Part shown: positions 1-64,000 of the stretch, in pieces
Layout: each line of letters opens with the position of its first letter
How positions within the stretch are numbered: the first letter of the stretch is position 1
From: an uncultured Chloracidobacterium sp.
GTDB taxonomy: Bacteria > Acidobacteriota > Blastocatellia > Pyrinomonadales > Pyrinomonadaceae
Direction of reading: 5' to 3'
Length of the DNA stretch: 64,000 nt
Assembly (NCBI GenBank): GCA_936914845.1
Contig: CAKZGE010000004.1
Location: forward strand, 409,658-473,657
The notes under the pieces: model-generated
The model's input: the letters and a program-made list of their open reading frames with translations, nothing else
Told to the model about the DNA's origin: nothing
Databases searched by the model: none
Translations under genes and position numbers: made by a program

Positions 1-20
1 ATCATCTGAGCGTCATATTT

Positions 21-1079
21 ATGAGATCAAGCACCAAGATATTACTGGCGATCGCCGCTGCCGCACTGTTGCTCACGGCTTCTTGCACTTCTTTGACCGA
101 GGCAAAACGCGAAGGGTGCACCACGAAGGTCGGCATAGTCTTTGACATCGGCGGCAAGAATGACCGCTCTTTCAATGCTGCCGCTTGGGAAGGAGTAAAG
201 CGGGCGGAGCAGGACATGAACATCTGTCTTTATGATGTTGAACCGGGCAATCCGACATCGATCGAACCGGCGATGCGGGCATTTGCCGAACGCGATTTCG
301 ATCTTGTGGTCGGCGTTGGGTTTGCTCAGGGGCCGATCATGCAAAAGGTCGCGTTGGATTACCCGAATATTAATTTCGCGATCGTTGACGGCGTGATCTT
401 TGAAAAAGACGGGAAAACGCCGCGCCAGAATGTGGCTTCGCTGGTTTTCCGTGAACACGAAGGTTCGTTTTTGGTAGGAATGCTGGCGGCATACCGCTCG
501 CGAACGCACACGATCGGATTTCTCGGCGGTATGGACATTCCGCTGATCCATAAATTTCAAACGGGCTACACAGAAGGAGCGAAATACGTTGATCCGGACA
601 TTCAAATAATCACGAATTATGTCGGCGTTACGGATGCGGCTTGGAACAATCCGGGACGCGGAAAGGAATTGGCACTTAACCAACTCGAAAAAGGTGTCGA
701 TGTGATATTTACAGCGGCGGGAAATTCCGGGTTGGGGGCATTTGATGCGGTGGAACAATATGGCCGGAATGAAAACGGCGAAGCGAACCGCTACGTTATC
801 GGTGTCGATTCGAATCAGAACGGGTTAAAGCCCGGATTTGTGCTGACCTCAATGGTCAAGCGAGTTGACAACGCCGTATATGATGTCGTTAAAGAGGTTA
901 GGGAGAAGCGATTTGCCGGCGGATTTCATGTTTTCGGGCTTGATAAGGATGGTGTCGCCTATGCGATGGACCAGAACAATGAATTGACAGTTTCGCCGGA
1001 GATGATAGAAAAAGTCGAAGCAGCCCGGGCAAAGATCATTAGCGGCGAGCTCAAGGTGACGGACGCAATGGCTAAGTAG
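21..1079 (+). CDS. BMP-family (PnrA/Med-like) ABC transporter substrate-binding lipoprotein
   Basis: 352 aa. N-terminal signal with lipobox LLTASC. BMP-family fold motifs ([21 protein letters not shown]). Immediately followed by a tandem ATPase. Confidence 0.8.
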
Positions 1080-1102
1080 GTAATGTTAAAAGAAAGATCC
1101 TT

Positions 1103-2599
1103 ATGCTAGAAGTTTCACATATTGCCAAGGCATTCGGCGACTGTATCGCCAATGAAGACGTGTCAATTTCGGTTAAAAAAGGCACGATCCATGCTATCGT
1201 CGGCGAGAACGGAGCCGGTAAATCGACAATAATGAAGATCGTGTACGGATTTTTCACGCCAGATAGCGGCGAGATACGGTTCAATGGCCGGCCGGTCGCG
1301 ATCAAAAGCCCGCACGACGCCATCGCTCTCGGCATCGGAATGGTTCATCAGCACTTTATGCTGGTCGAGAATATGACCGTGGCTGAGAATATAATTCTCG
1401 GAGCCGAAACCGGAACCGCTTTCGATCTCGACCTACATAAGGCAAATAAAGAGATCGCAGAGCTTTCGGCGGATCTGAAGCTGGGTGTGGATCCGCGAGC
1501 GGTCATTGAGGAACTTTCGGTCGGCCAACAGCAGCGGGTCGAATTGCTCAAGGCACTTTACCGCAATGCGGAACTGTTGATACTTGATGAACCGACCGCT
1601 GTGTTGACACCACAAGAGGTCGAAGAGTTTTTCTTTATTTTACGGCGGATGAAGGAGCAGGGGAAAACGATCATCATCATCACGCATAAGCTGGATGAGG
1701 TGCTGGCGATCTCAGATGAGGTGACGGTGATGCGCGATGGAAAGACGGTAGGCCATGTTCGAACGGCTGACACGAATTCTCGAGATCTGGCACGGATGAT
1801 AGTCGGACGCGACGTGCTGCTGCGGGTGGAGAAAACGGCAGCGGAACCCGGCGACGATGTTTTGCAGCTGAGCTCCGTGGTGGTCAGCGGCCGGCATGGC
1901 CGAGCAGTGGACAATGTCTCCTTTACCGTCAGGTCCGGCGAAATAGTCGGCATCGCAGGCATCGAAGGCAATGGGCAAACGGAATTGATCGAGTCGCTGG
2001 CCGGCTTGCGAAAGCCCGATGGCGGTTCGGTAAAATTCTGCGGCGAAGAAATATCGTCCGCGAACGCCCGGCAGGTCAAGGAACTCGGCATTGCCCACAT
2101 TCCGGAAGACCGGCATAAACGCGGACTATTGCTCGAATCCGACCTTTACGAAAATGCGATCTTGGGCATGCATTATCGCGAACCGATCGCTTCGCCGTCC
2201 GGACTTTTGAATTCGGCGGCAGTCGCGGCTCAGACAAAGACGATAATCAGAGATTTTGATGTTAGGCCGGGCGACCCGGAATTGAAGGCGGTTTCGCTTT
2301 CCGGCGGAAATCAGCAAAAGCTTATCATCGGACGTGAATTCCAGATCGCACCTAAGCTGCTGCTGGTTTCTCAACCGACCCGCGGTGTTGATATCGGTGC
2401 TATCGAATTCATTCACCGCAAACTGATCGCTCTTCGCGACAGCGGCTGTGCGATATTGCTGGTTTCGGCAGAATTAGAAGAAGTTACGGCATTGGCCGAC
2501 CGCTTACTGGTGATCAGAGAGGGCAGCATCGTCGGCGAACTCGACCCGCTCACGACAACGCCGGAGGAAATTGGACTGCTCATGACCGGCGGAGATTGA
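1103..2599 (+). CDS. ABC transporter ATP-binding protein with two ATPase domains (BMP/nucleoside-type uptake)
   Basis: 498 aa. Two Walker A-like motifs ([18 protein letters not shown]), [16 protein letters not shown] signatures and ILDEPT Walker B. Duplicated NBD layout typical of BMP/sugar importers. Confidence 0.85.
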
Positions 2600-2700
2600 T
2601 CGAGCGTTCAGACCTGAAACGATAGAAAAATGAGGCTCCGAGCTTCCGGTCAATGACCCGGTTCGCACGAAAGCCCCCTATCCGCAGGAACCAACAGCAG

Positions 2701-3885
2701 CTAACCGAACAATTTTTGCATTTTGTCGATAGCGGTTTCGAGATTTTCCATTGATGTAGCATAGGAAAGCCGTATGAAGCCTTCGGCTCCAAAGGCGTTG
2801 CCGTCCGTTCCGGCCACGTGGGCTTCGCTGAGCAATTTTTCGGCAAAATCGCCCGATGTCTTCAATTGGCCGTCTAAAACACCGCGCACATCTAAAAAGG
2901 CATAGAAAGCTCCTTCCGGCATATCGCAGCGAAATCCTTTAATTCGGTTCAAGGCCGGTATAAAAAGATCGCGGCGGCGGCGGTATTCGGCGGTCATCCC
3001 GGCCACGGCCTCTAGGGCCCGATCAGATTCTTCTAAAGCCCGTGCGCAGGCATATTGTACAAAAGAGGTCGGGTGAGTGGCTGAGTGGCTTTGCAGCTTG
3101 ACCATTGCCTTGGTCCAAGCTTCGTCTGCGATCGTGTAACCGCATCGCCAGCCGGTCATGGCAAAGGTTTTGGAGAAACTGCCGGCGACACAGACATATT
3201 TTCTCAATTCGGGCGGCAGAGCGGCAGAACTAAATACCTCAGCCGGCGGATAGACGAAGAACAGGTAGCATTCATCAGTTATAACGTAAATGCCGTGTTC
3301 CGCACACACATTAAAGATACGAAGCATTTCATCTTTTGCGACAACGCGGCCGGAGGGATTATTCGGCGAATTGATGATCAAAAGCTTCGTTTTATCCGTA
3401 ATCGCGGCTTTTACCTGCTCTGCCGTCAATACAAACCCCGTCTGCTCGGTGTCGATGTAAACATTGTTGCCGCCGCAGAAATTTACGATCTCCGGAAAGC
3501 TGACCCAATATGGTTTGGGCAGCAAAACATCGTCGCCGGGGTTGATGAGGGTACAGATCGCATTGAAGATCGCCTGCTTTCCGCCGCAGGCAGCGGCAAC
3601 CTCGGTTGGTTTAATGTCGGCCGCAAAGCGTTCGCCGTAGAAATGGCAGATCGCTTCTTGAAGACTTTTCAAACCGGCGCTTGGCGTATATTTGGTGATG
3701 CCGAGCCGGAGCCCTTCGATCGCAAGCTCTTTGATGAATTCGGGCGTGTCGAAATCCGGTTCTCCGACCGTCAGGTCGATAACGTCTATACCTTGGGCAC
3801 GCAACGCGGCGGCTGTCTGGGCCGCTTTCATTGTCGAAGATGCCTGCATGCTCGCCGAGCGAAATGATTCTGGAAAAGCGTTCAT
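2701..3885 (-). CDS. class I/II PLP-dependent aminotransferase (aspartate/aromatic type)
   Basis: 394 aa. SFSKTFAMTGWRCGY motif with the PLP-binding Lys. Full-length fold-type I architecture. Confidence 0.8.
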   Translation of the reverse strand: MNAFPESFRSASMQASSTMKAAQTAAALRAQGIDVIDLTVGEPDFDTPEFIKELAIEGLRLGITKYTPSAGLKSLQEAICHFYGERFAADIKPTEVAAACGGKQAIFNAICTLINPGDDVLLPKPYWVSFPEIVNFCGGNNVYIDTEQTGFVLTAEQVKAAITDKTKLLIINSPNNPSGRVVAKDEMLRIFNVCAEHGIYVITDECYLFFVYPPAEVFSSAALPPELRKYVCVAGSFSKTFAMTGWRCGYTIADEAWTKAMVKLQSHSATHPTSFVQYACARALEESDRALEAVAGMTAEYRRRRDLFIPALNRIKGFRCDMPEGAFYAFLDVRGVLDGQLKTSGDFAEKLLSEAHVAGTDGNAFGAEGFIRLSYATSMENLETAIDKMQKLFG

Positions 3886-3952
3886 AATGAAATATTATCC
3901 AAATGGGAATTCTATGACCAATTGAAAGAATACCTTTTGAAAGATCGGCCGT

Positions 3953-4450
3953 TTACGATCTTTGCATTGTTTTGGCGGCCATCTTTGTCGCAACCAGATC
4001 GGGGATCAGCCCCTTTATATTGCCGCCAAGCAAGAAGACCTGTTTCATCAGATCCGAAGAAACATAGGAAAACTCTTCGGCGGCCATCAGAAATACAGTT
4101 TCGATCTCCGGTTCGAGCTTTCGGTTCATAAGAGCCATGCGAAGTTCATATTCGTAATCGCTGACAGCACGAATTCCCCGCACAATGGCCGTAGCACCGC
4201 GAAGACGAGCGAATTCTGCCGTCAGGCCCGAAAAACTTTCGACAGATAGCCGACAGCCGCTCTTGTTTTCGTGCGGCAGCAATTCGCTGATCATTTCACA
4301 CCGCTCCTGTACAGTGAACATCGGCAACTTGTTGGGGTTGTTGAGAACGGCGACGGTGACCTCATCAAAGAGAGGTAAACTGCGGCGAATGATATCGAGA
4401 TGGCCGTTTGTCGGCGGATCGAATGAACCGGGAAAGATGGCTTTTCGCAT
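3953..4450 (-). CDS. coaD: phosphopantetheine adenylyltransferase
   Basis: About 165 aa. N-terminal AIFPGSFDPPTNGHLDII (T/HxGH nucleotidyltransferase motif), length and RGxxAxxRG-like region typical of CoaD. The start was chosen at MRKAIFPG rather than the upstream Met. Confidence 0.85.
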   Translation of the reverse strand: MRKAIFPGSFDPPTNGHLDIIRRSLPLFDEVTVAVLNNPNKLPMFTVQERCEMISELLPHENKSGCRLSVESFSGLTAEFARLRGATAIVRGIRAVSDYEYELRMALMNRKLEPEIETVFLMAAEEFSYVSSDLMKQVFLLGGNIKGLIPDLVATKMAAKTMQRS

Positions 4451-4616
4451 TTCGCACACAGAATATCACGCATTTGCACCTATATAAAGCGATGTGTACG
4501 GATGCTCGGGTTATTACAATGTAATTACATTTTTCGAAAAAATTTTGAACGGACGGTTTTGGAGCTAGTATTTTTGTTTAAAAGTGGTAAGATTTCTATA
4601 TTCTTAGGTTTGAGTT

Positions 4617-5291
4617 ATGAGCACAAACGGACAAGCTGCGGCTTTTTACGATCTGGAAGGAACATTGGTGAGCACAAATTTGGTGCATACGCTGGCCTTT
4701 TATGCCCGCCGGCAGCAGGGGTTGTGGCAAACGGCTAAAAAGAGCGTCGGAACCCTGGCTAAGCTGCCATTTTTTGGCGTGACCGATCTTTATTCGCGCA
4801 ATGTTTTCAACGAAGTGTTCTTTCGAAGCTATGAGGGCTTTTCACAGGACAGGCTGCGATATTTCAGCGAAGAGCTTTTCGAAGAGGTGCTTAAACCGGC
4901 GATCTTTCCCGGAACGGCTGAGCTGATCGCCCAAGGTAAAAAGATCGGCCAGCGGCAGGTTGTTTTGACAGGAGCATTGGATTTTACGATCGACCGGATG
5001 ATGGAATATCTGGGCATTGACGATTACGTGGCAAACCGGTTGGAATTTGTGAACGGATATGCGACGGGCCGCGTTTTGCCGCCGGTGATGGCCTCAGCGA
5101 CCAAGGCAAAATGGATCCGCGAATATGCGGAGCGGGAAGACATCAACCTTTCGGGTTCTTATGCATATTCTGACAGCATCTCAGACCTGCCGATGCTGTC
5201 GATAGTCGGCCATCCGGTTGCGGTATGTCCGGATTTTCGGCTGAAACAGACGGCATTGCAGCACGATTGGGCGGTTATCGATCTGAAATAA
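4617..5291 (+). CDS. HAD-IB family hydrolase (phosphoserine-phosphatase-like)
   Basis: 224 aa. Motif I (FYDLEGTLVST, DxxGT), HAD-IB cap and a C-terminal GDSxSD-like motif (YSDSISDLP). Confidence 0.7.
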   Translation: MSTNGQAAAFYDLEGTLVSTNLVHTLAFYARRQQGLWQTAKKSVGTLAKLPFFGVTDLYSRNVFNEVFFRSYEGFSQDRLRYFSEELFEEVLKPAIFPGTAELIAQGKKIGQRQVVLTGALDFTIDRMMEYLGIDDYVANRLEFVNGYATGRVLPPVMASATKAKWIREYAEREDINLSGSYAYSDSISDLPMLSIVGHPVAVCPDFRLKQTALQHDWAVIDLK

Positions 5292-5610
5292 AATGTAGAA
5301 GATTGGCTTCGTGTAACGAGCAAATCAATAACGAGTGTTGAGAAAAAAGATCGAAGTAAAGAGTAAGTAGGGTTGTAAGTAGTGAAAAAGATTTATGTGC
5401 CAACAATAACTAGATAGTGATCTTTGTGTGTCTTGATTTGTGTGTTCTGTGGTCAAAATATTTAAGACCGGAACACAGAAGCAGAACACGAAAAGCACAG
5501 AATTTAGAATCAGGAAATTGAAAGCTTGTACGGATTAAAGTGAGTGAATATTAACAAGTATTGAATAAGGCAGAGGGAATAAAGGTTTTTAGTCGGGTCA
5601 GTCATTCGGT

Positions 5611-5635
5611 GTCTTCGTCTGTGTTTTCTGTGTTT
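5611..5635. repeat. left flanking repeat of the GxxExxY cassette (gtcttcgtctgtg + ttttctgtgttt)
   Basis: gtcttcgtctgtg is the exact reverse complement of cacagacgaagac at 6186-6198. tctgtgttttctgtgttt is directly repeated at 6146-6166. Additional CACAGAA copies lie at 5441-5506 and 5651-5690. Confidence 0.7.
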
Positions 5636-5694
5636 AAATGGAATGAAAGCGAGAACACAGAATGCACTAAAAAAGACACAGAAAAACACACATT

Positions 5695-6120
5695 ATGAAT
5701 GATGATAGAAAATTTGACCCTAAAGACGATCACGGGGCAAAACCGAGTCAATACATTCTACAAGAAGAAACTTATGCGATCGTCGGAGCTGCTTTGGATG
5801 TCTATCATCGTTTAGGAATTGGATTTGCTGAACTTATCTATCAAGAGGCTCTGGAAATCGAGTTTGGTTTAAGAGGCATATCTTTTGAGCGTGAAAAGCT
5901 GTTAGAAGTTACCTATAAAGGTCACAAGCTCAATAGAAAATATAAAGCGGATTTTTTGTGCTTCGGACAGATAATTGTTGAACTGAAAGCCCAAACAGCA
6001 TTGACGACGATTGATTGGTCGCAGGTTATCAGTTATCTGAAGGCCAGCAATTTAAGGATCGGCCTGTTGTTTAATTTCGGGCATCCGGGATATTTAGAAA
6101 AGAAACGATTGATCGTTTGA
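5695..6120 (+). CDS. GxxExxY family protein (PD-(D/E)XK nuclease-like; formerly '23S rRNA intervening-sequence protein' family)
   Basis: 141 aa. Contains the diagnostic ...GFAELIYQEALEIE... (GxxExxY) motif and a family-typical length. Sits alone in a 0.9-kb non-coding region full of CACAGAA/TTCTGTG repeats. Confidence 0.75.
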   Translation: MNDDRKFDPKDDHGAKPSQYILQEETYAIVGAALDVYHRLGIGFAELIYQEALEIEFGLRGISFEREKLLEVTYKGHKLNRKYKADFLCFGQIIVELKAQTALTTIDWSQVISYLKASNLRIGLLFNFGHPGYLEKKRLIV

Positions 6121-6145
6121 ATTTCCTTCTGTGTCTTTAATTCTG

Positions 6146-6200
6146 TGTTTTCTGTGTTTTAAAGATTTTTACCACAGAATGCACAGACGAAGACACAGAC
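6146..6200. repeat. right flanking direct and inverted repeats of the GxxExxY cassette
   Basis: tctgtgttttctgtgttttaaag is a direct copy of 5618-5640. acagaatgcac is a direct copy of 5657-5667. cacagacgaagacacagac is an inverted copy of 5611-5623. Confidence 0.7.
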
Positions 6201-6234
6201 AGATATTGAAAACAAGAAGAAAGAACTTAAGATT

Positions 6235-7836
6235 ATGGCGCTACAGCTAAGAAAAAAGACGCACGAATCGATCGTGTACATCGACAAGGATTCCGCACCG
6301 CGGATAATGCCTTTTGGCGAGGATTTTATCCTGGAGGACATCCCGATCGGTACGCGCGTGATCTATCCGAATCCGCCGATAAAAGGGCTGCCGAACCGCG
6401 AAGCGGCGATCAGGTACGCGGTCAATCATCCGATCGAGATGGAGCCGCTGTATGCATTATTGGAACCGGGCATGCGGGTGACGATTGCGATGGACGACAT
6501 TTCGCTGCCGCTGCCGCCGATGGCGACGCCGGATATGCGGCAAACGATGCTGGAGGTCGTTTTGGATATGTGCGGGGCCAACGGTGTGGACGATATCCAC
6601 CTGATAATCGCCAATTCGCTTCATCGCAAAATGACCGCGTGGGAAATGAAGCGGATGGTCGGCGACGCCATTTTCAATGAATATTACCCGGAACGCTATT
6701 ACAACCATGACGCCGAAGACGACGAAAATCTGGTCACGCTCGGCCATACGCGGCATAACGAACCGCTGCGGGTGAACAAGCGGGCGATCGAAAGCGACCT
6801 GCTGATCTATCTGAACATCAATCTGGTGCCGATGGACGGCGGACATAAATCGGTGGCGGTCGGGTTGTGCGATTATGAATCGCTGCGGGCTCACCACGAA
6901 CCGCAGACGATCCGCGATTCGCATTCATACATGGATCCGCCGGCTTCCGCCCTTAATCACAAGGTCATCCGGCTCGGCAAATTGGTTGACGAAAATTGCA
7001 AGGTGTTTCATATCGAAACCGCTCTGAACAACAAAATGTTCAGCGACGGTTATGACATTTTGACGCGCAACGAGGACGAATTCTCATTTATGGACAGGAT
7101 GAAATGGGAAGCGATGAAACGCACGTTTTCGAAACTGCCGCGCGGAGCCCGCCGCAAAATGCTGCATGCGATACCGGCTCAATATGAGCTGATCGGATGT
7201 TTTGCCGGCCGAACCGAACCGGTGCATGAAAAGATCCTGGAGCTTAATTACCGCCAATATGAGATACCGGTAAAGGGGCAATGCGACATCATGATAACGG
7301 GCATTCCCGATATTTCGCCCTATAACGTCTATTCGGCTTTGAACCCGATATTGGTTCAGGTAATGGCGCTCGGTTACCACTTCAATATGTTTCGCAACAA
7401 GCCGCTTCTGCGAAAAGGCGGTGTGATGATCATCACGCATCCTTGCTTTGACGAATTCGATCACAAATTTCACCCGAGCTACATCGAATTTTTCCATCGT
7501 CTGCTGCCGGAATCGCGAGACGCTTTCTATTTGCGGGAAAAATATGAGCGCGAATTTGCAACAAACCCTGCATATGTCGAAATGTACCGCCGCGGTAACG
7601 CCTATCACGGCGCACATGCATTCTTTATGTGGTATTGGGGCGAAAATGGCCGTCAGCACGTCGGCAAAGTCATCGTCGCCGGTGCCGAAAATGCTCACGT
7701 TCCGGAAATATTGGGCTGGGAACGCGCCGATAATTTAACCGAAGCAATTGCAATGGCACGTTCATATATGGGCCGCAACGCCGAGATCACGATGCTGCAC
7801 CAACCGGTGATCGGGTTGTGTAATGTGACGGATTAA
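6235..7836 (+). CDS. LarA-like (DUF2088 / lactate-racemase family) protein, nickel-pincer-cofactor-dependent racemase/epimerase homolog
   Basis: 533 aa. N-terminal region resembles the LarA_N domain, with conserved His/Lys candidates ([16 protein letters not shown]). No larBCE genes lie nearby. Family call made from memory of motifs, so moderate. Confidence 0.5.
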
Positions 7837-7877
7837 ATAACTGGTCAGATGACTGGTCATCTTGATATAATTCAAAC

Positions 7878-8108
7878 ATGAAAAATAAGATCCGGACAAT
7901 AAGCGTAACGGAATTCAAGGCGAAATGCCTCAGTATTTTTGACCACCTCGACAGCAACGGGATAATCGTTGAAAAACGGGGCAAACCGGTCGCCAAAATT
8001 ATGCCGATAAAGGATGACGATTTCGAGATAATCGGCTGCTTGAAGGGAGAAATGGAAATACTGGGGGACATCATGTCGACGGGTATCAAATGGGATGCTG
8101 AATCTTGA
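7878..8108 (+). CDS. vapB: type II antitoxin (Phd/YefM / VapB-like)
   Basis: 76 aa. Small acidic protein overlapping the downstream PIN gene by 14 nt. Has the ISVTEFKAK... motif typical of Phd/YefM-type antitoxins. Confidence 0.7.
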   Translation: MKNKIRTISVTEFKAKCLSIFDHLDSNGIIVEKRGKPVAKIMPIKDDDFEIIGCLKGEMEILGDIMSTGIKWDAES

Positions 8109-8472
8109 CACACACATATTGTTGGCCACCGTCAACGACGAATTGAAGCGAGGAGAAGAGGATCTGATTCGTGGGGACGATCTCGCGATCTCGGATATCG
8201 TTTTGTGGGAGCTAGCAAAGCTTGTTCAACTAAATCGGATAAGACTGGACCTAGATAGCACGGTTTTTAGACGAGTTCTGAGACAGTTGACGGTGTTCCC
8301 AATAACGCTTGAGATCGCCCGTCAAAGCGCGGCATTAGACTTTCGATCCGATCCGGCGGACGAGATCATCGCCGCGACAAGTATTGTCGAGAGCATGCCG
8401 TTGCTCACGCGCGACCAAAAGATACTCGGGTCAAAGGTCGTCCCATTTGCAGGTGCAGAATTTGGGAATTAA
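8095..8472 (+). CDS. vapC: PIN-domain toxin
   Basis: 125 aa. Begins MLNLDTHILL (first PIN acidic residue), with conserved E and D positions. Overlaps the antitoxin gene. Confidence 0.75.
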   Translation: MLNLDTHILLATVNDELKRGEEDLIRGDDLAISDIVLWELAKLVQLNRIRLDLDSTVFRRVLRQLTVFPITLEIARQSAALDFRSDPADEIIAATSIVESMPLLTRDQKILGSKVVPFAGAEFGN

Positions 8473-8581
8473 ACGAACAAGATGCGAGTCGTTGAGCGTG
8501 AGAGATGCTTTGTGGCTGATAGATATTTGTCGATAAGTAAGTTGAAATCTGAAAAGCGAAAAGCAAGGTCGCAGAAACGAA

Positions 8582-9121
8582 ATGCACCACTCCGAGGTAG
8601 TTATGCAGCGAAGTAAAATCGAAGTTGTTCCGTACGATCCGGCGTGGCCGGAGAAGTTTCGGAAGGCGGCGGGAAAAGTTGAGGCTGTGTTGGGTGCAAA
8701 TTTGGTTGCGATCCATCACATCGGCAGCACGTCGATAGTCGGGATATATGCGAAGCCGGTGATCGACATGGTGATGGAGGTTGCGGATATTGATGAACTC
8801 GATGGGCGATCCGCTGATATGGAAGCGTTGGGTTATGAGGTGAAGGGTGAATTCGGCATTGCGGGACGACGTTACTTCAGACGCAACGATCCTGACGGCC
8901 GCCGGGCTCATCAGATACACGCGTTTGCCGCAGGTTCGCCGCCTGTTACGCGACATCTCGCATTTCGTGATTTTCTATTAGCGCATCCCGAATTCGCCGA
9001 ACATTACAGCGATCTGAAATGCCGGCTCGCCGAAGAGCATCCGTACGACATGAACGCCTACATGGACGGAAAGGACGGATTCATAAAAGATATGGAAGCG
9101 CGGGCGCTCCGATGGGCCTAG
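8582..9121 (+). CDS. GrpB family protein (UPF0157, nucleotidyltransferase-fold)
   Basis: 179 aa. EVVPYDPAWPEKF...HHIGSTS...AKPVIDM motifs characteristic of GrpB. Confidence 0.75.
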   Translation: MHHSEVVMQRSKIEVVPYDPAWPEKFRKAAGKVEAVLGANLVAIHHIGSTSIVGIYAKPVIDMVMEVADIDELDGRSADMEALGYEVKGEFGIAGRRYFRRNDPDGRRAHQIHAFAAGSPPVTRHLAFRDFLLAHPEFAEHYSDLKCRLAEEHPYDMNAYMDGKDGFIKDMEARALRWA

Positions 9122-9133
9122 TATTAAAAAATA

Positions 9134-10216
9134 GTGAGAGCGAAGATCTCAACCAAAAGTAAGAATGCTTCGGTTCAGTCCGGCGACGTTTTGTTCGATT
9201 ATATACGCGGATTGATAGAGCAGACGCGTGCCAGGGTAGCGAGCACGGTCAATTCGGCGCTCGTTTTGATGAATTGGCATATAGGTAAACGCATCAATGA
9301 CGAGATCTTGCAAAACAAGCGTGCCGAATACGGTGAACAGATTGTCGCGACACTGTCGCACCAATTAACAAGAGAATACGGGAAAGGTTTCACCAGAACG
9401 AATTTAATCAGAATGCGGTTATTTGCTGAATTTTTCCCTGATGTAGAAATTAGTGCGTCACTGTCGCACCAATTAAGCTGGTCGCATTTCGTCGAAATCC
9501 TAACAATTAAAGACCAGCTAAAACGCGACTTTTATGCGGAAATGTGTCGGATCGAGCGTTGGAGCGTTCGCACTCTGAGGCAAAGAATTCAGGGAATGCT
9601 TTTTGAGCGGACGGCGATCTCAAAGAAGCCGGAAGAGCTTATTAGAACCGAATTAGCCGAGCTGCGTGATGAAGATAAATTAACACCGGATCTGGTTTTT
9701 CGCGACACATATTTTCTTGATTTTCTCGGCTTTACCGATGCTTATAGCGAAAAAGATCTGGAAAACGCGATCCTCAGAGAACTTGAAAGGTTTCTGCTAG
9801 AACTTGGTGTCGGTTTCGCATTTGTCGCCCGGCAGAAACGGATCACGGTTGACGGCGACGATTTCTTTATCGATCTGCTGCTTTTTCACAGGGAACTGCG
9901 CAGGTTGGTCGTAATTGAATTAAAGCTAGGCAAATTTATGCCGGCTGATTTTGGGCAAACAGAGTTTTATCTGCGTTGGCTTGATAAATATGAACGCAAG
10001 CCTTGGGAAGAATCGCCGATCGGATTGATCTTGTGTTCTGAGAAGTCTAACGAACGAATTGAACTCTTGGCGCTCGACACACACGACATTAAGGTTGCGG
10101 ATTACTGGACACAGCTTCCCGATAAGAAATTGCTTGAAAAGAAACTGCACGAGGCCGTAATTATGGCTCACCGGTTGAGCGAAGCGAAAGCTGAGGACGT
10201 GAGCGGGGTTAAATAA
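9134..10216 (+). CDS. DUF1016 / YhcG-like PD-(D/E)XK nuclease-domain protein
   Basis: 360 aa. N-terminal helical region plus C-terminal ...FFIDLLLFHRELRRLVVIELKLGKF... core (D...ELK). Typical YhcG family architecture. Confidence 0.7.
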   Translation: MRAKISTKSKNASVQSGDVLFDYIRGLIEQTRARVASTVNSALVLMNWHIGKRINDEILQNKRAEYGEQIVATLSHQLTREYGKGFTRTNLIRMRLFAEFFPDVEISASLSHQLSWSHFVEILTIKDQLKRDFYAEMCRIERWSVRTLRQRIQGMLFERTAISKKPEELIRTELAELRDEDKLTPDLVFRDTYFLDFLGFTDAYSEKDLENAILRELERFLLELGVGFAFVARQKRITVDGDDFFIDLLLFHRELRRLVVIELKLGKFMPADFGQTEFYLRWLDKYERKPWEESPIGLILCSEKSNERIELLALDTHDIKVADYWTQLPDKKLLEKKLHEAVIMAHRLSEAKAEDVSGVK

Positions 10217-10271
10217 TTAATATGGTTGAGCCGCGGGCGGCGTTGCGGACAGAAGTGTCCGCGTTCCGATT

Positions 10272-13200
10272 ATGAAGTTATCACCAACAGAGATATTTAA
10301 GGGCAAGAAGATATTTTTTATCGGCGGGACGGGGTTTGTCGGAAAGGTCACGCTGTCGATGCTGCTGCATAATTTTCCGGATATTGGAAAGGTATATGCA
10401 ACGGTGCGGGCCCGCGATGCGAACGAATCGAAGATACGATTTTGGACGTCGATCGTGACTTCGCCGACCTTTGACCCGCTGCGCAAGAAATACGGCGATA
10501 AATTCGAAGATTTTATCCGGGAAAAGGTCGTGCCCGTCAATGGGGATGTAGGTAACGAATATCTTGGCCTTGAAGAAAAAGAGGCGAAAAAGATAATGAA
10601 GGACGTTGATGTGATCCTCAACGGTGCCGGCAACGTGACGTTCAATCCGCCGCTCGAATCAGCCCTGCGTACCAATGTGGTCGGTTCGAACAATATTATC
10701 AAGCTAGCGCGGATGATGAAAAAACCGCGGCTGGTACACGTTTCGACATGTTTTGTAGCGGGCAAGCGGAGCGGTGCGATCTGGGAAAACGAACCGGTCG
10801 TAGGGTATTTTCCGCGAAAGAACGAACTTGTCGGAACAACTTTTGATGTCAATCGCGAAGTGCAGGATTGTGCCCGATTGTCAGAACAAGCAAGGCAGGA
10901 AGCAGACGATGCCGTTCAGGCCGCAAAGTTTCGCGAGCAAGCACGCCAACGTTTTATCGAAGAAGGCCGCGACCCGGACGACGAAGGTGAACTGAAATCA
11001 GCGATCTTTCGTGAACGCAAAATGTGGGTCCGCGAACGGACGACCGAACTCGGAGCGGAGCGGGCGGAATATTGGGGCTGGACAAATATCTATACATATT
11101 CGAAATCGCTTGCGGAACAGATAATCGCATCGCAAGACGACATTGTTAAATCGCTTGTGCGCCCTTCGATCGTCGAATCTTCGCAATCCTATCCGTTTCC
11201 GGGTTGGAACGAGGGTTTCACCACCACTGCTCCGCTTATTTTGATCGCCCTTCGCGGGCAGCCGGTAATACCGGTCAATGAAAAGTTGATCCTGGACATC
11301 ATTCCGGTTGATATGGTTGCCGGAGCAACCCTGGCGGCGGTGATGAACGTTTTGGTCGATGATAACCCGCCGCTGGTGTTTCAGGCGTCGTCGGGCGATT
11401 CGAACCCGAACGATATGAAGCGTATCGTCGGCCTCGTCGGGTTGTACAAACGCCAGCATTTCGAAGAAAAAGAAACCGGCAACAAGCTGATGAACAAGTT
11501 TGCGGGTATGGTCGAGGCGACGCCCGTTAAACAGCGAACGTATGAATTGACCTCCGCACCGATGCTGAACAAGCTTGCCAAGCGGGCGGACGATCTGATG
11601 GACAAAGCGACGCCGCGTTGGGGAGGCGGGCGTATAGGAAACATCATTGCCGATCTAAAAAAATCGACCGAAAGCTTTAAGGAGGCAACACAAACGACCA
11701 TGGATGCGTTTTCGATGTTCAAGCCATTTATGATCGATAACGAATACCTTTATCGTTCTGACAATGTGCGGGCATTGCAGGCGATGGTCAAGGACAAGGA
11801 AAAGCCTCTGCTGCCGTGGTATCCGGAAAAGCTTGATTGGTACGACTATTGGCTGAACGTTCATTTTCCGGGAATGAGAAAATGGGTGCTGCCGACACTG
11901 GAAGAGGAACTCAAAACGCAAGAACGCCGTTCTTACACCTATAAGGATCTGATCGACCTGTTCGAAACGTCGGTCAAACGGTTCCCGACACGAGTTGCGA
12001 TGCGCATTGAACGAGGCGGCCGCCGCGAACAATATACCTTCGAAGATGTTCGCGAGCTGACATACCGTGTTGCCGGGTTTTTGGCAAAAAATGGAATACA
12101 GGCCGGCGAGCGCGTCATTCTTTTCTCAAACAATATGCCCGAATGGGGAATGTCGTATTTCGGTATCTTAAAGGCCGGAGCGACGGTGATCCCGATCGAC
12201 CCCGCCAGCACGGTTGCGGAAATAGTCAATTTTGCGAAGGCGGGCGAGGCTTCGGCGATACTTATTTCACCGAAATTGGCCGGCGAAAATCCGGATCTCG
12301 CTGATAAATTGGCGGATGCCGGCTTAGATGTAAAGGTTTGGAGTTTTGACGATGCATTCGTTATGCCGTCCGAAACCGAAGAATCAAAGCGTAACGCATT
12401 GCTGCCGGAAAAGATCGCTGCAAATTCGGTGGCGTCGCTGATCTTTACTTCGGGTACGACCGGTGTGCCGAAGGCGGTTATGCTTTCGCATAAGAATTTC
12501 GTGAATATGGTATCGATGCTGTCCAGCGTTTTGGATATGGACATTACAGACGGCGTTTTGTCTGTGTTGCCCATGCACCATACATTCGAATTCTCAGCGG
12601 GGTTTTTGACCCCTTTCTCGAATGGGACGCAGATAACATATCTAAACGAATTGACCGCCGAAGATCTTTCCCGCACGATCGAAACCGGCCATGTAACGGG
12701 TATGGTCGGTGTGCCGGCTTTGTGGGAAATGCTTCACCGCCGCATCAAGACGCGGCTTCGCGAGCGCGGAGACTGGATCGCTGATATGGCAGACAATGTC
12801 ATCGAATTCAATGCATGGATACGCGACAACACGCCGTTCAATCTGGGGCCGATCGTCTTTTTTCCGATCCATCAAGGCATGGGCGGCAAGATGCGCTATT
12901 TGATCTCCGGCGGCTCTGCACTTTCAGAAAAGATACAGAAAGATCTGCACGGACTTGGTTTTACGGTGCTCGAAGGTTACGGGTTGACCGAATCCTCGCC
13001 GGTATTGACGGTTTCGCGTCCGGGCAACAAGATGCTGAAAGGCAGTGTCGGCAAACCGCTGCCGGGTGTTGAGGTAAAGATCGATTCGCCGGATGAAAGC
13101 GGTGTGGGAGAAGTTTTGGCCCGCGGACAGAACATAATGCTCGGTTATTTCAATAACGAAGAAGCGACCGAAGCCGTGCTGCAGGACAGATGGCTGCGGA

Positions 13201-14693
13201 CGGGCGATCTGGGACGTATTGACGAGGACGGAAATCTCTTCATTGTCGGACGATCAAAAGACGTAATAATTGATTCGAACGGTAAAAATATCTATCCGGA
13301 CGAGATCGAAGACCATTATGGCAAATCGCCGCTGATCAAAGAGATGAGCGTTGTCGGATTGCCCGATGAGGACGGCGGTGAAAAGATCGCCGCACTGGTC
13401 GTGCCCGATTATGAATTCGATATCGCCCGCTCCCGTTCGGAGGTGAACCAGGACATTCAAAAGCATTTTCGCGAGATATCCGCTACGCTCCCGTTTTTCA
13501 AGCGAGTAAAGGTGGTGCACGTAACGCCATTTGAATTGCCGCGGACCGCAACACGTAAGGTAAAACGGCCCGAGGTGGTGGAAATGCTGCAGGCCCTTGA
13601 AGAACGGTCGAAAAAGAAGACCGACAAGGTAGTGCAGTCCAAGGGCGACGACAACCTTTTATGGATCAGAAAAATTGTGGCTAGTGTTTCAAGCCGGCCG
13701 CTTTCTGAGATCGCCATTGAAGATAAGCTGGTTGACCTTGGTTTTGATTCGCTGATGTTCGTCGAACTGCAGGCTGCGGTCGAAGATGCCGGCGGACGTG
13801 TGATCTCGCCGGACACTCTTAACGAAGTGCAGACGGTTCGAGAACTTTTGACCGCCTTGCAGCGGCTTGATAAGACCAAGAAATTGGCGGACGAACCCAA
13901 GGCTGAAGAACGGGACGAAGAACAAGACATCTATGTGCCCTCAATAGTGAGGAGGATCGGTAATTCGGTCGTTGATCTGGCGCAGGAAACATTGTACGAC
14001 CGGGTGCTTGATACACGCATTGAAGGGCAAGGAAATGTTCCGCAGCACGTCAATTTCATCGTGGCACCGAACCACGCTTCGCATATCGATACGGGGTTGG
14101 TCAAAAAAGCCCTTGGCGACGGCGTGGCGGAACAGACCGTTGCGGTCGCTGCTGCGGACTACTGGTTCGACACCAAATACAAGCGGGCGTATATGAACAA
14201 TTTTACGACGCTGGTCCCGATCGAACGGACGGGCAGTCTTCGGCAATCGCTGCGGCACGTAACGAAGATCCTGGACGAAGGTTACAACGCTCTGATATTT
14301 CCGGAAGGCACCCGCTCGACGGACGGTGAGATCCATGAATTCAAACCGATCATCGGATATCTGTCGCTAAATCAAAAGATCGGGATTCTGCCGATCTATA
14401 TCTGGGGGACATTCGAGGCTTATCCGAAAGGGATGACGATCCCGGCCCGTAAAAGCATTGGCGCACAGGTCGGAGCCCAGGTTGGCACTTTTCTGGAATA
14501 TGAAGAGCTTCGCGATATGGTCGAAGGTGTGCCAAACACGGAGGCATACAGGCTGATAGCCGCCCGCGTTCAGCACGAGATCGAAAATATGCGCGACGGC
14601 AAACGCGACAGATTCGATGTCGCGGCAATACGCAAAAGATGGCGAGCGGAACGGCGAAAAAGCCGGAAACAGGAACCCGTCATCGATGAATAA
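10272..14693 (+). CDS. multifunctional lipid enzyme, ElbD-like
   Basis: 1473 aa with four fused domains. N-terminal NAD-binding fatty-acyl reductase (male-sterility/NAD_binding_4 type): FFIGGTGFVGK Rossmann motif and YTYSK (YxxxK). AMP-dependent acyl ligase: LIFTSGTTGVPKAV, EGYGLTESS, GDLGRIDEDGNLFIVGRSKD. Carrier domain: LGFDSLMFVEL. C-terminal PlsC-type acyltransferase: NHASHID (HX4D) and FPEGTRS. Confidence 0.85.
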   Translation: MKLSPTEIFKGKKIFFIGGTGFVGKVTLSMLLHNFPDIGKVYATVRARDANESKIRFWTSIVTSPTFDPLRKKYGDKFEDFIREKVVPVNGDVGNEYLGLEEKEAKKIMKDVDVILNGAGNVTFNPPLESALRTNVVGSNNIIKLARMMKKPRLVHVSTCFVAGKRSGAIWENEPVVGYFPRKNELVGTTFDVNREVQDCARLSEQARQEADDAVQAAKFREQARQRFIEEGRDPDDEGELKSAIFRERKMWVRERTTELGAERAEYWGWTNIYTYSKSLAEQIIASQDDIVKSLVRPSIVESSQSYPFPGWNEGFTTTAPLILIALRGQPVIPVNEKLILDIIPVDMVAGATLAAVMNVLVDDNPPLVFQASSGDSNPNDMKRIVGLVGLYKRQHFEEKETGNKLMNKFAGMVEATPVKQRTYELTSAPMLNKLAKRADDLMDKATPRWGGGRIGNIIADLKKSTESFKEATQTTMDAFSMFKPFMIDNEYLYRSDNVRALQAMVKDKEKPLLPWYPEKLDWYDYWLNVHFPGMRKWVLPTLEEELKTQERRSYTYKDLIDLFETSVKRFPTRVAMRIERGGRREQYTFEDVRELTYRVAGFLAKNGIQAGERVILFSNNMPEWGMSYFGILKAGATVIPIDPASTVAEIVNFAKAGEASAILISPKLAGENPDLADKLADAGLDVKVWSFDDAFVMPSETEESKRNALLPEKIAANSVASLIFTSGTTGVPKAVMLSHKNFVNMVSMLSSVLDMDITDGVLSVLPMHHTFEFSAGFLTPFSNGTQITYLNELTAEDLSRTIETGHVTGMVGVPALWEMLHRRIKTRLRERGDWIADMADNVIEFNAWIRDNTPFNLGPIVFFPIHQGMGGKMRYLISGGSALSEKIQKDLHGLGFTVLEGYGLTESSPVLTVSRPGNKMLKGSVGKPLPGVEVKIDSPDESGVGEVLARGQNIMLGYFNNEEATEAVLQDRWLRTGDLGRIDEDGNLFIVGRSKDVIIDSNGKNIYPDEIEDHYGKSPLIKEMSVVGLPDEDGGEKIAALVVPDYEFDIARSRSEVNQDIQKHFREISATLPFFKRVKVVHVTPFELPRTATRKVKRPEVVEMLQALEERSKKKTDKVVQSKGDDNLLWIRKIVASVSSRPLSEIAIEDKLVDLGFDSLMFVELQAAVEDAGGRVISPDTLNEVQTVRELLTALQRLDKTKKLADEPKAEERDEEQDIYVPSIVRRIGNSVVDLAQETLYDRVLDTRIEGQGNVPQHVNFIVAPNHASHIDTGLVKKALGDGVAEQTVAVAAADYWFDTKYKRAYMNNFTTLVPIERTGSLRQSLRHVTKILDEGYNALIFPEGTRSTDGEIHEFKPIIGYLSLNQKIGILPIYIWGTFEAYPKGMTIPARKSIGAQVGAQVGTFLEYEELRDMVEGVPNTEAYRLIAARVQHEIENMRDGKRDRFDVAAIRKRWRAERRKSRKQEPVIDE

Positions 14694-14841
14694 AGAGGTA
14701 AAGAGAATTCAAAGCACCTAGATCAATTGCGACGACCGGCTCTTCAATTCACAAGCGGCGGTTTTGACCGCTCCGCACCAATGAAAAGGCTGGGTTACGA
14801 ACAGGTAGAAAGACATTTAGATACTTCGCGGAAAGAATAAT

Positions 14842-17673
14842 ATGACAACGAGGACATCAAGCTTTATTTTCGCCATCATTTGGTCGTTTTCGATCGGCTT
14901 TTCGGCTGTTTCGGGGCAAACGCCCTCGCCGGCCCCATCTTTTAAGGTCGAATACGAAAAGTTTACCTTGCCGAATGGGTTAACGGTGTTGTTTCATATC
15001 GACCGCAGCGATCCGGTCGTGGCCGTCTCGTTGACCGCTCATGTTGGTTCGGCCCGCGAAAAGGCCGGCCGCACCGGCTTTGCACATCTTTTTGAACATC
15101 TGCTGTTCCTAGAATCAGAGAATTTGGGCAAAGGCGGGTTGGACAAGTTGAGCGCCCAGATCGGCGGATCAGGAGCCAATGGATCTACCAACCGGGACCG
15201 GACGAATTACCTGCAGACGGTGCCGAACGATGCGCTTGAAAAAATGTTGTGGGCAGAGGCGGATAAGCTTGGCTGGTTCGTAAATACGGTCACCGATCCG
15301 GTGCTTGCCAAAGAGAAGCAAGTGGTCAAAAACGAAAAACGCCAAGGCGTGGACAACAATCCTTATGGCCACACGCAATATGTCATTGATAAGGCATTAT
15401 ACCCGGCCGGACATCCGTACAGCTGGCAGGTGATCGGTTCGCTGCAGGACCTTGATAATGCCACGGTCGAAGATGTGAAGGAATTTTACCGTCAATGGTA
15501 TGTGCCGAACAATGTGACCTTGACCGTGGCGGGTGATTTTGATCCGGTGCAGGCTAAAAAATGGGTCGAAAAATATTTTGGTGAAATAAAACGCGGCGGC
15601 GATGTCAAACTGCAGACGAAACAGCCGGCGGTCGTTAAGGAAACCGTCCGTTTTGTGCATGAAGACAACTACGCAAAATTGCCGGAACTCACGCTTGTGT
15701 GGCCCTCGGTGGCTCAGTACGATCCGGATGCCTATGCCCTGGATGTATTGACGCAATATCTGAGCGTTGGGAAAAAAGCCCCGCTCTATCAGGTGTTGGT
15801 CGAAGAAAAGCGATTGACGTCGAATGTTTCAATGTACAATTATTCGTCGGAATTGGCAGGTCAGACACAGCTTGAGGTACGGGCTTTTGACGGAACGCCA
15901 CTCGAAAATGTAAAGGCTGCGATCGACGAAGCTTTTGCAAGGTTTGAGAAGAACGGCATTTCGCAGAAGGACCTTGACCGCATAAAGGCCGGACAGGAAA
16001 CTCAATTTTACAACGGACTTTCGAGCGTATTGGGGAAAGGTGCCCAATTGACCCAGTGCAGTATGTTTGCCGGCGACCCGGGCTGTATCGAAAAAGAGAT
16101 CAACGGCATTTTGGCAGTAACACCGGGCGATGTGAACCGCGTTTACGAAAAATACATTAAAAATAGAAATTTTGTCGCGACGAGTTTTGTTCCGAAAGGG
16201 CAGGTTCAGCTGGCATTGAAGGATTCGAAAACAGCAGAGGTGGTCGTAGAACCGATCGTACAAGGAGCGGAAAAAGAGGTCGATCCGAATGTGAATGCCG
16301 AATATGAACGTACGCCATCGTCGTTCGACAGAAGCAAAGAGCCGCCATATGGACCGGCGCCAAAGGTCAGCGTTCCGGCCGTGTGGGTTCAGAAACTCAA
16401 GAACGGCATCGGTGTTTACGGGATCATGAACACGGAGGTGCCTGTTGTCTCATTCGAATTGTCGATAGACGGCGGTCAACGGCTCGAAACCCTCCAAAAG
16501 ACGGGCATTGCCAATTTAACGGCGCAGATGTTAATGGAAGGCACCAAGAACAAGACGCCGCAGGAACTTGAAGAGGCGATCGAACAGCTTGGAGCGAGTA
16601 TTAGTGTGAGGGCCGGTAAAGAAAGCCTGGTGTTGAGGGGCAATACACTTGCCCGAAATTTTCCGGCAACAATGGCTCTTGTGCAGGAGATACTTCTGGA
16701 GCCGCGCTGGGACGCCAAGGAATTTGATCTGGTCAAGGCCGCGACGGTCAGTGAATTGAAACAGCAAGCGGCGGTTCCGCGGTCTATCGCGCAGAATAAA
16801 TACGCCGAATTGATCTACGGCCGAGACAATATCTACTCAAAAAATACATTGGGCACGGTCGAATCAGTTTCAGCGGCAACGCTCGACGATCTAAAAGCGT
16901 TTTACGCGGCTGCCGTATCGCCATCGGTTGCCAGGTTGAATGTTGTCGGAGCTCTTGGGCAAAAAGATGTCGTGAAACCTTTGGCAGGACTGGTGAGAGC
17001 GTGGAAACCGAAGGCGGTCGTTATACCGGAGTTTAAGACGCCGCCGGCACCGGAGAGATCGGTCGTCTATTTTTACGATGTGCCGAATGCATCACAATCA
17101 GTGCTTCAGATAGGTTACCCGGCGATGGCGGAAACGGATAAGGATTTCTATCCGGCGAGCGTTGCGAATTACATACTCGGCGGCGGCGGGTTCGCATCAC
17201 GGCTAACCATGCAGCTTCGCGAAGGGAAAGGCTACACGTACGGTATTTTCTCGGGCTTTTCGGGCACAAAAACGGTCGGCCCGTTCACCGTTTCAAGCGG
17301 CGTTCGCAGCAACGTTACGCTGGAATCGGTCGAATTGATCAAAGACATATTGGAAAATTACGGTGAGACCTACACGGAAGACGACCTGGCGACGACAAAG
17401 GGCTTTCTGATCAAAAGCAACGCACGCGCATTCGAAACGGCAGGAGCGAAGTTGAATATTTTGGATGATATCAGCAATTACGGTTGGAAGCCGGATTTCG
17501 TGCTGGAGCGGGAAAAGATCGTCAATGGAATGACGGTGAAAGATATCCAGTCGCTTTCGGCAAAATATTTCAATCCTAATAAAATGTATTGGCTGGTGGT
17601 GGGTGATGCAAAGACACAATTGCCCCGGCTGAAAGAACTAGGATTTGGCGAACCGATCCTCTTAAATAAATAA
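14842..17673 (+). CDS. secreted M16 family zinc peptidase (two tandem M16 units; pitrilysin/insulinase-like)
   Basis: 943 aa. Signal peptide. HLFEHLLF (HxxEH inverted zinc motif) in the first half, and a second inactive-like M16 unit. Length fits fused M16B/M16C proteins. Confidence 0.8.
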   Translation: MTTRTSSFIFAIIWSFSIGFSAVSGQTPSPAPSFKVEYEKFTLPNGLTVLFHIDRSDPVVAVSLTAHVGSAREKAGRTGFAHLFEHLLFLESENLGKGGLDKLSAQIGGSGANGSTNRDRTNYLQTVPNDALEKMLWAEADKLGWFVNTVTDPVLAKEKQVVKNEKRQGVDNNPYGHTQYVIDKALYPAGHPYSWQVIGSLQDLDNATVEDVKEFYRQWYVPNNVTLTVAGDFDPVQAKKWVEKYFGEIKRGGDVKLQTKQPAVVKETVRFVHEDNYAKLPELTLVWPSVAQYDPDAYALDVLTQYLSVGKKAPLYQVLVEEKRLTSNVSMYNYSSELAGQTQLEVRAFDGTPLENVKAAIDEAFARFEKNGISQKDLDRIKAGQETQFYNGLSSVLGKGAQLTQCSMFAGDPGCIEKEINGILAVTPGDVNRVYEKYIKNRNFVATSFVPKGQVQLALKDSKTAEVVVEPIVQGAEKEVDPNVNAEYERTPSSFDRSKEPPYGPAPKVSVPAVWVQKLKNGIGVYGIMNTEVPVVSFELSIDGGQRLETLQKTGIANLTAQMLMEGTKNKTPQELEEAIEQLGASISVRAGKESLVLRGNTLARNFPATMALVQEILLEPRWDAKEFDLVKAATVSELKQQAAVPRSIAQNKYAELIYGRDNIYSKNTLGTVESVSAATLDDLKAFYAAAVSPSVARLNVVGALGQKDVVKPLAGLVRAWKPKAVVIPEFKTPPAPERSVVYFYDVPNASQSVLQIGYPAMAETDKDFYPASVANYILGGGGFASRLTMQLREGKGYTYGIFSGFSGTKTVGPFTVSSGVRSNVTLESVELIKDILENYGETYTEDDLATTKGFLIKSNARAFETAGAKLNILDDISNYGWKPDFVLEREKIVNGMTVKDIQSLSAKYFNPNKMYWLVVGDAKTQLPRLKELGFGEPILLNK

Positions 17674-17683
17674 CGGAATAGAT

Positions 17684-19072
17684 ATGAGACCTGTAAATCA
17701 ATATGCTGTCGCATTATGTGTAGCGGTGATCCTTTTGGGGGTTTTGGTTGGCCGCGGCCAAACTGTGACAAAAACGGATCGCGAAAAACTGGCAAGCGAG
17801 GTAAAAGTAGAGTTTCTGCACGCGTGGAACGGTTATAAGAAATATGCCTGGGGCAATGATGACCTAGCACCGCTCAGCAAAGGGCATCACAATTGGTATG
17901 CAGAACCGCTTTTGATGACGCCGGTGGATGCATTGGATACGATGTATCTGATGGGCGAAAAGGCAGAAGCCGATGCGACCCGGGAATATATTGTTAAAGA
18001 GCTGAGATTTGATAAGGATCTTGATGTCCAAAATTTTGAGATCACTATCCGTTTGTTGGGCGGGCTCCTGTCGGCCTATCAGATCAGCGGCGATGAAAAG
18101 CTCTTGAAACTCGCAGAAGATCTAGGCACGCGGCTGCTGCCGGTGTTCGATTCGCCTACCGGTTTGCCATATAAAAATGTAAATCTGGTCACGGGTAAAA
18201 CCAGCGGGGCAGTAACAAACCCGGCGGAAACGGGCACGCTTTTGATCGAATTCGGCACACTCGCAAAATTGACGAACAAACCGATCTTTTACGAGAAAGC
18301 GAAGCGGGCATTGACGGAAACGTTCAAGCGACGTTCAAAGATCGGGCTGGTGGGAACGCGAATAAATGTCGAGACCGGCGAATGGGTCAATAAGGAAAGC
18401 CATATTAGCGCCGAGATCGATTCGTATTATGAATATTTGCTGAAATGTTCCATCTTGTTCGGCGACAAAGATTGCCGAAAGATGTGGGACGTATCGATCA
18501 AGCCGGTCAACAGATATTTGGCGGACAATGTTGGCGAGGAATTGTGGTACGGTTACGCAGACATGGAAACAGGCAAGCGGACGGCGTCCACCTATGGGGC
18601 TTTGGACGCATTTTTCCCCGGTGTGCTGGCATTGGCCGGAGACCTGAAACGGGCGGAGCGGCTGCAAACATCTTCGTTTAAGATGTGGAATCTACACGGC
18701 ATTGAGCCGGAAGTGCTTAATTACCGGACGATGAAGGTCGAACACGCCGGATATCCGCTGCGGCCGGAAATAATTGAATCAACGTATATTTTGTATCATT
18801 ACACTAAGGACCCGAAATATTTGGCAATGGGCGAAAAAATGTGGCGGGATTTTGTGAAGTATTGCCGCACGGAAGCGGGCTATGCGGCATTGAAAAGTGT
18901 GGTGACAAAAGAAAAGAGAGATTCGATGCAAAGCTTTGTGCTGGCCGAAACATTTAAATATTTTTACCTGCTTTTTGCGACAAAGCCGCCTTTGGAGTTT
19001 GATAAGGTGGTGTTCAATACGGAAGCTCATCCGATCCGCCGCACATGGAATGTTAAAATGGCGGGCAAATAA
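17684..19072 (+). CDS. glycoside hydrolase family 47 (class I alpha-1,2-mannosidase-like)
   Basis: 462 aa. Signal peptide. WNGYKKYAWGNDDLAPLS and FEITIRLLGGLLSAYQISGD closely match GH47 signatures (FETxIRxLGGLLSAY). Begins 11 nt after the M16 gene. Confidence 0.75.
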   Translation: MRPVNQYAVALCVAVILLGVLVGRGQTVTKTDREKLASEVKVEFLHAWNGYKKYAWGNDDLAPLSKGHHNWYAEPLLMTPVDALDTMYLMGEKAEADATREYIVKELRFDKDLDVQNFEITIRLLGGLLSAYQISGDEKLLKLAEDLGTRLLPVFDSPTGLPYKNVNLVTGKTSGAVTNPAETGTLLIEFGTLAKLTNKPIFYEKAKRALTETFKRRSKIGLVGTRINVETGEWVNKESHISAEIDSYYEYLLKCSILFGDKDCRKMWDVSIKPVNRYLADNVGEELWYGYADMETGKRTASTYGALDAFFPGVLALAGDLKRAERLQTSSFKMWNLHGIEPEVLNYRTMKVEHAGYPLRPEIIESTYILYHYTKDPKYLAMGEKMWRDFVKYCRTEAGYAALKSVVTKEKRDSMQSFVLAETFKYFYLLFATKPPLEFDKVVFNTEAHPIRRTWNVKMAGK

Positions 19073-19077
19073 AGATC

Positions 19078-20109
19078 ATGGCCAAGAAAAAAGCAACCGA
19101 AACAGAGAAAAAGATCCTGATAACCGGCGGAACCGGCTTTTTGGGGGCAGAGGTCGTTCGGCAACTGATCGATGCGGGCGAAACTAACATCAAGGTTTTG
19201 GCGTCCCGCGTGCCGGAATGGATGAAAGATGCGGGCATTAAGGCCGTCGAGGGTTCGGTAACGGACCCGGAAACGGTCGAAAAGGCGGTCAAAAATGTTT
19301 CGGCGATCTTCCATCTTGCCGGCAAGGTTTCGAGAAATAACGACGATGCTGCCGACATGAACGGTGTTCATTTGGAGGGTACACGGGTTCTTTGCGAAGC
19401 CGCGTCCGAAGCCGGCGTGGGCACGATCGTGCTTGCGTCTTCGAGCGGAACGATCGCTGTGTCTGAAACGCCGGAGATGTTCGACGAAACGTTTCCGCCG
19501 CCTGTCGATATCATCACAAAATGGGCGTACTACGCATCCAAATACTATCAGGAGCGGGCGGCGCTTGAGAATTTCGATGGCAAAGGCCGCCGCTTGGTCA
19601 TTATGAACCCGTCATTGCTGCTCGGCCCGGGCGATGACCGATTGAGTTCGACGAAGGTCGTCCTCGATTTTCTCGGGCGAAAAATTCCGTATGTGCCCGG
19701 CGGCGGACTTAATTTTGTAGATGTGCGCGACGCGGCGGCGGCATTCATCACGGCTTTAGAAAAAGGGGAACATCAACAAAAATATCTGCTTGGTGCCGTG
19801 AATATGCCATTTGCAGAATTTCTCGGACGGTTGGAAAGATTGTCCGGCGTTTCAGCACCGATGCTGAAAGTTCCGAAGAAAATTGCGGCTGCCGGCGCCG
19901 GGATCATCGATTCGGTGTTTCGAAACTGGGGAAAAACTTCACCTGTTCAGCCGAAAGAAGTGGAACAGGCGGAATATTTTTGGTATTTCGATCCGTCAAG
20001 GGCTGTTGAAGAACTAGGGTTCACATCTCGTGATCCTCAGGAAACGCTTCAAGACACTGTCGCATACATACGCACGACCTTTCTGGGCGGCGGTATCTTC
20101 TCAAAATAG
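19078..20109 (+). CDS. NAD-dependent epimerase/dehydratase (extended SDR family)
   Basis: 343 aa. ILITGGTGFLGAEVVRQL Rossmann motif and YxxxK (YYASKYY). Begins 6 nt after the GH47 gene. Confidence 0.75.
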   Translation: MAKKKATETEKKILITGGTGFLGAEVVRQLIDAGETNIKVLASRVPEWMKDAGIKAVEGSVTDPETVEKAVKNVSAIFHLAGKVSRNNDDAADMNGVHLEGTRVLCEAASEAGVGTIVLASSSGTIAVSETPEMFDETFPPPVDIITKWAYYASKYYQERAALENFDGKGRRLVIMNPSLLLGPGDDRLSSTKVVLDFLGRKIPYVPGGGLNFVDVRDAAAAFITALEKGEHQQKYLLGAVNMPFAEFLGRLERLSGVSAPMLKVPKKIAAAGAGIIDSVFRNWGKTSPVQPKEVEQAEYFWYFDPSRAVEELGFTSRDPQETLQDTVAYIRTTFLGGGIFSK

Positions 20110-20541
20110 CTACTTGACCCCGAAAAAGAAGAAAAAGAATATCGCGGCATGTTCGGGCTTGATACCGCGAGCATAGCCGATCGTGGAACGCGACGCATTT
20201 TCGACAGTGCCGTTGGATCTGACGTACCCGATGGTTGAACGGCTACTATTCTCAACCGTTCCGTTCGAACGTATATAACCGATGGTCGAGCGGCTCTTGT
20301 TTTCGACAGTTCCGTTATTTTGCAGGTAACCGAGAGTGGAACGCGATGAATTTTCGATGGTCCCGTCCCGTCGAATATATCCGATCGTTGAACCGCTTTT
20401 GCTTTCGATGGTGCCTGAATCTCGAATAAAACCGATTGTCGAACGGCCCTTGTCTTCGACCGCCTGGCCAAAAGTACATACAGCCAAAAAAGCTGCAAAA
20501 CAAATTGGCGGCAAGATGCTACGAATTCTCATGATCTTCAT
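20110..20541 (-). CDS. secreted tandem-repeat protein (about six 17-aa SRSTIGYIRSNGTVENS repeats)
   Basis: Signal peptide MKIMRIRSILPPICFAAFLAVCTFGQA, followed by near-identical 17-residue repeats. The start was chosen at MKIM (the ORF track extends 17 codons upstream). No recognisable family. Confidence 0.55.
   Translation of the reverse strand: MKIMRIRSILPPICFAAFLAVCTFGQAVEDKGRSTIGFIRDSGTIESKSGSTIGYIRRDGTIENSSRSTLGYLQNNGTVENKSRSTIGYIRSNGTVENSSRSTIGYVRSNGTVENASRSTIGYARGIKPEHAAIFFFFFFGVK
20170..20448. repeat. 51-bp tandem coding repeats (about 5.5 copies) inside the repeat-protein gene
   Basis: DNA period of 51 nt. Corresponds to 17-aa protein repeats. Not a CRISPR array: no spacers, and the unit is coding. 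Confidence 0.7.
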
Positions 20542-21823
20542 GTCTGTTCTTTCCAAAAAAACGATAGCAAAAATATATGACCGCGCCGGCACCGGCGGCG
20601 ATGACCATTGCTGCGCCCTCTTTGCTTAAGTCTGATTGCATCAACAGCCAAACGATCAAACCAAGCGACAGCACCGATAGAAGAACGCCGACAGGAGCCA
20701 GAAATTGCGCTTGCGGGACATTATGTTTGCGGCGGAACACGGGCAGCGAAGCACAGGTCGTTGAATATACAAGCAAACGGGTGGTGGTAGCGATGGCGGC
20801 TGCCGTGAAGAACGAAGACCACCAAGCAATGACAAGCATAACGGCGGCAGTCATCAAAATGGAAACCACCGGAGTTTTGTGCTTTACGCTGGTGCGGGCC
20901 AACATACCGGGCAATTCACCTTGTTCGGCCATTGCAAAAGGGATGCGGGAGGCGGAAAGAAAACCGCCATTCAAGTTGCCGAGAATCGAGATCAGAGCTC
21001 CGACGGCAATGAATGCTCCGCCAAACGCGCCCAAAAAATGGGTGGCGGCATCGGCGAGCGGGCGTTCCGCCGAGGCTAGGCCGGGAAAGGTGCCGATGGC
21101 GACCGCTTGGATCGCGATGAACAGGATCGTGCAAACTATGAGAGCGGCGATCAGAGCAAAAGGAACGTTCTTTTGCGGGTTCTTAGTTTCACCGGCGGGA
21201 ATGACGGCCGCTTCAAAACCAACGTAGGCATAGATCAAAAGCAGTACGGCCTCGGAAAAATTGGCATATGTGGGGACGGTTGAGAGATCGAAATTGGCCG
21301 GTTGAACGAAAAACGCGCCGATGCCTGCAAAGACCAACAAAGGCAGAAGTTTGCCAACAGTAAAGATATTGGTCGCGATCGCGGATTCGCGGATCCCGAG
21401 CAGATTCACGGCCGTTAAGCCGGCAACGATGGCGGCGATCAACCCGAAACGCAACGGCCCCTGTGTCGTCTCCGGAAAAAAGAAGCCGAGGTAAAGCAGC
21501 AGGGCATTGCAATTGGCCGCAAAGGTCATTACCCGGACGATCCAATAAAGCCAGCCGACCTCGAACCCGACCAGCGGGCCAAAGGCTTCGCGGGCATATA
21601 GATACATACCGCCGGTGGAATTGAACCGGCTGGAGACCTCGGCAAAACACAATACGATCAACCCGGTAATAACCGCGCAAGCCAGAAAGGCGAACAGGCT
21701 ATAACTGCCGATCAAACCAAAGACCTTGGCGGGCAGAATGAAGATGCCTGTGCCGATGATCGTATTGATCGCAACAGCGGTCAGATCCCAACGGCCTAGG
21801 CCGCGAACGAGTTTTGGTTCCAT
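20519..21823 (-). CDS. APC-family amino acid permease
   Basis: 434 aa, about 12 TM segments. N-terminal GTGIFILPA motif typical of amino acid/polyamine/organocation transporters. Confidence 0.8.
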   Translation of the reverse strand: MEPKLVRGLGRWDLTAVAINTIIGTGIFILPAKVFGLIGSYSLFAFLACAVITGLIVLCFAEVSSRFNSTGGMYLYAREAFGPLVGFEVGWLYWIVRVMTFAANCNALLLYLGFFFPETTQGPLRFGLIAAIVAGLTAVNLLGIRESAIATNIFTVGKLLPLLVFAGIGAFFVQPANFDLSTVPTYANFSEAVLLLIYAYVGFEAAVIPAGETKNPQKNVPFALIAALIVCTILFIAIQAVAIGTFPGLASAERPLADAATHFLGAFGGAFIAVGALISILGNLNGGFLSASRIPFAMAEQGELPGMLARTSVKHKTPVVSILMTAAVMLVIAWWSSFFTAAAIATTTRLLVYSTTCASLPVFRRKHNVPQAQFLAPVGVLLSVLSLGLIVWLLMQSDLSKEGAAMVIAAGAGAVIYFCYRFFGKNRHEDHENS

Positions 21824-21927
21824 ATTTGGCTAAAAAGATAGTCGTTAGCATGCCAGTGTGGAAATCGGATGCGTGTTTCGTTTATACTCTGAAAATCACA
21901 TTTCGTAAAGAATCTAAAGGAAGATCA

Positions 21928-22917
21928 ATGCTCAAACTATCAAAAGCGTTCGTCGCAGCGGCCTGTCTGATCGTCGCTGTTCTATCCGTATCCGCTCAAA
22001 AAAAGGCGGAGATAATTGTGCCTAAAAGCTATCAACCGCCGAAAATGGAAAATTCGGCCGAATTGCAAACGCTGCTTGCGGCGGCCGTGAGCGAATCTGT
22101 TGCGGCTGTTCCGGAAGAGAGGCGCAGGCAGATGAAAGTATCTGCGGCGTTGATCGATGTGACTGATCCGACATTGCTGCGCACCGCCGATGTCGCCGGA
22201 GAGAACGCCTTGTATCCGGCGAGTGTGGTAAAGATGTTCTATATGGCGGCGCTTGAACGCCAGCTGGAAGACGGAAAGGTCTTGATGACCAAAGAGCTTG
22301 AACGCGGGCTGCGTGACATGATCGTAGATTCTTCGAACGAGGCGACACAGTATATTTTGGATGTGTTGACGGATACGGCCAGCGGGGCCGAAAAGCCGCA
22401 AAAGGAATTTGAAGCCTGGCAATTCAAACGAAACCGCGTCAATCGGTGGTTGACGGCGATGGGTTATCAAAATATCAATGTCAATCAAAAGACATTCTGT
22501 GAAGATGCGTACGGCATTGAGCAGCAATCGCGTAATTATAAGGGCGAGAACCGCAATATGCTGACGGCCAATGCTACTGCCCGAATGATGGCGGAGATCG
22601 TGTTGGGACGGTTGAACACGCCGGAACGGACAGCGGCAATGATGAAGCTGATGCATCGCGAGCCATTCACGGCGAAGGACGATTCGCAAGCCACGGAATA
22701 TACCGGCAAGGCCTTTGTGCGACGCGGATTGAACTCTGCTCGGTTGTGGTCAAAGGCGGGTTGGACGGATACCGCCCGGCATGATGCAGCTTATGTAGAA
22801 CTGCCGAACGGCAAAAAGATAGTGTTGGCCATTTTTACGGAAAAAAATGCCGATGACAAGGAATTGATCTCGGCCATTGCCGGCAAAGTAATAGACGAAG
22901 TTTTGAAACAAAAATAA
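21928..22917 (+). CDS. secreted serine hydrolase, class A beta-lactamase-like
   Basis: Signal peptide (MLKLSKAFVAAACLIVAVLSVSA). SVVK (SxxK), SSN (SDN-like) and KAG (KTG-like) motifs at the expected spacing. The start was moved to the internal Met. Confidence 0.55.
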   Translation: MLKLSKAFVAAACLIVAVLSVSAQKKAEIIVPKSYQPPKMENSAELQTLLAAAVSESVAAVPEERRRQMKVSAALIDVTDPTLLRTADVAGENALYPASVVKMFYMAALERQLEDGKVLMTKELERGLRDMIVDSSNEATQYILDVLTDTASGAEKPQKEFEAWQFKRNRVNRWLTAMGYQNINVNQKTFCEDAYGIEQQSRNYKGENRNMLTANATARMMAEIVLGRLNTPERTAAMMKLMHREPFTAKDDSQATEYTGKAFVRRGLNSARLWSKAGWTDTARHDAAYVELPNGKKIVLAIFTEKNADDKELISAIAGKVIDEVLKQK

Positions 22918-22926
22918 GAGAACCTG

Positions 22927-25302
22927 ATGAAAAAATATACCGCTGCGATCTGTATAACTCTGTCGTTCGCCTTGATGGCTTTGGCGCAAGGCTCTTACAA
23001 AAAGCCGCCACAGGAAGTGCTCGACGTATTGAACGCTCCGAACATCCCGACCATTTCGGTCGCCCCGACAGCAGGCCGGATCGCCCTTTACGAACCGCTG
23101 CGATATCCGCCGATCTCCGAACTTTCCCAGCCGATGTTGAGACTGGCCGGGCTGCGGATAAATCCGTTGACCAACGCACAGCATAGACAGCCGTATTCCG
23201 TCAGCATAAAGATCAAGGACATCGCAACCGGCGAAGAAAAAGCGGTGAACATGCCGAAAGATGCACAGATAGTGACGCCGCAATGGTCGCCGGACGGCCG
23301 TTACATCGCGGCCGGAAATGTGACGGCCAAGGGTGTCGAGCTGTGGATCATCGACGCGACCGCCGGGTCGGCTAAAAAGGTGGCGGGTGCAATGGTGAAT
23401 ACTGCTTTTGGTCAATTTGCCTGGCATGGGCCGAATGAGCTTTTAGCGACGCTGGTGCCGACTTCGCGACCGGCCGCTCCGGCGTACCGCGACCTGACGC
23501 CGACCGAGCCGAATATACAGGAGACGTCCGGCAAGCGCGGTGCGGTGCAAACATTTCAGGATCTTTTGAAAAGCCCAAATGACGAGGAGCTTTTCGAATA
23601 TTACACAACATCGCAAATAGCCGCGATAGGTGCTGACGGCCGTGTGCGAAAGATAGGCCAACCCGGCATCTATGATGATGTGGACCTTTCGCCGGACGGC
23701 AAGTATTTGCTCGTTTCGCGGATAAAGCGGCCGTTTTCCTATTTGTTTCCCTATTCTCGATTTCCGGAAAACTTCGAGATATGGGATCCGACATCCGGGA
23801 AATTGCTGAAAACGGTGGCCGAACTGCCTTTGCTGGACAGCCTGCCGGTACAAGGCGTAACGACGAAGCCGCGTACGATAGATTGGGTTCCGACGCTTCC
23901 GGCCACGTTGATGTGGGCAGAAGCCTTGGATGGCGGCGACCCGCGAAGCAAGGTGGTTCCGCGGGATAAGCTGATGACACTGGCTGCACCTTTTACCGAA
24001 GAGCCTAAAGAACTGGTCAAGGTCGAGAACCGCTATTCCGGGCGAATATTCGGCGAAAAGGATGGGCTAATGCTCTACTTTGACTTTGACCGAGACAAGC
24101 AGCGACGACGTATTTTTGCTATCGACATTCGAAACCCCGGTGAACCGAAACTTCTTTCGGACATTAACATCAACGACCGGTACAACGATATCGGAATGCC
24201 GGTGATGAGAACGTTGCCGTCCGGCAGCACCGTGATCCGGCAAAATGGTGATTCGATATTCCTGTCCGGAAACGGAGCGTCACCGGAAGGCGACCGACCG
24301 TTTCTGCGGCGAATGGACCTGAAAACACTGAAGATCGATGAATTGTTCCGCTCCGGGACGGCAGAATACGAAACGTTTGCCGGAATGACGTCAGAGGACG
24401 GCAGCAAGTTTTTGACCCGAAAAGAATCAGTCGTTGAACCGCCAAACCTCTTTTTCCGACAGGGCGGGTCAGCAAAACAGATCACGGATTTCAAAGATCC
24501 TTCGCCGCAGCTTCGAGGAATAAGTAAACAGCTCGTTAAATATAAACGAGCCGATGGCGTTGACCTTTCATTTACGCTATATTTGCCGCCTGGCTACAAA
24601 AGCGGAACTCCGCTGCCGACCGTGGTGTGGGCATATCCGCTGGAATATACCGATGCTTCGACGGCCGGCCAGGTTACCGGTTCGACCAACCGTTTTACGC
24701 AGATCGGCGGAATGTCGCACCTTTTCTTTTTGCTTCGGGGCTATGCTGTGCTTGATAACACCACCATGCCGGTGGTCGGCGATCCGCTAACGGTGAACGA
24801 TACGTTTATCAAGCAGATCGTCGATTCGGCAAAAGCCGCGATCGACAAAGGCGTTGAGATGGGAGTGGTCGATCGGGAACGGGTCGGGGTCGGCGGTCAT
24901 AGCTACGGCGCGTTCATGACGGCCAATCTGCTGGCACATTCTGATCTTTTCAAGGCGGGCATCGCCCGCAGCGGAGCATACAATCGAACGCTTACGCCGT
25001 TTGGGTTCCAGTCCGAACGCCGTTCGTTTTGGGAGGCTCCCGAATTGTACGCTAAAGTTTCGCCATTTTTTTACGCGGACAAGATCAATGAACCGATACT
25101 TCTGATCCACGGTGAGGCGGACAACAACCAAGGGACGTATCCGATCCAGTCAGAACGGCTATTTGCGGCTATCAGCGGGAACGGCGGCACATCGCGGCTA
25201 GTTATGCTTCCGCTCGAATCGCACGGCTACGCAGCTCGCGAATCGATCGAACATACACTATTTGAAATGATCGATTGGTTCGACAAATATGTGAAGCAGT
25301 AG
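22927..25302 (+). CDS. S9 family serine peptidase (prolyl oligopeptidase/dipeptidyl-peptidase-like), secreted
   Basis: 791 aa. Signal peptide. N-terminal beta-propeller-like region (WSPDGRYIA repeats). C-terminal alpha/beta hydrolase with GGHSYGAF (GxSxG) and catalytic Asp/His candidates. Confidence 0.8.
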   Translation: MKKYTAAICITLSFALMALAQGSYKKPPQEVLDVLNAPNIPTISVAPTAGRIALYEPLRYPPISELSQPMLRLAGLRINPLTNAQHRQPYSVSIKIKDIATGEEKAVNMPKDAQIVTPQWSPDGRYIAAGNVTAKGVELWIIDATAGSAKKVAGAMVNTAFGQFAWHGPNELLATLVPTSRPAAPAYRDLTPTEPNIQETSGKRGAVQTFQDLLKSPNDEELFEYYTTSQIAAIGADGRVRKIGQPGIYDDVDLSPDGKYLLVSRIKRPFSYLFPYSRFPENFEIWDPTSGKLLKTVAELPLLDSLPVQGVTTKPRTIDWVPTLPATLMWAEALDGGDPRSKVVPRDKLMTLAAPFTEEPKELVKVENRYSGRIFGEKDGLMLYFDFDRDKQRRRIFAIDIRNPGEPKLLSDININDRYNDIGMPVMRTLPSGSTVIRQNGDSIFLSGNGASPEGDRPFLRRMDLKTLKIDELFRSGTAEYETFAGMTSEDGSKFLTRKESVVEPPNLFFRQGGSAKQITDFKDPSPQLRGISKQLVKYKRADGVDLSFTLYLPPGYKSGTPLPTVVWAYPLEYTDASTAGQVTGSTNRFTQIGGMSHLFFLLRGYAVLDNTTMPVVGDPLTVNDTFIKQIVDSAKAAIDKGVEMGVVDRERVGVGGHSYGAFMTANLLAHSDLFKAGIARSGAYNRTLTPFGFQSERRSFWEAPELYAKVSPFFYADKINEPILLIHGEADNNQGTYPIQSERLFAAISGNGGTSRLVMLPLESHGYAARESIEHTLFEMIDWFDKYVKQ

Positions 25303-25324
25303 TTTTGGTGCCCAAAAAGGAAAA

Positions 25325-25367
25325 CACGAACGGTTTCGGGAAAGCTCGGGGCGTTCGTGCTTTTTTG
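25325..25367 (+). terminator. rho-independent terminator after the S9 peptidase gene
   Basis: Stem cacgaacg ... cgttcgtg followed by cttttttg. Confidence 0.55.
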
Positions 25368-25460
25368 TGCCGGGAATATTTTGCGGCAACCCGTAAATAA
25401 AGAAATTTCATCGCAGTTCAGCGGCTGTAAAGCTGCCAAAAAATAAACTTACAAATCAGC

Positions 25461-25817
25461 ATGGAGGAGAACATGACATTTGCAAAAAGAATGGGCCTAA
25501 CGCTCGCAGGGATCATTTTCCTGACGGGTGCTTTCGCCATTTCATCAGAAGCTCAGTGGCGTGGCGGCGATCGCCAATGGGGAAACAACGATAGACGCGG
25601 TTATGGCTACGGCCGCAATGACCGTTGGCGTGATGCCAGGCGGCGCGAAGATTTTCGCCGAGCCTTGATCCGCAAGCGGATGGCAGAACGCCGCCAGTGG
25701 TACAACCGCGGATGGAATAACCGCCGTTGGGACAATCGTCGGAACGGTTATTACCGCTACCAGACTTACCGGCCATATTACCGTCGGCCGGCAACACGTT
25801 ACTACGTAAGATACTAA
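25461..25817 (+). CDS. small secreted Arg/Trp/Tyr/Asn-rich low-complexity protein
   Basis: 118 aa. Signal peptide, then a highly basic (R/W/Y/N) low-complexity tail (WRGGDRQWGNNDRRGYGYGRNDRWR...). Strong terminator downstream. Confidence 0.5.
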   Translation: MEENMTFAKRMGLTLAGIIFLTGAFAISSEAQWRGGDRQWGNNDRRGYGYGRNDRWRDARRREDFRRALIRKRMAERRQWYNRGWNNRRWDNRRNGYYRYQTYRPYYRRPATRYYVRY

Positions 25818-25850
25818 AGCAAGTTCGCTCTCCTCGAATATGCCCTCAAA

Positions 25851-25882
25851 AAGAACAGTCGATCCGGACTGTTCTTTTTTTC
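25851..25882 (+). terminator. rho-independent terminator
   Basis: aaagaacagtc-gatccg-gactgttcttt followed by a T7 run. Confidence 0.7.
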
Positions 25883-25953
25883 GCCCATTTTTAATTTACA
25901 GACGTCATATTCAATACCGGAACGATACCGGCAAGAAAATAATGGAGTAAAAA

Positions 25954-26319
25954 ATGGGAAAGAAAAAAATGATGTTTGGTTTAATGTTAGGGTTGGCAGG
26001 AGCGACATTTGCAGTTCATGATGTCAATGCTCAGGCCGCTTCGCAGAAAGGCCGTCCAAATTACCAGACCGTTAACAAGCGGCAATCCAATCAGCAGCAG
26101 CGGATCGTAAACGGCATGGCAAACGGATCACTGAACAAAAAAGAGGCCACACGGTTGGAAAATCAGCAAACACGAATCGATCGTATGGAAGACCGCTTTC
26201 GAACATCAGGAACAGGATTGAACCGGCGAGAACGCATTGTGCTCGACCGTGCCCAGGATAGAGCAAGTAGAAACATACGCCGGCAAAAACACGACCGGGG
26301 CGGCACCCGCCGTCTGTGA
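25954..26319 (+). CDS. small secreted basic Gln/Arg-rich protein
   Basis: 121 aa. Signal peptide (MFGLMLGLAGATFAVHDVNA) then polar helical-looking Q/R/N-rich sequence. Own RBS-like AGGAG upstream. Candidate terminator at 26348-26385. Confidence 0.5.
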   Translation: MGKKKMMFGLMLGLAGATFAVHDVNAQAASQKGRPNYQTVNKRQSNQQQRIVNGMANGSLNKKEATRLENQQTRIDRMEDRFRTSGTGLNRRERIVLDRAQDRASRNIRRQKHDRGGTRRL

Positions 26320-26439
26320 ACTACAAATGATCGATCTTTTAGAGAGAGGCTGCCGCGTTCTGCTCGGCGGCCTTTTATGCTTTTCAAAAAAGACGATAAG
26401 CAGTAGAATTTTTTCATCTCTTCCGAAATTGAAATAATT

Positions 26440-27720
26440 ATGAAAACAAAAATATCTGCTGTTTTGATGTCGATCTTGGTGGTATGTGCTGCGACCGCCG
26501 CCGGGCAGACGATGCCGAAGGATGCCGATCCGAAATTGTGGGAAAAGGCTCTGAAAATACATCGCAAAGCGATAGTCGTTGACGGACACAACGACATAAC
26601 ATCGCCGATGGTGGATGAAGATTTCGATATGCGTTCAAACTCCGTCGGGAAATATCATCTCGGCGGCGACCCTTTCCATACGGACATTGCCCGGTTAAAG
26701 GCGGGCGGCATTACGGCGACGTTCTTTTCGATATATGTTTCGGGCAGCTCAATGAAAACCGGTGGGGCGATGCGCCGGGCAATGGACCTGATCGATGCTA
26801 CAAACCGCGAGGTTGAACGAAATCCCGATACATTTGTTTCCTGTACGACCGCCGCTGACATACGGCGGGCAAAAAAAGCCGGAAAGATGTGTGCTCTTAT
26901 GGGCGTTGAAGGCGGCTATGTAATAGAAGATTCGCTCTATGCGCTGAGAAATTTCTATCGCTTGGGAATTCGTTACATGACCTTGACGCATAATGTAGCG
27001 ACCAACTGGGCAGATGCGCATCGTGATGAAAAACATAATGGGTTGACCGATTTCGGCAAAGAGGTAGTGCAGGAAATGAACCGGCTGGGAATGTTGGTCG
27101 ATATTTCCCACGTTTCTGAAAAGACTATGAATGATGTGCTCGACATTACCAGATCTCCGGTCATCGCATCTCATTCATCCGCCCGCGGCGTCAACGACCA
27201 CACCCGAAATGTTTCAGATGCCGTGTTGAAGCGCGTCGCTAAAAACGGCGGTGTCGTAATGGTGAATTTCTATCCATCGTTTTTGGACGCCCGTACCAAT
27301 AAAGAAGAAAATGAGCGGGCAGAACGGCTCCGCGAACAGACATCGAAGCTTCGAGAGCAGTTCAAAGACGATCGCCGGGGTTTTGATGAAGCACTCAGAA
27401 AATTGGAAGAAGCAAACCCGATCTATATTACGCCTTACATGAAGATCGTAGATCACATTGACCACATAAAGAATATTGCCGGGATCGACCATGTCGGCAT
27501 CGGATCCGATTTTGATGGCGTCCCGTTTTTGCCGACCGGTATGAACGGAGCCGAAGATCTGCCGGTTGTGACCTATGAAATGCTGAGACGCGGATATTCT
27601 GAGGGAGACATCAAAAAGGTTCTCGGAGAAAACTTTCTACGTGCTTTCGCCGAAGCCGAAAAAGTGGCCGGCAACCGAAAGATCAGTGCCGGCGGCAGCT
27701 TGAAAAAGCTTGTGAAATAG
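26440..27720 (+). CDS. membrane dipeptidase, peptidase family M19 (renal dipeptidase-like), secreted
   Basis: 426 aa. Signal peptide. VVDGHNDI motif, plus HSSARG and GIGSDFDG motifs characteristic of M19. Confidence 0.8.
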   Translation: MKTKISAVLMSILVVCAATAAGQTMPKDADPKLWEKALKIHRKAIVVDGHNDITSPMVDEDFDMRSNSVGKYHLGGDPFHTDIARLKAGGITATFFSIYVSGSSMKTGGAMRRAMDLIDATNREVERNPDTFVSCTTAADIRRAKKAGKMCALMGVEGGYVIEDSLYALRNFYRLGIRYMTLTHNVATNWADAHRDEKHNGLTDFGKEVVQEMNRLGMLVDISHVSEKTMNDVLDITRSPVIASHSSARGVNDHTRNVSDAVLKRVAKNGGVVMVNFYPSFLDARTNKEENERAERLREQTSKLREQFKDDRRGFDEALRKLEEANPIYITPYMKIVDHIDHIKNIAGIDHVGIGSDFDGVPFLPTGMNGAEDLPVVTYEMLRRGYSEGDIKKVLGENFLRAFAEAEKVAGNRKISAGGSLKKLVK

Positions 27721-27735
27721 CGATCAAGATCAAAA

Positions 27736-27766
27736 AAGAGGCTGGTTTCAGAACAGCCTCTTTTGC
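27736..27766. terminator. bidirectional rho-independent terminator between convergent genes
   Basis: aagaggctg-gtttcagaa-cagcctctt hairpin flanked by A-run and T-run. Lies between the dipeptidase gene (+) and the lyase gene (-). Confidence 0.65.
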
Positions 27767-27776
27767 GGTATAAGAG

Positions 27777-29774
27777 TTATTTTTTGATCTCCAGTTTGAT
27801 CTCGAGATCCTGCGTTCTCGTTTTTGCTTTGGTCGAAATATTCAAACGCACACCGCGCTCTTCGCGTTCCCCTTTATCCACAGATCCGGGACGGCCGGGC
27901 GTTGTCAGGATATTCTTTTCCACCTCCATTTTAAACAGATCCGGTTTGGCAATCGTCACAAAAAGGGAAGGAGCAGGCGGCTCAAAAATGAACCGGCCCG
28001 GCCCGTCGCCGATGATGGAATTGTCCGCATGCAGGAACGACGTTACCGTGCGGGGAATGTCGGTGGCGATCCGGTCTTTGACGATAAAGCTGCCGGGAGC
28101 GATGAATTCAAAGCTCCGGACCAGCTTTTTAACGCCGACCTCCGGTTCGTAGGCAGCGGCAATGTCTGCGGTAACGGCAACTCGATCTTTTTCCAGCAGA
28201 ACATTGGTCAACCGGATCTTGTTCAGCCGCGAATATGGGATGCCGGTGAAAACGTCGTGGCCTTTGCCTTCGCGGTTTTGGCCGATGCCGTCAAATACCA
28301 GCGTGTTGTGATGTTCGGTCAGTGGAAGCCCGGCGTAACCGGAATCGCCCGTCAGGTATTTACCATTCGCCCAGATTATGAAACTGCCGGCATCCGGGTG
28401 AGCATGACCGCTGGAAAGACGCCAATCCGGAAATTGTTCGACCTTTTCCGTTACGGAATGGCCTTCCGGCGGACCGGCCTTAAAGGCGAAAGCCGTAGCA
28501 TCGTCGGCCCAATTGTTTCGCCAGAACACGACGCCGTGATCTTCGAAATAATGAGATGTGGGCTGTTGTTCGATCGATATTGCTCTGATCTCCGGCCGAT
28601 ACCAAATGAATGTCCAGATCTCTTCTGCGTTGACTTGGCCTTTAGACCGCAGCCAGTTTGCAACGCCCTGTGCCTCGCCGCTGTTATAACGTCCGGCAAG
28701 ATTGAATAGAATGTTGTAGTTCGTGCGAAATCTGCCGTCTATGCGTTCGCGTTCATAATCATTACCTTTGCGTGAGCGGGTAACATTCCCGGCATAGATA
28801 TCGCCGAAATCGAAATTGAATTCGCCGCCCGGCAGCGTAATATGTGAAACATATTTGTGGGCAAGTCTGAAGCCCGGCGTGGTTTGATAGAGATCTTCGC
28901 CGGTCGATGCATGATGGGCATCCATATAATGCACTAACCAGGGCGTGGAGAATATCCAATATTCCATGCTTTCGTAGAAATAACCGTCCTGGGTGTAGGT
29001 AGCCAACACGCGGTCAAAGATGGCGCGTGAAAGATCAGCCCATTTCTGAGCTTCGGGGATCTCATCCATCAATGCATAGGCGGTAACGGCTAAACCGCTG
29101 GTCGGTATGAACGTGTGATTTTGACTGTATGCATAGGTCTTGCCTTTTTTGGGTTTGAAAAAGTCGTATAAAAGCCGAGCCTGTTTGACCAGCTTTTCGC
29201 GATACTTTGTTCGCTCCGCCGCAGTCAGGTCATGGTATAACAGGTCGTAGGCCCAGCCCATACCGTAAAGGAGATGGCCGGCTGCCAGATCGACATTTGG
29301 CTTATTGTATGAATACCCCCAAATGTCGTAGCTGACCGCGGCGTCCATATATTTTTTCGCCGCATCAAGGTATTTCTTTTCTCCGGTGATCTTAAAAATA
29401 AGCGCGGCTTCGGCGATGCCCAACCCAACCTCGTTTTGCACACGACGTTCTTCTGCCGGCGGAGCGGGCGGTTCGACCGACAAAGCTCGCACCCGGGCAA
29501 GTGCCGCTTCCCACAGCTCTTTCTGGTCGAGCGTTTTTTGCTTTAACGCATCTATTTGAGACTGGTTCAAGTAAACTCGCGGATGAACGCCTTTCAATTC
29601 CGGGCGGAGGTTGACGGGATGTTCCCGCATCAACCTTTCGATCGGGTGTTCGCCTTTCAGTCGAGCTCCGGCAGCTTTTTCGGCCTCGAGTTCCTGTTTA
29701 TCCTGAGCGGCAACGGCTGCCATTGAAAACGCCGTAATAAGGACAAAGGTAATTATCTTTTGGTAAAACTTCAT
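27777..29774 (-). CDS. heparinase II/III-like polysaccharide lyase with N-terminal alginate-lyase-like (DUF4962) domain (PL15/PL17/PL12-like)
   Basis: 665 aa. Signal peptide. Alpha/alpha-toroid N-terminal region (WGYSYNKPNVDLAAGHLLYGMGWAY) and a C-terminal heparinase II/III-like domain (GHAHPDAGSFIIWANGKYLTGDSGY). Paralog of the 37732-40002 gene. Confidence 0.7.
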   Translation of the reverse strand: MKFYQKIITFVLITAFSMAAVAAQDKQELEAEKAAGARLKGEHPIERLMREHPVNLRPELKGVHPRVYLNQSQIDALKQKTLDQKELWEAALARVRALSVEPPAPPAEERRVQNEVGLGIAEAALIFKITGEKKYLDAAKKYMDAAVSYDIWGYSYNKPNVDLAAGHLLYGMGWAYDLLYHDLTAAERTKYREKLVKQARLLYDFFKPKKGKTYAYSQNHTFIPTSGLAVTAYALMDEIPEAQKWADLSRAIFDRVLATYTQDGYFYESMEYWIFSTPWLVHYMDAHHASTGEDLYQTTPGFRLAHKYVSHITLPGGEFNFDFGDIYAGNVTRSRKGNDYERERIDGRFRTNYNILFNLAGRYNSGEAQGVANWLRSKGQVNAEEIWTFIWYRPEIRAISIEQQPTSHYFEDHGVVFWRNNWADDATAFAFKAGPPEGHSVTEKVEQFPDWRLSSGHAHPDAGSFIIWANGKYLTGDSGYAGLPLTEHHNTLVFDGIGQNREGKGHDVFTGIPYSRLNKIRLTNVLLEKDRVAVTADIAAAYEPEVGVKKLVRSFEFIAPGSFIVKDRIATDIPRTVTSFLHADNSIIGDGPGRFIFEPPAPSLFVTIAKPDLFKMEVEKNILTTPGRPGSVDKGEREERGVRLNISTKAKTRTQDLEIKLEIKK

Positions 29775-29776
29775 AA

Positions 29777-30700
29777 TTATTTCTTCAGGTATCTATTGAA
29801 GAACGCAAGCAGGTCGCTGTTCACGTTTTCGCCGTCGTTCTTATGTCTCAATTTACATTCGATCTTCAGAGCATCCATGCGCTTTTTCAACGCCTTTCCA
29901 AAATTCGGATGATGGATCGCATCGCTAACGCTCGTTTCTTCGGTCATCGGTCGATCCTCGACGGTGTACATCGCCCAGACAGGCGGATCACCGGCGCTCA
30001 GATAGGTTGTTGGGGATGATTCGAGCATCTTTGCTTTCAGCTCGGGCGACGCGGCTTTCAAACCAAATATCTTGCCGTTGGCAAAACTGTGTTTGAATAC
30101 CGCAGAACCGACTTCGTTCTGAAGAACATCGGGGTCGAGCGTGGTTTGGGCCGAAAAGACGGCAATAGCCATGACCCGCGTCGATTCTCTCAGCACGGCG
30201 TCGCTGTTTTTGGGATCGGCCAGATCGTCGTGAAAGCCGATCCACAAAGCCGTAAGGGCTCCGGCGGAGCTGCCCGTCAGAGCGACACGTGCTTTATCGA
30301 TATTCCAATCTTTGGCGTTAAGACGAGCGAATTGTATCGCACGTGCCGCATCCATATACAGTTCCGGCAGCTTTACTTCCGGGAAGAGACGGTAGTTGAT
30401 CGACATGACAGCATAGCCATTTTTTAGAAACTGGTCCAAAAGACTGGCAGAAAGCTTATCTTTATCGCCGTTGACAAAACCGCCGCCATGAATGAAGACC
30501 ACGAGCGGCGTAGCTTTTTTCGCCTTTGGCCTCCAGAGATCGAAGGTATTTCTTTGATGTTCGCCATATTTGCCGTCCACGATGTCCGGCGTGGGCTTTT
30601 CCGCTGCGGATGATCTGCCATCTTTTTGTGCGGCGGCCATTACTGTCATCGCAAACAGCATGGCCCATATGCTTAATGTTCGTAAAGATCTTGATCTCAT
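29777..30700 (-). CDS. secreted alpha/beta-hydrolase esterase (HSL/carboxylesterase-like)
   Basis: 307 aa. Signal peptide. VVFIHGGGF oxyanion motif and GSSAG (GxSxG) nucleophile elbow. Confidence 0.7.
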   Translation of the reverse strand: MRSRSLRTLSIWAMLFAMTVMAAAQKDGRSSAAEKPTPDIVDGKYGEHQRNTFDLWRPKAKKATPLVVFIHGGGFVNGDKDKLSASLLDQFLKNGYAVMSINYRLFPEVKLPELYMDAARAIQFARLNAKDWNIDKARVALTGSSAGALTALWIGFHDDLADPKNSDAVLRESTRVMAIAVFSAQTTLDPDVLQNEVGSAVFKHSFANGKIFGLKAASPELKAKMLESSPTTYLSAGDPPVWAMYTVEDRPMTEETSVSDAIHHPNFGKALKKRMDALKIECKLRHKNDGENVNSDLLAFFNRYLKK

Positions 30701-30704
30701 AATT

Positions 30705-32018
30705 TTATTTTCCTTCCGTTAAAGATGTTTCTAGAAAATCGAACATCCTGTCCATTTGCTCCGGTGTTGCCGTGTGGCCGATCTCCAACGAAAGCTGAAG
30801 ACGTTTCGGGGCAGAGATGAGGTTGTAAACAGCAAACATTGATGTCGGCGGAACTACCTCGTCGTTGTAGCCCCAACCGTAAAGCCCGGGGACGGTCAAA
30901 CGCCGTGCAAAATTTGCCGCATCATAATAGGATGCCGTTTCGAGCTTTTCCTTGGAGCGCATTTTTTCGTCTCGAAAAGCGTGCGGCCAGCCGCCCGCAC
31001 GTCCCGCGACATAGCCGGCGGTGTCTCCGAGAGCCGGATACATCGCCGCAAGCGCTTTTACGCGCTTGTCCAAGGCGGCGGTCATGATCGATAAAGCCCC
31101 GCCCTGACTGCTGCCGATAACACCGAGATCACGGCCATTGTATTGCGGCAATGAAACTAAAAAGTCGTTGGCACGCAAACAACCGAGGTAAACTCGGCGG
31201 TAATAGTAAGAATCTTTGTCATCAAGGTTGTACAGCATATACCGGTTCAATGCACCGGAACGGAGGTCATCGTAAACGGAGGCCGGAAGTGTGACCGGAA
31301 TCCCGTGAATGCCTATCTCCAGTGTAATGAAGCCTCTTTCGGCCATGCTGACCGATCCGGTGTACGGGCGAACGCCGGCACCCGGAACGCGAAGAAGCGC
31401 AGGAAATCTTTGTTCTGGTGAAGAGGTTTTAGGGATCGCCAAGATCCCGTAAATGCGGCTGTTCTTGCTGATGCCGGAGCCGACATTCTGAAAACTGACA
31501 TGGAAGACATCTACTTTGGAGGTGCTCAGGTCGGGCAGCCGCTCCATCTTTGTTTCAAGCGGAATCGCATCAAGAGCTTTGCGGCCCTGCTGCCAAAACC
31601 GATCAAAATCTTTCGGCTCAGCGGTTACCGGCCTTATTTGGTCCGGCCGATACCCGGCGGTAGCCAGCCCGCGATATGATCTGCCGCCTACATCAAGAGC
31701 GGCAATACAACGGAGGAAACCGGGCTGTTTCATTCCGTCAAGTTCGATCGCGAAAGGCTTGTCGGAGGTAGTGATGGACCCTTCTGCGGTGGGAGGCATC
31801 TGTTCGGGGCCGCACGCATATTTTACGGGCAATCCGGCGACCTGGCTGTTGTTAAGCGTGACGGCAATAGTAAAGACGGCCTTTTGCCCGAGTTCATAGT
31901 TCCAATTCGCATGATCCAGCGATATCCGGACCTGGTAGGCTCCGATCTGGTCTTGACCAAATGCCGCGGCGGCAGAGGCGAACAGGATCAAGAAGAAGCA
32001 AAAAGATCGTACCGGCAT
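30705..32018 (-). CDS. acetyl-xylan-esterase-like (AXE1/CE7-type) alpha/beta hydrolase, secreted
   Basis: N-terminal beta-sandwich-like extension plus a C-terminal hydrolase with GSSQGGALS (GxSQG motif typical of AXE1/CE7). The start was moved to MPVRSF, where the signal peptide begins, which avoids overlap with the TonB-dependent receptor gene. Confidence 0.6.
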   Translation of the reverse strand: MPVRSFCFFLILFASAAAAFGQDQIGAYQVRISLDHANWNYELGQKAVFTIAVTLNNSQVAGLPVKYACGPEQMPPTAEGSITTSDKPFAIELDGMKQPGFLRCIAALDVGGRSYRGLATAGYRPDQIRPVTAEPKDFDRFWQQGRKALDAIPLETKMERLPDLSTSKVDVFHVSFQNVGSGISKNSRIYGILAIPKTSSPEQRFPALLRVPGAGVRPYTGSVSMAERGFITLEIGIHGIPVTLPASVYDDLRSGALNRYMLYNLDDKDSYYYRRVYLGCLRANDFLVSLPQYNGRDLGVIGSSQGGALSIMTAALDKRVKALAAMYPALGDTAGYVAGRAGGWPHAFRDEKMRSKEKLETASYYDAANFARRLTVPGLYGWGYNDEVVPPTSMFAVYNLISAPKRLQLSLEIGHTATPEQMDRMFDFLETSLTEGK

Positions 32019-32071
32019 ATATTTATCTACAGTAAAAAAGGGGCCGTAAGAACCGGCCCGCTGTTCCTTGA

Positions 32072-35000
32072 TCAAAAAGTGAACCGCGCCGCAAACTGCA
32101 TCTCGCGATTAGGCGTAACGGTTTGGTAAAATTCACCCGTATTGCTCGTCAAAAGAAGATGCTGCGGTATCTGATAGTTGCTTTGGTTCAGTGCATTGAA
32201 CACTTCCCATCGAAGCTGAAGCCGCATCTTTTCGGCGAAACGGAAATTTTTGAAAAGCGACAGATCGACCGTTTGGTATTTTGGCCCGATCAGAATGTTG
32301 CGTCCGGAATTTCCGAACAATGTCGGATCATCGATGCTGGCCACCGGCCGTGCAAAGGCATTTTCATTGAAATACAAACCGGGAGGGACATTCGCCATCG
32401 GATCGCCAACAAGGTCAGGTCGGCCGGAAGCGGTATCGAGGGAACTGAATACCGGCGTGAACGGACGGCCCGAAAGCAGGGTCACAATACCATTTATCTG
32501 CCAGCCGCCGATCAATGCATCTGTCAAGCCTCTAGCTCCGCGAAAGAAGCTGCCGCGGCGGCCAAAGGGGATCAGGTAGTTGAAGCTAGCGGAGAATTGG
32601 TGCGTTCGGTGCTGATCGGCGAGGCCCCAATCTTTGCGAAAATCGTGAATATCCTGCGGGTTTTTTTGAGCTCCGGTCGTGGAATTGTTCGTGCTGGAAT
32701 TCTGATCCATGGTCTTGCCGAAAGTGTATGACGCCAGCAGCGTCAATCCGTTCTTTGAACGACGGCGGATCGCCGCCTGAACGGCGTTATAGTTTGAATT
32801 TACACCCTGGATCTGATAGGTAATGTCGCCGAACTGTGGAAAGGCACGGGCCGTGACGGGGATACCGGCACTTATAGCTCCCGTCGGATACGGATAATTC
32901 AAATTGTACCGCATACCCAAACGCCGCCCCTGAGATCCAACATAGCCGATCTCCAGGCCGAGGTCGTCGGCAAGTTCATGCTCGAACGTAAGATTGTAGT
33001 GATATACCTCCGGGGTTTGTGAATCTGACGGAATGCCCTGCGGAGTATTCAAGCCCTGTAGCGACGCACGTGGCGACGGAAACGGGTCTTCGAGACGGAT
33101 CTGCCATATATCTGCAGTGGAAGATCGCGAGAACTGTTCCCGGAACAGATAGGGATAATTGTTCGCCAGCTGCTGACGGGCAGGATTGATCGTTTCCGTG
33201 CTGAAGAATATGCCGATGCCGCCGCGAACAACCGTTTTGCCTTTTTTGAAAGGATCGATGGCAAAACCGACCCGCGGAGCGAGATTATTGGTATCGGTAT
33301 CTACCAGTGCACGGGAAAGGCCGAGCGAATTCGCATCGCGGCAAATAACGACACCATTGACGTCTCGTTTTTCGCCGTCAGCACAAGCCGCCATTCCGAT
33401 CTCCGGAATGAAATTGGAGAGCCTGTTCGTCCTTTCGTATAAAAACGGTGTGTAATCATAACGAAGACCAAGATTCAGGGTCAGCCACGGAGCTACTCGC
33501 CAATTGTCCTGAATGTAAAAGGCGGTTTGCCAAGCACGCAGATCTGCGGGTTCGGCACCGGTTTGACGTTGGGTAGAATCGACGATGCCGTACATAAAGT
33601 CCGCAAAAGAGCGAAAGCCATTGGCGGTGGCATTGGCCGGGTTGGTAAATCGGCCACGGAAACGAAAATCGCCGCGGACGTTGCGGATATCGGTTTCGAT
33701 ATAGTTCGGGCGAACAGCATCAAAACCGATCTTGAGATTGTGCTTTCCGACGATCCAGGTCAACGAATCATAGATCGAAAGGTTTTTGTAAACGTAATTG
33801 AACGGGGTATTCGCACTATCGCCCGTATCCGGAAATCCATCAATGCGGATCGCCGGAAAGCCCTGCCATTCCGGAAGTTGGCCGGTCGGCAAGCCCGGAA
33901 TTCCAAATTGTCCGATGAAATCGATCCCGTTATTCTGATTGACGGTCTTATTGTCCTGATCCAGATAGCCGATACGGAATTCATTGACGATCGTCGGCGA
34001 AAATGTATGCGTGTCGCTGAAGGCATAAGACTTTTGGCGATACACAACGTCCCGGCCAAATCCCGGATAGGAAACACGCCCAACGGCACCCGGGGTTCGG
34101 GCATCGCGGTCATCCGTAGCAAAGCGGATATAGAATGAATTCTTGTCGGTCAGCTTGCGGTCGATCTTTGCCGAAAAAAGATTTCGCGGCAGCACATTGC
34201 TGAGCACCGAAAAATTATAGCCATCGATACCATTGTTGGCCGTCGGCAGATATTGCAGCATCTGCAAGGCGATCGGGCTGGCGGTCAAAAGATTTGGGCG
34301 CGTAGGATCCGGGGACAGCGGAATAACGTTTGGTGTCGGACATTCGACCCGTGTCGGGCGCAGCGGATTCGAACTTGTCTGCAAACACATTACACGGTTC
34401 GTATCATCAGCGTTTCCCCAAATGCCGTCCGGGCCTGCTCCGCGAACGTTTCGAAAATCTCCCAGCCGCCACGCCGCACTCGGTGCGATCGAAGAAGAGG
34501 TATTGGAGCGTATCTCGCGGGTTTGTTCGAAGGATGCAAAAAAGAAGGTCTTGTTGCGTCCGCTGTCGAACATCGGGCCGCCTTCGCCGAAATTAAAGAA
34601 CGGCAAGCGGCCGCCGAAAGAGCCGCCAAATTGATTTCTGATCAGCTTTTTCTCGTCTCCGGGCGTATAAAAGGGGCTTTGAGCGTCAAAGGCATCGTTG
34701 CGTAGAAATTCGAACAGGGAGCCGGCATAGCGATTGGAGCCGGATTTTGAGACAACGCTGACCTGTGCTCCGCCAACCCGGCCAAGCTCTGCTGAATAGG
34801 TCGAAGTCGAAACCTTGAATTCCTGAATGGATTCGATCGAGGTATTGACGCCAACGCCGCCGTCTCGATCATTCCTGTTGGCAACACCATCAAGAATAAA
34901 ATTTGATGAATCGGTGCGTGTGCCCGCGGAGCCGAGCCCTTGGCCTTGGTCGTCTTCAGAAGGCCGGCGATAGATTCCCGGGACCAGCAAGGCGAGATCT

Positions 35001-35473
35001 TTAAAATCCCGACCGTTCAGCTGGAGTTCGGTCACCTGGCGTTCGGTGATGACCTCGCCCTTTTCAGGTGTGTCAGTATTGATCACCGGCGGTTCCGAAT
35101 TGATCGTCACCACTTCAGAAATATTTCCTGCTTCGAGCGTAAGATTGATACGCGTCGTGGTGTCCGTCAAAAGCGTGACGTCTTCGCTGACGGCGGTTTT
35201 GAAATTGGCCATCGTCACCGTTACCTTATAGACACTTGGGGGCAATTGGGTGATGGTATATTCGCCATTTTCACCGGAGACCACGGTTCGTGTCAGATTG
35301 GTTCCGGTTTGCGTGGCCGTGATCTCTGCTCCGGCGACGGATGCACCGTTAGAATCGGTGATCTTGCCGACCAGTGTTGATGTGGTCGATTGTGCGGCCG
35401 CGGTCGCCGCAAACACCAGCAGCAGAGCGAGAATCAGCGAAGCTGTTCCCAGGACATTGGTATTTCTGATCAT
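32072..35473 (-). CDS. TonB-dependent receptor with N-terminal carboxypeptidase-regulatory-like domain
   Basis: 1133 aa. Signal peptide. CarbopepD_reg-like beta-sandwich (GKITDSNGASVAGAEITATQTGTN), plug and 22-strand barrel features. C-terminal aromatic residue (...ARFTF). Confidence 0.85.
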   Translation of the reverse strand: MIRNTNVLGTASLILALLLVFAATAAAQSTTSTLVGKITDSNGASVAGAEITATQTGTNLTRTVVSGENGEYTITQLPPSVYKVTVTMANFKTAVSEDVTLLTDTTTRINLTLEAGNISEVVTINSEPPVINTDTPEKGEVITERQVTELQLNGRDFKDLALLVPGIYRRPSEDDQGQGLGSAGTRTDSSNFILDGVANRNDRDGGVGVNTSIESIQEFKVSTSTYSAELGRVGGAQVSVVSKSGSNRYAGSLFEFLRNDAFDAQSPFYTPGDEKKLIRNQFGGSFGGRLPFFNFGEGGPMFDSGRNKTFFFASFEQTREIRSNTSSSIAPSAAWRLGDFRNVRGAGPDGIWGNADDTNRVMCLQTSSNPLRPTRVECPTPNVIPLSPDPTRPNLLTASPIALQMLQYLPTANNGIDGYNFSVLSNVLPRNLFSAKIDRKLTDKNSFYIRFATDDRDARTPGAVGRVSYPGFGRDVVYRQKSYAFSDTHTFSPTIVNEFRIGYLDQDNKTVNQNNGIDFIGQFGIPGLPTGQLPEWQGFPAIRIDGFPDTGDSANTPFNYVYKNLSIYDSLTWIVGKHNLKIGFDAVRPNYIETDIRNVRGDFRFRGRFTNPANATANGFRSFADFMYGIVDSTQRQTGAEPADLRAWQTAFYIQDNWRVAPWLTLNLGLRYDYTPFLYERTNRLSNFIPEIGMAACADGEKRDVNGVVICRDANSLGLSRALVDTDTNNLAPRVGFAIDPFKKGKTVVRGGIGIFFSTETINPARQQLANNYPYLFREQFSRSSTADIWQIRLEDPFPSPRASLQGLNTPQGIPSDSQTPEVYHYNLTFEHELADDLGLEIGYVGSQGRRLGMRYNLNYPYPTGAISAGIPVTARAFPQFGDITYQIQGVNSNYNAVQAAIRRRSKNGLTLLASYTFGKTMDQNSSTNNSTTGAQKNPQDIHDFRKDWGLADQHRTHQFSASFNYLIPFGRRGSFFRGARGLTDALIGGWQINGIVTLLSGRPFTPVFSSLDTASGRPDLVGDPMANVPPGLYFNENAFARPVASIDDPTLFGNSGRNILIGPKYQTVDLSLFKNFRFAEKMRLQLRWEVFNALNQSNYQIPQHLLLTSNTGEFYQTVTPNREMQFAARFTF

Positions 35474-35510
35474 AATCTCTCCTTCAATATGGCCGGGGGC
35501 GGCCCGTCTT

Positions 35511-36314
35511 TTAATCCATCAGCATTCCGCCGTTTACCTCGATCGTTTCACCACACAGATAGCTGGCGGCATCAGAAGCGAGAAACCCGATCACGGTGGC
35601 AACCTCGGAAGATCTGCCGACCCGACCCATCGGAATTATGTTCTGTGCAAAATTCTTCATCGCTTCGGGCGTTGAGAAGATCTCGTGAAAAGGGGTATCA
35701 ATAACTCCGGGAGAAACTGCGTTGATGCGGATCCCTTGTGCGGCAAATTCCTTAGCCATGCCCTTGGTCATGGTCAAAATGGCCGCTTTGCCGGATGAAT
35801 AGTGGATAGAGCCGGGAGCTCCGCCATTGCGGGCGGCGATCGATGTGGTATTAACGATCACACCGGAGCCTTTTTCCAGCATTTTGGGTATTACCGCCTG
35901 CGAGGCAAAAAAGGCGCTTTTTACGTTTAGGTCGATCACCTCATCCCAGCGAGATTCATTTAGTTCAAGGGTGCGGAGCCGCTCCACCAACGAACCGGCA
36001 TTGTTGACCAGAATATCGACCGGGCCGAGCTTTTCTTCGACCTCGCGTACCATTTCCAGGATCTCTGCCGTATGAATGACATTGGCCCGAACAGTAATCG
36101 CACGGCCCGTTCCGGCTGCTTCATTGATGGTTGCGGCTGCAGCTTCTGCCCCGGCCTGATTGTTGTGAAAATGTACGGCGACCGATGCTCCGCAAGCACC
36201 AAAAAATTCCGCTGTCGCGCGACCGATACCGCTTGAGGCACCGGTAACGAGAACGATCTTTCCGCTGAAATCAAAATAATTTTGCATAGTCTGTATTTTT
36301 GTTTTTACTCCCAA
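35511..36314 (-). CDS. SDR family oxidoreductase (KduD / DEH-reductase / FabG-like)
   Basis: 267 aa. VTGASSGIGRA Rossmann motif, NNAG motif, and YxxxK (YSSGKAA). Confidence 0.75.
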   Translation of the reverse strand: MGVKTKIQTMQNYFDFSGKIVLVTGASSGIGRATAEFFGACGASVAVHFHNNQAGAEAAAATINEAAGTGRAITVRANVIHTAEILEMVREVEEKLGPVDILVNNAGSLVERLRTLELNESRWDEVIDLNVKSAFFASQAVIPKMLEKGSGVIVNTTSIAARNGGAPGSIHYSSGKAAILTMTKGMAKEFAAQGIRINAVSPGVIDTPFHEIFSTPEAMKNFAQNIIPMGRVGRSSEVATVIGFLASDAASYLCGETIEVNGGMLMD

Positions 36315-36317
36315 TTT

Positions 36318-37721
36318 TTAGATAGATCTGTTAGCTTCGCCGACCTTTGCGATCTTGCCGACAAAGAGAAAAAGAGCGGCTGTGCCAAGCGGGGCCAAAA
36401 GCCCGGCGGCAACTAATATCGGTGTATAAGAGAAATGATCAACGACCCATCCGGTAGTGAAAATAAAGATCATCGAGCCAAAACCGGCCCCTGTGCCGCC
36501 CAAGCCGGCGACCGACCCGACCGCCTTTGATGAGAATAGATCGCTCGGTAAAGTTTGGACGTTATTGATCCATACCTGAAAGCCGAATAGAACCACGGAG
36601 ATCAAGCCGAGTGCGGCCATCGCGTTTGGTGTGAAAGCAGCGGCAATGCCCGCCGGCATAAGGCAAGCGGCAAAGAGGATGACGGTTTTACGGGCCTTGT
36701 TAACAGACCAGCCGCGGCCGATAAGATGCCCCGAGAGCCATCCGCCAAATAGGCTGCCGGCGTCTGCGGCAACGAAGGGTACCCAGGCGAACAAGCCGAT
36801 ATCGCGCAGCTCAAATCCATGGACCTTGCTTAGGAAAAGCGGCAGCCACGTGATATAAAGCCACCAGACAGGGTCAACAAGAAAACGCGAAAGGACGATT
36901 CCCCACGTTTGACGGTAGGTCAAAAGTTCGAACCATCCGATCGCTTTTTCTTCCGGAACGGTCACGGGAGCCTGAGCAGCGATCGTGGTCTCAGACATCG
37001 GGACCGGTTCCATTGTTTGCGGCTGTTCTTTTATCAGCCGATATTCCTCTTGCGTCAGCCAGCGATGATCTTCCGGCGTGTCATAAATGAACCACCACAT
37101 GCCAAGCCATATAAATCCGAGCAAGCCGGTAACTATGAAAACATCGTGCCAATTGCCGAACAGGGCCGCGAGTCCGACGATCAGAGGTGTGGCAACGATC
37201 GAACCTATTGCCGCACCGCTGTTGAATATCGCCATACCCATAGCCCGCTGGCGAGCAGGGAACCATTCGGCGACCGTTTTCGCCGCACCGGGCCAATTGC
37301 CGGCTTCTCCGAACCCCAATACGAACCGACAAGCACTCAGCCCGCGGATCGTGGTCGCCCAAGCGGTGGCGATCCCCGCCAAGGACCAGACCGTGATCGA
37401 CAACGTAAAGCCTTTTTTTATCCCGATCTTGTCGTAAAGCTTGCCGGAAAGACTTTGACTTACCGTATAGGCAAGCAAAAACCAAGTGGCGATCGCACCG
37501 AATTCGGTATTGTTCAACCCCAGGTCGTTCATAATGGTCGGACCCAAAACCGAGATCGTCATACGGTCGATGTAATTGATAAGTGTCGCGAAAAAGATCA
37601 TCGTAATGATGACCCAACGCACGCCGCGGAATTTTGTCCCGCCCGTATTTGTTTGTCCTAGATCGGTCATAAAAAAATCTAAAAGGTCGGTCAGTTGATT
37701 GGATAAACCAATTTGACCCAT
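36318..37721 (-). CDS. MFS transporter (hexuronate / sugar-acid ExuT-like)
   Basis: 12-TM MFS architecture. The ORF-track start overlaps the upstream lyase gene by 47 nt, so an internal Met (MGQIG) was used. Confidence 0.7.
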   Translation of the reverse strand: MGQIGLSNQLTDLLDFFMTDLGQTNTGGTKFRGVRWVIITMIFFATLINYIDRMTISVLGPTIMNDLGLNNTEFGAIATWFLLAYTVSQSLSGKLYDKIGIKKGFTLSITVWSLAGIATAWATTIRGLSACRFVLGFGEAGNWPGAAKTVAEWFPARQRAMGMAIFNSGAAIGSIVATPLIVGLAALFGNWHDVFIVTGLLGFIWLGMWWFIYDTPEDHRWLTQEEYRLIKEQPQTMEPVPMSETTIAAQAPVTVPEEKAIGWFELLTYRQTWGIVLSRFLVDPVWWLYITWLPLFLSKVHGFELRDIGLFAWVPFVAADAGSLFGGWLSGHLIGRGWSVNKARKTVILFAACLMPAGIAAAFTPNAMAALGLISVVLFGFQVWINNVQTLPSDLFSSKAVGSVAGLGGTGAGFGSMIFIFTTGWVVDHFSYTPILVAAGLLAPLGTAALFLFVGKIAKVGEANRSI

Positions 37722-37731
37722 CCGCCATTGC

Positions 37732-40002
37732 CTATTCGGCCGTGCTAAAGATCCCCGTTCTTTTTTGGGAGGAGGCAAATAAGAGGCGGCTTCGCCATGT
37801 CAGGGTCGCAGCATTTTTTACGTACGCCCGGACCGGTTTGCCGGCCGTATCTATCTTGATGACGACCAAGCTGCTGTCTGTTTCGAGCTCTTCGCCGAGG
37901 CCTGTTAAAAAAACGAGATCCTTTGATCCGTCAGGAAACTTGATCGTGATGGTGTCGGCATTCCGCGATACCTCAGGTTTTATTTCGGAAGCCGTGGGAA
38001 ATGGGATCATCACATTGATCAGTTCTGTCGATCTTGCCGCGTCTTGGGTTGCGATGCGAAGCTGCATACCGCGAACTTCCATGTCGCCGTCGGCTACGCT
38101 GCCCGGCAATCCACGGGCTTGCACTTGCTGCGGGACGACCTCCGTCTTTACCGTTAAACCGCTTAGGGGAAAAACACCGAGCGTGACGTCCTGGTTGATA
38201 AGATCGATGCGGCCTTGTTGGATCTTGATATCACGGTCGGCATTGAGCATAAATGTGACGCCCGCCGGTTTTTCGGTTTCGACGAGATCCCGGATCACGA
38301 AATAGCCCGGAGCAAGGTAGAGCATTTCCCGGCGGAAGGTGTTCACGCCAAGTTCCGGGGCATATGCCGCCGAGGCTTCGCCGGACACAAAAAAATGGTC
38401 TCTGCCGCCGTGAGTTTCGCTAATGCGGATGTGGTCGAGGCGGGTCTGAGATATGTCTTTGAAGACCTCGTATCTTCCGTCCTGCTGTTGGCCGCTGCCG
38501 TTTATTAAAAGTGTGTTGTGGTCGTCCGTCTGCTTGATGCCTAAATATCCGGTGTCACCGGTCAGATACTTGCCGCCGGCCCAAATAATGAAGGAATTCG
38601 CGTCCGGATGGGCATGCCCTTGGTTCAACCGCCAATCCTTGATCTTAGGCGACAGTCGTGCCGCATGGTGGCCTTCCGGCGGTGAGCTGCGAAACGCTAT
38701 CGCCGTTGCTCTTTCAGACCAATCCGAACGCCAGAAAACCGTGTCGTTATCGGTAAAATGATGGTAAGCAGATATCTGTTCCAGCGGATCAGATCCAACT
38801 TTCTGATCGCGGTTGATGAATGCCCACATCGGTTCGCGGGTTCCCAGAACCGTCTTTTTTCGCAGATGGTCGGCGACACCTTGCGCTTTTGTATCTTGAT
38901 AGACGGCCGCGAGACGATAGATCATGTCATATTCGGCATATATCTTTTCGCGGGTTGAGATGCCGTTGCGCGTTAGTGAACCTTCGCCGATATCGCCGAT
39001 GTCGAAGATGTTTTTGCTGTCCGGCAGGACCGAATGGATCGCAAAGTATTTAATGCCGGCAAGTTTTGAGCGCATCGGCCGGTATAGGTCTTCGCCGGTG
39101 GCGGCAAGATGGGCGTCGAAATATCTGATCGCCCAACGAAACGCAAAACCGAGGTAATGGAAACTTTCATAAAAGAATCCGTCCGTACCGAAGGTAAGCA
39201 TGGTGCGGTCAAATACCGCCCGCGAAAGCTGTGCCCAGGCCTTGACCTCCGGTGCTTCATCCATGAGAGCGTAAGCGGCGATGGCAAGTCCGGCCATCGG
39301 GATCCAGGTGTGATTTTGGCTGAATGTATAGCGTTTACCTTGCTTGTATTTGAAGTATTCATACATCAGCCGGCCCTGTTTCAAGAGCTTTTCGCGAATA
39401 ATAGACCTTTCTTCGGGTGAAAGTTCCCGGTACAAAAGGTCGTAGGAAAAGGCGACGGCATAAAGCAGATGTGCCGGCGGCAGATCAACATTGGGTTTGT
39501 TGTAGGTATAGCCCCAGAGAGGCATTTCACAGGCCGCGAGCGTCCACTTTTTTGCCGCTGCGAGATATCGCGGATCCTGTTCGACCGCATACGCAAAGGC
39601 TGTTTCGGCTATCTGGAATGCCATGTTGTATTGCGAGATGCTGCCCGGCTTGCGCTTATCGAGTCCGCTTTTATATAGGTCTTCGTCATGCGGGTCGGGA
39701 GCAGGTCGCCGTAGTGTTTGAATATCCGACAGAACCTGCTGCCACAATTCACGGCCATCAGAGGTCTTTGCTTTGGAGCGAAAGGCGAGAATCGAAGCTT
39801 CGGTAAAAAACAACCGTGGATGAACCCCGTTCAGTTCCTTGCGAAGTTCGATTGGGCGGGCGAGGAGTTCGGTAAAAGGTGCGATCTCGTCGATGGGGCG
39901 AGCCATGACGATCGGCGAAATGCTTGTTGCAGAAACAATGAGGAGCAGAGCCGACAACATCGGCACTCGAACCCATTTATTTATGTTAACGATAACATTC
40001 AT
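37732..40002 (-). CDS. heparinase II/III-like polysaccharide lyase with N-terminal alginate-lyase-like domain (paralog of 27777-29774)
   Basis: 756 aa. Signal peptide. Shares blocks with the paralog (WGYTYNKPNVDLPPAHLLYAVAFSY, GHAHPDANSFIIWAGGKYLTGDTGY). Confidence 0.7.
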   Translation of the reverse strand: MNVIVNINKWVRVPMLSALLLIVSATSISPIVMARPIDEIAPFTELLARPIELRKELNGVHPRLFFTEASILAFRSKAKTSDGRELWQQVLSDIQTLRRPAPDPHDEDLYKSGLDKRKPGSISQYNMAFQIAETAFAYAVEQDPRYLAAAKKWTLAACEMPLWGYTYNKPNVDLPPAHLLYAVAFSYDLLYRELSPEERSIIREKLLKQGRLMYEYFKYKQGKRYTFSQNHTWIPMAGLAIAAYALMDEAPEVKAWAQLSRAVFDRTMLTFGTDGFFYESFHYLGFAFRWAIRYFDAHLAATGEDLYRPMRSKLAGIKYFAIHSVLPDSKNIFDIGDIGEGSLTRNGISTREKIYAEYDMIYRLAAVYQDTKAQGVADHLRKKTVLGTREPMWAFINRDQKVGSDPLEQISAYHHFTDNDTVFWRSDWSERATAIAFRSSPPEGHHAARLSPKIKDWRLNQGHAHPDANSFIIWAGGKYLTGDTGYLGIKQTDDHNTLLINGSGQQQDGRYEVFKDISQTRLDHIRISETHGGRDHFFVSGEASAAYAPELGVNTFRREMLYLAPGYFVIRDLVETEKPAGVTFMLNADRDIKIQQGRIDLINQDVTLGVFPLSGLTVKTEVVPQQVQARGLPGSVADGDMEVRGMQLRIATQDAARSTELINVMIPFPTASEIKPEVSRNADTITIKFPDGSKDLVFLTGLGEELETDSSLVVIKIDTAGKPVRAYVKNAATLTWRSRLLFASSQKRTGIFSTAE

Positions 40003-40035
40003 AGATGCTAAGCATTCTCCGGTTAATACATGAGT

Positions 40036-41085
40036 TCAAGCGGGAAAAACGCTCGATTCACGTATGATCAGTTCGCAGCCGAGGATCTTTTCGGAGCGTC
40101 CGAGGTCATTGGCTGCTATGCGCTTCAAGAGCATTTCGGCCGCGAGTTTGCCCTGCAGACGCATGGGCTGGCGAACGGTCGTCAGCGAAGGCATTGTGTG
40201 CACGGCCATCGGCGTGTCATCAAAACCAACAATTGCGATGTCCTGCGGAATCGAAAGGCCTGCTTCTTTGACGGCGGTCATTGCGCCGACGGCGGTGAAA
40301 TCATTTCGTGCGAAAACGGCCGTTGGAGCATTCGGAAGCGAGAGAAGACGTTTCATGCCTTCATAGCCGATCTTTTCAGTCGAATAGCCGGGGACATCAA
40401 ATTTTGTCGTGCTGCCGCCGGTGATCAATCTTTCGTCCACCTCAAAGCCGTGCTGTTCGAGAGCTTCCAGATAACCCTGCAGACGCTTTAGAGTCGAACG
40501 GTTCTCATAAACGGCCCCTAAAAATGCGATACGTTTGTGGCCGAGGTCGATCAAATGCCGAGTGGCTTCAAATCCGCCGGCAAAATTATCAGTTGCGACC
40601 GAATCTATCTGTTCGTGAACAAGATCGCGGCCGACCACGACGACGGCCATGCTGCTTTCGGCAATGCTGCGGAGTTTTTCATCTCCTTCTGTATTTGAGC
40701 GGGTAGCCACGATTATTCCATCAACATTATGATCGGCGAGCGACTCAAAGGCTGCGATGTCTTCTTCGGCGCTATGTTCGCTGATGCAGATAAAAAGATT
40801 GTAGCCGCGAAGAGCAAGTGTTTCGCGGACGGCATTTGCCAGTTCTGTGGCGTAGGGGTTTGAGATGTCGCCGATGACGAGCCCGACGGTGTCTGTCCGC
40901 TGCCGTTTCAGATTGCGGGCCACACCGTTTCGGCGGTAATTCATTTCTTTTACAACGGCAAGTACCTTTTCGCGGGTTTCTTCGCTAACGTAGCCGGACC
41001 GGTTCACGACACGCGAGACCGTCATCGTGGCAACACCGCTGCGGCGTGCGATATCCGTTAGTGTAGCTTGTTTTCGTTTTGCCAT
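40036..41085 (-). CDS. LacI family transcriptional regulator
   Basis: 349 aa. N-terminal HTH (ATLTDIARRSGVATMTVSRVVN) and a periplasmic-binding-protein-like sugar-binding core. Confidence 0.85.
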   Translation of the reverse strand: MAKRKQATLTDIARRSGVATMTVSRVVNRSGYVSEETREKVLAVVKEMNYRRNGVARNLKRQRTDTVGLVIGDISNPYATELANAVRETLALRGYNLFICISEHSAEEDIAAFESLADHNVDGIIVATRSNTEGDEKLRSIAESSMAVVVVGRDLVHEQIDSVATDNFAGGFEATRHLIDLGHKRIAFLGAVYENRSTLKRLQGYLEALEQHGFEVDERLITGGSTTKFDVPGYSTEKIGYEGMKRLLSLPNAPTAVFARNDFTAVGAMTAVKEAGLSIPQDIAIVGFDDTPMAVHTMPSLTTVRQPMRLQGKLAAEMLLKRIAANDLGRSEKILGCELIIRESSVFPA

Positions 41086-41116
41086 GCTGTAAGTCGTGTT
41101 AAAACCGGAGAAATTG

Positions 41117-41130
41117 AGTTAACGTTAACT
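41117..41130. promoter_or_regulatory. candidate LacI-family operator (perfect palindrome AGTTAACGTTAACT with central CG)
   Basis: Perfect 14-bp palindrome 32 bp upstream of the LacI start. Matches the generic LacI-family operator core AA-CG-TT. Confidence 0.5.
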
Positions 41131-41286
41131 TAATATCACACAGGCCTTATGAATTGCAAGGCTATGCTGCCGAAAAGATCACGGGAATGAAATGAGAACA
41201 GTGCCGGAATGGGCCATGAAGCGCGAAAAAAGCAGAAGACCGACACGGATGTCGCATCTTCTGCCTAAAAAAGCCGCGATAGAGTT

Positions 41287-43242
41287 TTATTGGTCGTCGA
41301 AGACGCCGCTCAGATCATTAAGTTTCGATCCGTATTCTCGTGACGCCATAGCACTCGGCGAAAAAGAGATGCGGCGTCTTTCGGTCAAACGGCCGTCGCG
41401 GAGCGAGCCCTCAACGATCTCATAACCCATCAGAGCAAGAATTCGGTTGCCAATGAAGATCGGCCGCGAATTGCCATACCAATCTACGCACGACGCTCGG
41501 CAGCCATCATTTTGGTCAACAGATTCGGCATTCAATTCGCCGGCGACCGAAAGGTGGAGACCGGTGTTTCGCAAAAAGATCATTGAGCTGGAATTTTCAC
41601 GAAGCTGGCGATAGCCGGGTCGCTGGCTGCGGGCGATGGGCAATCCCAAGATCCCAGAATCGCGACCGGTTGAGCGATAGAAGAAACCGTGGCTGCGTGT
41701 TTCGCTTTGAGCGGCATCGCGGCGTATGAAGGGTGCACGCAATTCCGGCGCACCAGCTAGAGACACAGGGGTAAAGTAGAGGTCGTTCTTTGCCGGGCCG
41801 ATGACAATGGCATCATCGCCGAGCTGTTCGATGCGGCTGATGTGGTGAGGGACCGCAAGTTTTGAGGTGTCGCCCGTACGCCAATTGACCACATTCAGAT
41901 CTTTGTCGGGCCGCAAGTTTTTCTTTTCATTGAACCAGGTATCTCCGCTGCCGTAGAGCAGATGGTCGCCGACGAACCGGTTCTGCAAAGAATAATCTTG
42001 CGGAGCATCCAATTTAAGATAGGCACCACGGCGGGTATTTTCGCTGCCGTCGCCGAATTCGCTGAGACTAAGTCTCAAAAGAGCCGCATTGCCTTCAGAA
42101 ACCTCGGCATTCCACATTGAATCGCCATAGAAATCCTTTCGGACAAAGACATTCAGATTGCCCTCGCTTTCGAGGAAAGAGAATTGATCCACCGGGCCGC
42201 CGGCGGCTCCGATAGCGCTCGGAGCAGACGCATCGAGCGGCATCCGGAACAGCATCGAACCGGCTTCGGCATCATGATAAGAGGTGCCGGTCCAAACATA
42301 GACCGAATTCGCGGAAACGTAGAAGACGCGGCCCCACGAACCGAGAACTCCGGTGCCTTTGCATTCGAGCGAGCCGGTGCCGATATCGCAAGACGTTACT
42401 GTGTGGAGAGTGGTATAGTCGCCGATGTCGCGGCTTGGCCGATAGATATTGACCCCGCTGAGAACAGGTCGAAAATCTCCGGGCACATTTTTGCCGGTCC
42501 AGCGGCGAACGGCCGGAATGCCGCTTACTTCCGATCCGTTAAAGCCAAGATAGGTCGGTGTGTAGAATACAAGTTTGTTTCCGATAAGGCGGCTGGCATA
42601 ATTGCGCGAAGAGTAATAGTCGTTCGAACGCAGATGATAGGTTGCATTGTAAGATAGACGCCCTTCCGGTGTGATCTTGAACATATTTAGTTCGGTTCCG
42701 CCGCGTGAATAGCTAAATCCGATGACGACGATGTTATCGCCGGAGATAAGCATTTCGTCGTACCAATCACCGCTCGGTGAAACGCCGGGGGCGAAAGCAT
42801 TGATAAGTGAAACCGGTTTAAGCGAATTATCTCCGATGCGAACAGTAAAGAGACGTCCGCGGCGAAGGATCACCAGGTGGTCGCCGTGATTTTTGACGAT
42901 GCCGCCTTCATCAACCCCGGCAGTTTGATTGTTGGTGATCGATTCCTCTGCCTTTGATTCCTTAGCGGCTGACGATGTCGGTGCGGCGGCGGAATCTGTA
43001 GTTGCAGCATTGGCGGCCACCGACCTCTTAGCTTTTCGTTGCTCTTTAAAGAATTGGACGAACGCGGCTTCGGAGCTGAAGGGCTTCATCGTCTTTTGCG
43101 GTTTAGGGTCGGCCGCGGATATGATCTGCGGATCTTCTGCGGCAAGGGAAGTATTTGAAACGGTGCGGATGCTGGAGACCGCAAATACGGCGGCGGTGGC
43201 CGCTGCGGCTGCGATCAAAACTGAAACAATGATTCGGTTCAT
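41287..43242 (-). CDS. secreted beta-propeller domain protein (Beta_propel/PF09826-like)
   Basis: 651 aa. Signal peptide. NNQTAGVDEGGIVKNHGDHL motif resembling the GVDExDIVKxDG signature of the 'secreted beta-propeller' family. Family recalled from memory. Confidence 0.4.
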   Translation of the reverse strand: MNRIIVSVLIAAAAATAAVFAVSSIRTVSNTSLAAEDPQIISAADPKPQKTMKPFSSEAAFVQFFKEQRKAKRSVAANAATTDSAAAPTSSAAKESKAEESITNNQTAGVDEGGIVKNHGDHLVILRRGRLFTVRIGDNSLKPVSLINAFAPGVSPSGDWYDEMLISGDNIVVIGFSYSRGGTELNMFKITPEGRLSYNATYHLRSNDYYSSRNYASRLIGNKLVFYTPTYLGFNGSEVSGIPAVRRWTGKNVPGDFRPVLSGVNIYRPSRDIGDYTTLHTVTSCDIGTGSLECKGTGVLGSWGRVFYVSANSVYVWTGTSYHDAEAGSMLFRMPLDASAPSAIGAAGGPVDQFSFLESEGNLNVFVRKDFYGDSMWNAEVSEGNAALLRLSLSEFGDGSENTRRGAYLKLDAPQDYSLQNRFVGDHLLYGSGDTWFNEKKNLRPDKDLNVVNWRTGDTSKLAVPHHISRIEQLGDDAIVIGPAKNDLYFTPVSLAGAPELRAPFIRRDAAQSETRSHGFFYRSTGRDSGILGLPIARSQRPGYRQLRENSSSMIFLRNTGLHLSVAGELNAESVDQNDGCRASCVDWYGNSRPIFIGNRILALMGYEIVEGSLRDGRLTERRRISFSPSAMASREYGSKLNDLSGVFDDQ

Positions 43243-43378
43243 AAAAAGCCTCTCTCAAAGATGTAAATTCGCTTGTACCATTTACGGAACGCATCAAGAG
43301 AGAGAGGCTTGCAAAGTTTTAAAAAGAAAAAGGGCAGTGCGGTCATACACTGCCCGAAAGGTGATGATGCTTTTCTCT

Positions 43379-46186
43379 TTACAAAGCAGCACCGTGACAT
43401 TTTTTGAATTTCTTACCGGAACCGCAATAGCACGGATCATTCGGTTTTACTTTAGGCTGGTCACGAACGAACGGGGTTGCCTTCGCGGCTTCTTCGCCCG
43501 CCGATGCGGCCGTTGACATCGCACCGGTAAAGGCCATGCCGGCAGCTTGTTTGCGGGCCCGCTGTTGCTCAAGACGCTCCAACCTTTCCATTTCAGCCTG
43601 TTCATCGCGTTGGACGATCTCTAGGTGGAACAAGGCTTTGGTGGTGTTCGTGTCGATGCGGTCAAGCATGTCCTGAAACATCGTGAACGATTGTTTTTTA
43701 TATTCCACCAACGGATCTTTCTGGCCGTAGCCGACCAATCCGATACCTTGTTTTACCTGATCGATCGACAATAAATGATCTTTCCATTGAGAATCGATGA
43801 TATTCAACATGATATAGCGTTCGTATGCACGGAGGCTTTCTTCGCCGGCAAGAGCTTCTTTTTCGGCATAGGAGCCAACGGCCTTTTCCCAAATAAGGTC
43901 TTGAACCTCATCGGCCGTCATGGTTTTGAAATCAACGCCGGCATCTTCTGCCGGATCGATCGCATAAATGCTTTCGATCTCCGCCGCGTAAGTATTTACG
44001 TCCCATTGATCGGGGCTGAGCGTAAGCGGCAACAGGTTATCTGTCAGATCGTGAAGAAGATCGCGAGCAACACCATTTTCGCCAAGTAGATATTCGCGAT
44101 GTTCCGGTTCGAACATCAGCTGGCGACGCAGGCCGTAGATGGTCTCACGCTGTTTGTTCATCACGTCGTCATATTTCAGAACATGTTTACGTGTTTCAAA
44201 ATTGCGGGCTTCGACGGCCTTCTGTGCCCGTTCGATCTGTTTAGAGACCGTTTTTGATTCGATCGACTGGCCTTTTTCCATACCGAGCCATTCCATCATC
44301 GAGCGAACCTTGTCGCCCGCAAAGATGCGCATCAGATCGTCTTCCAGCGACAGCATAAAGCGCGAAGAACCGGGATCGCCTTGGCGTCCGGCACGGCCGC
44401 GAAGCTGGTTATCGATACGACGCGATTCGTGGCGTTCGGTTCCTAAAATATGCAAGCCGCCGGCGGTGACGACCTCCTTGTGTTCGGCTTCGACCACAGC
44501 CTTTGCTTTTCTCAGCTCTTCTTCGAGCTGTTCGGGCGTAGCATTGTCCGGGTTGATCTCTTGACGCTTGAGATATTCTTCTGCAAGAAATTCCGGGTTG
44601 CCGCCGAGGAGAATATCGGTACCGCGGCCGGCCATGTTAGTGGCAATGGTGACGGCCCCTTTGCGTCCGGCCTGAGCGACGATCTCTGCTTCGCGTTCGT
44701 GATACTTAGCATTAAGAACGTTGTGTTTGATGCCGACCTCCGCAAGTTTGCGGGCGATCAACTCCGAATTTTCTACCGAAACCGTACCGACGAGCACCGG
44801 TTGACCGCGTTCGTGGAATTCTTTGATCTCTTCGACGACGGCGTCCCATTTTTCGTCGAGCGTGCGATATATCTTATCCGGATTGTCTTTACGCACCATT
44901 GAGCGGTTCGTAGGAATGATGACAACATCGATCCCGTAAGTAGTGCCGAATTCTTCGGCTTCGGTCTCTGCCGTACCGGTCATACCGGACAGCTTTTCAT
45001 ACATACGGAAATAATTTTGCAGAGTGATGGTCGCCAGCGTCTGATTTTCTTTTTCGATCTTGACGCCTTCTTTTGCTTCGACCGCTTGGTGAAGCCCATC
45101 AGACCAGCGTCGTCCTTGCATCAATCGGCCGGTAAAATCATCGACAATGATGACCTCGCCTTCCTGCACGACGTAATGATGATCCTTTTTATAAAGTGTG
45201 TGGGCCTTGAGGGCTTGTTCAACGCAGTGAAGCAAGTCCATATTTGCCGGATCATAGAGATTAGAAACGCCGAGCAAACGTTCTGCTTTTGAAACGCCTT
45301 GTTCGGTCAATACCGAAGAATGATTCTTTTCATCCAAAAGGTAATCGCCAGTGGTTACTTTGGTCTCTTCGTCTTTGTGGCCTTTTTCGAGATTCGGGAT
45401 GATCTCATTGGCAGCGTAGTATTTATCGGTCGCCTCATCGGTGGCTCCCGAAATGATAAGCGGCGTACGTGCCTCATCGATCAGGATCGAATCGACCTCG
45501 TCGATGATCGCGAAATAATGGTCCCGCTGGACGAGCGATTCGACGTCGAACTTCATATTGTCGCGTAGATAATCGAAGCCGAATTCGTTATTGGTTCCGT
45601 AAGTGATGTCTGAGCCATACGCTTCTTTGCGTTCGACATCATCCATGTCGTTCTGAATGCAGCCAACGGTCAGGCCGAGAAACTGGTGAATGCGGCCCAT
45701 CCATTCAGCATCTCGCGAAGCGAGGTAATCATTTACAGTGACGACGTGGACACCGCGTCCGGTAAGAGCGTTCAGGTAAGACGGAAGTGTTGCCACAAGC
45801 GTTTTACCTTCACCGGTGCGCATTTCGGCAATGCGGCCTTCGTGCAGGGCGATGCCGCCGATCAGCTGAACATCAAAGTGGCGCATATCGGTTACGCGCT
45901 TTGAAGCTTCGCGAACGGTCGCAAAAGCTTCGGGCAGGATCTTTCTCAAGATCTCTTGTTCCGCTTTGCGGCGTTCCGTGCCGTCGGTGATTCCCTCGAG
46001 CCGGGAAGCGATCATTTGTTTGAATTTAGGCGTTTGTGCCTTTAGCTCTTCATCGGAAAGCTTTTGAATATCGGCTTCGAGTGCGTTGATCTCAACAACG
46101 ATCGATTTGACCTTTTTTAGAAAGATGTCGCTGCTTGAACCAAATATCTTTTTAACTATTTTGTCTGCAAAACTATTAACTGCCAT
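43379..46186 (-). CDS. secA: preprotein translocase ATPase
   Basis: 935 aa. DEAD-like motor motifs ([24 protein letters not shown]), and a C-terminal zinc-binding tail [14 protein letters not shown]. Confidence 0.95.
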
Positions 46187-46307
46187 AGAACCTCTTTTAT
46201 CTAATCCTCGCCGAAAGCCCGGCCGCTCTCATTCGAGATGAGAAAGACGGCCGCTCTGCCGGGATCTTTTTATGTTGATCGGTGCCGAAACGACGTCCGT
46301 TCGGCGG

Positions 46308-47003
46308 CTAGGCGAGAATATCCGATATATCCGAGCGTGCAAGACTGGTGGCAATGATCACTTTAGTATCATCGACCTTTGATGTCGTGTTGGCTTTGAC
46401 TATTTGCCGAGGGCGGCTTTTAAGATCGCGACTGACCGTATTGAGATAACCATCGATCGCTTCGGCCAACAGGGCGGCGTGCGAGGGGCTGTCAGTATTT
46501 ACCGTAATCGTCAGCGAAATGCCGTCTTTAAAGCGGTATTCGGCATCGATCGCTTCCGGCCGGGCCGTATGAAATTTGCCGGCACCGACGCGCACCTTTT
46601 CTTTCAGCAAAGCCCTTGAAAAAGCGAGCGTGTGTTTCTCTAAGGCTTGGCGGGCCAATTTGTTTGAAATGTTCCCGCCGCCAAGGAAGGAAGGTTTAGA
46701 GGTCTTTTCGTCAAAGCTTAAACTTTCGATCGTGAAAGACGACGATGCGGCCCAATCAAACTTCTTTTTTTCCGAAAGGCGGTCGAGGTCTTTTACAAGG
46801 GCAACGATCGATTCGCCGAATAGATCATCCGGATCTGTATCGAGCGGTTCGGCATATTCGATCTCTTCGCGAATATCGAAATACCGCGTTGTCGCGGCCG
46901 GATTAGCAAAAGCAGACGCCGGAGCACCCGCCAGCATCAGGCCGAGATAGACGCCCAATGTAGCGATGATCAGGATCGAATTGTTGCTTTTGCGATCGTT
47001 CAC
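46308..47003 (-). CDS. hypothetical secreted protein
   Basis: 231 aa. Signal peptide. No recognisable motifs. Translationally coupled (4-nt gap) to the upstream hypothetical gene. Confidence 0.4.
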   Translation of the reverse strand: MNDRKSNNSILIIATLGVYLGLMLAGAPASAFANPAATTRYFDIREEIEYAEPLDTDPDDLFGESIVALVKDLDRLSEKKKFDWAASSSFTIESLSFDEKTSKPSFLGGGNISNKLARQALEKHTLAFSRALLKEKVRVGAGKFHTARPEAIDAEYRFKDGISLTITVNTDSPSHAALLAEAIDGYLNTVSRDLKSRPRQIVKANTTSKVDDTKVIIATSLARSDISDILA

Positions 47004-47006
47004 AAG

Positions 47007-48353
47007 CTATCTTTTGGCAGTATTGTTACTGCCTGCCGGTTTTACGGCGTTATTCATAGTGTCGTCTTTTGAACGCGACTCCGCAAGCTTACGTTGAATA
47101 AGGTCTTGCAGTTTCTGCTTCGGCCCTTGGATCTTCAAAACAAATGTCTTGCCCTTTGATGTTGGGGAAGCGAGTGAAAGAAACTCTTTTTCATCTCCGC
47201 CGGCCACCGCACCTGCTACCAGCAACAAGTTCGAAAGGGCACCGGCGGCATTGTCCGCAGCACTTTCTGAAGCTTCCACCGCCAGCAAATTGACGATGAA
47301 TTCGTTATCATTCTGCTCGATGGATATGGTAATGTCTTTCGATTTTACGTTTACCTTTTCGAGATATCCAAGCCATCCGGCATCTGCCGCGGCAATGACC
47401 GCTTCCATCGCCAGCTTCTCCATGGCCGGATCCGAAGGAGGGTCGTTCGGCGAAATGACCGGTTTAACGTTCGTCAGAACAACTACTTGGTCTTTGTTTC
47501 GCGTCAGTGTTCCGCGAACGGTCGCTTTGAAATTACGGGTAATGTCGATCGATTTATCGTCGATACCTTTGAGCACCGAAGCCCCGAAACGTTTGATCGG
47601 AAGTTTGTTGATAACAACCCCGTAGGCATCGGCTTTGGGAGCTTCGCCGGCCGGAGTTGATGCCGGTGTCGGCGTGGGCTTTGCCTGGGCGGTTTGGTCG
47701 CCGCCGGGCCTGTTTTTCCCCTGGCCTTTTCGCGTAGGATTGTCGCCGGCCGGTGTTTCATCATCGCCGGTATCAAAGCCGCCGACCACATCCCCATCCA
47801 AAGCATTCGGATTAGATCTGGGTAATTTCTGCTTTTTATCCAGGACGCCGCCGGTATTTGACGGCGGAGGGTTGAAAGCGGGCATTGGCGAACCGATCGC
47901 AGGCGGCATTCCGGCCGTCGGATCATTTGCCATCTGCTGCTGCATAGCGAACTGAACCGGATTGGCGATCTGAAAATAGCCTGGCGGATAGGTCAGCGGA
48001 GCATTCGAACCGCCGACATCAATGAAGGTAATGTCCGCATCTTCGAGTTCCGTCTTTTCGTATTCAAATTCGGCATATTCGCGCTCGGTTCCGGCCAAGA
48101 CGGTAGCAACATAAACGGTATCAAGAACCTGGCAGACACGGCTGACAAAGAAGCCGTCGCAGCCGCGGGCGGTCAGAATATTCGTTTGTGCCATTAAAGC
48201 AAAGGTCGCGAATACACCGATAGCCGAGGCCGCAAATATCTTATAGATCCGCGGGCTCAGCACCCATCGGCCTACCTCGTAATTGGCGAAAATGTCGCCC
48301 TCTTGCGGTGCCGGCACTTCCGGTTCAATGTCTTGTAAATGCTGCTCGAACAT
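47007..48353 (-). CDS. hypothetical membrane-anchored protein with central Pro/Gly/Thr-rich linker
   Basis: 448 aa. One N-terminal TM segment, a low-complexity PTPTPASTPAGEAP linker, and a C-terminal globular region. No family recognised. Confidence 0.4.
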   Translation of the reverse strand: MFEQHLQDIEPEVPAPQEGDIFANYEVGRWVLSPRIYKIFAASAIGVFATFALMAQTNILTARGCDGFFVSRVCQVLDTVYVATVLAGTEREYAEFEYEKTELEDADITFIDVGGSNAPLTYPPGYFQIANPVQFAMQQQMANDPTAGMPPAIGSPMPAFNPPPSNTGGVLDKKQKLPRSNPNALDGDVVGGFDTGDDETPAGDNPTRKGQGKNRPGGDQTAQAKPTPTPASTPAGEAPKADAYGVVINKLPIKRFGASVLKGIDDKSIDITRNFKATVRGTLTRNKDQVVVLTNVKPVISPNDPPSDPAMEKLAMEAVIAAADAGWLGYLEKVNVKSKDITISIEQNDNEFIVNLLAVEASESAADNAAGALSNLLLVAGAVAGGDEKEFLSLASPTSKGKTFVLKIQGPKQKLQDLIQRKLAESRSKDDTMNNAVKPAGSNNTAKR

Positions 48354-48521
48354 AACTTTAATATTGCCGTCTGAAACTTTGCCATGTCATAGGCGACCCC
48401 GGCAAACAGTTTAGACGCATAGAGCCGCCCCAGCGTTGCGGCACAAATTATTATTTTAACATTTTGGACGGTCAAATGAAAGATTAGACTTCCCCGAAAG
48501 AAAGGTCTATATTCACACCAT

Positions 48522-49385
48522 ATGCCGAGGCCAAAGAACGATAAACGCAGGCGAGACCGCAAACGCCCGCATCCTTCTAAAGAACGAAATGACAAACGTT
48601 CGCTTGCGGCGGAAAGTTCCGCTTTGCAGGTGCCGCGGCAAACACCCGAACAGCGTGCCGCTGTGGTCGAACTATTAGCCGGCATCGGTGTTCCGGCAAA
48701 GGGTGAATTTAGGCCCGATGATTTTCAACTAGAGGCATTGGAGGCCATCGAACACGAGGACGTGCTGGTTACCGCACCGACCGGCAGCGGTAAGACATGG
48801 ATCGCTCGGGAGGAGATCAGGCGATTGTTAAAGCGCGGATCGCGGGCATTTTATACGACTCCGCTGAAAGCTCTGACAAACTCGAAATATATCGAATTTG
48901 GAACGGAATTCGACTCCGCAAATGTCGGGATCTTGACCGGCGACCGTAAGGAAAATGCTGATGCTCCATTGATAGTAGGCACTACGGAGATATATCGCAA
49001 CCAGCTTTTTGACGCACTTCGCAGCGGCGACCAGGTTAGAACCGATTTTGTGATACTTGATGAGGCACATTATTTGGCTGACGAGGAGCGCGGCCATGTT
49101 TGGGAAGAGGCCATAATCTTGACGCCGCCGCGGATCCGGCTTTTGCTGCTTTCGGCGACGGTCGGCCGGGCGGAAGAATTTGCCCGGTGGATAGGCGAAG
49201 TGCGCGGCACCAAGGTGCGTGTGATCAACCGTGCCGGAACGCGCCCCGTTGAATTGCGTGCCGCATACCTTTCGCCTGCCAGAGAGCTATATCCGCTGCT
49301 TGATGCGAATGGCCGTTATAATCGTGATCTCGACCAATTTGCCAAACAGCCCCGACGCGATCTTGGCCGCCGCCGCCGCTATTGA
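48522..49385 (+). pseudogene. truncated DEAD/DEAH-box (Ski2/Lhr-like) helicase, N-terminal RecA domain only
   Basis: 287 aa. Motifs I (APTGSGKT), II (DEAH in ILDEAHYL) and III (SAT). Ends after domain 1; the helicase C-terminal domain is absent. A basic N-terminal tail is unusual. Either a fragment or a minimal one-domain protein. Confidence 0.5.
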
Positions 49386-49558
49386 AATAGCAGCTTCTAC
49401 ACACTTCGAATTGAATTCATTTCAAAAAAGACGAGGCGGCAGCCTATCAAATACCTGCTTCTATTGAGGATCCGCGTTTTCTAATATCTAGGTTTACGCC
49501 CATTCTAAGAGCCGTAGGTTCAAGCAGCGGACAGCCGCTTTTATTCAAGTTTCTTTCG

Positions 49559-50278
49559 TTGACGGTTGTTTCATCTTTGCAATATACTTTTAAGTCCGGC
49601 ACAAAAACGAGGCCGAGAAATATTGTCGTGGCACAACTAAGTCTGGTCAAATCGGCCTCACAGCTCAAGGAAGAACAAAGCCATTCCGATGAAATAGTTT
49701 TGGAATTTGCGGGTATCGCATTTGCCCGCGGTTCTTTGTCCGAGATCTCTGGCGGAGCTGCTTCCGGCAAGACTGCGATCGCTCTTGCCTTATTGGCCAA
49801 GCTGACGGTTGCCGGAGAAGTATGTGCGGTGGTCGATTCCAGCAACGGATTCGATCCGATCACGGCCGCGGCTGGCGGCGTATTGCTGGAAAATCTGCTG
49901 TGGGTCAGGTGCGGTGGATGCATCGAAAAGGCTTTTATGGCGGCCGATCATCTGGTTCAGGCAAAAGGTTTTGGGGCGATATGGCTTAATCTATGCGGGC
50001 TTTCGCAGCAGAAACTGAGAATGGTGCCAAAGACCTATTGGTATCGATACCGTACCCGAATGAAAGAAACACCCACGCTGATGGTCGTTACAGGAGAAGA
50101 GCCGGTCACCGGATCTGCCTCACAACGATCATTTGTCTTTGAACGAGAAAAGGCGATGTGGTCCGGCAGCGGACGGTTTAAATTGCTTCGTTCGATAAAC
50201 ATTAAAATGGCTTCGCGCAAGCATTATTACGATGGGCCGATCCGGATGCGGATCGAAGCGAATTATGAAAAGGGCTAA
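49559..50278 (+). CDS. imuA: ImuA-like RecA-fold protein (SulA/ImuA family) of the mutagenesis cassette
   Basis: 239 aa. RecA-like degenerate P-loop (GGAASGKTAIALALLAKL). Lies directly upstream of imuB and dnaE2. The start codon is uncertain. Confidence 0.65.
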   Translation: MTVVSSLQYTFKSGTKTRPRNIVVAQLSLVKSASQLKEEQSHSDEIVLEFAGIAFARGSLSEISGGAASGKTAIALALLAKLTVAGEVCAVVDSSNGFDPITAAAGGVLLENLLWVRCGGCIEKAFMAADHLVQAKGFGAIWLNLCGLSQQKLRMVPKTYWYRYRTRMKETPTLMVVTGEEPVTGSASQRSFVFEREKAMWSGSGRFKLLRSINIKMASRKHYYDGPIRMRIEANYEKG

Positions 50279-51530
50279 ATTGTATGCATGCATTGTTTCG
50301 GCTGACATAAAACAGGCCCGGCGGGGGTTACTGGCCGTTGCTCGCGAATTTGCATATTCCATTGAAATGCTTGATGACGGCATATTGTTCGATGTGAGCG
50401 GGCTTGAGCGGCTGATCGGAGGGCCGGATAAAATAGCTGAAAATATCTTTCAACAGTTACAGGAATATGGTCTGACGAGCAGTGTGGCAGTGGCCGAAAC
50501 AGTTGAAAGTGCCTGCTTATTGGCGCGTCAAAATAAAGGACGCCATACGGTGAATTCGCCGCGATCGTTTGCAAAACTGCCCTTGTTTCAGCTTCCGATA
50601 GAACAAGATACGCTTAATGTATTGGGTGATCTGGGTATCGATAAGGTCGAAGATCTGCTTGAAGTTCCGGCAGATGAACTGATAGGCCGCTATGGAAAAG
50701 GTTTTCAAAAAGTGCTTGATGTCATCGAACAGAAAAGCACTTTGCAATTGACGCCGAACGTTAAACAAGACCGTGTGTCATGGAAATGGACATTAGATTC
50801 GCCGGTCGAAGATTTTCAGCAGTTGATATTCCTGCTTAATCGCGGTCTGGAAAGGTTGTTTGCAGAAACGGCCCATCGTGGACATAGTACGGAACATATA
50901 GATATAGGGCTTGAACTAAGGAACAAAACGACACGGACATACGAGATCAAGACATCGTTTCCAACGCTGGAACGAGCATTTTGGCAAAAGCTGATCCATC
51001 TGCGGGTTTCGCTTGAACCGCCGGGATCGGAAATAGTGAGTGTAAGGGCGACCACGCATTTTACAAAACCACGACCTTCGCAGCGAGGGTTGTATGCTGT
51101 GTCGCGTCCCGAACCTGAAAGCCTGATGCTGACGGTAAATAAATTGAAAAAAATGGTAGGTGAAGATAACGTTGGCCGGCCCGCTGTTTTGGACCGCCGC
51201 CTTGCCGAACCCTTTGAACTTGCGGCTGATCTAATGCCCGCCGGGGTTGAAGGTGATATAGCTGTCCCGCAGGAGCCTTCGCTGGCATTCACATATTATC
51301 GACCGCCGCGACGGGCCGAGGTCATATATCGCGACGCCCGATTGGTCTTTATAAGAACAAAATATTTCGACGGATATGTTCGGGAATACAGCGGCGTTTG
51401 GAAGGGGAATTCTACTTGGTGGGACAGGTCTTGGAAGACACAGGAATGGGATGTAGAGGTCGAGGGTCGAGGTATATATCGGCTTGCCAAGGCAAACAAG
51501 GAGTGGCTGCTTATCGGGGAGTATGATTGA
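50265..51530 (+). CDS. imuB: ImuB, catalytically inactive Y-family polymerase homolog
   Basis: About 420 aa. Y-family-like N-terminal region (LYACIVSAD...LDDGILFDVSG). Overlaps imuA at its 5' end and dnaE2 by ATGA at its 3' end. Confidence 0.65.
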   Translation: MKRAKLYACIVSADIKQARRGLLAVAREFAYSIEMLDDGILFDVSGLERLIGGPDKIAENIFQQLQEYGLTSSVAVAETVESACLLARQNKGRHTVNSPRSFAKLPLFQLPIEQDTLNVLGDLGIDKVEDLLEVPADELIGRYGKGFQKVLDVIEQKSTLQLTPNVKQDRVSWKWTLDSPVEDFQQLIFLLNRGLERLFAETAHRGHSTEHIDIGLELRNKTTRTYEIKTSFPTLERAFWQKLIHLRVSLEPPGSEIVSVRATTHFTKPRPSQRGLYAVSRPEPESLMLTVNKLKKMVGEDNVGRPAVLDRRLAEPFELAADLMPAGVEGDIAVPQEPSLAFTYYRPPRRAEVIYRDARLVFIRTKYFDGYVREYSGVWKGNSTWWDRSWKTQEWDVEVEGRGIYRLAKANKEWLLIGEYD

Positions 51531-54500
51531 TGTTTTGTGAACTTCACACACGCTCTGCATTCAGTTTCCTTTCTTCGGGATCCCAGCCGCAAAGATTGGC
51601 TGCCCGTGCAGCCGAACTTGGAATTGAACATATAGCTTTACTTGATCGTGATACGGTGGCCGGTGCGGTGCGCTTTCACCTAGAAGCGAAAAAGAATGGG
51701 ATAAAACCGATCATCGGTGCTGAGATCACGATGGAGGACGGCAGTCTTCTGCCGCTTGTGCCATTGGATCGGGCGGGATATGAAAACCTTGCGAAGCTGA
51801 TAACGACCATAAAGCTGCGAAACAAAAAGGGCGAGCATTTTGCAACACGCGAAGACATAGAGCGGCATTCACAGCACCTGCTGTGCTTTACGGGCGGAGC
51901 TGACGGTTTTTTGCATAATAGTATAAAGAACGGCCGAGGGCTTGAAGATCTCATGTGGCTTAGCGGCGTTTTTGAAGGACGGTCATATGTAGAGCTTCAG
52001 CGGCACCATCTTCGCGGCGAAGAATATATCAATCAGATATTGTTAGGATATTCGCAAAAGCTTTGTCTGCCATATTTTGCGTCGAACGGAGCTTATTATG
52101 CAGATCGGTATGATCGCGAACTTTTTGACGTTTTTACCTGTATAAAAAACCACACCACTATTTACAAAGCAGGCAATCTTCTTTCCGCGAACGACGAGCG
52201 ATACCTGAAATCGCACACTGAGATGCGGATGTTGTTCGAAGATCTGCCAAAGGCGATAGACGTTACGGCAGATATTGCTTCGCGAATTGATTTTTCACTC
52301 GATGAGCTTTCTTATAACTTTCCGGATTATCCCGTTCCCGCCGGTGAAACGATCGATAGTTTTTTAAGGGCACAGGTCGAGCACAGGGCGATAGAAAGAT
52401 ATAGGACCGCTACGCAGGAAGTAAAGGATCAGGTTCAAGGAAGATTAGACAAAGAATTGGCGGTCATCAAGATGAAAGGCTTGGGCGGTTATTTCTTGCA
52501 GGTGAACGATATATCCGATTTTTGCAAACGTGAAGGCATTCTTTCGCAAGGACGCGGATCTGCAGCAAATTCGGTGGTCTGTTATACATTAGGCATAACG
52601 GCCGTTGAGCCAATAAAGAACAAGCTTTTGTTTGAGCGGTTTCTTTCTGAAAAATATGAACAATACCCGGACATCGATATCGACCTTCCGTCAGGCAATG
52701 ATCGCGAAAAAGTAATTCAGCACGTTTACGAAAAATTTGGCCGCCGCGGGTCCGCAATGACCGCGAATGTGATCAGCTATCGTGGAAGATCTGCTGTTCG
52801 GGAAGTAGGAAAAGTTTTCGGATTTGGTACGGACGTTCTTGACAAGCTTTCGCGGTTGAATTCGCATTACGAGACCTTTAAAGGCGAAGAACTTCAACAG
52901 CGTCTGCGCGAAGAAGGCCTTGACCCGGCGATGAACAATACGCTGAGAAAATTCGGAGAACTATATAATCGAATACTAGATTTTCCGCGACATCTAGGTC
53001 AGCATTCGGGCGGCATGGTCATCTCGATCAACCGGCTTGATTCGATAGTGCCGATAGAACCGGCATCAATGGAAGATCGAACCATAGTTCAATGGGACAA
53101 GGACGATTGCGAGGCTCTAAAGATCGTAAAGGTTGACCTGTTGGGCCTTGGCATGATGGCCGTTCTGCGGGATACGATCGAATTGATCAGCGTTCACCAT
53201 GGCGAAGATCTAAGTCTATACAAGGTCCCGCATGACGACCCCGAAGTTTTTGAAGCTCTGCAAAAAGGCGATACGGTCGGAATGTTTCAGGTCGAAAGCC
53301 GTGCACAGATCGCTTTTCTGCCGAAATCAAAGCCGAAGAACTTCTATGACATTGTGGTTCAGGTAGCGATAATCCGCCCCGGCCCGATAGTCGGGAAATT
53401 GCTTGATTCTTATATTAAACGACGACAGGGATCGGAAAAGGTCGAATATATCGACGAACGATTGAAGCCGACACTTGAACGTACACTTGGAGTGCCGCTT
53501 TTTCAGGAACAATTGTTAAAAATAGCAATGGATGTGGCGGGCTTTACAGGTTCAGAAGCAGAAGAGCTACGCAAGGCGATGGGTTTTAAGCGGCCCGATA
53601 TAAAACTTGAGCTGATAGGGCAAAAGCTGAAGGAAGGAATGACCGAAAGAGGCATTTCCACAGCCGTTCAGGAAAATATAGTCGCCTGTGTAAAGGCATT
53701 TTCTAACTACGGCTTTCCCGAATCTCATGCCTATAGTTTTGCTTTGCTTGCTTACGCTTCGGCATATTTTATGGTTCATTACCGAGCATGTTTTATGGCG
53801 GCGATGTTCAATAATTATCCACTCGGATTCTATTCAGCCGCAACGCTCGTAAAAGATGCCCAGCGACACGGCTTGCATTTTATTGCCATAGACATAAATC
53901 ATTCACAATATATTTTTACGGTCGAAGAGGGAAAGGTCCGCGTAGGGTTAAAGTATGTTCGGAGTTTGCGAAAAGAAACAGGCGAGGCCATTGTGGCAGA
54001 GCGGAGTTCAAATGGCTTTTACACGGGCGTTGCAGATCTTATAGATCGGGTGCCGCAATTAAATAAACGTGAGATCAGATCGCTAAGCATAGCCGGGGCG
54101 TTGAATTTTGACAATACCGTTCACCGACGTGAAGCGCTTTGGCAGTCAGAGATCGCTATGCGGCCGCTGGGCGATCTTTTTGAATATGCAGATACTGCTT
54201 GCGACCAGCCATCCTTGAAGAAGCCGGCTTTTATAAAGCAGATGAAAGGGCTGAAGCTGGTAGAGGCAGATTTGCAGAAAACAGGCATTTCGATCGGAAA
54301 ACACCCGATGGCTTTTATCCGCGACGATCTGACCAAACATGGCATCCTTTCATCCAAGCGTTCGCTTGAACTTAAAACAGGGGCCATTGTTTCTGTCGCC
54401 GGGGCTGTAATAATCAGGCAACGGCCGATGACTGCGAATAAGGTTGTTTTTATAACGCTCGAAGACGAGACAGGACATTCCAATTTTGTTGTGATGCCGG

Positions 54501-54649
54501 ATAAATTTGAAGAATATCGAGCAGTTATTAATCAAAGCGATTATTTGATCATTCGCGGCATATTCGAAGAACGCGGAATGCTTAAAGCGATCAGTTTCAA
54601 AACGCTCGAGGGGTTTAATGCAGAGGTTGTGGCACATAATTTCCACTAA
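51527..54649 (+). CDS. dnaE2: error-prone DNA polymerase III alpha homolog DnaE2 (ImuC)
   Basis: 1040 aa. PHP domain start (ELHTRSAFSFL), the Pol IIIalpha core, and about 1040 aa length typical of DnaE2 (shorter than DnaE1). ATGA overlap with imuB. Confidence 0.85.
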   Translation: MMFCELHTRSAFSFLSSGSQPQRLAARAAELGIEHIALLDRDTVAGAVRFHLEAKKNGIKPIIGAEITMEDGSLLPLVPLDRAGYENLAKLITTIKLRNKKGEHFATREDIERHSQHLLCFTGGADGFLHNSIKNGRGLEDLMWLSGVFEGRSYVELQRHHLRGEEYINQILLGYSQKLCLPYFASNGAYYADRYDRELFDVFTCIKNHTTIYKAGNLLSANDERYLKSHTEMRMLFEDLPKAIDVTADIASRIDFSLDELSYNFPDYPVPAGETIDSFLRAQVEHRAIERYRTATQEVKDQVQGRLDKELAVIKMKGLGGYFLQVNDISDFCKREGILSQGRGSAANSVVCYTLGITAVEPIKNKLLFERFLSEKYEQYPDIDIDLPSGNDREKVIQHVYEKFGRRGSAMTANVISYRGRSAVREVGKVFGFGTDVLDKLSRLNSHYETFKGEELQQRLREEGLDPAMNNTLRKFGELYNRILDFPRHLGQHSGGMVISINRLDSIVPIEPASMEDRTIVQWDKDDCEALKIVKVDLLGLGMMAVLRDTIELISVHHGEDLSLYKVPHDDPEVFEALQKGDTVGMFQVESRAQIAFLPKSKPKNFYDIVVQVAIIRPGPIVGKLLDSYIKRRQGSEKVEYIDERLKPTLERTLGVPLFQEQLLKIAMDVAGFTGSEAEELRKAMGFKRPDIKLELIGQKLKEGMTERGISTAVQENIVACVKAFSNYGFPESHAYSFALLAYASAYFMVHYRACFMAAMFNNYPLGFYSAATLVKDAQRHGLHFIAIDINHSQYIFTVEEGKVRVGLKYVRSLRKETGEAIVAERSSNGFYTGVADLIDRVPQLNKREIRSLSIAGALNFDNTVHRREALWQSEIAMRPLGDLFEYADTACDQPSLKKPAFIKQMKGLKLVEADLQKTGISIGKHPMAFIRDDLTKHGILSSKRSLELKTGAIVSVAGAVIIRQRPMTANKVVFITLEDETGHSNFVVMPDKFEEYRAVINQSDYLIIRGIFEERGMLKAISFKTLEGFNAEVVAHNFH

Positions 54650-54904
54650 GCCGGCACATTGACATCCTTGCCGCACCTCCGCCCATCGCCGGACTTTTAG
54701 ATGCAACACATACTTGCAAGCCGCGAATGATTTTGCCATTATAGATGTTTCGTTTGCGGACGGTCTGGGCGTGGCCCTAACTCGATAGGCAACGGGATCG
54801 GCTCCGCAAAGGTGTCCGGCTCAATGCAGCAGCTCGATCGGCAAGATCGATCTGATCGACCGAACCAAGAAGATATCTCACAAACGAAAAGACCATCCTT
54901 TTGC

Positions 54905-54977
<73 letters not shown>

Positions 54978-55201
54978 CCAATGTTTTCAATAACTTACAG
55001 ATTTTAGTCCCGCAGCCGAGCAGCCACTGTAGTGAAAAATGTAGGGAGTCCGCTCTTGAAAGGTCACTCTCTACCGATTTTGGCCTCGCACCATTTTTTT
55101 ACGCCCAAAGCATTCCATCGATCCTTCGCGATTGCTTAGTTGATCGAGCAGAGTTCAATGTTGACGCTTACGGATTAGGAGTTTCGAAGGTTTAGGCACT
55201 T

Positions 55202-55380
55202 CCGATAAGGTTTTTACATATTCGATAAATATTTTACAGTATGACGCCATTTTGATAAGATTTTCGCACGACTGATAAGGAAATTATTGTTATGCCACTG
55301 AAAAATAGTAAAAATCGACACTCGATAAGCCTTAATTAGACACACCTTTGATCGATAAGAAAAATGAATGGTTGATAAGA
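55202..55380 (+). repeat. array of seven same-orientation (C/T)(C/T)GATAAG motifs between the tRNA-Thr and fic
   Basis: ccgataag, tcgataaa, ttgataag, ctgataag, tcgataag, tcgataag, ttgataag, spaced about 20-40 bp apart. The last copy overlaps the annotated fic start. Confidence 0.6.
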
Positions 55381-56882
55381 ATCAGAATGCCAAAGATCTG
55401 CCGCGACCAATGGGCCTCGTCGCGGTTATACAAGAACTCGGGCTTAAGATTCCGATGCCTGCCGTGCGTTCATCTGTCAGTTCGGGAGCTCGCAGGACAC
55501 GTGTTGAGAGTGAAATCGTTTATGAGCATTATCCGCGATCCTACGGAACGGATAGCTTGTTTGAGAACCTTAAATTCGCGATGAGGTACGAGCCCATCGA
55601 TCTAGGTGTCCTAAAGGTCGCATTCGCCAAGTTAGATGCGGAAGAGATCGAGGGGTGGATACAAAGCGAAATTACGGGAATCTATGCACGCAGACTTTGG
55701 TATTTGTTCGAACTCCTCACCGGCAAAGTATTGAACTTGCCAGACGTCGCCCCGACCGGATACATCGATCTGCTGAACGAGAAACTGCAACTGACCGGAA
55801 AGCCCGTTCGGATCAAGCGACAAAGGATCAACGATAATCTGCTCGGCAACAAAGACTATTGCCCAATGGTCCGCATGACCGATGCACTCAAAGATTCAAT
55901 CGCTGAGGGTTTGGCGAATCAAGCCAGAGAGATAGTTGTAGAAAGCGATCCGCTGATCCTCGCAAGGGCGATCAACTTTTTATACACGAGCGAGACGCGA
56001 TCTTCTTTCGCGATCGAAGGTGAACGCCCGAGTGCATCCCGGGCCGAGCGCTTCGTGGCAGCATTGGAGCATGCCGCAGAGTTTGACGCCAGCGACAAAG
56101 GCTCGTTCATCGAACTGCAAAACCAGATCGTGGATCAACGCTTTACGGCGACCGACTGGAGAACAATACAAAACTACGTCGGGCAGACGATGCGGGACTA
56201 CAGCGAATATGTCCATTTCGTGTGCCCCAAGCCGGAAAACGTCCCGCAACTGATGGAAGGTTGGGTAAACTGTGTCCGTCGTCTTCAGGATTCACCGGTC
56301 GATCCGGTCGCATCGGCTGCGGTGTTGGCTTTTGGCTTCGTTTTCATCCACCCGTTCGAAGACGGAAACGGCCGGATCCATCGATTCCTGATCCACCACG
56401 AACTCGCGCGCACGGGTTTTGCTCCATCCAATCTGATATTTCCGGTTTCCGCTGTAATGTTAAGGGAACGGGGCGAATACGACCGGGTTCTCGCGGCCTA
56501 CTCGAAATCGATCATGCCGTTTATCGATTTTTCGCTAGACGATCGAGGCACTCTGACCGTGGAGAATGAAACGGCCGACCTGTATCGCTACTGGGACGCA
56601 ACAAGGTTCGCCGAATATCTCTACGGCTGCGTTGCGGAAACCATCCGCCGCGATCTTCGCGACGAGATAGGTTTCCTTTCGATATTCGACCGAGCTCTCA
56701 CTCAAGTGTTGAATATCGTGGATATGCCCGACCGCCGCGCCTCTCTGCTCGTCAAACTGATCATGCAGAACCGCGGAACCTTGTCTAAGACGAAGCGGGA
56801 AAAGGAATTTCCCGAACTAACTGATGACGAGATCAAGGCGATCGAAACAGAGATGAGCGAGATCATGGAGTCTGGTGGATAG
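55368..56882 (+). CDS. Fic family protein (AMPylase-type, with intramolecular inhibitory motif)
   Basis: 504 aa. Canonical Fic motif HPFEDGNGRIHRF, and an N-terminal (S/T)xxxE(G/N) inhibitory motif (SFAIEGE). The start may lie at a downstream Met. Confidence 0.85.
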   Translation: MVDKNQNAKDLPRPMGLVAVIQELGLKIPMPAVRSSVSSGARRTRVESEIVYEHYPRSYGTDSLFENLKFAMRYEPIDLGVLKVAFAKLDAEEIEGWIQSEITGIYARRLWYLFELLTGKVLNLPDVAPTGYIDLLNEKLQLTGKPVRIKRQRINDNLLGNKDYCPMVRMTDALKDSIAEGLANQAREIVVESDPLILARAINFLYTSETRSSFAIEGERPSASRAERFVAALEHAAEFDASDKGSFIELQNQIVDQRFTATDWRTIQNYVGQTMRDYSEYVHFVCPKPENVPQLMEGWVNCVRRLQDSPVDPVASAAVLAFGFVFIHPFEDGNGRIHRFLIHHELARTGFAPSNLIFPVSAVMLRERGEYDRVLAAYSKSIMPFIDFSLDDRGTLTVENETADLYRYWDATRFAEYLYGCVAETIRRDLRDEIGFLSIFDRALTQVLNIVDMPDRRASLLVKLIMQNRGTLSKTKREKEFPELTDDEIKAIETEMSEIMESGG

Positions 56883-56957
56883 GCGGAGCACCCTACGGTT
56901 TCTCCCTTGATTATCGCATCGTCCATCTCTTCAACGGATTCAAACGAACTGGTATCT

Positions 56958-57182
56958 TCACAGTAGCGCATATATTTGCTCTATTCCGAATCGTCTTTTT
57001 GCTGTTCCAGTTTCTCTCATCTTCATCATCAGCCTGATCGGATGGAGCAGATACGCAGCACCTGCCTTGTCCGTTTGTCCTTCGTGAACCATTGCGGCGA
57101 TGGCTACAGCCCTCTCCAGCGTGCCGGCCTTTTTCGCGACGGCAGTTTTCATTTTCGTTTTGCCTGTTCTATTTTCAAACAT
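56958..57182 (-). pseudogene. N-terminal fragment of an HD-domain ((p)ppGpp-hydrolase/SpoT-like) protein
   Basis: 74 aa. LERAVAIAAMVHEGQTDKAGAAYLLHPIRL matches the start of the RelA/SpoT HD domain. Terminates before the HD dyad. Confidence 0.4.
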
Positions 57183-57338
57183 TGCAATATCTCCTTGGTT
57201 TCAAACCAAATTAAAAGCCCGAAACTCGTTACTCCGCTCTCTGCGATCTTCACGAATTTCAGGCAAAATTAAAGCCCCGTGTTTACAGCTGATCCCGCTT
57301 GGCGGGCAATCTGAAATGAACACCGAGCGTCTCATATT

Positions 57339-57737
57339 TCAGAGTACTCTTTTTGTGCTAAATGTCAATAAAGTTTTGTCGAGTGAGGCAATGCGATAAA
57401 AAAGGCAACTGGGGCAAGGATCCACCGCCGTGAACCGTCCATGCCGGTTCTGATACATTCTCGCCTCGGCGAAGTCGAGTCCCGTCTCGTCGTCCTTCTC
57501 ATAACCGGTGAACCGCTGCCTGATCCGGTCGCTTCCCAGATAGGAATATTTCTGGGCCTGCGTTCGTCCGCCCACTCCCGCCGCGATCTCCTCGCCGAAC
57601 GGCATGAAATCACGCCTTGCAATCACATCGCCTGCTGCATCCGTCACCACCCGCGGACTTCCCAAATGATCAGTTGTCAAATAGCTGGTCGCTGCGGTTG
57701 ACGTCGGTTCGACAACCGTCGAATATTCCGCCGCCAA
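57339..57737 (-). pseudogene. orphan RHS repeat-associated core fragment (C-terminal end of an RHS/YD toxin)
   Basis: 132 aa. YLTTDHLGSPRVVTDAAGDV...DFMPFGEE...ARMYQNRHGRFTAVDP matches the RHS core region up to the DPxGL cleavage site, then degenerates. No N-terminal RHS repeats. Confidence 0.7.
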
Positions 57738-57744
57738 TTACGCT

Positions 57745-58182
57745 TCAAGGTTGACTTTGGACTTCTTCCTTCCACATAGTTCTACGGTTTCGTAGCCATG
57801 CCCAGATTTTGTTTGACCAAAAACTAGCCATGGTGAAGGTAACTAAGAAGTCTTTTTCAGCAACTATATTCCACTGGCCACCATGATTTATTGAAGTCAC
57901 ATCAAAGCAAACTGGGTGAATTTCATCAAAAATAGCAAACTCTAATTTGCCCGGTGCCGTAAATTTCATTTTCTCTAAAGGATGAATACAGAGCGATGGA
58001 TTTTCTACCATCAAACCATTGTAAGTCTCATAAAAGAGTTTTACTTGAGCGGGAAACGATAAATTTAACTTCATCTCTGTCTCCCTTATCTCATTTTTAC
58101 TCGCTCCAGTTTCTAACTTAAAAAATCCGCTTTTATCTGAGAATAACTTTTCGAGATTTCGGGGGATATGCAACAAATCCAT
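57745..58182 (-). CDS. SMI1/KNR4 (SUKH-1) family immunity protein
   Basis: 145 aa. GASKNEIRETEMKLNLSFPAQVKLFYETYNGL is the classic SUKH-1 N-terminal signature. AT-rich gene. Confidence 0.7.
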   Translation of the reverse strand: MDLLHIPRNLEKLFSDKSGFFKLETGASKNEIRETEMKLNLSFPAQVKLFYETYNGLMVENPSLCIHPLEKMKFTAPGKLEFAIFDEIHPVCFDVTSINHGGQWNIVAEKDFLVTFTMASFWSNKIWAWLRNRRTMWKEEVQSQP

Positions 58183-58184
58183 AT

Positions 58185-58421
58185 TAATTATTACCTCCTC
58201 TGTGCTTCAACCACCTTCCAATTTTGTTAACACTTCTGTATCCGGCTTTTGTTATTATTTACTACACGTTGTTGCTTTGGCGTTAGCTCGGGCGAGTTTT
58301 TGATGGGTTTGCCGTTCGGTCCGATCTTTGTTTCTGGTCCTCCCCCTTTTACATGAGCATGGGCAGGAGAATGATCATTGCTTTTGTAGTTGTGTTCGAT
58401 GGTAACGCCGTCCTGTTCGGT
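58185..58421 (-). pseudogene. start-less toxin C-terminal remnant (His-rich, possible HNH/AHH-type nuclease tip) preceding the SUKH immunity gene
   Basis: In-frame about 80 codons with no start codon (ISKLTEQDGVTIEHNYKSNDHSPAHAHVKGGGPETKIG...). Its stop lies 2 nt before the immunity ATG. Found by manual reverse-strand translation; not in the ORF track. Confidence 0.4.
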
Positions 58422-58428
58422 GAGTTTG

Positions 58429-58896
58429 CTAATTCAACACAATTATTGATTCGTCTTTGTAGCCTTCAATATCATCAGACAACCATTTTTCATTAGAACG
58501 AACTTTATGAAAATTAGATGTAAAATGATTTATGTCAAAACTCGCAAACACCTCAAACTTTGAGTCAACGAAATTTGCTTCTAAAGCCTTTTTTATTTGA
58601 ACAGCAAAGGTAATTGTTTGCTCAATCAAAAACTTTTTTGAAAGATTTTCTTTAGCAAGATAATCTTTAATATGAACTTTATTTACAAAACACTCAAACC
58701 CTGTTTTATCATGGAAGTCCGTTAAATTAACGTGTTCTATCCTTTCTTTGAAGATTGATAAAAATACACTGTCTTTTATCTCAATAAAACCTAAATTGAT
58801 AACATTTCCGAGTCCATTGTCCAATATTATGCTGTTATCAGGAAAGGGTATGTTAAATGTTCTTAACATTTTCCTCATTTGTTTGTTCATTTTCAT
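58429..58896 (-). CDS. putative immunity protein (AT-rich orphan cassette)
   Basis: 155 aa. No recognised family. Its start ATG overlaps the stop of a start-less upstream toxin-tip remnant at 58897-59045 (...IGVYDVSTNTFKGAPDNVNQMLNEPQVKAAIQKALRFLGESQ*). Confidence 0.4.
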   Translation of the reverse strand: MKMNKQMRKMLRTFNIPFPDNSIILDNGLGNVINLGFIEIKDSVFLSIFKERIEHVNLTDFHDKTGFECFVNKVHIKDYLAKENLSKKFLIEQTITFAVQIKKALEANFVDSKFEVFASFDINHFTSNFHKVRSNEKWLSDDIEGYKDESIIVLN

Positions 58897-59249
58897 TGAG
58901 ATTCTCCTAAAAATCTTAATGCTTTTTGAATAGCTGCTTTAACCTGTGGTTCATTCAACATTTGATTTACGTTATCAGGTGCGCCCTTAAAGGTATTTGT
59001 GGAAACATCATACACCCCAATCTGATTCAGGTAAGAACGTCAGATTAAATCTTGGCTAGTAAATCTTATTGCCGGATCAGCCTTTTCAAGCAACCAAATT
59101 GTTCTTCAGACTGACAGCGGTCAAAGAACTACAGACCTTGACCAACGCTAGTAAAAAGCTAAATACTGTTAACTCAGGGTGAGATCGTCTATTTATTCCG
59201 AGTGGTTGTTCGGGATTAGATCGCAAATCCATCAATATTTTACAACGAT

Positions 59250-59768
59250 ATGAATATTTCCGATGATGTGCAGCATAAAATAGACATTATTGATGGTTGG
59301 TTAGCCAAACTCGGGATAGATCGCCTGCTTAATAATTCTTACCTTGGAATTGACGAAGAATATTCGTCAAAACACAGCGTTAGATTCACCGCCGAACCGA
59401 ACGGAAAGAACTTCATTCCCTTTGATCTATATATTGAATCGGATGCCATTCGAATTGATGTTTTAGGAATACCGGAAAGTTTTGAATGGAATAATGAAAC
59501 TCTGCAGAACGATGCGGGGTCGGTAAAAACGTTTCTTGTAGGCCTCTTAACGCATTTTTGCTTGTTCGAATTTTGCGGCTCGCCGCATACAAATTCAAGA
59601 CTTTATTTTTTTGATACAGGTGGACGCGAAATTCAAGAATATAGGATCCGCGGGTGGCAAAATCTGTTTGCGAGATGGAATTGCGACAGGCATCTTTATC
59701 AACCGGCATTTTCGCGGGCTAAAAAGCCTGCGGCAAAGAAGTTTATATTGGCTAAACAATTAAAATAA
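59250..59768 (+). CDS. hypothetical protein (AT-rich island gene)
   Basis: 172 aa. No family recognised. Lies in the low-GC segment. Confidence 0.35.
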   Translation: MNISDDVQHKIDIIDGWLAKLGIDRLLNNSYLGIDEEYSSKHSVRFTAEPNGKNFIPFDLYIESDAIRIDVLGIPESFEWNNETLQNDAGSVKTFLVGLLTHFCLFEFCGSPHTNSRLYFFDTGGREIQEYRIRGWQNLFARWNCDRHLYQPAFSRAKKPAAKKFILAKQLK

Positions 59769-59927
59769 ATGTTGACCATTGTTTAATCGAAGCTATATAA
59801 TTAAATCTGCCTCAGCGGCCGAGGATGTCGCACGAGTCCTTCGAAAACATATTTCAAACGTTCAACGCAACGAATTTTCGAAAATCAGTTCCAAAAATCA
59901 ATAGATATTCAATAAAAGGAGAAAATC

Positions 59928-60884
59928 GTGAGTCTTCAAACCTTTTTCAAACAAGCGGCATTTGCGGCTCTGCTCGGGAGTGCGGCTATCGCGGCCAATG
60001 CCCAAAGCAGCGGCCCTGGCGGCTCCAGGCCCTTTCGCGTAGCGGAAAGAAACAATGTATATTGTGCCGGCTATGTCCAAAGTTCGCCGATCGGCACTGA
60101 CAATAAAGTCGTCGGGGCAGTAGAAGAGCAAGAACAGTTCAATTATTCACAGAACAATCTGCTGTATATCAATATGGGGGCGGGGAAAGGTGTTAAGGCG
60201 GGCGATGTTCTGAGCGTGGTTCGTCCGCGAGGAAACGTCGAGACCCGCTGGACAAAAAAGGACAATCTTGGGTTTTTGGTACAAGAGGTCGGCACGGTAG
60301 AAGTGGTCAGTGTGAAGGGCGAAGTTTCTGCCGTGAAGGTAAAAACATCGTGTGATGCGATACTGCTGGGCGACCTGGTTCAGCCGTTTCAGCAGAGGGA
60401 AAGCCCGATCTTTGAACAGAGAGCGGCCCTTGACCTCTTCCGGGATCCAAGCGGAAAGGCGACGGGCCGTCTTTTTATGGCTCGTGACGGACAGGAAATG
60501 GTTTCTCGCGAACAGATCGTATATGTTGATCTCGGAGCAGAAGACAATGTAAAACCAGGCGACTATCTGACGATCTATCGCCCGCTCGGTAAAGGGCATC
60601 TCTTCATTTCCGACGAAAAAGAATCTGTCGCGGCTCGTGACGAAGGTTTTCAGAGTGCGGAATTCCGCGGCGGAAAATTCTCAAATCAGTCCGCTCGTAA
60701 AAAAGGCGAAAGGGCACAGGGAAGAGTAACGACAACACCTGATGCCAAGAAAGATCGTCCGAATGACCTGAGAAAAGTGGTGGGCGAAGCTGTGATACTT
60801 AACGTAAAGGAAAGAACGGCGACGGCGGTCATTACGCGAACGGCTCAGGAGATACATACCGGTGATTGGGTCGAGATCCAATAG
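59928..60884 (+). CDS. hypothetical secreted protein with internally duplicated beta-rich domain
   Basis: 318 aa. Signal peptide. Two homologous segments (LYINMGAGKGVKAGDVLSVVRP and VYVDLGAEDNVKPGDYLTIYRP). Confidence 0.45.
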   Translation: MSLQTFFKQAAFAALLGSAAIAANAQSSGPGGSRPFRVAERNNVYCAGYVQSSPIGTDNKVVGAVEEQEQFNYSQNNLLYINMGAGKGVKAGDVLSVVRPRGNVETRWTKKDNLGFLVQEVGTVEVVSVKGEVSAVKVKTSCDAILLGDLVQPFQQRESPIFEQRAALDLFRDPSGKATGRLFMARDGQEMVSREQIVYVDLGAEDNVKPGDYLTIYRPLGKGHLFISDEKESVAARDEGFQSAEFRGGKFSNQSARKKGERAQGRVTTTPDAKKDRPNDLRKVVGEAVILNVKERTATAVITRTAQEIHTGDWVEIQ

Positions 60885-60936
60885 CTTCCGGTGCAAGAAT
60901 AAAAGCTGCAAAGGGCCGCCTGCGTGGGCGGCTTTT

Positions 60937-62868
60937 TCATTTCATCGTGTCTGCTGTTTTGGCTAAAAGGTCTGCATATTCTATCGCACCGGCATCATTT
61001 GGATGGGTCTTATCCCGATGCAGCAAACCCGGCCGGTCCTTTACGATCGAATACCAATCGGCAACGGATGTGTTCGGATATTCGCTGCTTATCTGGACCA
61101 GTCTTTCGTTGGTTGATTGGACCCAAAAACTAACGCCGACAGTATTCACCAGAACGACACGGCGATCCGGCCCAAGAAGAGCTAGGACCTCTCGCAAAGC
61201 CTGTTCGGATTCGGGTTCCTTAAAACCGCCATTGGTGCCAAAGTTAAGGATCACGATCTTGCGCATACTGCCTTCCGCGATCATCTTGCGGACGATGTCG
61301 GGGGCGTCGCGCCACTGCAGGATGGGCCGTGCATTTATTTTGATGCCGGGAATGCGGGCATACAAAGCGGGTGCGGCCCCGGACATAACGGAATCGCCAA
61401 GAGCGGTAATATTCTGACCATTCGGATCGGCGGCGGTCACGGGAGACGACGAAGGAACGGGTCCGTTTTGTATTTGGGGCGGTGCAGAACGGGAATTGGA
61501 TGTTCCCGCCGCGGGCGTTTCATTCCGTGGCTCGACCGTGGTTTGCTGGGCCTCACGTTGAAGGATCGCCTGTTCGCCGCGTTCAACGGAAAGCTGGGCC
61601 CGCGTCTTTTCGGGTGCTTTGATGACGCCGAAACACGCAGCCAAGATCGAAACTGTCGCAAAGGTAGCTATCGGCCATCTCATCGGCCCACGGAGTTTGG
61701 ACATCAAAAGAAGCCAGCTTTTGCGAAATCCCTGCTCTCTTACGGGAGCCTCGATCCACCTGTAAGAAGCCTCGCTCAATGCAAATGTCAGAGCTATTAC
61801 CGCAACTGCCGAAAATCCGGCATCCCAAACGGAAACAGCATCGGCCGGTCTTGACGATTCGACCAGCAATAGAACCGGCCAGTGCCAAAGGTAGATGCCG
61901 TAAGATCTTTCGCCAACCCAAGCGAGCGGACGCAGCTTGCAAAAGCGGTTGAAAACGGTCATTTGCCCCGGCAAAGCGGCAACCGCCGCTACACTTATAA
62001 AAGATGCGATGAGCAAACCGCCCGGATAGGTTGATGGAGCCGTGCTGTCAATGAACCAGACGGCAAGCAAAAAACCGAAGAGCGAGACAAAGCCCAACAG
62101 GGGCCTTATAAGCTGCCATGTGCGGCTGTTTTGCATGCTTGAGTCGGCAGAGAATATAAAGGCCAATGCGACACCGATCATTAAACCGAACGAATGGGTG
62201 TCTGTGCCGTAATAGACTCGCGTCGGAGCATTCGGATCAAGCAAAAGCCACATCAAAAATGCCGAGATGGCCGCCGCCGCCAAGGCGATAGCAGTAAGGA
62301 CGATCCGCTTCCGGACGAGCGCCAGTATCCCGGCCAGCAATACCGGCCAAAGCAAATAGAATTGTTCTTCGACGGCAAGTGACCAAAACGTGAGGAAAAG
62401 AACACGGTCGGAATCGCCGAAATAGTCACCGCCGACGGCTATTTCGATCCAGTTCGTGCTGAAGGTCAATGCCCCGATGACCTGTCGGCGAATACCGACG
62501 AGGAGGTCTTCGTTAAATAGTGCGGCCGCGCCGACCGATACGACCACGACCGTAATTAGAGCCGGCAGCAGACGCCGTGCTCGGCGTTTCCAAAACGAAC
62601 CGAGATCGATGCGGCCGCTCTTACGGTATTCCCGCAGCAGCAGGGTTGTGATCAAAAAGCCGCTGACCACAAAAAAGACATCCACGCCTAAAAAACCGCC
62701 TCGAAAGATGCTCGGCCAGATGTGGTAAAGCAAAACACTTAACACCGCAAACGAACGGAGGCCGTCTAGCCCCTCAATACGCCCGGATCCGGTAGAGTTA
62801 TGAGAGCTTTCGGATCCACTCCGGGAAGGCTCTTTTGAAATAGATATTATCGGGTCATCAAACATCAC
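60937..62868 (-). CDS. acyltransferase family 3 (OafA/YrhL-like) membrane O-acyltransferase with C-terminal SGNH hydrolase domain
   Basis: 643 aa. N-terminal 10-11 TM acyltransferase_3 (LRSFAVLSVLLYHIW...VDVFFVVSGFLIT). C-terminal GDS(V)-type SGNH domain (ALGDSVMSGAAP). Confidence 0.8.
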   Translation of the reverse strand: MMFDDPIISISKEPSRSGSESSHNSTGSGRIEGLDGLRSFAVLSVLLYHIWPSIFRGGFLGVDVFFVVSGFLITTLLLREYRKSGRIDLGSFWKRRARRLLPALITVVVVSVGAAALFNEDLLVGIRRQVIGALTFSTNWIEIAVGGDYFGDSDRVLFLTFWSLAVEEQFYLLWPVLLAGILALVRKRIVLTAIALAAAAISAFLMWLLLDPNAPTRVYYGTDTHSFGLMIGVALAFIFSADSSMQNSRTWQLIRPLLGFVSLFGFLLAVWFIDSTAPSTYPGGLLIASFISVAAVAALPGQMTVFNRFCKLRPLAWVGERSYGIYLWHWPVLLLVESSRPADAVSVWDAGFSAVAVIALTFALSEASYRWIEAPVREQGFRKSWLLLMSKLRGPMRWPIATFATVSILAACFGVIKAPEKTRAQLSVERGEQAILQREAQQTTVEPRNETPAAGTSNSRSAPPQIQNGPVPSSSPVTAADPNGQNITALGDSVMSGAAPALYARIPGIKINARPILQWRDAPDIVRKMIAEGSMRKIVILNFGTNGGFKEPESEQALREVLALLGPDRRVVLVNTVGVSFWVQSTNERLVQISSEYPNTSVADWYSIVKDRPGLLHRDKTHPNDAGAIEYADLLAKTADTMK

Positions 62869-62991
62869 AGAAAAAACAAAACATTCAATAGATCTCTATC
62901 ACGTAGAACGGATTCCAGGGGATAAATTGCGCAGGATACAAGAAACTCACGAAATTATTCGGCGTTAACTAAACTCCATTTGACGAAGCAG

Positions 62992-63705
62992 TTAAGAGCT
63001 TTTTCTTTCGCGAAAAAAGAATGCGAAATAATCGTACATTGACCAGATAGAAAGTACGACGGAGATCCAAAGAGCTCCGCGGCCGACAAGGTAGCCGAAG
63101 ACCTTCCAATCGTTGGATGTGAGGGTAAAGCGGCTGAGATCGGTAAAAGCCGTACGGACCTCTTCGACCTCCCAAAAACTAAAGTAAGGATATTCCAACC
63201 CGAAATTGGAAACGGGCGGGTTGCCGTTAGCCGCGGCGACCAACAAAGCCACGATCGCTATGCACTGGGCCCACATTTTTATCTTGCCGCTTTTCTGGGC
63301 TTGAATGACGATCCCTTCTGATGCAGCGACAGATCTAAGTCCCGTAACGATAAATTCGCGGGCTAGGATGATGACAACTGCCCACGAAGGAGCAAGATGC
63401 TTTTCGACCAAAACGATCAGGGCAGCGGAAACAAGAAGCTTATCTGCGATCGGATCAAGAAACTTTCCAAGCTTTGAGACCTGGTTGCGGCGGCGGGCAA
63501 GGTGGCCGTCGAGAATGTCGGTAAATGAAGCAGCAAGGAAGATCCCGATCGCCAATGCATAGCCGCTAATGCCGAACCAGCTTTCAGCTACTTCGGTCAG
63601 CAGAACAACGACCAAAAGCGGCACGATCAAAATGCGAACAAGTGTCAGATAATTTGGCAGATTCACGATTAGGGAAATTTTATTGGTTGGGAGCGGCAAA
63701 GGCAA
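62992..63705 (-). CDS. pgsA: CDP-diacylglycerol--glycerol-3-phosphate 3-phosphatidyltransferase
   Basis: CDP-alcohol phosphatidyltransferase motif DGHLARRRNQVSKLGKFLDPIADKLL, and N-terminal NLPNYLTLVRIL. Confidence 0.8.
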   Translation of the reverse strand: MPLPLPTNKISLIVNLPNYLTLVRILIVPLLVVVLLTEVAESWFGISGYALAIGIFLAASFTDILDGHLARRRNQVSKLGKFLDPIADKLLVSAALIVLVEKHLAPSWAVVIILAREFIVTGLRSVAASEGIVIQAQKSGKIKMWAQCIAIVALLVAAANGNPPVSNFGLEYPYFSFWEVEEVRTAFTDLSRFTLTSNDWKVFGYLVGRGALWISVVLSIWSMYDYFAFFFRERKSS

Positions 63706-64000
63706 GCAGCTAGATATAGCTGCCGGAACATAAAAATGTCACAAAAAAAGAGGCTGTCTTTTGAAACAGCCTCCCCGGTTGATGATCTCTTGGCAGGTTC
63801 AAGCCAAGAAGCCAAGATCACTAGTTGTGAAATTGCCGATATTAGGGAATATCGTCTGCAATGTAGTGGTATCTTGCGGCAATCCGAACCATTTGGCCAG
63901 CGTGCCGGCATATTGTTCGACCGAGCTGGTCGGTATCCAGCGGCCGCGGCCGGTTCCGCCGTCTGTATCGTCCGGCCCGGAAGTTCCCATCGTCAGTGTC

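What the first reader, a model, noticed from the sequence alone, without database searches (positions are those of the whole stretch)
10272..14693. Four-domain reductase / acyl-AMP ligase / ACP / PlsC-acyltransferase megaenzyme (ElbD-like ether-lipid enzyme)
A single 1473-aa ORF fuses four activities:
- an N-terminal NAD_binding_4-type fatty-acyl reductase (GGTGFVGK, YTYSK);
- an AMP-dependent acyl ligase (TSGTTGVPKAV);
- a phosphopantetheine carrier (GFDSLMF);
- a lysophospholipid/glycerol-3-phosphate acyltransferase (NHASHID, FPEGTRS).
This is the domain inventory of the multifunctional ElbD enzyme that Myxococcus uses for alkyl/vinyl ether lipid biosynthesis, although I am not certain the domain order matches. 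Acidobacteria (notably subdivision 4) are known to make ether-linked iso-diabolic acid lipids.
No AGPS/ElbB-like gene is adjacent. The downstream M16 peptidase, GH47 and SDR genes are only about 150 bp away and could be unrelated.
The protein could equally be a fatty-alcohol/wax-type pathway condensed into one polypeptide.
Basis: partly seen in the sequence, partly recalled or inferred. Interest (0 to 1): 0.7.

Follow-up and report, generated by a model that had tools for sequence, protein, structure and literature searches.

The report
ElbD ether-lipid enzyme in an acidobacterium
This 1473-residue gene is a clear counterpart of ElbD, the four-domain enzyme that Myxococcus needs to make ether-linked membrane lipids, and it sits in a scattered copy of the same gene cluster in a subdivision-4 acidobacterium, a group where this cluster has already been reported.

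Summary
Window 10272-14693 (+) is one intact 1473-aa ORF. It holds a FAR-type reductase, a long-chain acyl-AMP/CoA ligase, a carrier domain and a PlsC-type acyltransferase, in that order, and the motifs checked in all four domains are intact.

It aligns end to end with the characterised M. xanthus ElbD (ABF88003.1): 45% identity, 2% gaps, same domain order.

- elbB (HAD-IB phosphatase), 4617-5291, 46% identical.
- elbC, 6235-7836, 60% identical.
- elbE (SDR), 19078-20109, 45% identical.

They are separated by unrelated genes: a PD-(D/E)XK gene, a Phd/PIN toxin-antitoxin pair, GrpB, a YhcG nuclease, an M16 peptidase and GH47. These differ between related Pyrinomonadaceae contigs.

No AGPS-type gene is in the window. 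ElbB is not AGPS-like.

The elb cluster in subdivision-4 Acidobacteria is already published, so the finding is correct but not new.

One side result may be unreported. ElbC, called "unknown function" in the ether-lipid reviews read, is a LarA-family (nickel-pincer cofactor) protein. It co-occurs with FAR, HAD and PlsC genes across phyla.

The parts
10272..14693 (+). elbD homologue: 1473-aa FAR - acyl ligase - ACP - PlsC acyltransferase fusion protein
   Evidence: ORF. Pfam domains. 45% identity end to end with M. xanthus ElbD ABF88003.1 and with Corallococcus interemptor ElbD.
10323..11327 (+). ElbD domain 1: FAR-type NAD(P)H reductase (aa 18-352; GGTGFVG at 18, YTYSK at 274), with an insertion of about 80 aa within roughly aa 185-265
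   Evidence: PF07993, E 2.6e-52. Best solved relative is 7eoz 'Fatty acyl-CoA reductase', E 1.9e-50. Motifs. The motif RPxxxES....P..GW..G is found in most full-length homologues.
11667..11891 (+). ElbD 'Sterile'-like FAR C-terminal region (aa 466-540)
   Evidence: PF03015, 32.9 bits, just under the 35.4 cut-off. The same weak hit occurs in Corallococcus and M. xanthus ElbD.
11961..13559 (+). ElbD domain 2: long-chain acyl-AMP/CoA ligase (aa 564-1096; TSGTTGVPK at 726, GYGLTE at 902, GRSKD at 993, Lys1096)
   Evidence: PF00501, E 6.8e-75, and PF13193. The NCBIfam best hits are long-chain-fatty-acid-CoA ligases, all below their cut-offs. Motifs.
13662..13856 (+). ElbD domain 3: acyl carrier domain (aa 1131-1195; Ser1160 of the GFDSL motif)
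   Evidence: PF00550, E 1.2e-12. The DS of the DSL motif is conserved in at least 90% of a 42-sequence family alignment.
14016..14405 (+). ElbD domain 4: PlsC/GNPAT-type acyltransferase (aa 1249-1378; H1268-x4-D1273, FPEGTR at 1343)
   Evidence: PF01553, E 1.4e-17. NHxSHxD and PEGTR are conserved across the family.
4617..5291 (+). elbB homologue: HAD-IB family phosphohydrolase, 224 aa
   Evidence: PF12710, E 9.9e-32. TIGR01490, 117 bits against a cut-off of 98. 46% identical to MxElbB, reciprocal best hit. 90-97% identical in two related contigs whose flanking genes are only 57-78% identical.
6235..7836 (+). elbC homologue: LarA-superfamily (Lar_N / DUF2088) protein, 533 aa, LarAH14/15/16 family
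   Evidence: PF09861. NF052592, 803 bits against a cut-off of 740. 60% identical to MxElbC. The M. xanthus-type locus carries a Lar_N gene between the HAD gene and ElbD. His130, Asn194, Lys203 and His221 are conserved.
19078..20109 (+). elbE homologue: extended SDR (NAD-dependent epimerase / 3-beta-HSD type), 343 aa
   Evidence: PF01370, E 1.3e-30. 45% identical to MxElbE but 28% to MxElbA. An ElbE-type SDR lies directly downstream of ElbD in 14 of 16 informative loci from other phyla.

Best explanation
The ORF is the counterpart of ElbD, the multifunctional enzyme of the myxobacterial ether-lipid (elb) pathway. It lies in a Pyrinomonadaceae-type (Acidobacteriota, Blastocatellia, subdivision 4) genome. 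It belongs to a dispersed elbB-elbC-elbD-elbE set in the Myxococcus order and orientation, with unrelated, strain-variable genes inserted between the members.

Proposed mechanism:

1. The ligase domain adenylates a long-chain fatty acid (probably iso-C15:0 or a related chain) and loads it as a thioester on the phosphopantetheine of its own carrier domain (Ser1160). For M. xanthus ElbD the ACS and ACP activities were confirmed in vitro, according to a review of the original study. Here the step is inferred from the conserved motifs.

2. The N-terminal FAR-type domain reduces the thioester with NAD(P)H to the fatty aldehyde or alcohol. This is inferred and has not been shown for any ElbD.

3. 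The C-terminal PlsC/GNPAT-type domain transfers an acyl chain to glycerol-3-phosphate, DHAP or a lyso-lipid. This is also inferred; no activity was detected in vitro for M. xanthus ElbD.

4. The ether bond is then made together with the partner proteins and without an AGPS encoded nearby. The partners are ElbE (an SDR, genetically implicated in M. xanthus), ElbC (LarA-type) and ElbB (a phosphatase). This step is inferred and is the least certain.

The expected product is 1-O-alkyl glycerolipid, the class of ether lipid reported for subdivision-4 Acidobacteria.
For: Architecture: all four domains are present in the ElbD order. That order is described in PMC9131029 and verified on M. xanthus and Corallococcus ElbD.

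Direct alignment to ABF88003.1, which PMC11868695 names as ElbD: 653/1455 identical, 64% positives, 2% gaps, residues 2-1444 against 6-1443.

Subclade: among 42 cluster representatives, the window protein is the second-best match of Corallococcus ElbD.

Catalytic motifs are conserved in a 42-sequence family alignment.

Reciprocal best hits to MxElbB (46%), MxElbC (60%) and MxElbE (45%) lie in the same order and on the same strand. The M. xanthus-type locus reads Epimerase-HAD-Lar_N-ElbD-Epimerase.

The same backbone is seen in four other Pyrinomonadaceae-type contigs. One of them (L128) has no SDR after GH47.

HAD, LarAH and ElbD are 85-97% identical between contigs whose flanking genes are only 57-78% identical. 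This indicates strong purifying selection.

Taxonomy: the closest homologues are named Pyrinomonadaceae, Blastocatellia and Chloracidobacterium.

Literature: elbD disruption strongly reduces alkyl and vinyl ether lipids in M. xanthus (PMC9131029). The elb cluster has been detected in subdivision-4 Acidobacteria, which make alkyl glycerol ethers (PMC13159169; PMC10087280; bioRxiv 10.64898/2026.06.23.733905).
Against: - No lipid data exist for this organism.
- The role of elb genes in acidobacterial ether lipids 'has not been conclusively demonstrated' (PMC11868695).
- Pontiella species carry elbD homologues, yet no ether lipids were detected in them (same paper).
- The reductase and acyltransferase activities have never been shown for any ElbD.
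- The cluster here is not a compact operon, so co-regulation is unproven. The promoter/terminator scan gave nothing above chance.
- 45% identity leaves room for a different substrate or product.
Confidence: 0.8

Rival explanations
1. A self-contained fatty-alcohol or wax-ester route. The ligase, carrier and reductase make a fatty alcohol and the acyltransferase esterifies it, with no role in ether lipids.
For: The N-terminal domain is a FAR-type reductase. Its best solved relative is a fatty acyl-CoA reductase. Marinobacter-type FAR genes were picked up by the same FAR DNA motif (L061).
Against: No Pfam hit other than those listed, and so no wax-synthase/DGAT-family hit, was returned for the window ORFs scanned. 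The acyltransferase is of the PlsC/GNPAT glycerol-phosphate type, not the WS/DGAT type. The protein is a collinear homologue of ElbD and keeps the elbB/C/E partners. Fatty alcohols were not detected in the M. xanthus work.
Confidence: 0.07
2. An Aas-like phospholipid repair or remodelling enzyme. It would activate free fatty acids on its own carrier domain and re-acylate lysophospholipids, with the reductase domain accessory or inactive.
For: The ligase-carrier-PlsC part resembles acyl-[ACP]-phospholipid O-acyltransferase (NF006386, E 3.8e-63).
Against: The score is 213.7 bits against a cut-off of 1221. By my own knowledge of Aas, not checked here, its domain order is the reverse (acyltransferase first). 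The FAR domain keeps its Rossmann motif and YxxxK motif and is conserved across the family. In split versions of the system, FAR is retained while the ligase and carrier are lost.
Confidence: 0.06
3. An NRPS/PKS-like module that makes a specialised lipid metabolite or signal rather than a bulk membrane lipid.
For: antiSMASH/MIBiG treat the elb cluster as a biosynthetic gene cluster (BGC0000871). Adenylation-carrier-reductase logic is typical of NRPS-like enzymes, and gramicidin synthase appears among the PDB hits.
Against: There are no condensation, KS or thioesterase domains. The reductase is N-terminal and FAR-type, not a terminal thioester reductase. Identity is very high (85-90%) across more than 100 Pyrinomonadaceae sequence clusters, and conservation exceeds that of neighbouring housekeeping genes. 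This fits a core membrane function better than an accessory metabolite.
Confidence: 0.05

Closest known systems
Myxococcus xanthus ElbD (MXAN_1528, ABF88003.1, UniProt Q1DC43) and the elbA-E operon
   Same: Same four domains in the same order and nearly the same length (1473 against 1470 aa). 45% identity end to end. The motifs checked are conserved across the family alignment. Homologues of ElbB, ElbC and ElbE are present in the same order and orientation.
   Different: The M. xanthus genes are contiguous, with overlapping or closely abutting reading frames. Here they are spread over 15.5 kb with eight unrelated genes in between. No ElbA homologue is in the window. The host is an acidobacterium. 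No CarF/PEDS1 desaturase was looked for, so alkyl rather than vinyl ethers are expected.
elb clusters previously reported in subdivision-4 Acidobacteria (Sinninghe Damste et al. 2018, as cited in PMC13159169, PMC10087280 and bioRxiv 10.64898/2026.06.23.733905)
   Same: Same phylum and subdivision and the same gene set. This window is another instance of it. The nearest database proteins are 85-100% identical and named Pyrinomonadaceae or Blastocatellia.
   Different: I could not read the 2018 paper itself. I therefore cannot say whether it noted the interspersed, strain-variable genes or the LarA nature of ElbC.
Eukaryotic / myxobacterial FAR + GNPAT (FARAT, MXAN_1675) + AGPS plasmalogen pathway
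   Same: It uses a FAR-type reductase and a GNPAT/PlsC-type acyltransferase, fused in one polypeptide as in FARAT (PMC13012113).
   Different: ElbD additionally carries an acyl ligase and a carrier domain between the two. No AGPS is encoded in the window. The partner proteins (HAD, LarA-type, SDR) are different.
Carboxylic acid reductases and NRPS-like A-T-R enzymes
   Same: The logic is the same: adenylation, then a carrier thioester, then NAD(P)H reduction.
   Different: The reductase is N-terminal and of the FAR/'male sterility' type with a Sterile-like extension. A PlsC domain follows the carrier domain.

Membership tests
ElbD (multifunctional ether-lipid enzyme, M. xanthus MXAN_1528) | Four domains in the order FAR reductase - acyl ligase - ACP - PlsC/AGPAT-type acyltransferase | tested here: met
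   Pfam on the window protein. The same result was obtained on Corallococcus ElbD and in the precomputed domains of M. xanthus ElbD. The order is described in PMC9131029.
ElbD (multifunctional ether-lipid enzyme, M. xanthus MXAN_1528) | Full-length collinear sequence similarity to the characterised protein | tested here: met
   BLASTP against ABF88003.1: 45% identity, 64% positives, 2% gaps, residues 2-1444 against 6-1443. The window protein is the second-closest of 42 cluster representatives to Corallococcus ElbD.
ElbD (multifunctional ether-lipid enzyme, M. xanthus MXAN_1528) | Intact catalytic motifs in every domain (Rossmann + YxxxK; A3/A5/A8/A10; DSL serine; HX4D + PEGTR) | tested here: met
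   Motif positions. Conservation in the 42-sequence alignment.
ElbD (multifunctional ether-lipid enzyme, M. xanthus MXAN_1528) | Genomic association with elbB (HAD), elbC and elbE (SDR) | tested here: met
   Reciprocal best hits at 4617-5291, 6235-7836 and 19078-20109, in the same order and on the same strand. The genes are not contiguous; eight unrelated genes are interposed.
ElbD (multifunctional ether-lipid enzyme, M. xanthus MXAN_1528) | Gene required for alkyl/vinyl ether lipid formation; ACS and ACP loading activity in vitro | not testable with these tools
   Known only for M. xanthus (Lorenzen 2014, as reviewed in PMC9131029).
ElbD (multifunctional ether-lipid enzyme, M. xanthus MXAN_1528) | [quoted passage not shown] | not testable with these tools
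   Reported for subdivision-4 Acidobacteria in general. The source organism of this window is unknown beyond a Pyrinomonadaceae-like affiliation.
AGPS-dependent (eukaryote-type) ether-lipid pathway | Alkyl-DHAP synthase gene (FAD_binding_4 / FAD-oxidase_C) nearby | tested here: not met
   No such Pfam family was reported for the window ORFs scanned across all 64 kb. Presence elsewhere in the genome could not be tested.
Aas-type acyl-[ACP]-phospholipid O-acyltransferase | Match to NF006386 above its cut-off | tested here: not met
   213.7 bits against a cut-off of 1221. The domain order of Aas itself (acyltransferase first, by my own knowledge) was not checked here.
NRPS-like carboxylic acid reductase | C-terminal thioester-reductase domain after A-T, and no acyltransferase | tested here: not met
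   The reductase is N-terminal, NAD_binding_4 plus Sterile type, and a PlsC domain is C-terminal.
LarA superfamily (for the elbC homologue at 6235-7836) | Match to a curated LarA-homologue model; conserved catalytic His, cofactor-tethering Lys and Ni-binding His | tested here: met
   NF052592 'LarAH14/15/16', 803 bits against 740. Best PDB hits are the LarA-like enzymes 9q2u and 9q3j. His130, Lys203 and His221 are conserved. The second catalytic His is absent and a conserved Asn194 lies nearby.
LarA superfamily (for the elbC homologue at 6235-7836) | Genome encodes the cofactor-biosynthesis genes larB, larC and larE | not testable with these tools
   No hit to the Pfam families I would expect for LarB, LarC or LarE appeared among the window ORFs. 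The rest of the genome is not available.

The most novel reading that the evidence does not exclude
The conserved core of the system may be FAR + HAD phosphatase + a LarA-type nickel-pincer enzyme (ElbC) + a PlsC acyltransferase, rather than ElbD alone.

ElbC is called 'unknown function' in the two ether-lipid papers read. It is the most conserved elb protein between Acidobacteria and Myxococcus (60%). It meets the curated LarAH14/15/16 model, a group for which no substrate was found when LarAH14 was tested. It also travels with FAR, HAD and PlsC genes in Actinomycetota and Dormibacterota, where FAR and HAD are even fused and the ligase and carrier domains are missing.

A LarA-type hidden-redox hydride shuttle acting at C2 of the glycerol phosphate backbone could replace the flavoenzyme AGPS in ether-bond formation. 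If so, bacterial alkyl-ether lipids (including precursors of branched tetraether lipids) would depend on nickel.
Probability: 0.2. Interest if true: 0.75.

Novelty: already known. Interest (0 to 1): 0.3.

Why it matters
Ether-linked bacterial lipids of Acidobacteria are discussed as precursors of the branched tetraether lipids used as palaeoclimate proxies. Which enzymes make their ether bonds is still unsettled. This locus adds no new kind of enzyme. It is one more, very well conserved, copy of the elb system in the group where that system was already reported.

Its value is practical:
- It gives exact coordinates and intact motifs for all four core genes.
- It shows that the cluster tolerates insertions without losing order.
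- It points to ElbC, a LarA-family protein, as an overlooked candidate for the missing ether-bond chemistry.

Tried and rejected
1. Finding M. xanthus ElbD by guessing among 50%-identity cluster representatives. I used amino-acid composition, cluster-member names and neighbourhood look-ups. None was myxococcal. These look-ups still showed recurring neighbours: HAD, Lar_N, DAGK_cat and an M16 peptidase. The route that worked had three steps:
   - a GC-biased DNA pattern for the FAR motif, scanned in genome contigs;
   - a protein search with Corallococcus ElbD as query;
   - a cluster-member look-up.

2. The promoter/terminator scan of 4400-20300 gave 17 promoter-like and 17 terminator-like sites against 17.4 and 20.7 expected. 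It says nothing about transcription units.

3. NCBIfam on ElbD gave only generic ligase models, all below their cut-offs. No ElbD-specific model turned up.

4. AGPS, wax synthase and NPN-biosynthesis genes: no hit to those families appeared among the window ORFs scanned.

5. M16 peptidase and GH47 as cluster members: rejected as core members. M16 is missing in L002 and GH47 is missing in L129. Neither appeared next to ElbD in the 120 loci. The one exception is an M16 gene beside a distant ElbD in L006, which remains unexplained.

6. A LarAH-acyltransferase fusion in Actinomadura was suspected from the ORF list but rejected. The two parts are in different reading frames, so they are adjacent, overlapping genes.

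Full report
**Observation**

Window 10272-14693 (+) is a single uninterrupted ORF of 1473 aa with an ATG start. Pfam finds the following:
- NAD_binding_4, aa 18-352, E 2.6e-52.
- A sub-threshold 'Sterile' FAR C-terminal region, aa 466-540.
- AMP-binding, aa 564-960, E 6.8e-75, with AMP-binding_C, aa 1011-1096.
- PP-binding, aa 1131-1195.
- A PlsC-type Acyltransferase domain, aa 1249-1378.

These are GGTGFVG at 18, YTYSK at 274, TSGTTGVPK at 726, GFDSL at 1157 (Ser1160), HASHID at 1268 and FPEGTR at 1343. GYGLTE at 902, GRSKD at 993 and the A10-type lysine (Lys1096) are also present. The order is reductase - ligase - carrier - acyltransferase.

**Who has it**

A search of 5.8 billion proteins returned more than 120 sequence clusters at 85-100% identity. 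Nearly all are 1473 aa long. They are named only 'AMP-binding protein' or 'long-chain acyl-CoA synthetase', from Pyrinomonadaceae, Blastocatellia or 'Chloracidobacterium' MAGs. Pyrinomonadaceae belong to Acidobacteriota, class Blastocatellia, which I take to be the subdivision 4 of the older literature.

At 50% clustering, about 60 clusters keep roughly the full length (1300-1800 aa) at 29-52% identity. They fall into two clades. Invariant motifs occur in all four domains.

**Direct test against the characterised enzyme**

A review describes M. xanthus ElbD as an N-terminal FAR1-like domain followed by ACS, ACP and an AGPAT-like acyltransferase. It is encoded in elbA-E with ElbA and ElbE as NAD-dependent epimerase-family proteins, ElbB as a HAD-like phosphohydrolase and ElbC as unknown (PMC9131029; PMC13012113).

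I recovered myxobacterial loci with a GC-biased DNA pattern for the FAR motif RPxxxES....P..GW..G. I then reached ABF88003.1 through a protein search and a cluster look-up. PMC11868695 uses that accession as its ElbD query.

The window protein aligns with ABF88003.1 over residues 2-1444 at 45% identity, 64% positives and 2% gaps. It aligns equally well with Corallococcus interemptor ElbD, which has the same Pfam architecture. Among 42 cluster representatives, the window protein is the second-best match of the Corallococcus enzyme. It therefore lies in the same subclade as the characterised protein.

**The surroundings: a scattered elb cluster**

A contig carrying a gene whose product is identical to M. 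xanthus DK1622 ElbD reads Epimerase - HAD - Lar_N - ElbD - Epimerase, tightly packed. BLAST in both directions between those proteins and the window gave these reciprocal best hits:

| M. xanthus protein | Window coordinates | Identity |
|---|---|---|
| ElbB | 4617-5291 | 46% |
| ElbC | 6235-7836 | 60% |
| ElbD | 10272-14693 | 45% |
| ElbE | 19078-20109 | 45% (only 28% to ElbA) |

All four window genes are on the + strand and in the Myxococcus order.

Unrelated genes lie between them:
- a PD-(D/E)XK gene, 5695-6120;
- a Phd/YefM antitoxin (7878-8108) with a PIN toxin (8095-8472);
- GrpB, 8582-9121;
- a YhcG/DUF1016 nuclease, 9134-10216;
- an M16 peptidase, 14842-17673;
- GH47, 17684-19072.

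Four other Pyrinomonadaceae-type contigs keep the same backbone but fill the gaps differently. Their gaps hold M28 peptidase, other toxin-antitoxin pairs, GT2 plus ABC transporter genes, a methyltransferase, Imm27, or nothing. M16 is absent in one contig, GH47 is absent in another, and the SDR is missing after GH47 in a third.

Some inserted genes have atypical composition: PD-(D/E)XK 39% GC, YhcG 46% and the antitoxin 45%, against about 52% for the elb genes.

HAD, LarAH and ElbD are 90-97%, 91-95% and 85-86% identical between contigs whose flanking housekeeping genes are only 57-78% identical. The elb genes are therefore under unusually strong constraint.

ElbB is a HAD phosphatase, not an AGPS. 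No hit to an AGPS-type family appeared among the ORFs scanned across the 64-kb window.

**How it most likely works**

What is established in the literature, for M. xanthus only:
- elbD disruption strongly lowers alkyl and vinyl ether lipids.
- elbE inactivation also lowers them.
- The ligase and carrier activities were confirmed in vitro.
- Reductase and acyltransferase activities were not demonstrated.

What I infer for this protein:
1. The ligase domain activates a long-chain fatty acid and loads it on Ser1160 of the carrier domain. By my own reading of its motifs, the domain resembles long-chain acyl-CoA synthetases.
2. The FAR-type domain reduces the thioester to aldehyde or alcohol. Its best solved relative is a fatty acyl-CoA reductase.
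3. The PlsC/GNPAT-type domain acylates the glycerol-phosphate backbone.
4. Ether-bond formation needs the partner proteins, because no AGPS is at hand.

I put 0.8 on the statement that this is an ElbD counterpart acting in alkyl-ether lipid synthesis. The individual chemical steps are much less certain.

**Rivals**

- A wax or fatty-alcohol route. No wax-synthase hit was returned, and the acyltransferase is of the glycerol-phosphate type.
- An Aas-like re-acylation enzyme. NF006386 scores 214 bits against a cut-off of 1221, and the FAR domain is conserved.
- An NRPS-like secondary-metabolite module. There are no condensation or thioesterase domains, and conservation exceeds that of the neighbouring housekeeping genes.

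Each is weakly supported.

**Comparison with what is known, and novelty**

[quoted passage not shown] ElbD homologues in subdivision 4 are cited again in a 2026 preprint. The role of these genes in acidobacterial ether lipids is still called unproven (PMC11868695). So the finding is correct and well founded, but already known as a kind. This window is another instance of it.

**Side result worth recording**

The elbC homologue is a LarA-superfamily protein:
- It has a Pfam Lar_N domain.
- It matches the NCBIfam equivalog 'NPN-dependent hydroxyacid isomerase, LarAH14/15/16 family' at 803 bits against a cut-off of 740.
- Its closest solved structures are the single-histidine LarA-like enzymes 9q2u and 9q3j (PMC12611868).
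- The catalytic His130, the Lys of GGHK (Lys203) and the Ni-binding His221 are conserved, and a conserved Asn194 lies near the position of the missing second histidine.

LarAH14 showed no activity on the substrates tested (PMC7583248).

In the held library, no paper combined 'ElbC' or 'ether lipid' with lactate racemase or nickel-pincer terms. The only ElbC-relevant hit for MXAN_1529, DUF2088 or elbC was the review that calls ElbC unknown.

Across 120 high-GC loci carrying the FAR motif:
- 14 loci with a multidomain ElbD show LarAH directly upstream.
- 14 of 16 informative loci have an ElbE-type SDR directly downstream.
- 80 loci, mostly Actinomycetota and Dormibacterota, have a split version. 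It consists of a FAR-only gene, HAD directly downstream (57 of 65 informative loci), LarAH further downstream (18 of 23) and often a separate PlsC acyltransferase. These loci lack the ligase and carrier domains.

In Actinomadura sp. KC345, FAR and HAD are fused in one 765-aa ORF and a Zn-dependent alcohol dehydrogenase sits before LarAH. A Zn-ADH also sits immediately upstream of LarAH in a distant ElbD locus (L004).

This gene-fusion and co-occurrence pattern suggests that FAR, HAD, LarAH and the acyltransferase act together. That a nickel-pincer hydride shuttle replaces AGPS chemistry is my speculation, not a result.

**Limits**

- I could not read Lorenzen 2014 or Sinninghe Damste 2018 directly.
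- I could not search the rest of the source genome for agps, larBCE, tes or carF.
- Promoter and terminator scanning was uninformative.

Noticed in passing
window 6235-7836 (+); L130 5382-6992; L117 23-1633: ElbC, called 'unknown function' in ether-lipid reviews, is a LarA-superfamily protein. It matches NCBIfam LarAH14/15/16 above the cut-off, and its closest PDB entries are the single-histidine LarA-like enzymes 9q2u and 9q3j. At 60% it is the most conserved elb protein between Acidobacteria and Myxococcus. No paper in the searchable library links ElbC or ether lipids with LarA or nickel-pincer terms.
   Followed up: partly
L009, L046, L063, L077, L079, L122 and about 70 further loci: Actinomycetota and Dormibacterota carry a split version of the system: a FAR-only gene, HAD directly downstream (fused to FAR in Actinomadura sp. 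KC345, L063 1416-3713), a Zn-dependent alcohol dehydrogenase, LarAH and a separate PlsC acyltransferase. There are no acyl-ligase or carrier domains.
   Followed up: partly
window 5292-6234, 7837-10271 and 14694-19077, compared with L001, L002, L128 and L129: The gaps between elb genes act as variable slots. Five related Pyrinomonadaceae-type contigs keep the elb gene order and strand but hold different cargo: PD-(D/E)XK, M28 peptidase, toxin-antitoxin pairs, GT2 plus ABC transporter genes, a methyltransferase, Imm27, GrpB and YhcG. The window's PD-(D/E)XK gene has 39% GC against 52% for the elb genes.
   Followed up: partly
window 7878-8108 (+) and 8095-8472 (+): A Phd/YefM antitoxin (34.2 bits against a cut-off of 29.8) overlaps a PIN-domain toxin gene by 14 nt. 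This is a type II toxin-antitoxin pair inserted between elbC and elbD.
   Followed up: partly
window 14842-17673 (+) and 17684-19072 (+); L006 1080-3797: A double M16 peptidase and a GH47 (class I alpha-mannosidase family) gene sit between elbD and elbE, 10 and 5 nt from their downstream neighbours. Each is missing in one related contig. An M16 gene also abuts a distant (34% identical) ElbD in L006. This recurrence is unexplained.
   Followed up: partly
L003 6931-8004, L004 18462-19364, L007 6767-7678: A diacylglycerol-kinase-type gene (DAGK_cat/YegS_C) lies close to ElbD in three distant lineages, next to it in L003 and L007 and about 6 kb downstream in L004. This is another recurrent lipid-metabolism partner. 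It is absent from the window.
   Followed up: no
window 49559-54649 (+): A RecA-like gene (239 aa), a 432-aa ORF without a Pfam hit, and a 1040-aa DNA polymerase III alpha-type gene lie in a row. This looks like an imuA-imuB-dnaE2 mutagenesis cassette; that reading rests on my own knowledge and was not tested.
   Followed up: no
window 27777-41085 (-): A polysaccharide-utilisation-like block: two heparinase II/III-like proteins, two esterases (BD-FAE and AXE1), a CarboxypepD_reg + OMP beta-barrel protein of 1133 aa, an SDR, an MFS transporter and a LacI-type regulator.
   Followed up: no
window 55368-58182: A Fic-domain protein (55368-56882), a weak RHS-repeat fragment (57339-57737, -) and a SUKH-1/SMI1-KNR4 immunity-type protein (57745-58182, -). 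Together they suggest a polymorphic-toxin/immunity remnant.
   Followed up: no
window 60937-63705 (-): An Acyl_transf_3 membrane acyltransferase (643 aa) and a CDP-alcohol phosphatidyltransferase (237 aa, E 9.7e-43). The latter is a phospholipid head-group enzyme lying 48 kb from elbD. No link to the elb genes was examined.
   Followed up: no

Follow-up and report, generated by a model that had tools for sequence, protein, structure and literature searches.

A putative repressor-controlled operon of an uncultured Blastocatellia acidobacterium for catabolism of an O-acetylated polyuronate, most likely bacterial alginate

In this study, we analysed a 64,000-nucleotide stretch of DNA (the window) from an uncultured Blastocatellia (Pyrinomonadaceae-like) acidobacterium, and reading of its open reading frames, domains and RNA folds identified a single terminator-bounded operon on the minus strand at positions 27728-41265. 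We propose that it serves the repressor-controlled catabolism of an O-acetylated polyuronate, most likely bacterial alginate, a reading to which we give about even chances. The locus is a variant of a well-known kind of polyuronate utilisation system, most likely a self-contained cluster that takes up an acidic slime polysaccharide, removes its acetyl groups and degrades it. The substrate is taken to be a polyuronate because sister loci add PL6, PL38, KDG kinase and KDPG aldolase, and others add KduI, KduD and GH105. A sequence-only reading had already suggested an acetylated uronate polymer handled with LacI, a TonB receptor and an MFS transporter; this was supported, and strengthened by PL6, PL38, KDG kinase and KDPG aldolase genes lying within the same gene string in sister loci.

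Operon layout and boundaries

The genes run in the order lacI, lyase A, ExuT-like MFS, SDR, TonB-dependent receptor, CE7-like esterase, BD-FAE esterase and lyase B (Table 1). All genes named by the sequence-only reading were recovered on the minus strand where it had placed them, and its count of eight genes after lacI was corrected to seven. The upstream stem-loop, to which none of 200 shuffled sequences was equal in stability, is terminator-like and would end the upstream beta-propeller gene and insulate the operon, and the 3' terminator is common to the operon and the convergent M19 dipeptidase gene. The stem-loop behind the receptor gene is possibly a partial terminator or an mRNA stabiliser; in most related loci a stable stem-loop follows the receptor gene, with unrelated stem-loop sequences. 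The neighbours of the operon (SecA, a beta-propeller protein, peptidases) are unrelated to it. All 72 related genome loci came from uncultured Blastocatellia/Pyrinomonadaceae MAGs, and lacI-MFS-SDR-lyase B is their invariant core; therefore, lyase B must supply a product that the MFS and SDR can use.

Table 1. Features of the operon locus, in order of transcription (window positions).
Feature	Position	Strand	Details
Upstream stem-loop with U-run, intrinsic-terminator-like	41226..41265	-	-20.8 kcal/mol, z -4.65
lacI promoter, sigma-70-like	41132..41159	-	TTGCAA (-35), 16-nt spacer with TGT, GATATT (-10, extended TG)
Operator O1, AGTTAACGTTAACT	41117..41130	.	Perfect 14-bp palindrome, central CG; sole copy in window
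LacI/GalR-family repressor, 349 aa	40036..41085	-	PF00356 8e-19; Peripla_BP_1 and Peripla_BP_3 1e-35 to 1e-38
Operator O2, TGTTATCGTTAACA	39984..39997	.	Only other GTTAWCGWTAAC site (<=1 mismatch) in 64 kb
Lyase A, 756 aa	37732..40002	-	DSE-like_N 2.9e-15; Hepar_II_III_C 6.7e-12
ACS-family MFS symporter, ExuT-like	36318..37721	-	MFS_1 1.7e-53; TIGR00893 1.2e-76, under its cut-off
Cytoplasmic classical SDR oxidoreductase	35511..36287	-	adh_short_C2 6e-57
TonB-dependent receptor, acidobacterial type	32072..35473	-	OMP_b-brl_4 8.9e-217; CarboxypepD_reg 1.5e-18
Stem-loop with U-run between receptor and esterase genes	32041..32059	-	-15.1 kcal/mol, z -2.5
Secreted CE7-like (AXE1) acetyl esterase	30705..32018	-	AXE1 5.1e-41, residues 148-449 of long ORF
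Secreted BD-FAE / alpha-beta-hydrolase-3 esterase	29777..30700	-	BD-FAE 8.2e-31
Lyase B, 665 aa	27777..29774	-	DSE-like_N (DUF4962) and Hepar_II_III_C, as lyase A
3' terminator stem-loop of operon	27728..27764	-	RNA fold -15.8 kcal/mol, z -3.85

Promoter and operators

The lacI product, with a LacI HTH and Peripla_BP domains, has no C-terminal tetramerisation extension and matched no NCBIfam equivalog at its cut-off; its orthologues (48-77% identical) head related loci. ROK-type (NagC-like) regulators stand in for LacI in several sister loci. The lacI promoter was absent from the output of a simple promoter scan and was recognised by reading and alignment: TTGCA-N16-TGTGATATT is conserved and directly adjoins O1, and most of the 34 orthologous upstream regions in the alignment show the layout TTGCA-N16/17-TGTGATATTAA immediately beside the operator. 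O1 lies 1 nt 3' of the -10 hexamer and 31 bp 5' of the lacI ATG; with two mismatches allowed, no further AGTTAACGTTAACT site was found in the 64 kb (0.04 expected by chance). The perfect palindromic operator claimed for the LacI regulator is real, unique in the window and conserved in relatives as a phylogenetic footprint, with the core GTTAWCGWTAAC located 24-63 bp 5' of lacI in 34 of the 40 lacI-bearing related loci.

Both GTTAWCGWTAAC sites in the 64 kb are inside the operon locus. The second, O2, which had been overlooked earlier, lies 1133 bp from O1, and its 12-bp core forms codons 3-6 (V-I-V-N) of lyase A. This position at the start of lyase A is kept in 15/16 lyase-A loci with a constant reading frame, and in 12 loci without lyase A the site lies 1-377 bp 5' of the first structural gene (MFS or receptor). 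The DNA sequence of O2 is kept even at third-codon positions, and the adjacent signal-peptide residues vary freely. Of the 67 GTTAWCGWTAAC sites in 1.16 Mb of related loci, 61 fall at the O1 or O2 position (34 and 27, respectively), and the other six are close to the chance expectation of about 6. The earlier proposal of LacI control is thus backed by a footprinted operator, to which the repressor is predicted to bind.

Coding-region operators are known in E. coli, with lac O2 in lacZ and gal OI in galE. The present locus is similar in having a second LacI/GalR-family operator inside the first structural gene and a promoter-proximal partner, whereas here O2 coincides with codons 3-6 and doubles as the signal-peptide n-region. 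DNA looping between O1 and O2 over the spacing of ~1.13 kb is doubtful, because the repressor has no tetramerisation tail.

Encoded proteins, proposed pathway and known counterparts

Lyases A and B are paralogues (43% identity over 621 residues), and their fold and catalytic His/Tyr/His are conserved. The pair had been described as heparinase II/III-type lyases with alginate-lyase-like N-domains and as PL15/PL17-like; the paralogy stood, the N-domain proved to be Pfam DSE-like_N (DUF4962) rather than Pfam Alginate_lyase, and the catalytic residues of PL15 Atu3025 were found to be kept. Neither lyase could be assigned to PL15 or PL17, both being equidistant from about eight families. The best sequence-profile and Foldseek match was Atu3025, the Agrobacterium tumefaciens exotype oligo-alginate lyase (PDB 3a0o/3afl), which has the same two-domain fold and whose catalytic H311/Y365 and H531 correspond to invariant positions in both lyases. 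It is also the closest solved relative of lyase A (1.5e-14), in which H231/Y283/H463 are invariant in the family alignment. Lyase A extends ~95 aa further at its C-terminus than lyase B and has a signal-peptide-like N-terminus (signal peptides of all operon proteins were judged by eye only). Its orthologues (57-65%) are encoded in 16 related loci, and two further copies are divergent; lyase B forms the invariant catalytic part of this family of loci. Judging from these sequences, lyase A would be a secreted or periplasmic (alpha/alpha)-toroid and beta-sandwich polyuronate lyase, and lyase B a periplasmic and probably exolytic one.

The ExuT-like label of the MFS held, with 34% identity to E. 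coli ExuT at full length (227 bits, 420 residues), and the protein is predicted to be the inner-membrane importer of the uronate monomer. The SDR matched the DEH reductases A1-R' (6e-42) and A1-R (1e-40) in the PDB, and generic FabG-like enzymes better (4e-49). The two DEH reductases gave 142-147 bits, more than the 123 bits of E. coli KduD, to which the protein is only 33% identical. It is therefore a generic classical SDR and not a KduD orthologue; a true KduD (53%) is encoded separately in sister locus L041. We infer that the SDR reduces the unsaturated uronate monomer to KDG. The receptor and the two esterases were confirmed as first named. The receptor comprises a signal peptide, CarboxypepD_reg, a weakly matched plug (E 0.011, residues 134-232) and a 22-strand-class barrel, and its orthologues in loci of the same layout are 50-66% identical. 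The CE7-like esterase (22 related loci) has a signal peptide, a ~110-aa N-terminal extension and, read by eye, a GSSQGG nucleophile motif, with acetyl-xylan esterases and cephalosporin-C deacetylases as top PDB matches (9e-32). PDB matches of the BD-FAE esterase (18 related loci) include the carbohydrate and acetyl-xylan esterases 6xyc and 6tkx (2e-12), and it has weak NCBIfam similarity to the pectin acetylesterase PaeX.

Considering the gene content, domain families, synteny and conservation of operators, promoter and active sites observed here, we propose a model in which binding, localisation, exo or endo mode, substrate, SDR reaction and inducer are predicted. Without substrate, a LacI-family dimer would sit on O1, adjoining the -10 and covering the start site predicted for its own promoter, and on O2 in the first codons of lyase A, holding the whole unit at basal level. 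The TonB-dependent receptor would carry uronate oligomers or polymer chains across the outer membrane, the two secreted esterases would remove O-acetyl groups in the periplasm, and the two lyases would cut the chains by His/Tyr beta-elimination to the 4,5-unsaturated monomer, lyase B probably acting exolytically. The MFS would then admit the monomer, which the SDR would reduce to 2-keto-3-deoxygluconate (KDG), and a pathway intermediate would release the repressor. The remaining steps from KDG would fall to KDG kinase and KDPG aldolase, whose genes would lie elsewhere; the two enzymes are encoded in 10 and 8 of the related loci, respectively, often directly after lyase B.

Similar systems are known from Bacteroidota, namely the Zobellia galactanivorans AUS, whose MFS ExuT2 imports the alginate monomer (PMC7641319), and the alginate PULs of B. 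ovatus CP926 and of Bacteroides eggerthii, the latter with regulator, reductases, MFS, exolytic lyase, outer-membrane transporter, secreted esterase and PL6 (PMC11381880). These share with the present operon a repressor acting through operators at several promoters, a TonB-dependent transporter in the outer membrane (PMC7641319, PMC11381880), one or more exolytic (alpha/alpha)-toroid lyases in the periplasm, an MFS of ExuT type that takes up the unsaturated monomer and a reductase that makes KDG in the cytoplasm; the secreted carbohydrate esterase is shared with B. eggerthii (PMC11381880), and PL6 and PL38 appear here in sister loci. In contrast, the operon has no SusD partner or KdgF, its receptor is of the acidobacterial CarboxypepD_reg/OMP_b-brl_4 type, its repressor is LacI-family rather than GntR, its lyases form a distinct clade outside PL17, PL7 and PL6, two esterases (CE7-like, BD-FAE) replace one CE20, and the host is a soil acidobacterium known from MAGs only. 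By description rather than sequence, the repressor resembles AlgO of Sphingomonas A1, which the summary in PMC7641319 presents as a LacI-family regulator of a soil-bacterium alginate catabolic cluster, released by pathway intermediates; Sphingomonas imports the polymer by a pit and ABC transporter, whereas a TonB-dependent receptor and MFS are found here.

Candidate substrates

For the locus type of the window, alginate appears favoured and acetylated beta-glucuronan is the main rival. Two loci with the gene order of the window (L030, L062) carry a large secreted PL6 between the esterases and lyase B, whose top matches among solved proteins are without exception alginate lyases (1e-31), against 3e-14 for chondroitinase B, and PL38 lies within the operon in L022-L024. 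The SDR is nearer in bits to A1-R/A1-R' than to E. coli KduD, and a search within 10 kb of each lyase-A-type locus gave neither KduI nor GH105. Against alginate, the window encodes no enzyme of a family with proven alginate activity, no KdgF was found at the locus, FabG-like proteins score best against the SDR, the esterases belong to families known for xylan, cephalosporin and feruloyl substrates rather than alginate, and PL38 cleaves polyglucuronate in addition to alginate (PMC11890756). GH105, KduI, the L071 operon and the L041 KduD also point to glucuronate- or galacturonate-type monomers. The caution that sequence alone does not define the substrate still holds, with KduI and GH105 in some sister loci keeping the beta-glucuronan-type rival alive.

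An O-acetylated beta-1,4-glucuronan, or another glucuronate-rich exopolysaccharide or fungal wall polymer, is possible as substrate, although on the whole unlikely; architecture and regulation would be unchanged. The lyases would release unsaturated glucuronate (DKI), which KduI and KduD encoded elsewhere would turn into KDG, leaving the operon SDR an auxiliary role. Rhizobial glucuronan is O-acetylated, which would explain the two esterases if this reading holds. GH105 occurs in nine lyase-A-less sister loci (nearest solved relative, the unsaturated beta-glucuronyl hydrolase 4ce7, 2e-97) and KduI in six (43% identical to E. coli KduI), and together with PL38 they make up a module that recurs in 6-9 sister loci, either beside MFS-SDR-lyase B or interspersed with it, including L071 with the operon KduI-MFS-SDR-lyase B; in L041, the true KduD follows kdgK-eda in the same gene string. 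However, KduI and GH105 were found only in lyase-A-less loci, and loci of the window layout carry the alginate-clade PL6 instead, a family for which, to our knowledge, glucuronan activity has not been reported. Lyase B is equally near to alginate lyases and to enzymes acting on GlcA/IdoA (PL35, DS-epimerase), but the operon SDR is not KduD-like. PL38 includes endo- and exo-glucuronan lyases (PMC11890756). The resemblance to glucuronan lyase systems and to the KduI/KduD route for unsaturated glucuronate lies in sister loci, where PL38, GH105, KduI and KduD adjoin the same MFS-SDR-lyase B core; the locus of the window and those of the same layout have none of the four, and the whole window holds no KduI, KduD or GH105.

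We consider it decidedly unlikely that lyases A and B are specialised for the linkage of another uronate glycan, such as pectic oligogalacturonides, a heparosan/hyaluronan-like capsule, gellan/sphingan or an uncharacterised soil or cyanobacterial exopolysaccharide. Enzymes with DUF4962 and Hepar_II_III_C do include exo-heparinases and broad-spectrum GAG lyases (PMC7904915, PMC11262172), the MFS fits galacturonate or glucuronate, and the PaeX similarity and the ROK-type regulators of sister loci are consistent with such a glycan. Nevertheless, neither the locus of the window nor the scanned sister-locus genes contained neutral- or amino-sugar glycoside hydrolases (GH28, GH78, GH106, GH3, GH20, GH88-type UGL), sulfatases, CE8 methylesterase or hexosamine catabolism; without such hydrolases, a heteropolymer could not be finished by this gene set, and a homopolyuronate could.

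It is very improbable that lyase A, lyase B or both are uronyl C5-epimerases of the dermatan-sulfate-epimerase type that remodel the polymer: among the single-sequence PDB matches of lyase B, human DS-epimerase 1 ranks first (2e-16) and has the His/Tyr/His constellation in common with it, the N-domain now bears the Pfam name DSE-like_N and the alginate lyase BoPL38 has secondary epimerase activity (bioRxiv 10.1101/2024.12.11.627697), but the family profile favours the lyase Atu3025 (3.5e-25) over the epimerase (7.9e-22), the gene string is catabolic, with importer and reductase here and KDG kinase and aldolase in sister loci, and in a minimal locus lyase B is the sole polymer-active enzyme, so that without cleavage the MFS and SDR would have no substrate.

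Operon architecture and predicted LacI operators

The operon consists of lacI and seven further genes within 27777-41130 on the minus strand, one fewer than the eight genes after lacI counted in the sequence-only reading, whose description of tightly packed genes on one strand agrees with the intergenic gaps of 0-53 bp. Predicted terminator stem-loops lie at both boundaries, and the unrelated neighbours encode a beta-propeller protein (no NCBIfam family was found for it), SecA, and M19, S9 and M16 peptidases. The window sequence is identical to part of the 624-kb metagenome contig ENA ERZ27263058. A scan of species-representative genomes gave 72 related loci (numbered L0xx), all in metagenome-assembled genomes labelled Acidobacteriota, Blastocatellia or Pyrinomonadaceae, a few of them mislabelled. 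A weaker hairpin with a U-run directly follows the receptor gene (32041-32059). Behind the receptor gene of most related loci (seen in L004-L014, L062, L070, L072 and L073) there are stable stem-loops (-17 to -32 kcal/mol) of unrelated sequence, some without a U-run, which might terminate transcription in part or stabilise mRNA and so uncouple receptor from enzyme levels.

Features of the operon and its predicted control elements
Feature	Position	Strand	Description
Predicted terminator stem-loop, one operon boundary	41226-41265		-20.8 kcal/mol, z -4.65
O1, predicted operator upstream of lacI	41117-41130		AGTTAACGTTAACT
lacI	40036-41085	minus	LacI-type HTH + Peripla_BP
O2, predicted operator at the start of lyase A	39984-39997		TGTTATCGTTAACA
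Lyase A	37732-40002	minus	DSE-like_N/DUF4962 + Hepar_II_III_C
MFS transporter	36318-37721	minus	
Classical SDR	35511-36287	minus	
Outer-membrane receptor, 1133 aa	32072-35473	minus	CarboxypepD_reg + OMP_b-brl_4
AXE1/CE7-like esterase	30705-32018	minus	
BD-FAE esterase	29777-30700	minus	
Lyase B	27777-29774	minus	Domains as in lyase A
Predicted terminator stem-loop, other operon boundary	27728-27764		-15.8 kcal/mol, z -3.85

The lacI product has an N-terminal LacI-type helix-turn-helix (PF00356, E 8.3e-19, residues 8-53) and an effector domain matched by Peripla_BP_1, _3 and _4 (E 1e-22 to 1e-38). The palindromic operator with a central CG expected of LacI/GalR regulators at regulated promoters was found in both predicted sites, O1 and O2. 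A perfect palindromic operator had already been claimed from the sequence; O1 is such a site and is unique in the window even at <=2 mismatches (0.04 expected), but O2 had been overlooked. The search at <=2 mismatches gave O1 only and would have implied a single operator, whereas a 3-mismatch scan of the related loci gave a second recurrent site, and relaxing to a 12-bp core revealed O2. At <=1 mismatch, this core, GTTAWCGWTAAC, has exactly two sites in the 64-kb window, O1 and O2. In 1.16 Mb of related DNA, 61 of 67 core sites were located at the O1 position (n=34; consensus (A/T)GTTAWCGTTAAC(A/T)) or the O2 position (n=27; consensus TGTTAWCGWTAACA), and the remaining six fit the chance rate of ~0.34 per 64 kb.

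A -10-like GATATT with TGT in front lies one base before O1, with TTGCAA upstream of it after a 16-nt spacer, and when 34 orthologous upstream regions were aligned, most had the layout TTGCA-N16/17-TGTGATATTAA-operator. As O1 adjoins the -10 element, bound repressor would abut this element and cover the predicted transcription start. O2 coincides with codons 3-6 (Val-Ile-Val-Asn) of lyase A, and in 15/16 lyase-A loci it lies 3-12 nt past the ATG in one constant frame, amid signal-peptide residues that are not conserved, which argues for selection on DNA. Twelve loci that lack lyase A have the second site 1-377 bp ahead of their first structural gene (MFS or receptor). The repressor would probably act as a dimer at each predicted site, because the 349-aa protein ends with the effector domain; DNA looping between O1 and O2 is unlikely for the same reason, and because their spacing in related loci varies from 1088 to 1228 bp. 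O2 may block a separate promoter, or stand in the way of transcription reading through from the lacI promoter, as a roadblock; no convincing lyase A promoter was found upstream of O2 in the 33-bp gap between lacI and lyase A. Operators in coding regions have precedents in lac O2 and gal OI. In seven related loci (L042, 6082-7308; L060, L031, L033, L050, L063 and L058), the core adjoins a gene for a ROK-family protein (NagC/Mlc type) whose N-terminus has a MarR-like HTH; in L042 and L060 this gene is divergent from the core and no LacI homologue was detected.

Lyases and accessory proteins

Lyases A and B share 43% identity, and their solved relatives are remote. By phmmer against PDB, the best matches were PL15 Atu3025, the exotype oligo-alginate lyase of Agrobacterium tumefaciens, and human dermatan-sulfate epimerase (E 1e-14 to 2e-16), followed by PL35 (1e-10 to 1e-12) and the Dp0100 alginate lyase 6jp4 (1e-7 to 1e-10); with the family profile, Atu3025 reached 3.5e-25, the epimerase 7.9e-22 and PL35 1e-17. 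Despite the epimerase match, it is very improbable that the two proteins function as epimerases. In the profile alignment, H311 and Y365 (catalytic His base and Tyr acid) and H531 of Atu3025 match family-invariant residues, equivalent to H220/Y272/H457 in lyase B and H231/Y283/H463 in lyase A, and both lyases have the (alpha/alpha)-toroid and antiparallel beta-sandwich of the PL15 fold. Given this fold and the conserved His/Tyr/His, lyases A and B were counted as putatively active-site-competent members of the lyase/epimerase superfold.

The earlier assignment as PL15/PL17-like lyases stands for the PL15 fold and catalytic residues, but neither protein can be placed in a solved family. The comparison by family gave 26.6 for PL35, 25.4 for PL15, 24.8 for DS-epimerase, 23.8 for PL17, 23.3 for PL15 subfamily 2, 22.1 for PL12, 21.9 for PL21, 20.9 for PL39 and 20.4 for PL33; membership of PL34 or of a new family is possible. 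The clade is sizeable and largely unannotated: a whole-library search gave 403 cluster representatives at E<=1e-30, mostly of 30-35% identity, lyase B has at least 1997 homologues at E<=1e-10, mostly metagenomic, a cluster look-up of distant representatives returned only the names 'DUF4962' or 'heparinase II/III', and NCBIfam gave no family for lyase A or lyase B. A Spirochaetota MAG encodes a homologue of 33% identity, but its neighbours (GDSL esterase, GH2 and AraC regulators) gave no clue.

The TonB-dependent receptor, the AXE1/CE7-like esterase and the ExuT-like MFS transporter named in the sequence-only reading were confirmed. The receptor has an OMP_b-brl_4 barrel (8.9e-217; TonB_dep_Rec_b-barrel, 1.2e-3) together with CarboxypepD_reg, and a weak plug match below the cut-off (E 0.011, 16.7 bits vs 23.9) at the expected position, residues 134-232. 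The CE7-like esterase matched PF05448 above cut-off (5.1e-41) and PDB CE7 enzymes at 9e-32, and contains GSSQGG as the GxSxG nucleophile motif; NCBIfam gave no family for it. The transporter and E. coli ExuT share 34% identity across 420 residues. Of the claimed KduD/DEH-reductase-like SDR, the KduD part was not upheld: the SDR is 33% identical to E. coli KduD (123 bits), a value that reaches 53% in another gene, found in L041, and the DEH reductases A1-R' (6e-42) and A1-R (1e-40) score higher (142-147 bits), with generic FabG-like proteins higher still. Signal-peptide-like N-termini, judged by eye, are present in both lyases, both esterases and the receptor, and not in the SDR. The CE7-like esterase has in addition a ~110-aa N-terminal region and is predicted to be secreted, whereas characterised CE7 members are typically intracellular and without signal peptide.

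Related loci and the probable substrate

Synteny among the related loci defines an invariant core, lacI-MFS-SDR-lyase B, with lyase A, the receptor and both esterases as variable members. Lyase A has 57-65% orthologues in 16 loci, besides two divergent copies; the CE7-like esterase is present in 22 loci and the BD-FAE esterase in 18, and in about half of the informative loci lyase B is immediately preceded by one esterase or both. As the only polymer-active enzyme of the minimal locus, lyase B must yield the product for MFS import and SDR conversion, and we infer that it is exolytic and monomer-releasing. Taken together, these genes very probably form a LacI-repressed catabolic operon for polyuronate, and the sister-locus and operator comparisons support, with the above corrections, the LacI-controlled operon for an acetylated uronate polymer proposed from the sequence.

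As for the polymer, alginate is the favoured candidate, at about even odds. The alginate-derived monomer DEH needs one reductase to reach KDG, while DKI, derived from glucuronate or galacturonate, needs KduI and KduD. Loci of the window's layout are associated with an alginate-clade PL6 and never have KduI or GH105 within 10 kb, which favours alginate, as do the dissimilarity of the SDR to KduD, the oligo-alginate lyase as best match to the lyase profile, and a gene set that mirrors known alginate systems. Two loci of the window's layout, L030 and L062, encode a large secreted Fn3-PL6-CarboxypepD_reg protein, with its gene placed after the esterases and before lyase B; the solved structures that match it best are alginate lyases throughout (1e-31), with chondroitinase B at 3e-14. 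PL38 lies between receptor and lyase B in L022-L024 (3nfv, 2e-99; BoPL38, 1.5e-73). These PL6 and PL38 accessories were listed as favouring alginate, along with the KDG kinase (near the core in 10 loci) and KDPG aldolase (in 8) of sister strings, several of them directly after lyase B. Soil alginate of Pseudomonas and Azotobacter is O-acetylated, which would give the two esterases a role. The window itself has no enzyme of proven alginate specificity and no lyase of a demonstrated alginate family, PL6 and PL38 being confined to sister loci. The absence of KduI was dropped as proof of alginate, because most loci lack KDG kinase and KDPG aldolase as well, and pathway genes are often unlinked. 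A 'PL5' label for sister-locus genes matching Pfam Alginate_lyase was likewise dropped, as PL38 structures fit and PL5 A1-III reached only 4e-6.

Acetylated beta-glucuronan or glucuronate-rich polymers are a clearly less probable substrate, to which the modules beside the core in other lineages point. Nine lyase-A-less loci have an adjoining or interleaved module of receptor, 633-aa unknown protein, BD-FAE, PL38, KduI (43% identity to E. coli KduI) and GH105 (nearest to the unsaturated beta-glucuronyl hydrolase 4ce7, 2e-97); L071 has KduI-MFS-SDR-lyase B as a single string, and L041 has a true KduD, the 53% identical gene, behind kdgK-eda. At least some family members would thus process glucuronate-type monomers. 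PL38 also cleaves polyglucuronate (PMC11890756), which was counted against alginate. Other uronate glycans are an improbable substrate. A literature search for alginate with Pyrinomonadaceae found nothing relevant, nor did one for catabolic acetyl-alginate esterases.

Several further features of the related loci were recorded. The 'fn3' and 'PL6' ORFs at 6695-9828 of L030 are one gene split by a masked N run in the public record; joined, it encodes a secreted multidomain lyase (~1040 aa) that contains Fn3 and CarboxypepD_reg-like domains, two of each. The second module is recurrent (L049, 11421-20149; L056, L068, L071, L042 and L060), and its conserved protein directly after the receptor (631-636 aa, without Pfam match) might be an enzyme or binding protein of a new kind. 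Genes for LarA-like (Lar_N) proteins stand among the uronate genes of L071 (5553-6851), L056 (13864-15165) and L041 (14972-16273), and the window encodes a more distant Lar_N protein ~20 kb away (6235-7836). LarA homologues include epimerases of hydroxy acids or sugar acids, so a link to uronate/aldonate metabolism is conceivable. In L008, a 437-aa BNR_2 (sialidase-like beta-propeller) protein is encoded between the MFS and SDR genes (13865-15178).

Relation to known systems and other features of the window

The design of repressor, outer-membrane receptor, periplasmic lyases, MFS and reductase is a known one. Outer-membrane uptake with an ExuT-like MFS is shared with alginate utilisation systems, the LacI-family repressor with AlgO of Sphingomonas A1 (PMC7641319), and a secreted esterase with the alginate PUL of Bacteroides eggerthii (PMC11381880). 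In contrast to alginate systems with linked KDG kinase and KDPG aldolase, the 64-kb window lacks both genes, which follow lyase B in 8-10 sister loci. Bacteroidota-type PULs sensu stricto have an adjacent SusC-like/SusD-like pair, whereas none of the eight operon gene products matched the SusD family and the receptor is of the CarboxypepD_reg/OMP_b-brl_4 type. New are the uncultured Blastocatellia as host group; a lyase clade at equal distance from eight families; the frequent presence of two secreted esterases; and a footprinted two-operator LacI arrangement in which one predicted operator would double as signal-peptide codons. As the overall design is that of known alginate/uronate loci, these results extend rather than overturn current understanding.

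Blastocatellia, including Pyrinomonadaceae, are common members of soils and biocrusts but poorly represented in culture, and what they use as carbon source is largely guesswork. The widespread locus family provides a hypothesis that can be tested, namely the scavenging of acidic, O-acetylated exopolysaccharides from other microbes by these bacteria, and offers a candidate new lyase clade and candidate uronan acetyl-esterases; the cleanly footprinted two-operator regulon could be used as a biosensor or expression marker. A bolder reading, tentative and rather doubtful, is that lyases A and B found a new polysaccharide-lyase family or deep subfamily outside CAZy, confined to uncultured Blastocatellia; together with two periplasmic esterases dedicated to O-acetyl-uronan, they would constitute the first alginate/glucuronan utilisation system to be described from Acidobacteriota. 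If true, these abundant oligotrophic soil bacteria would be consumers of the acetylated biofilm polyuronates of other microbes.

Elsewhere in the window, a RecA_N-like gene (49559-50278), a 432-aa gene without Pfam match (50232-51530) and a DnaE2-like DNA polymerase III alpha paralogue (51527-54649) are consecutive on the plus strand, a layout that resembles an imuA-imuB-dnaE2 mutagenesis cassette. They are followed by tRNA-Thr(TGT) (54905-54980), a 504-aa Fic-domain protein (55368-56882) and a 37% G+C patch (~58000-60000, vs ~51% elsewhere) whose ORFs have no Pfam matches; 54905-60000 may be an island integrated at the tRNA. A full-length GH47 alpha-mannosidase domain (E 6e-124), of a family best known from eukaryotic N-glycan processing, is encoded at 17684-19072 (+), and a 1473-aa multidomain protein at 10272-14693 (+) combines a fatty-acyl-reductase-like part (NAD_binding_4 + Sterile) with AMP-binding, phosphopantetheine carrier and acyltransferase domains.
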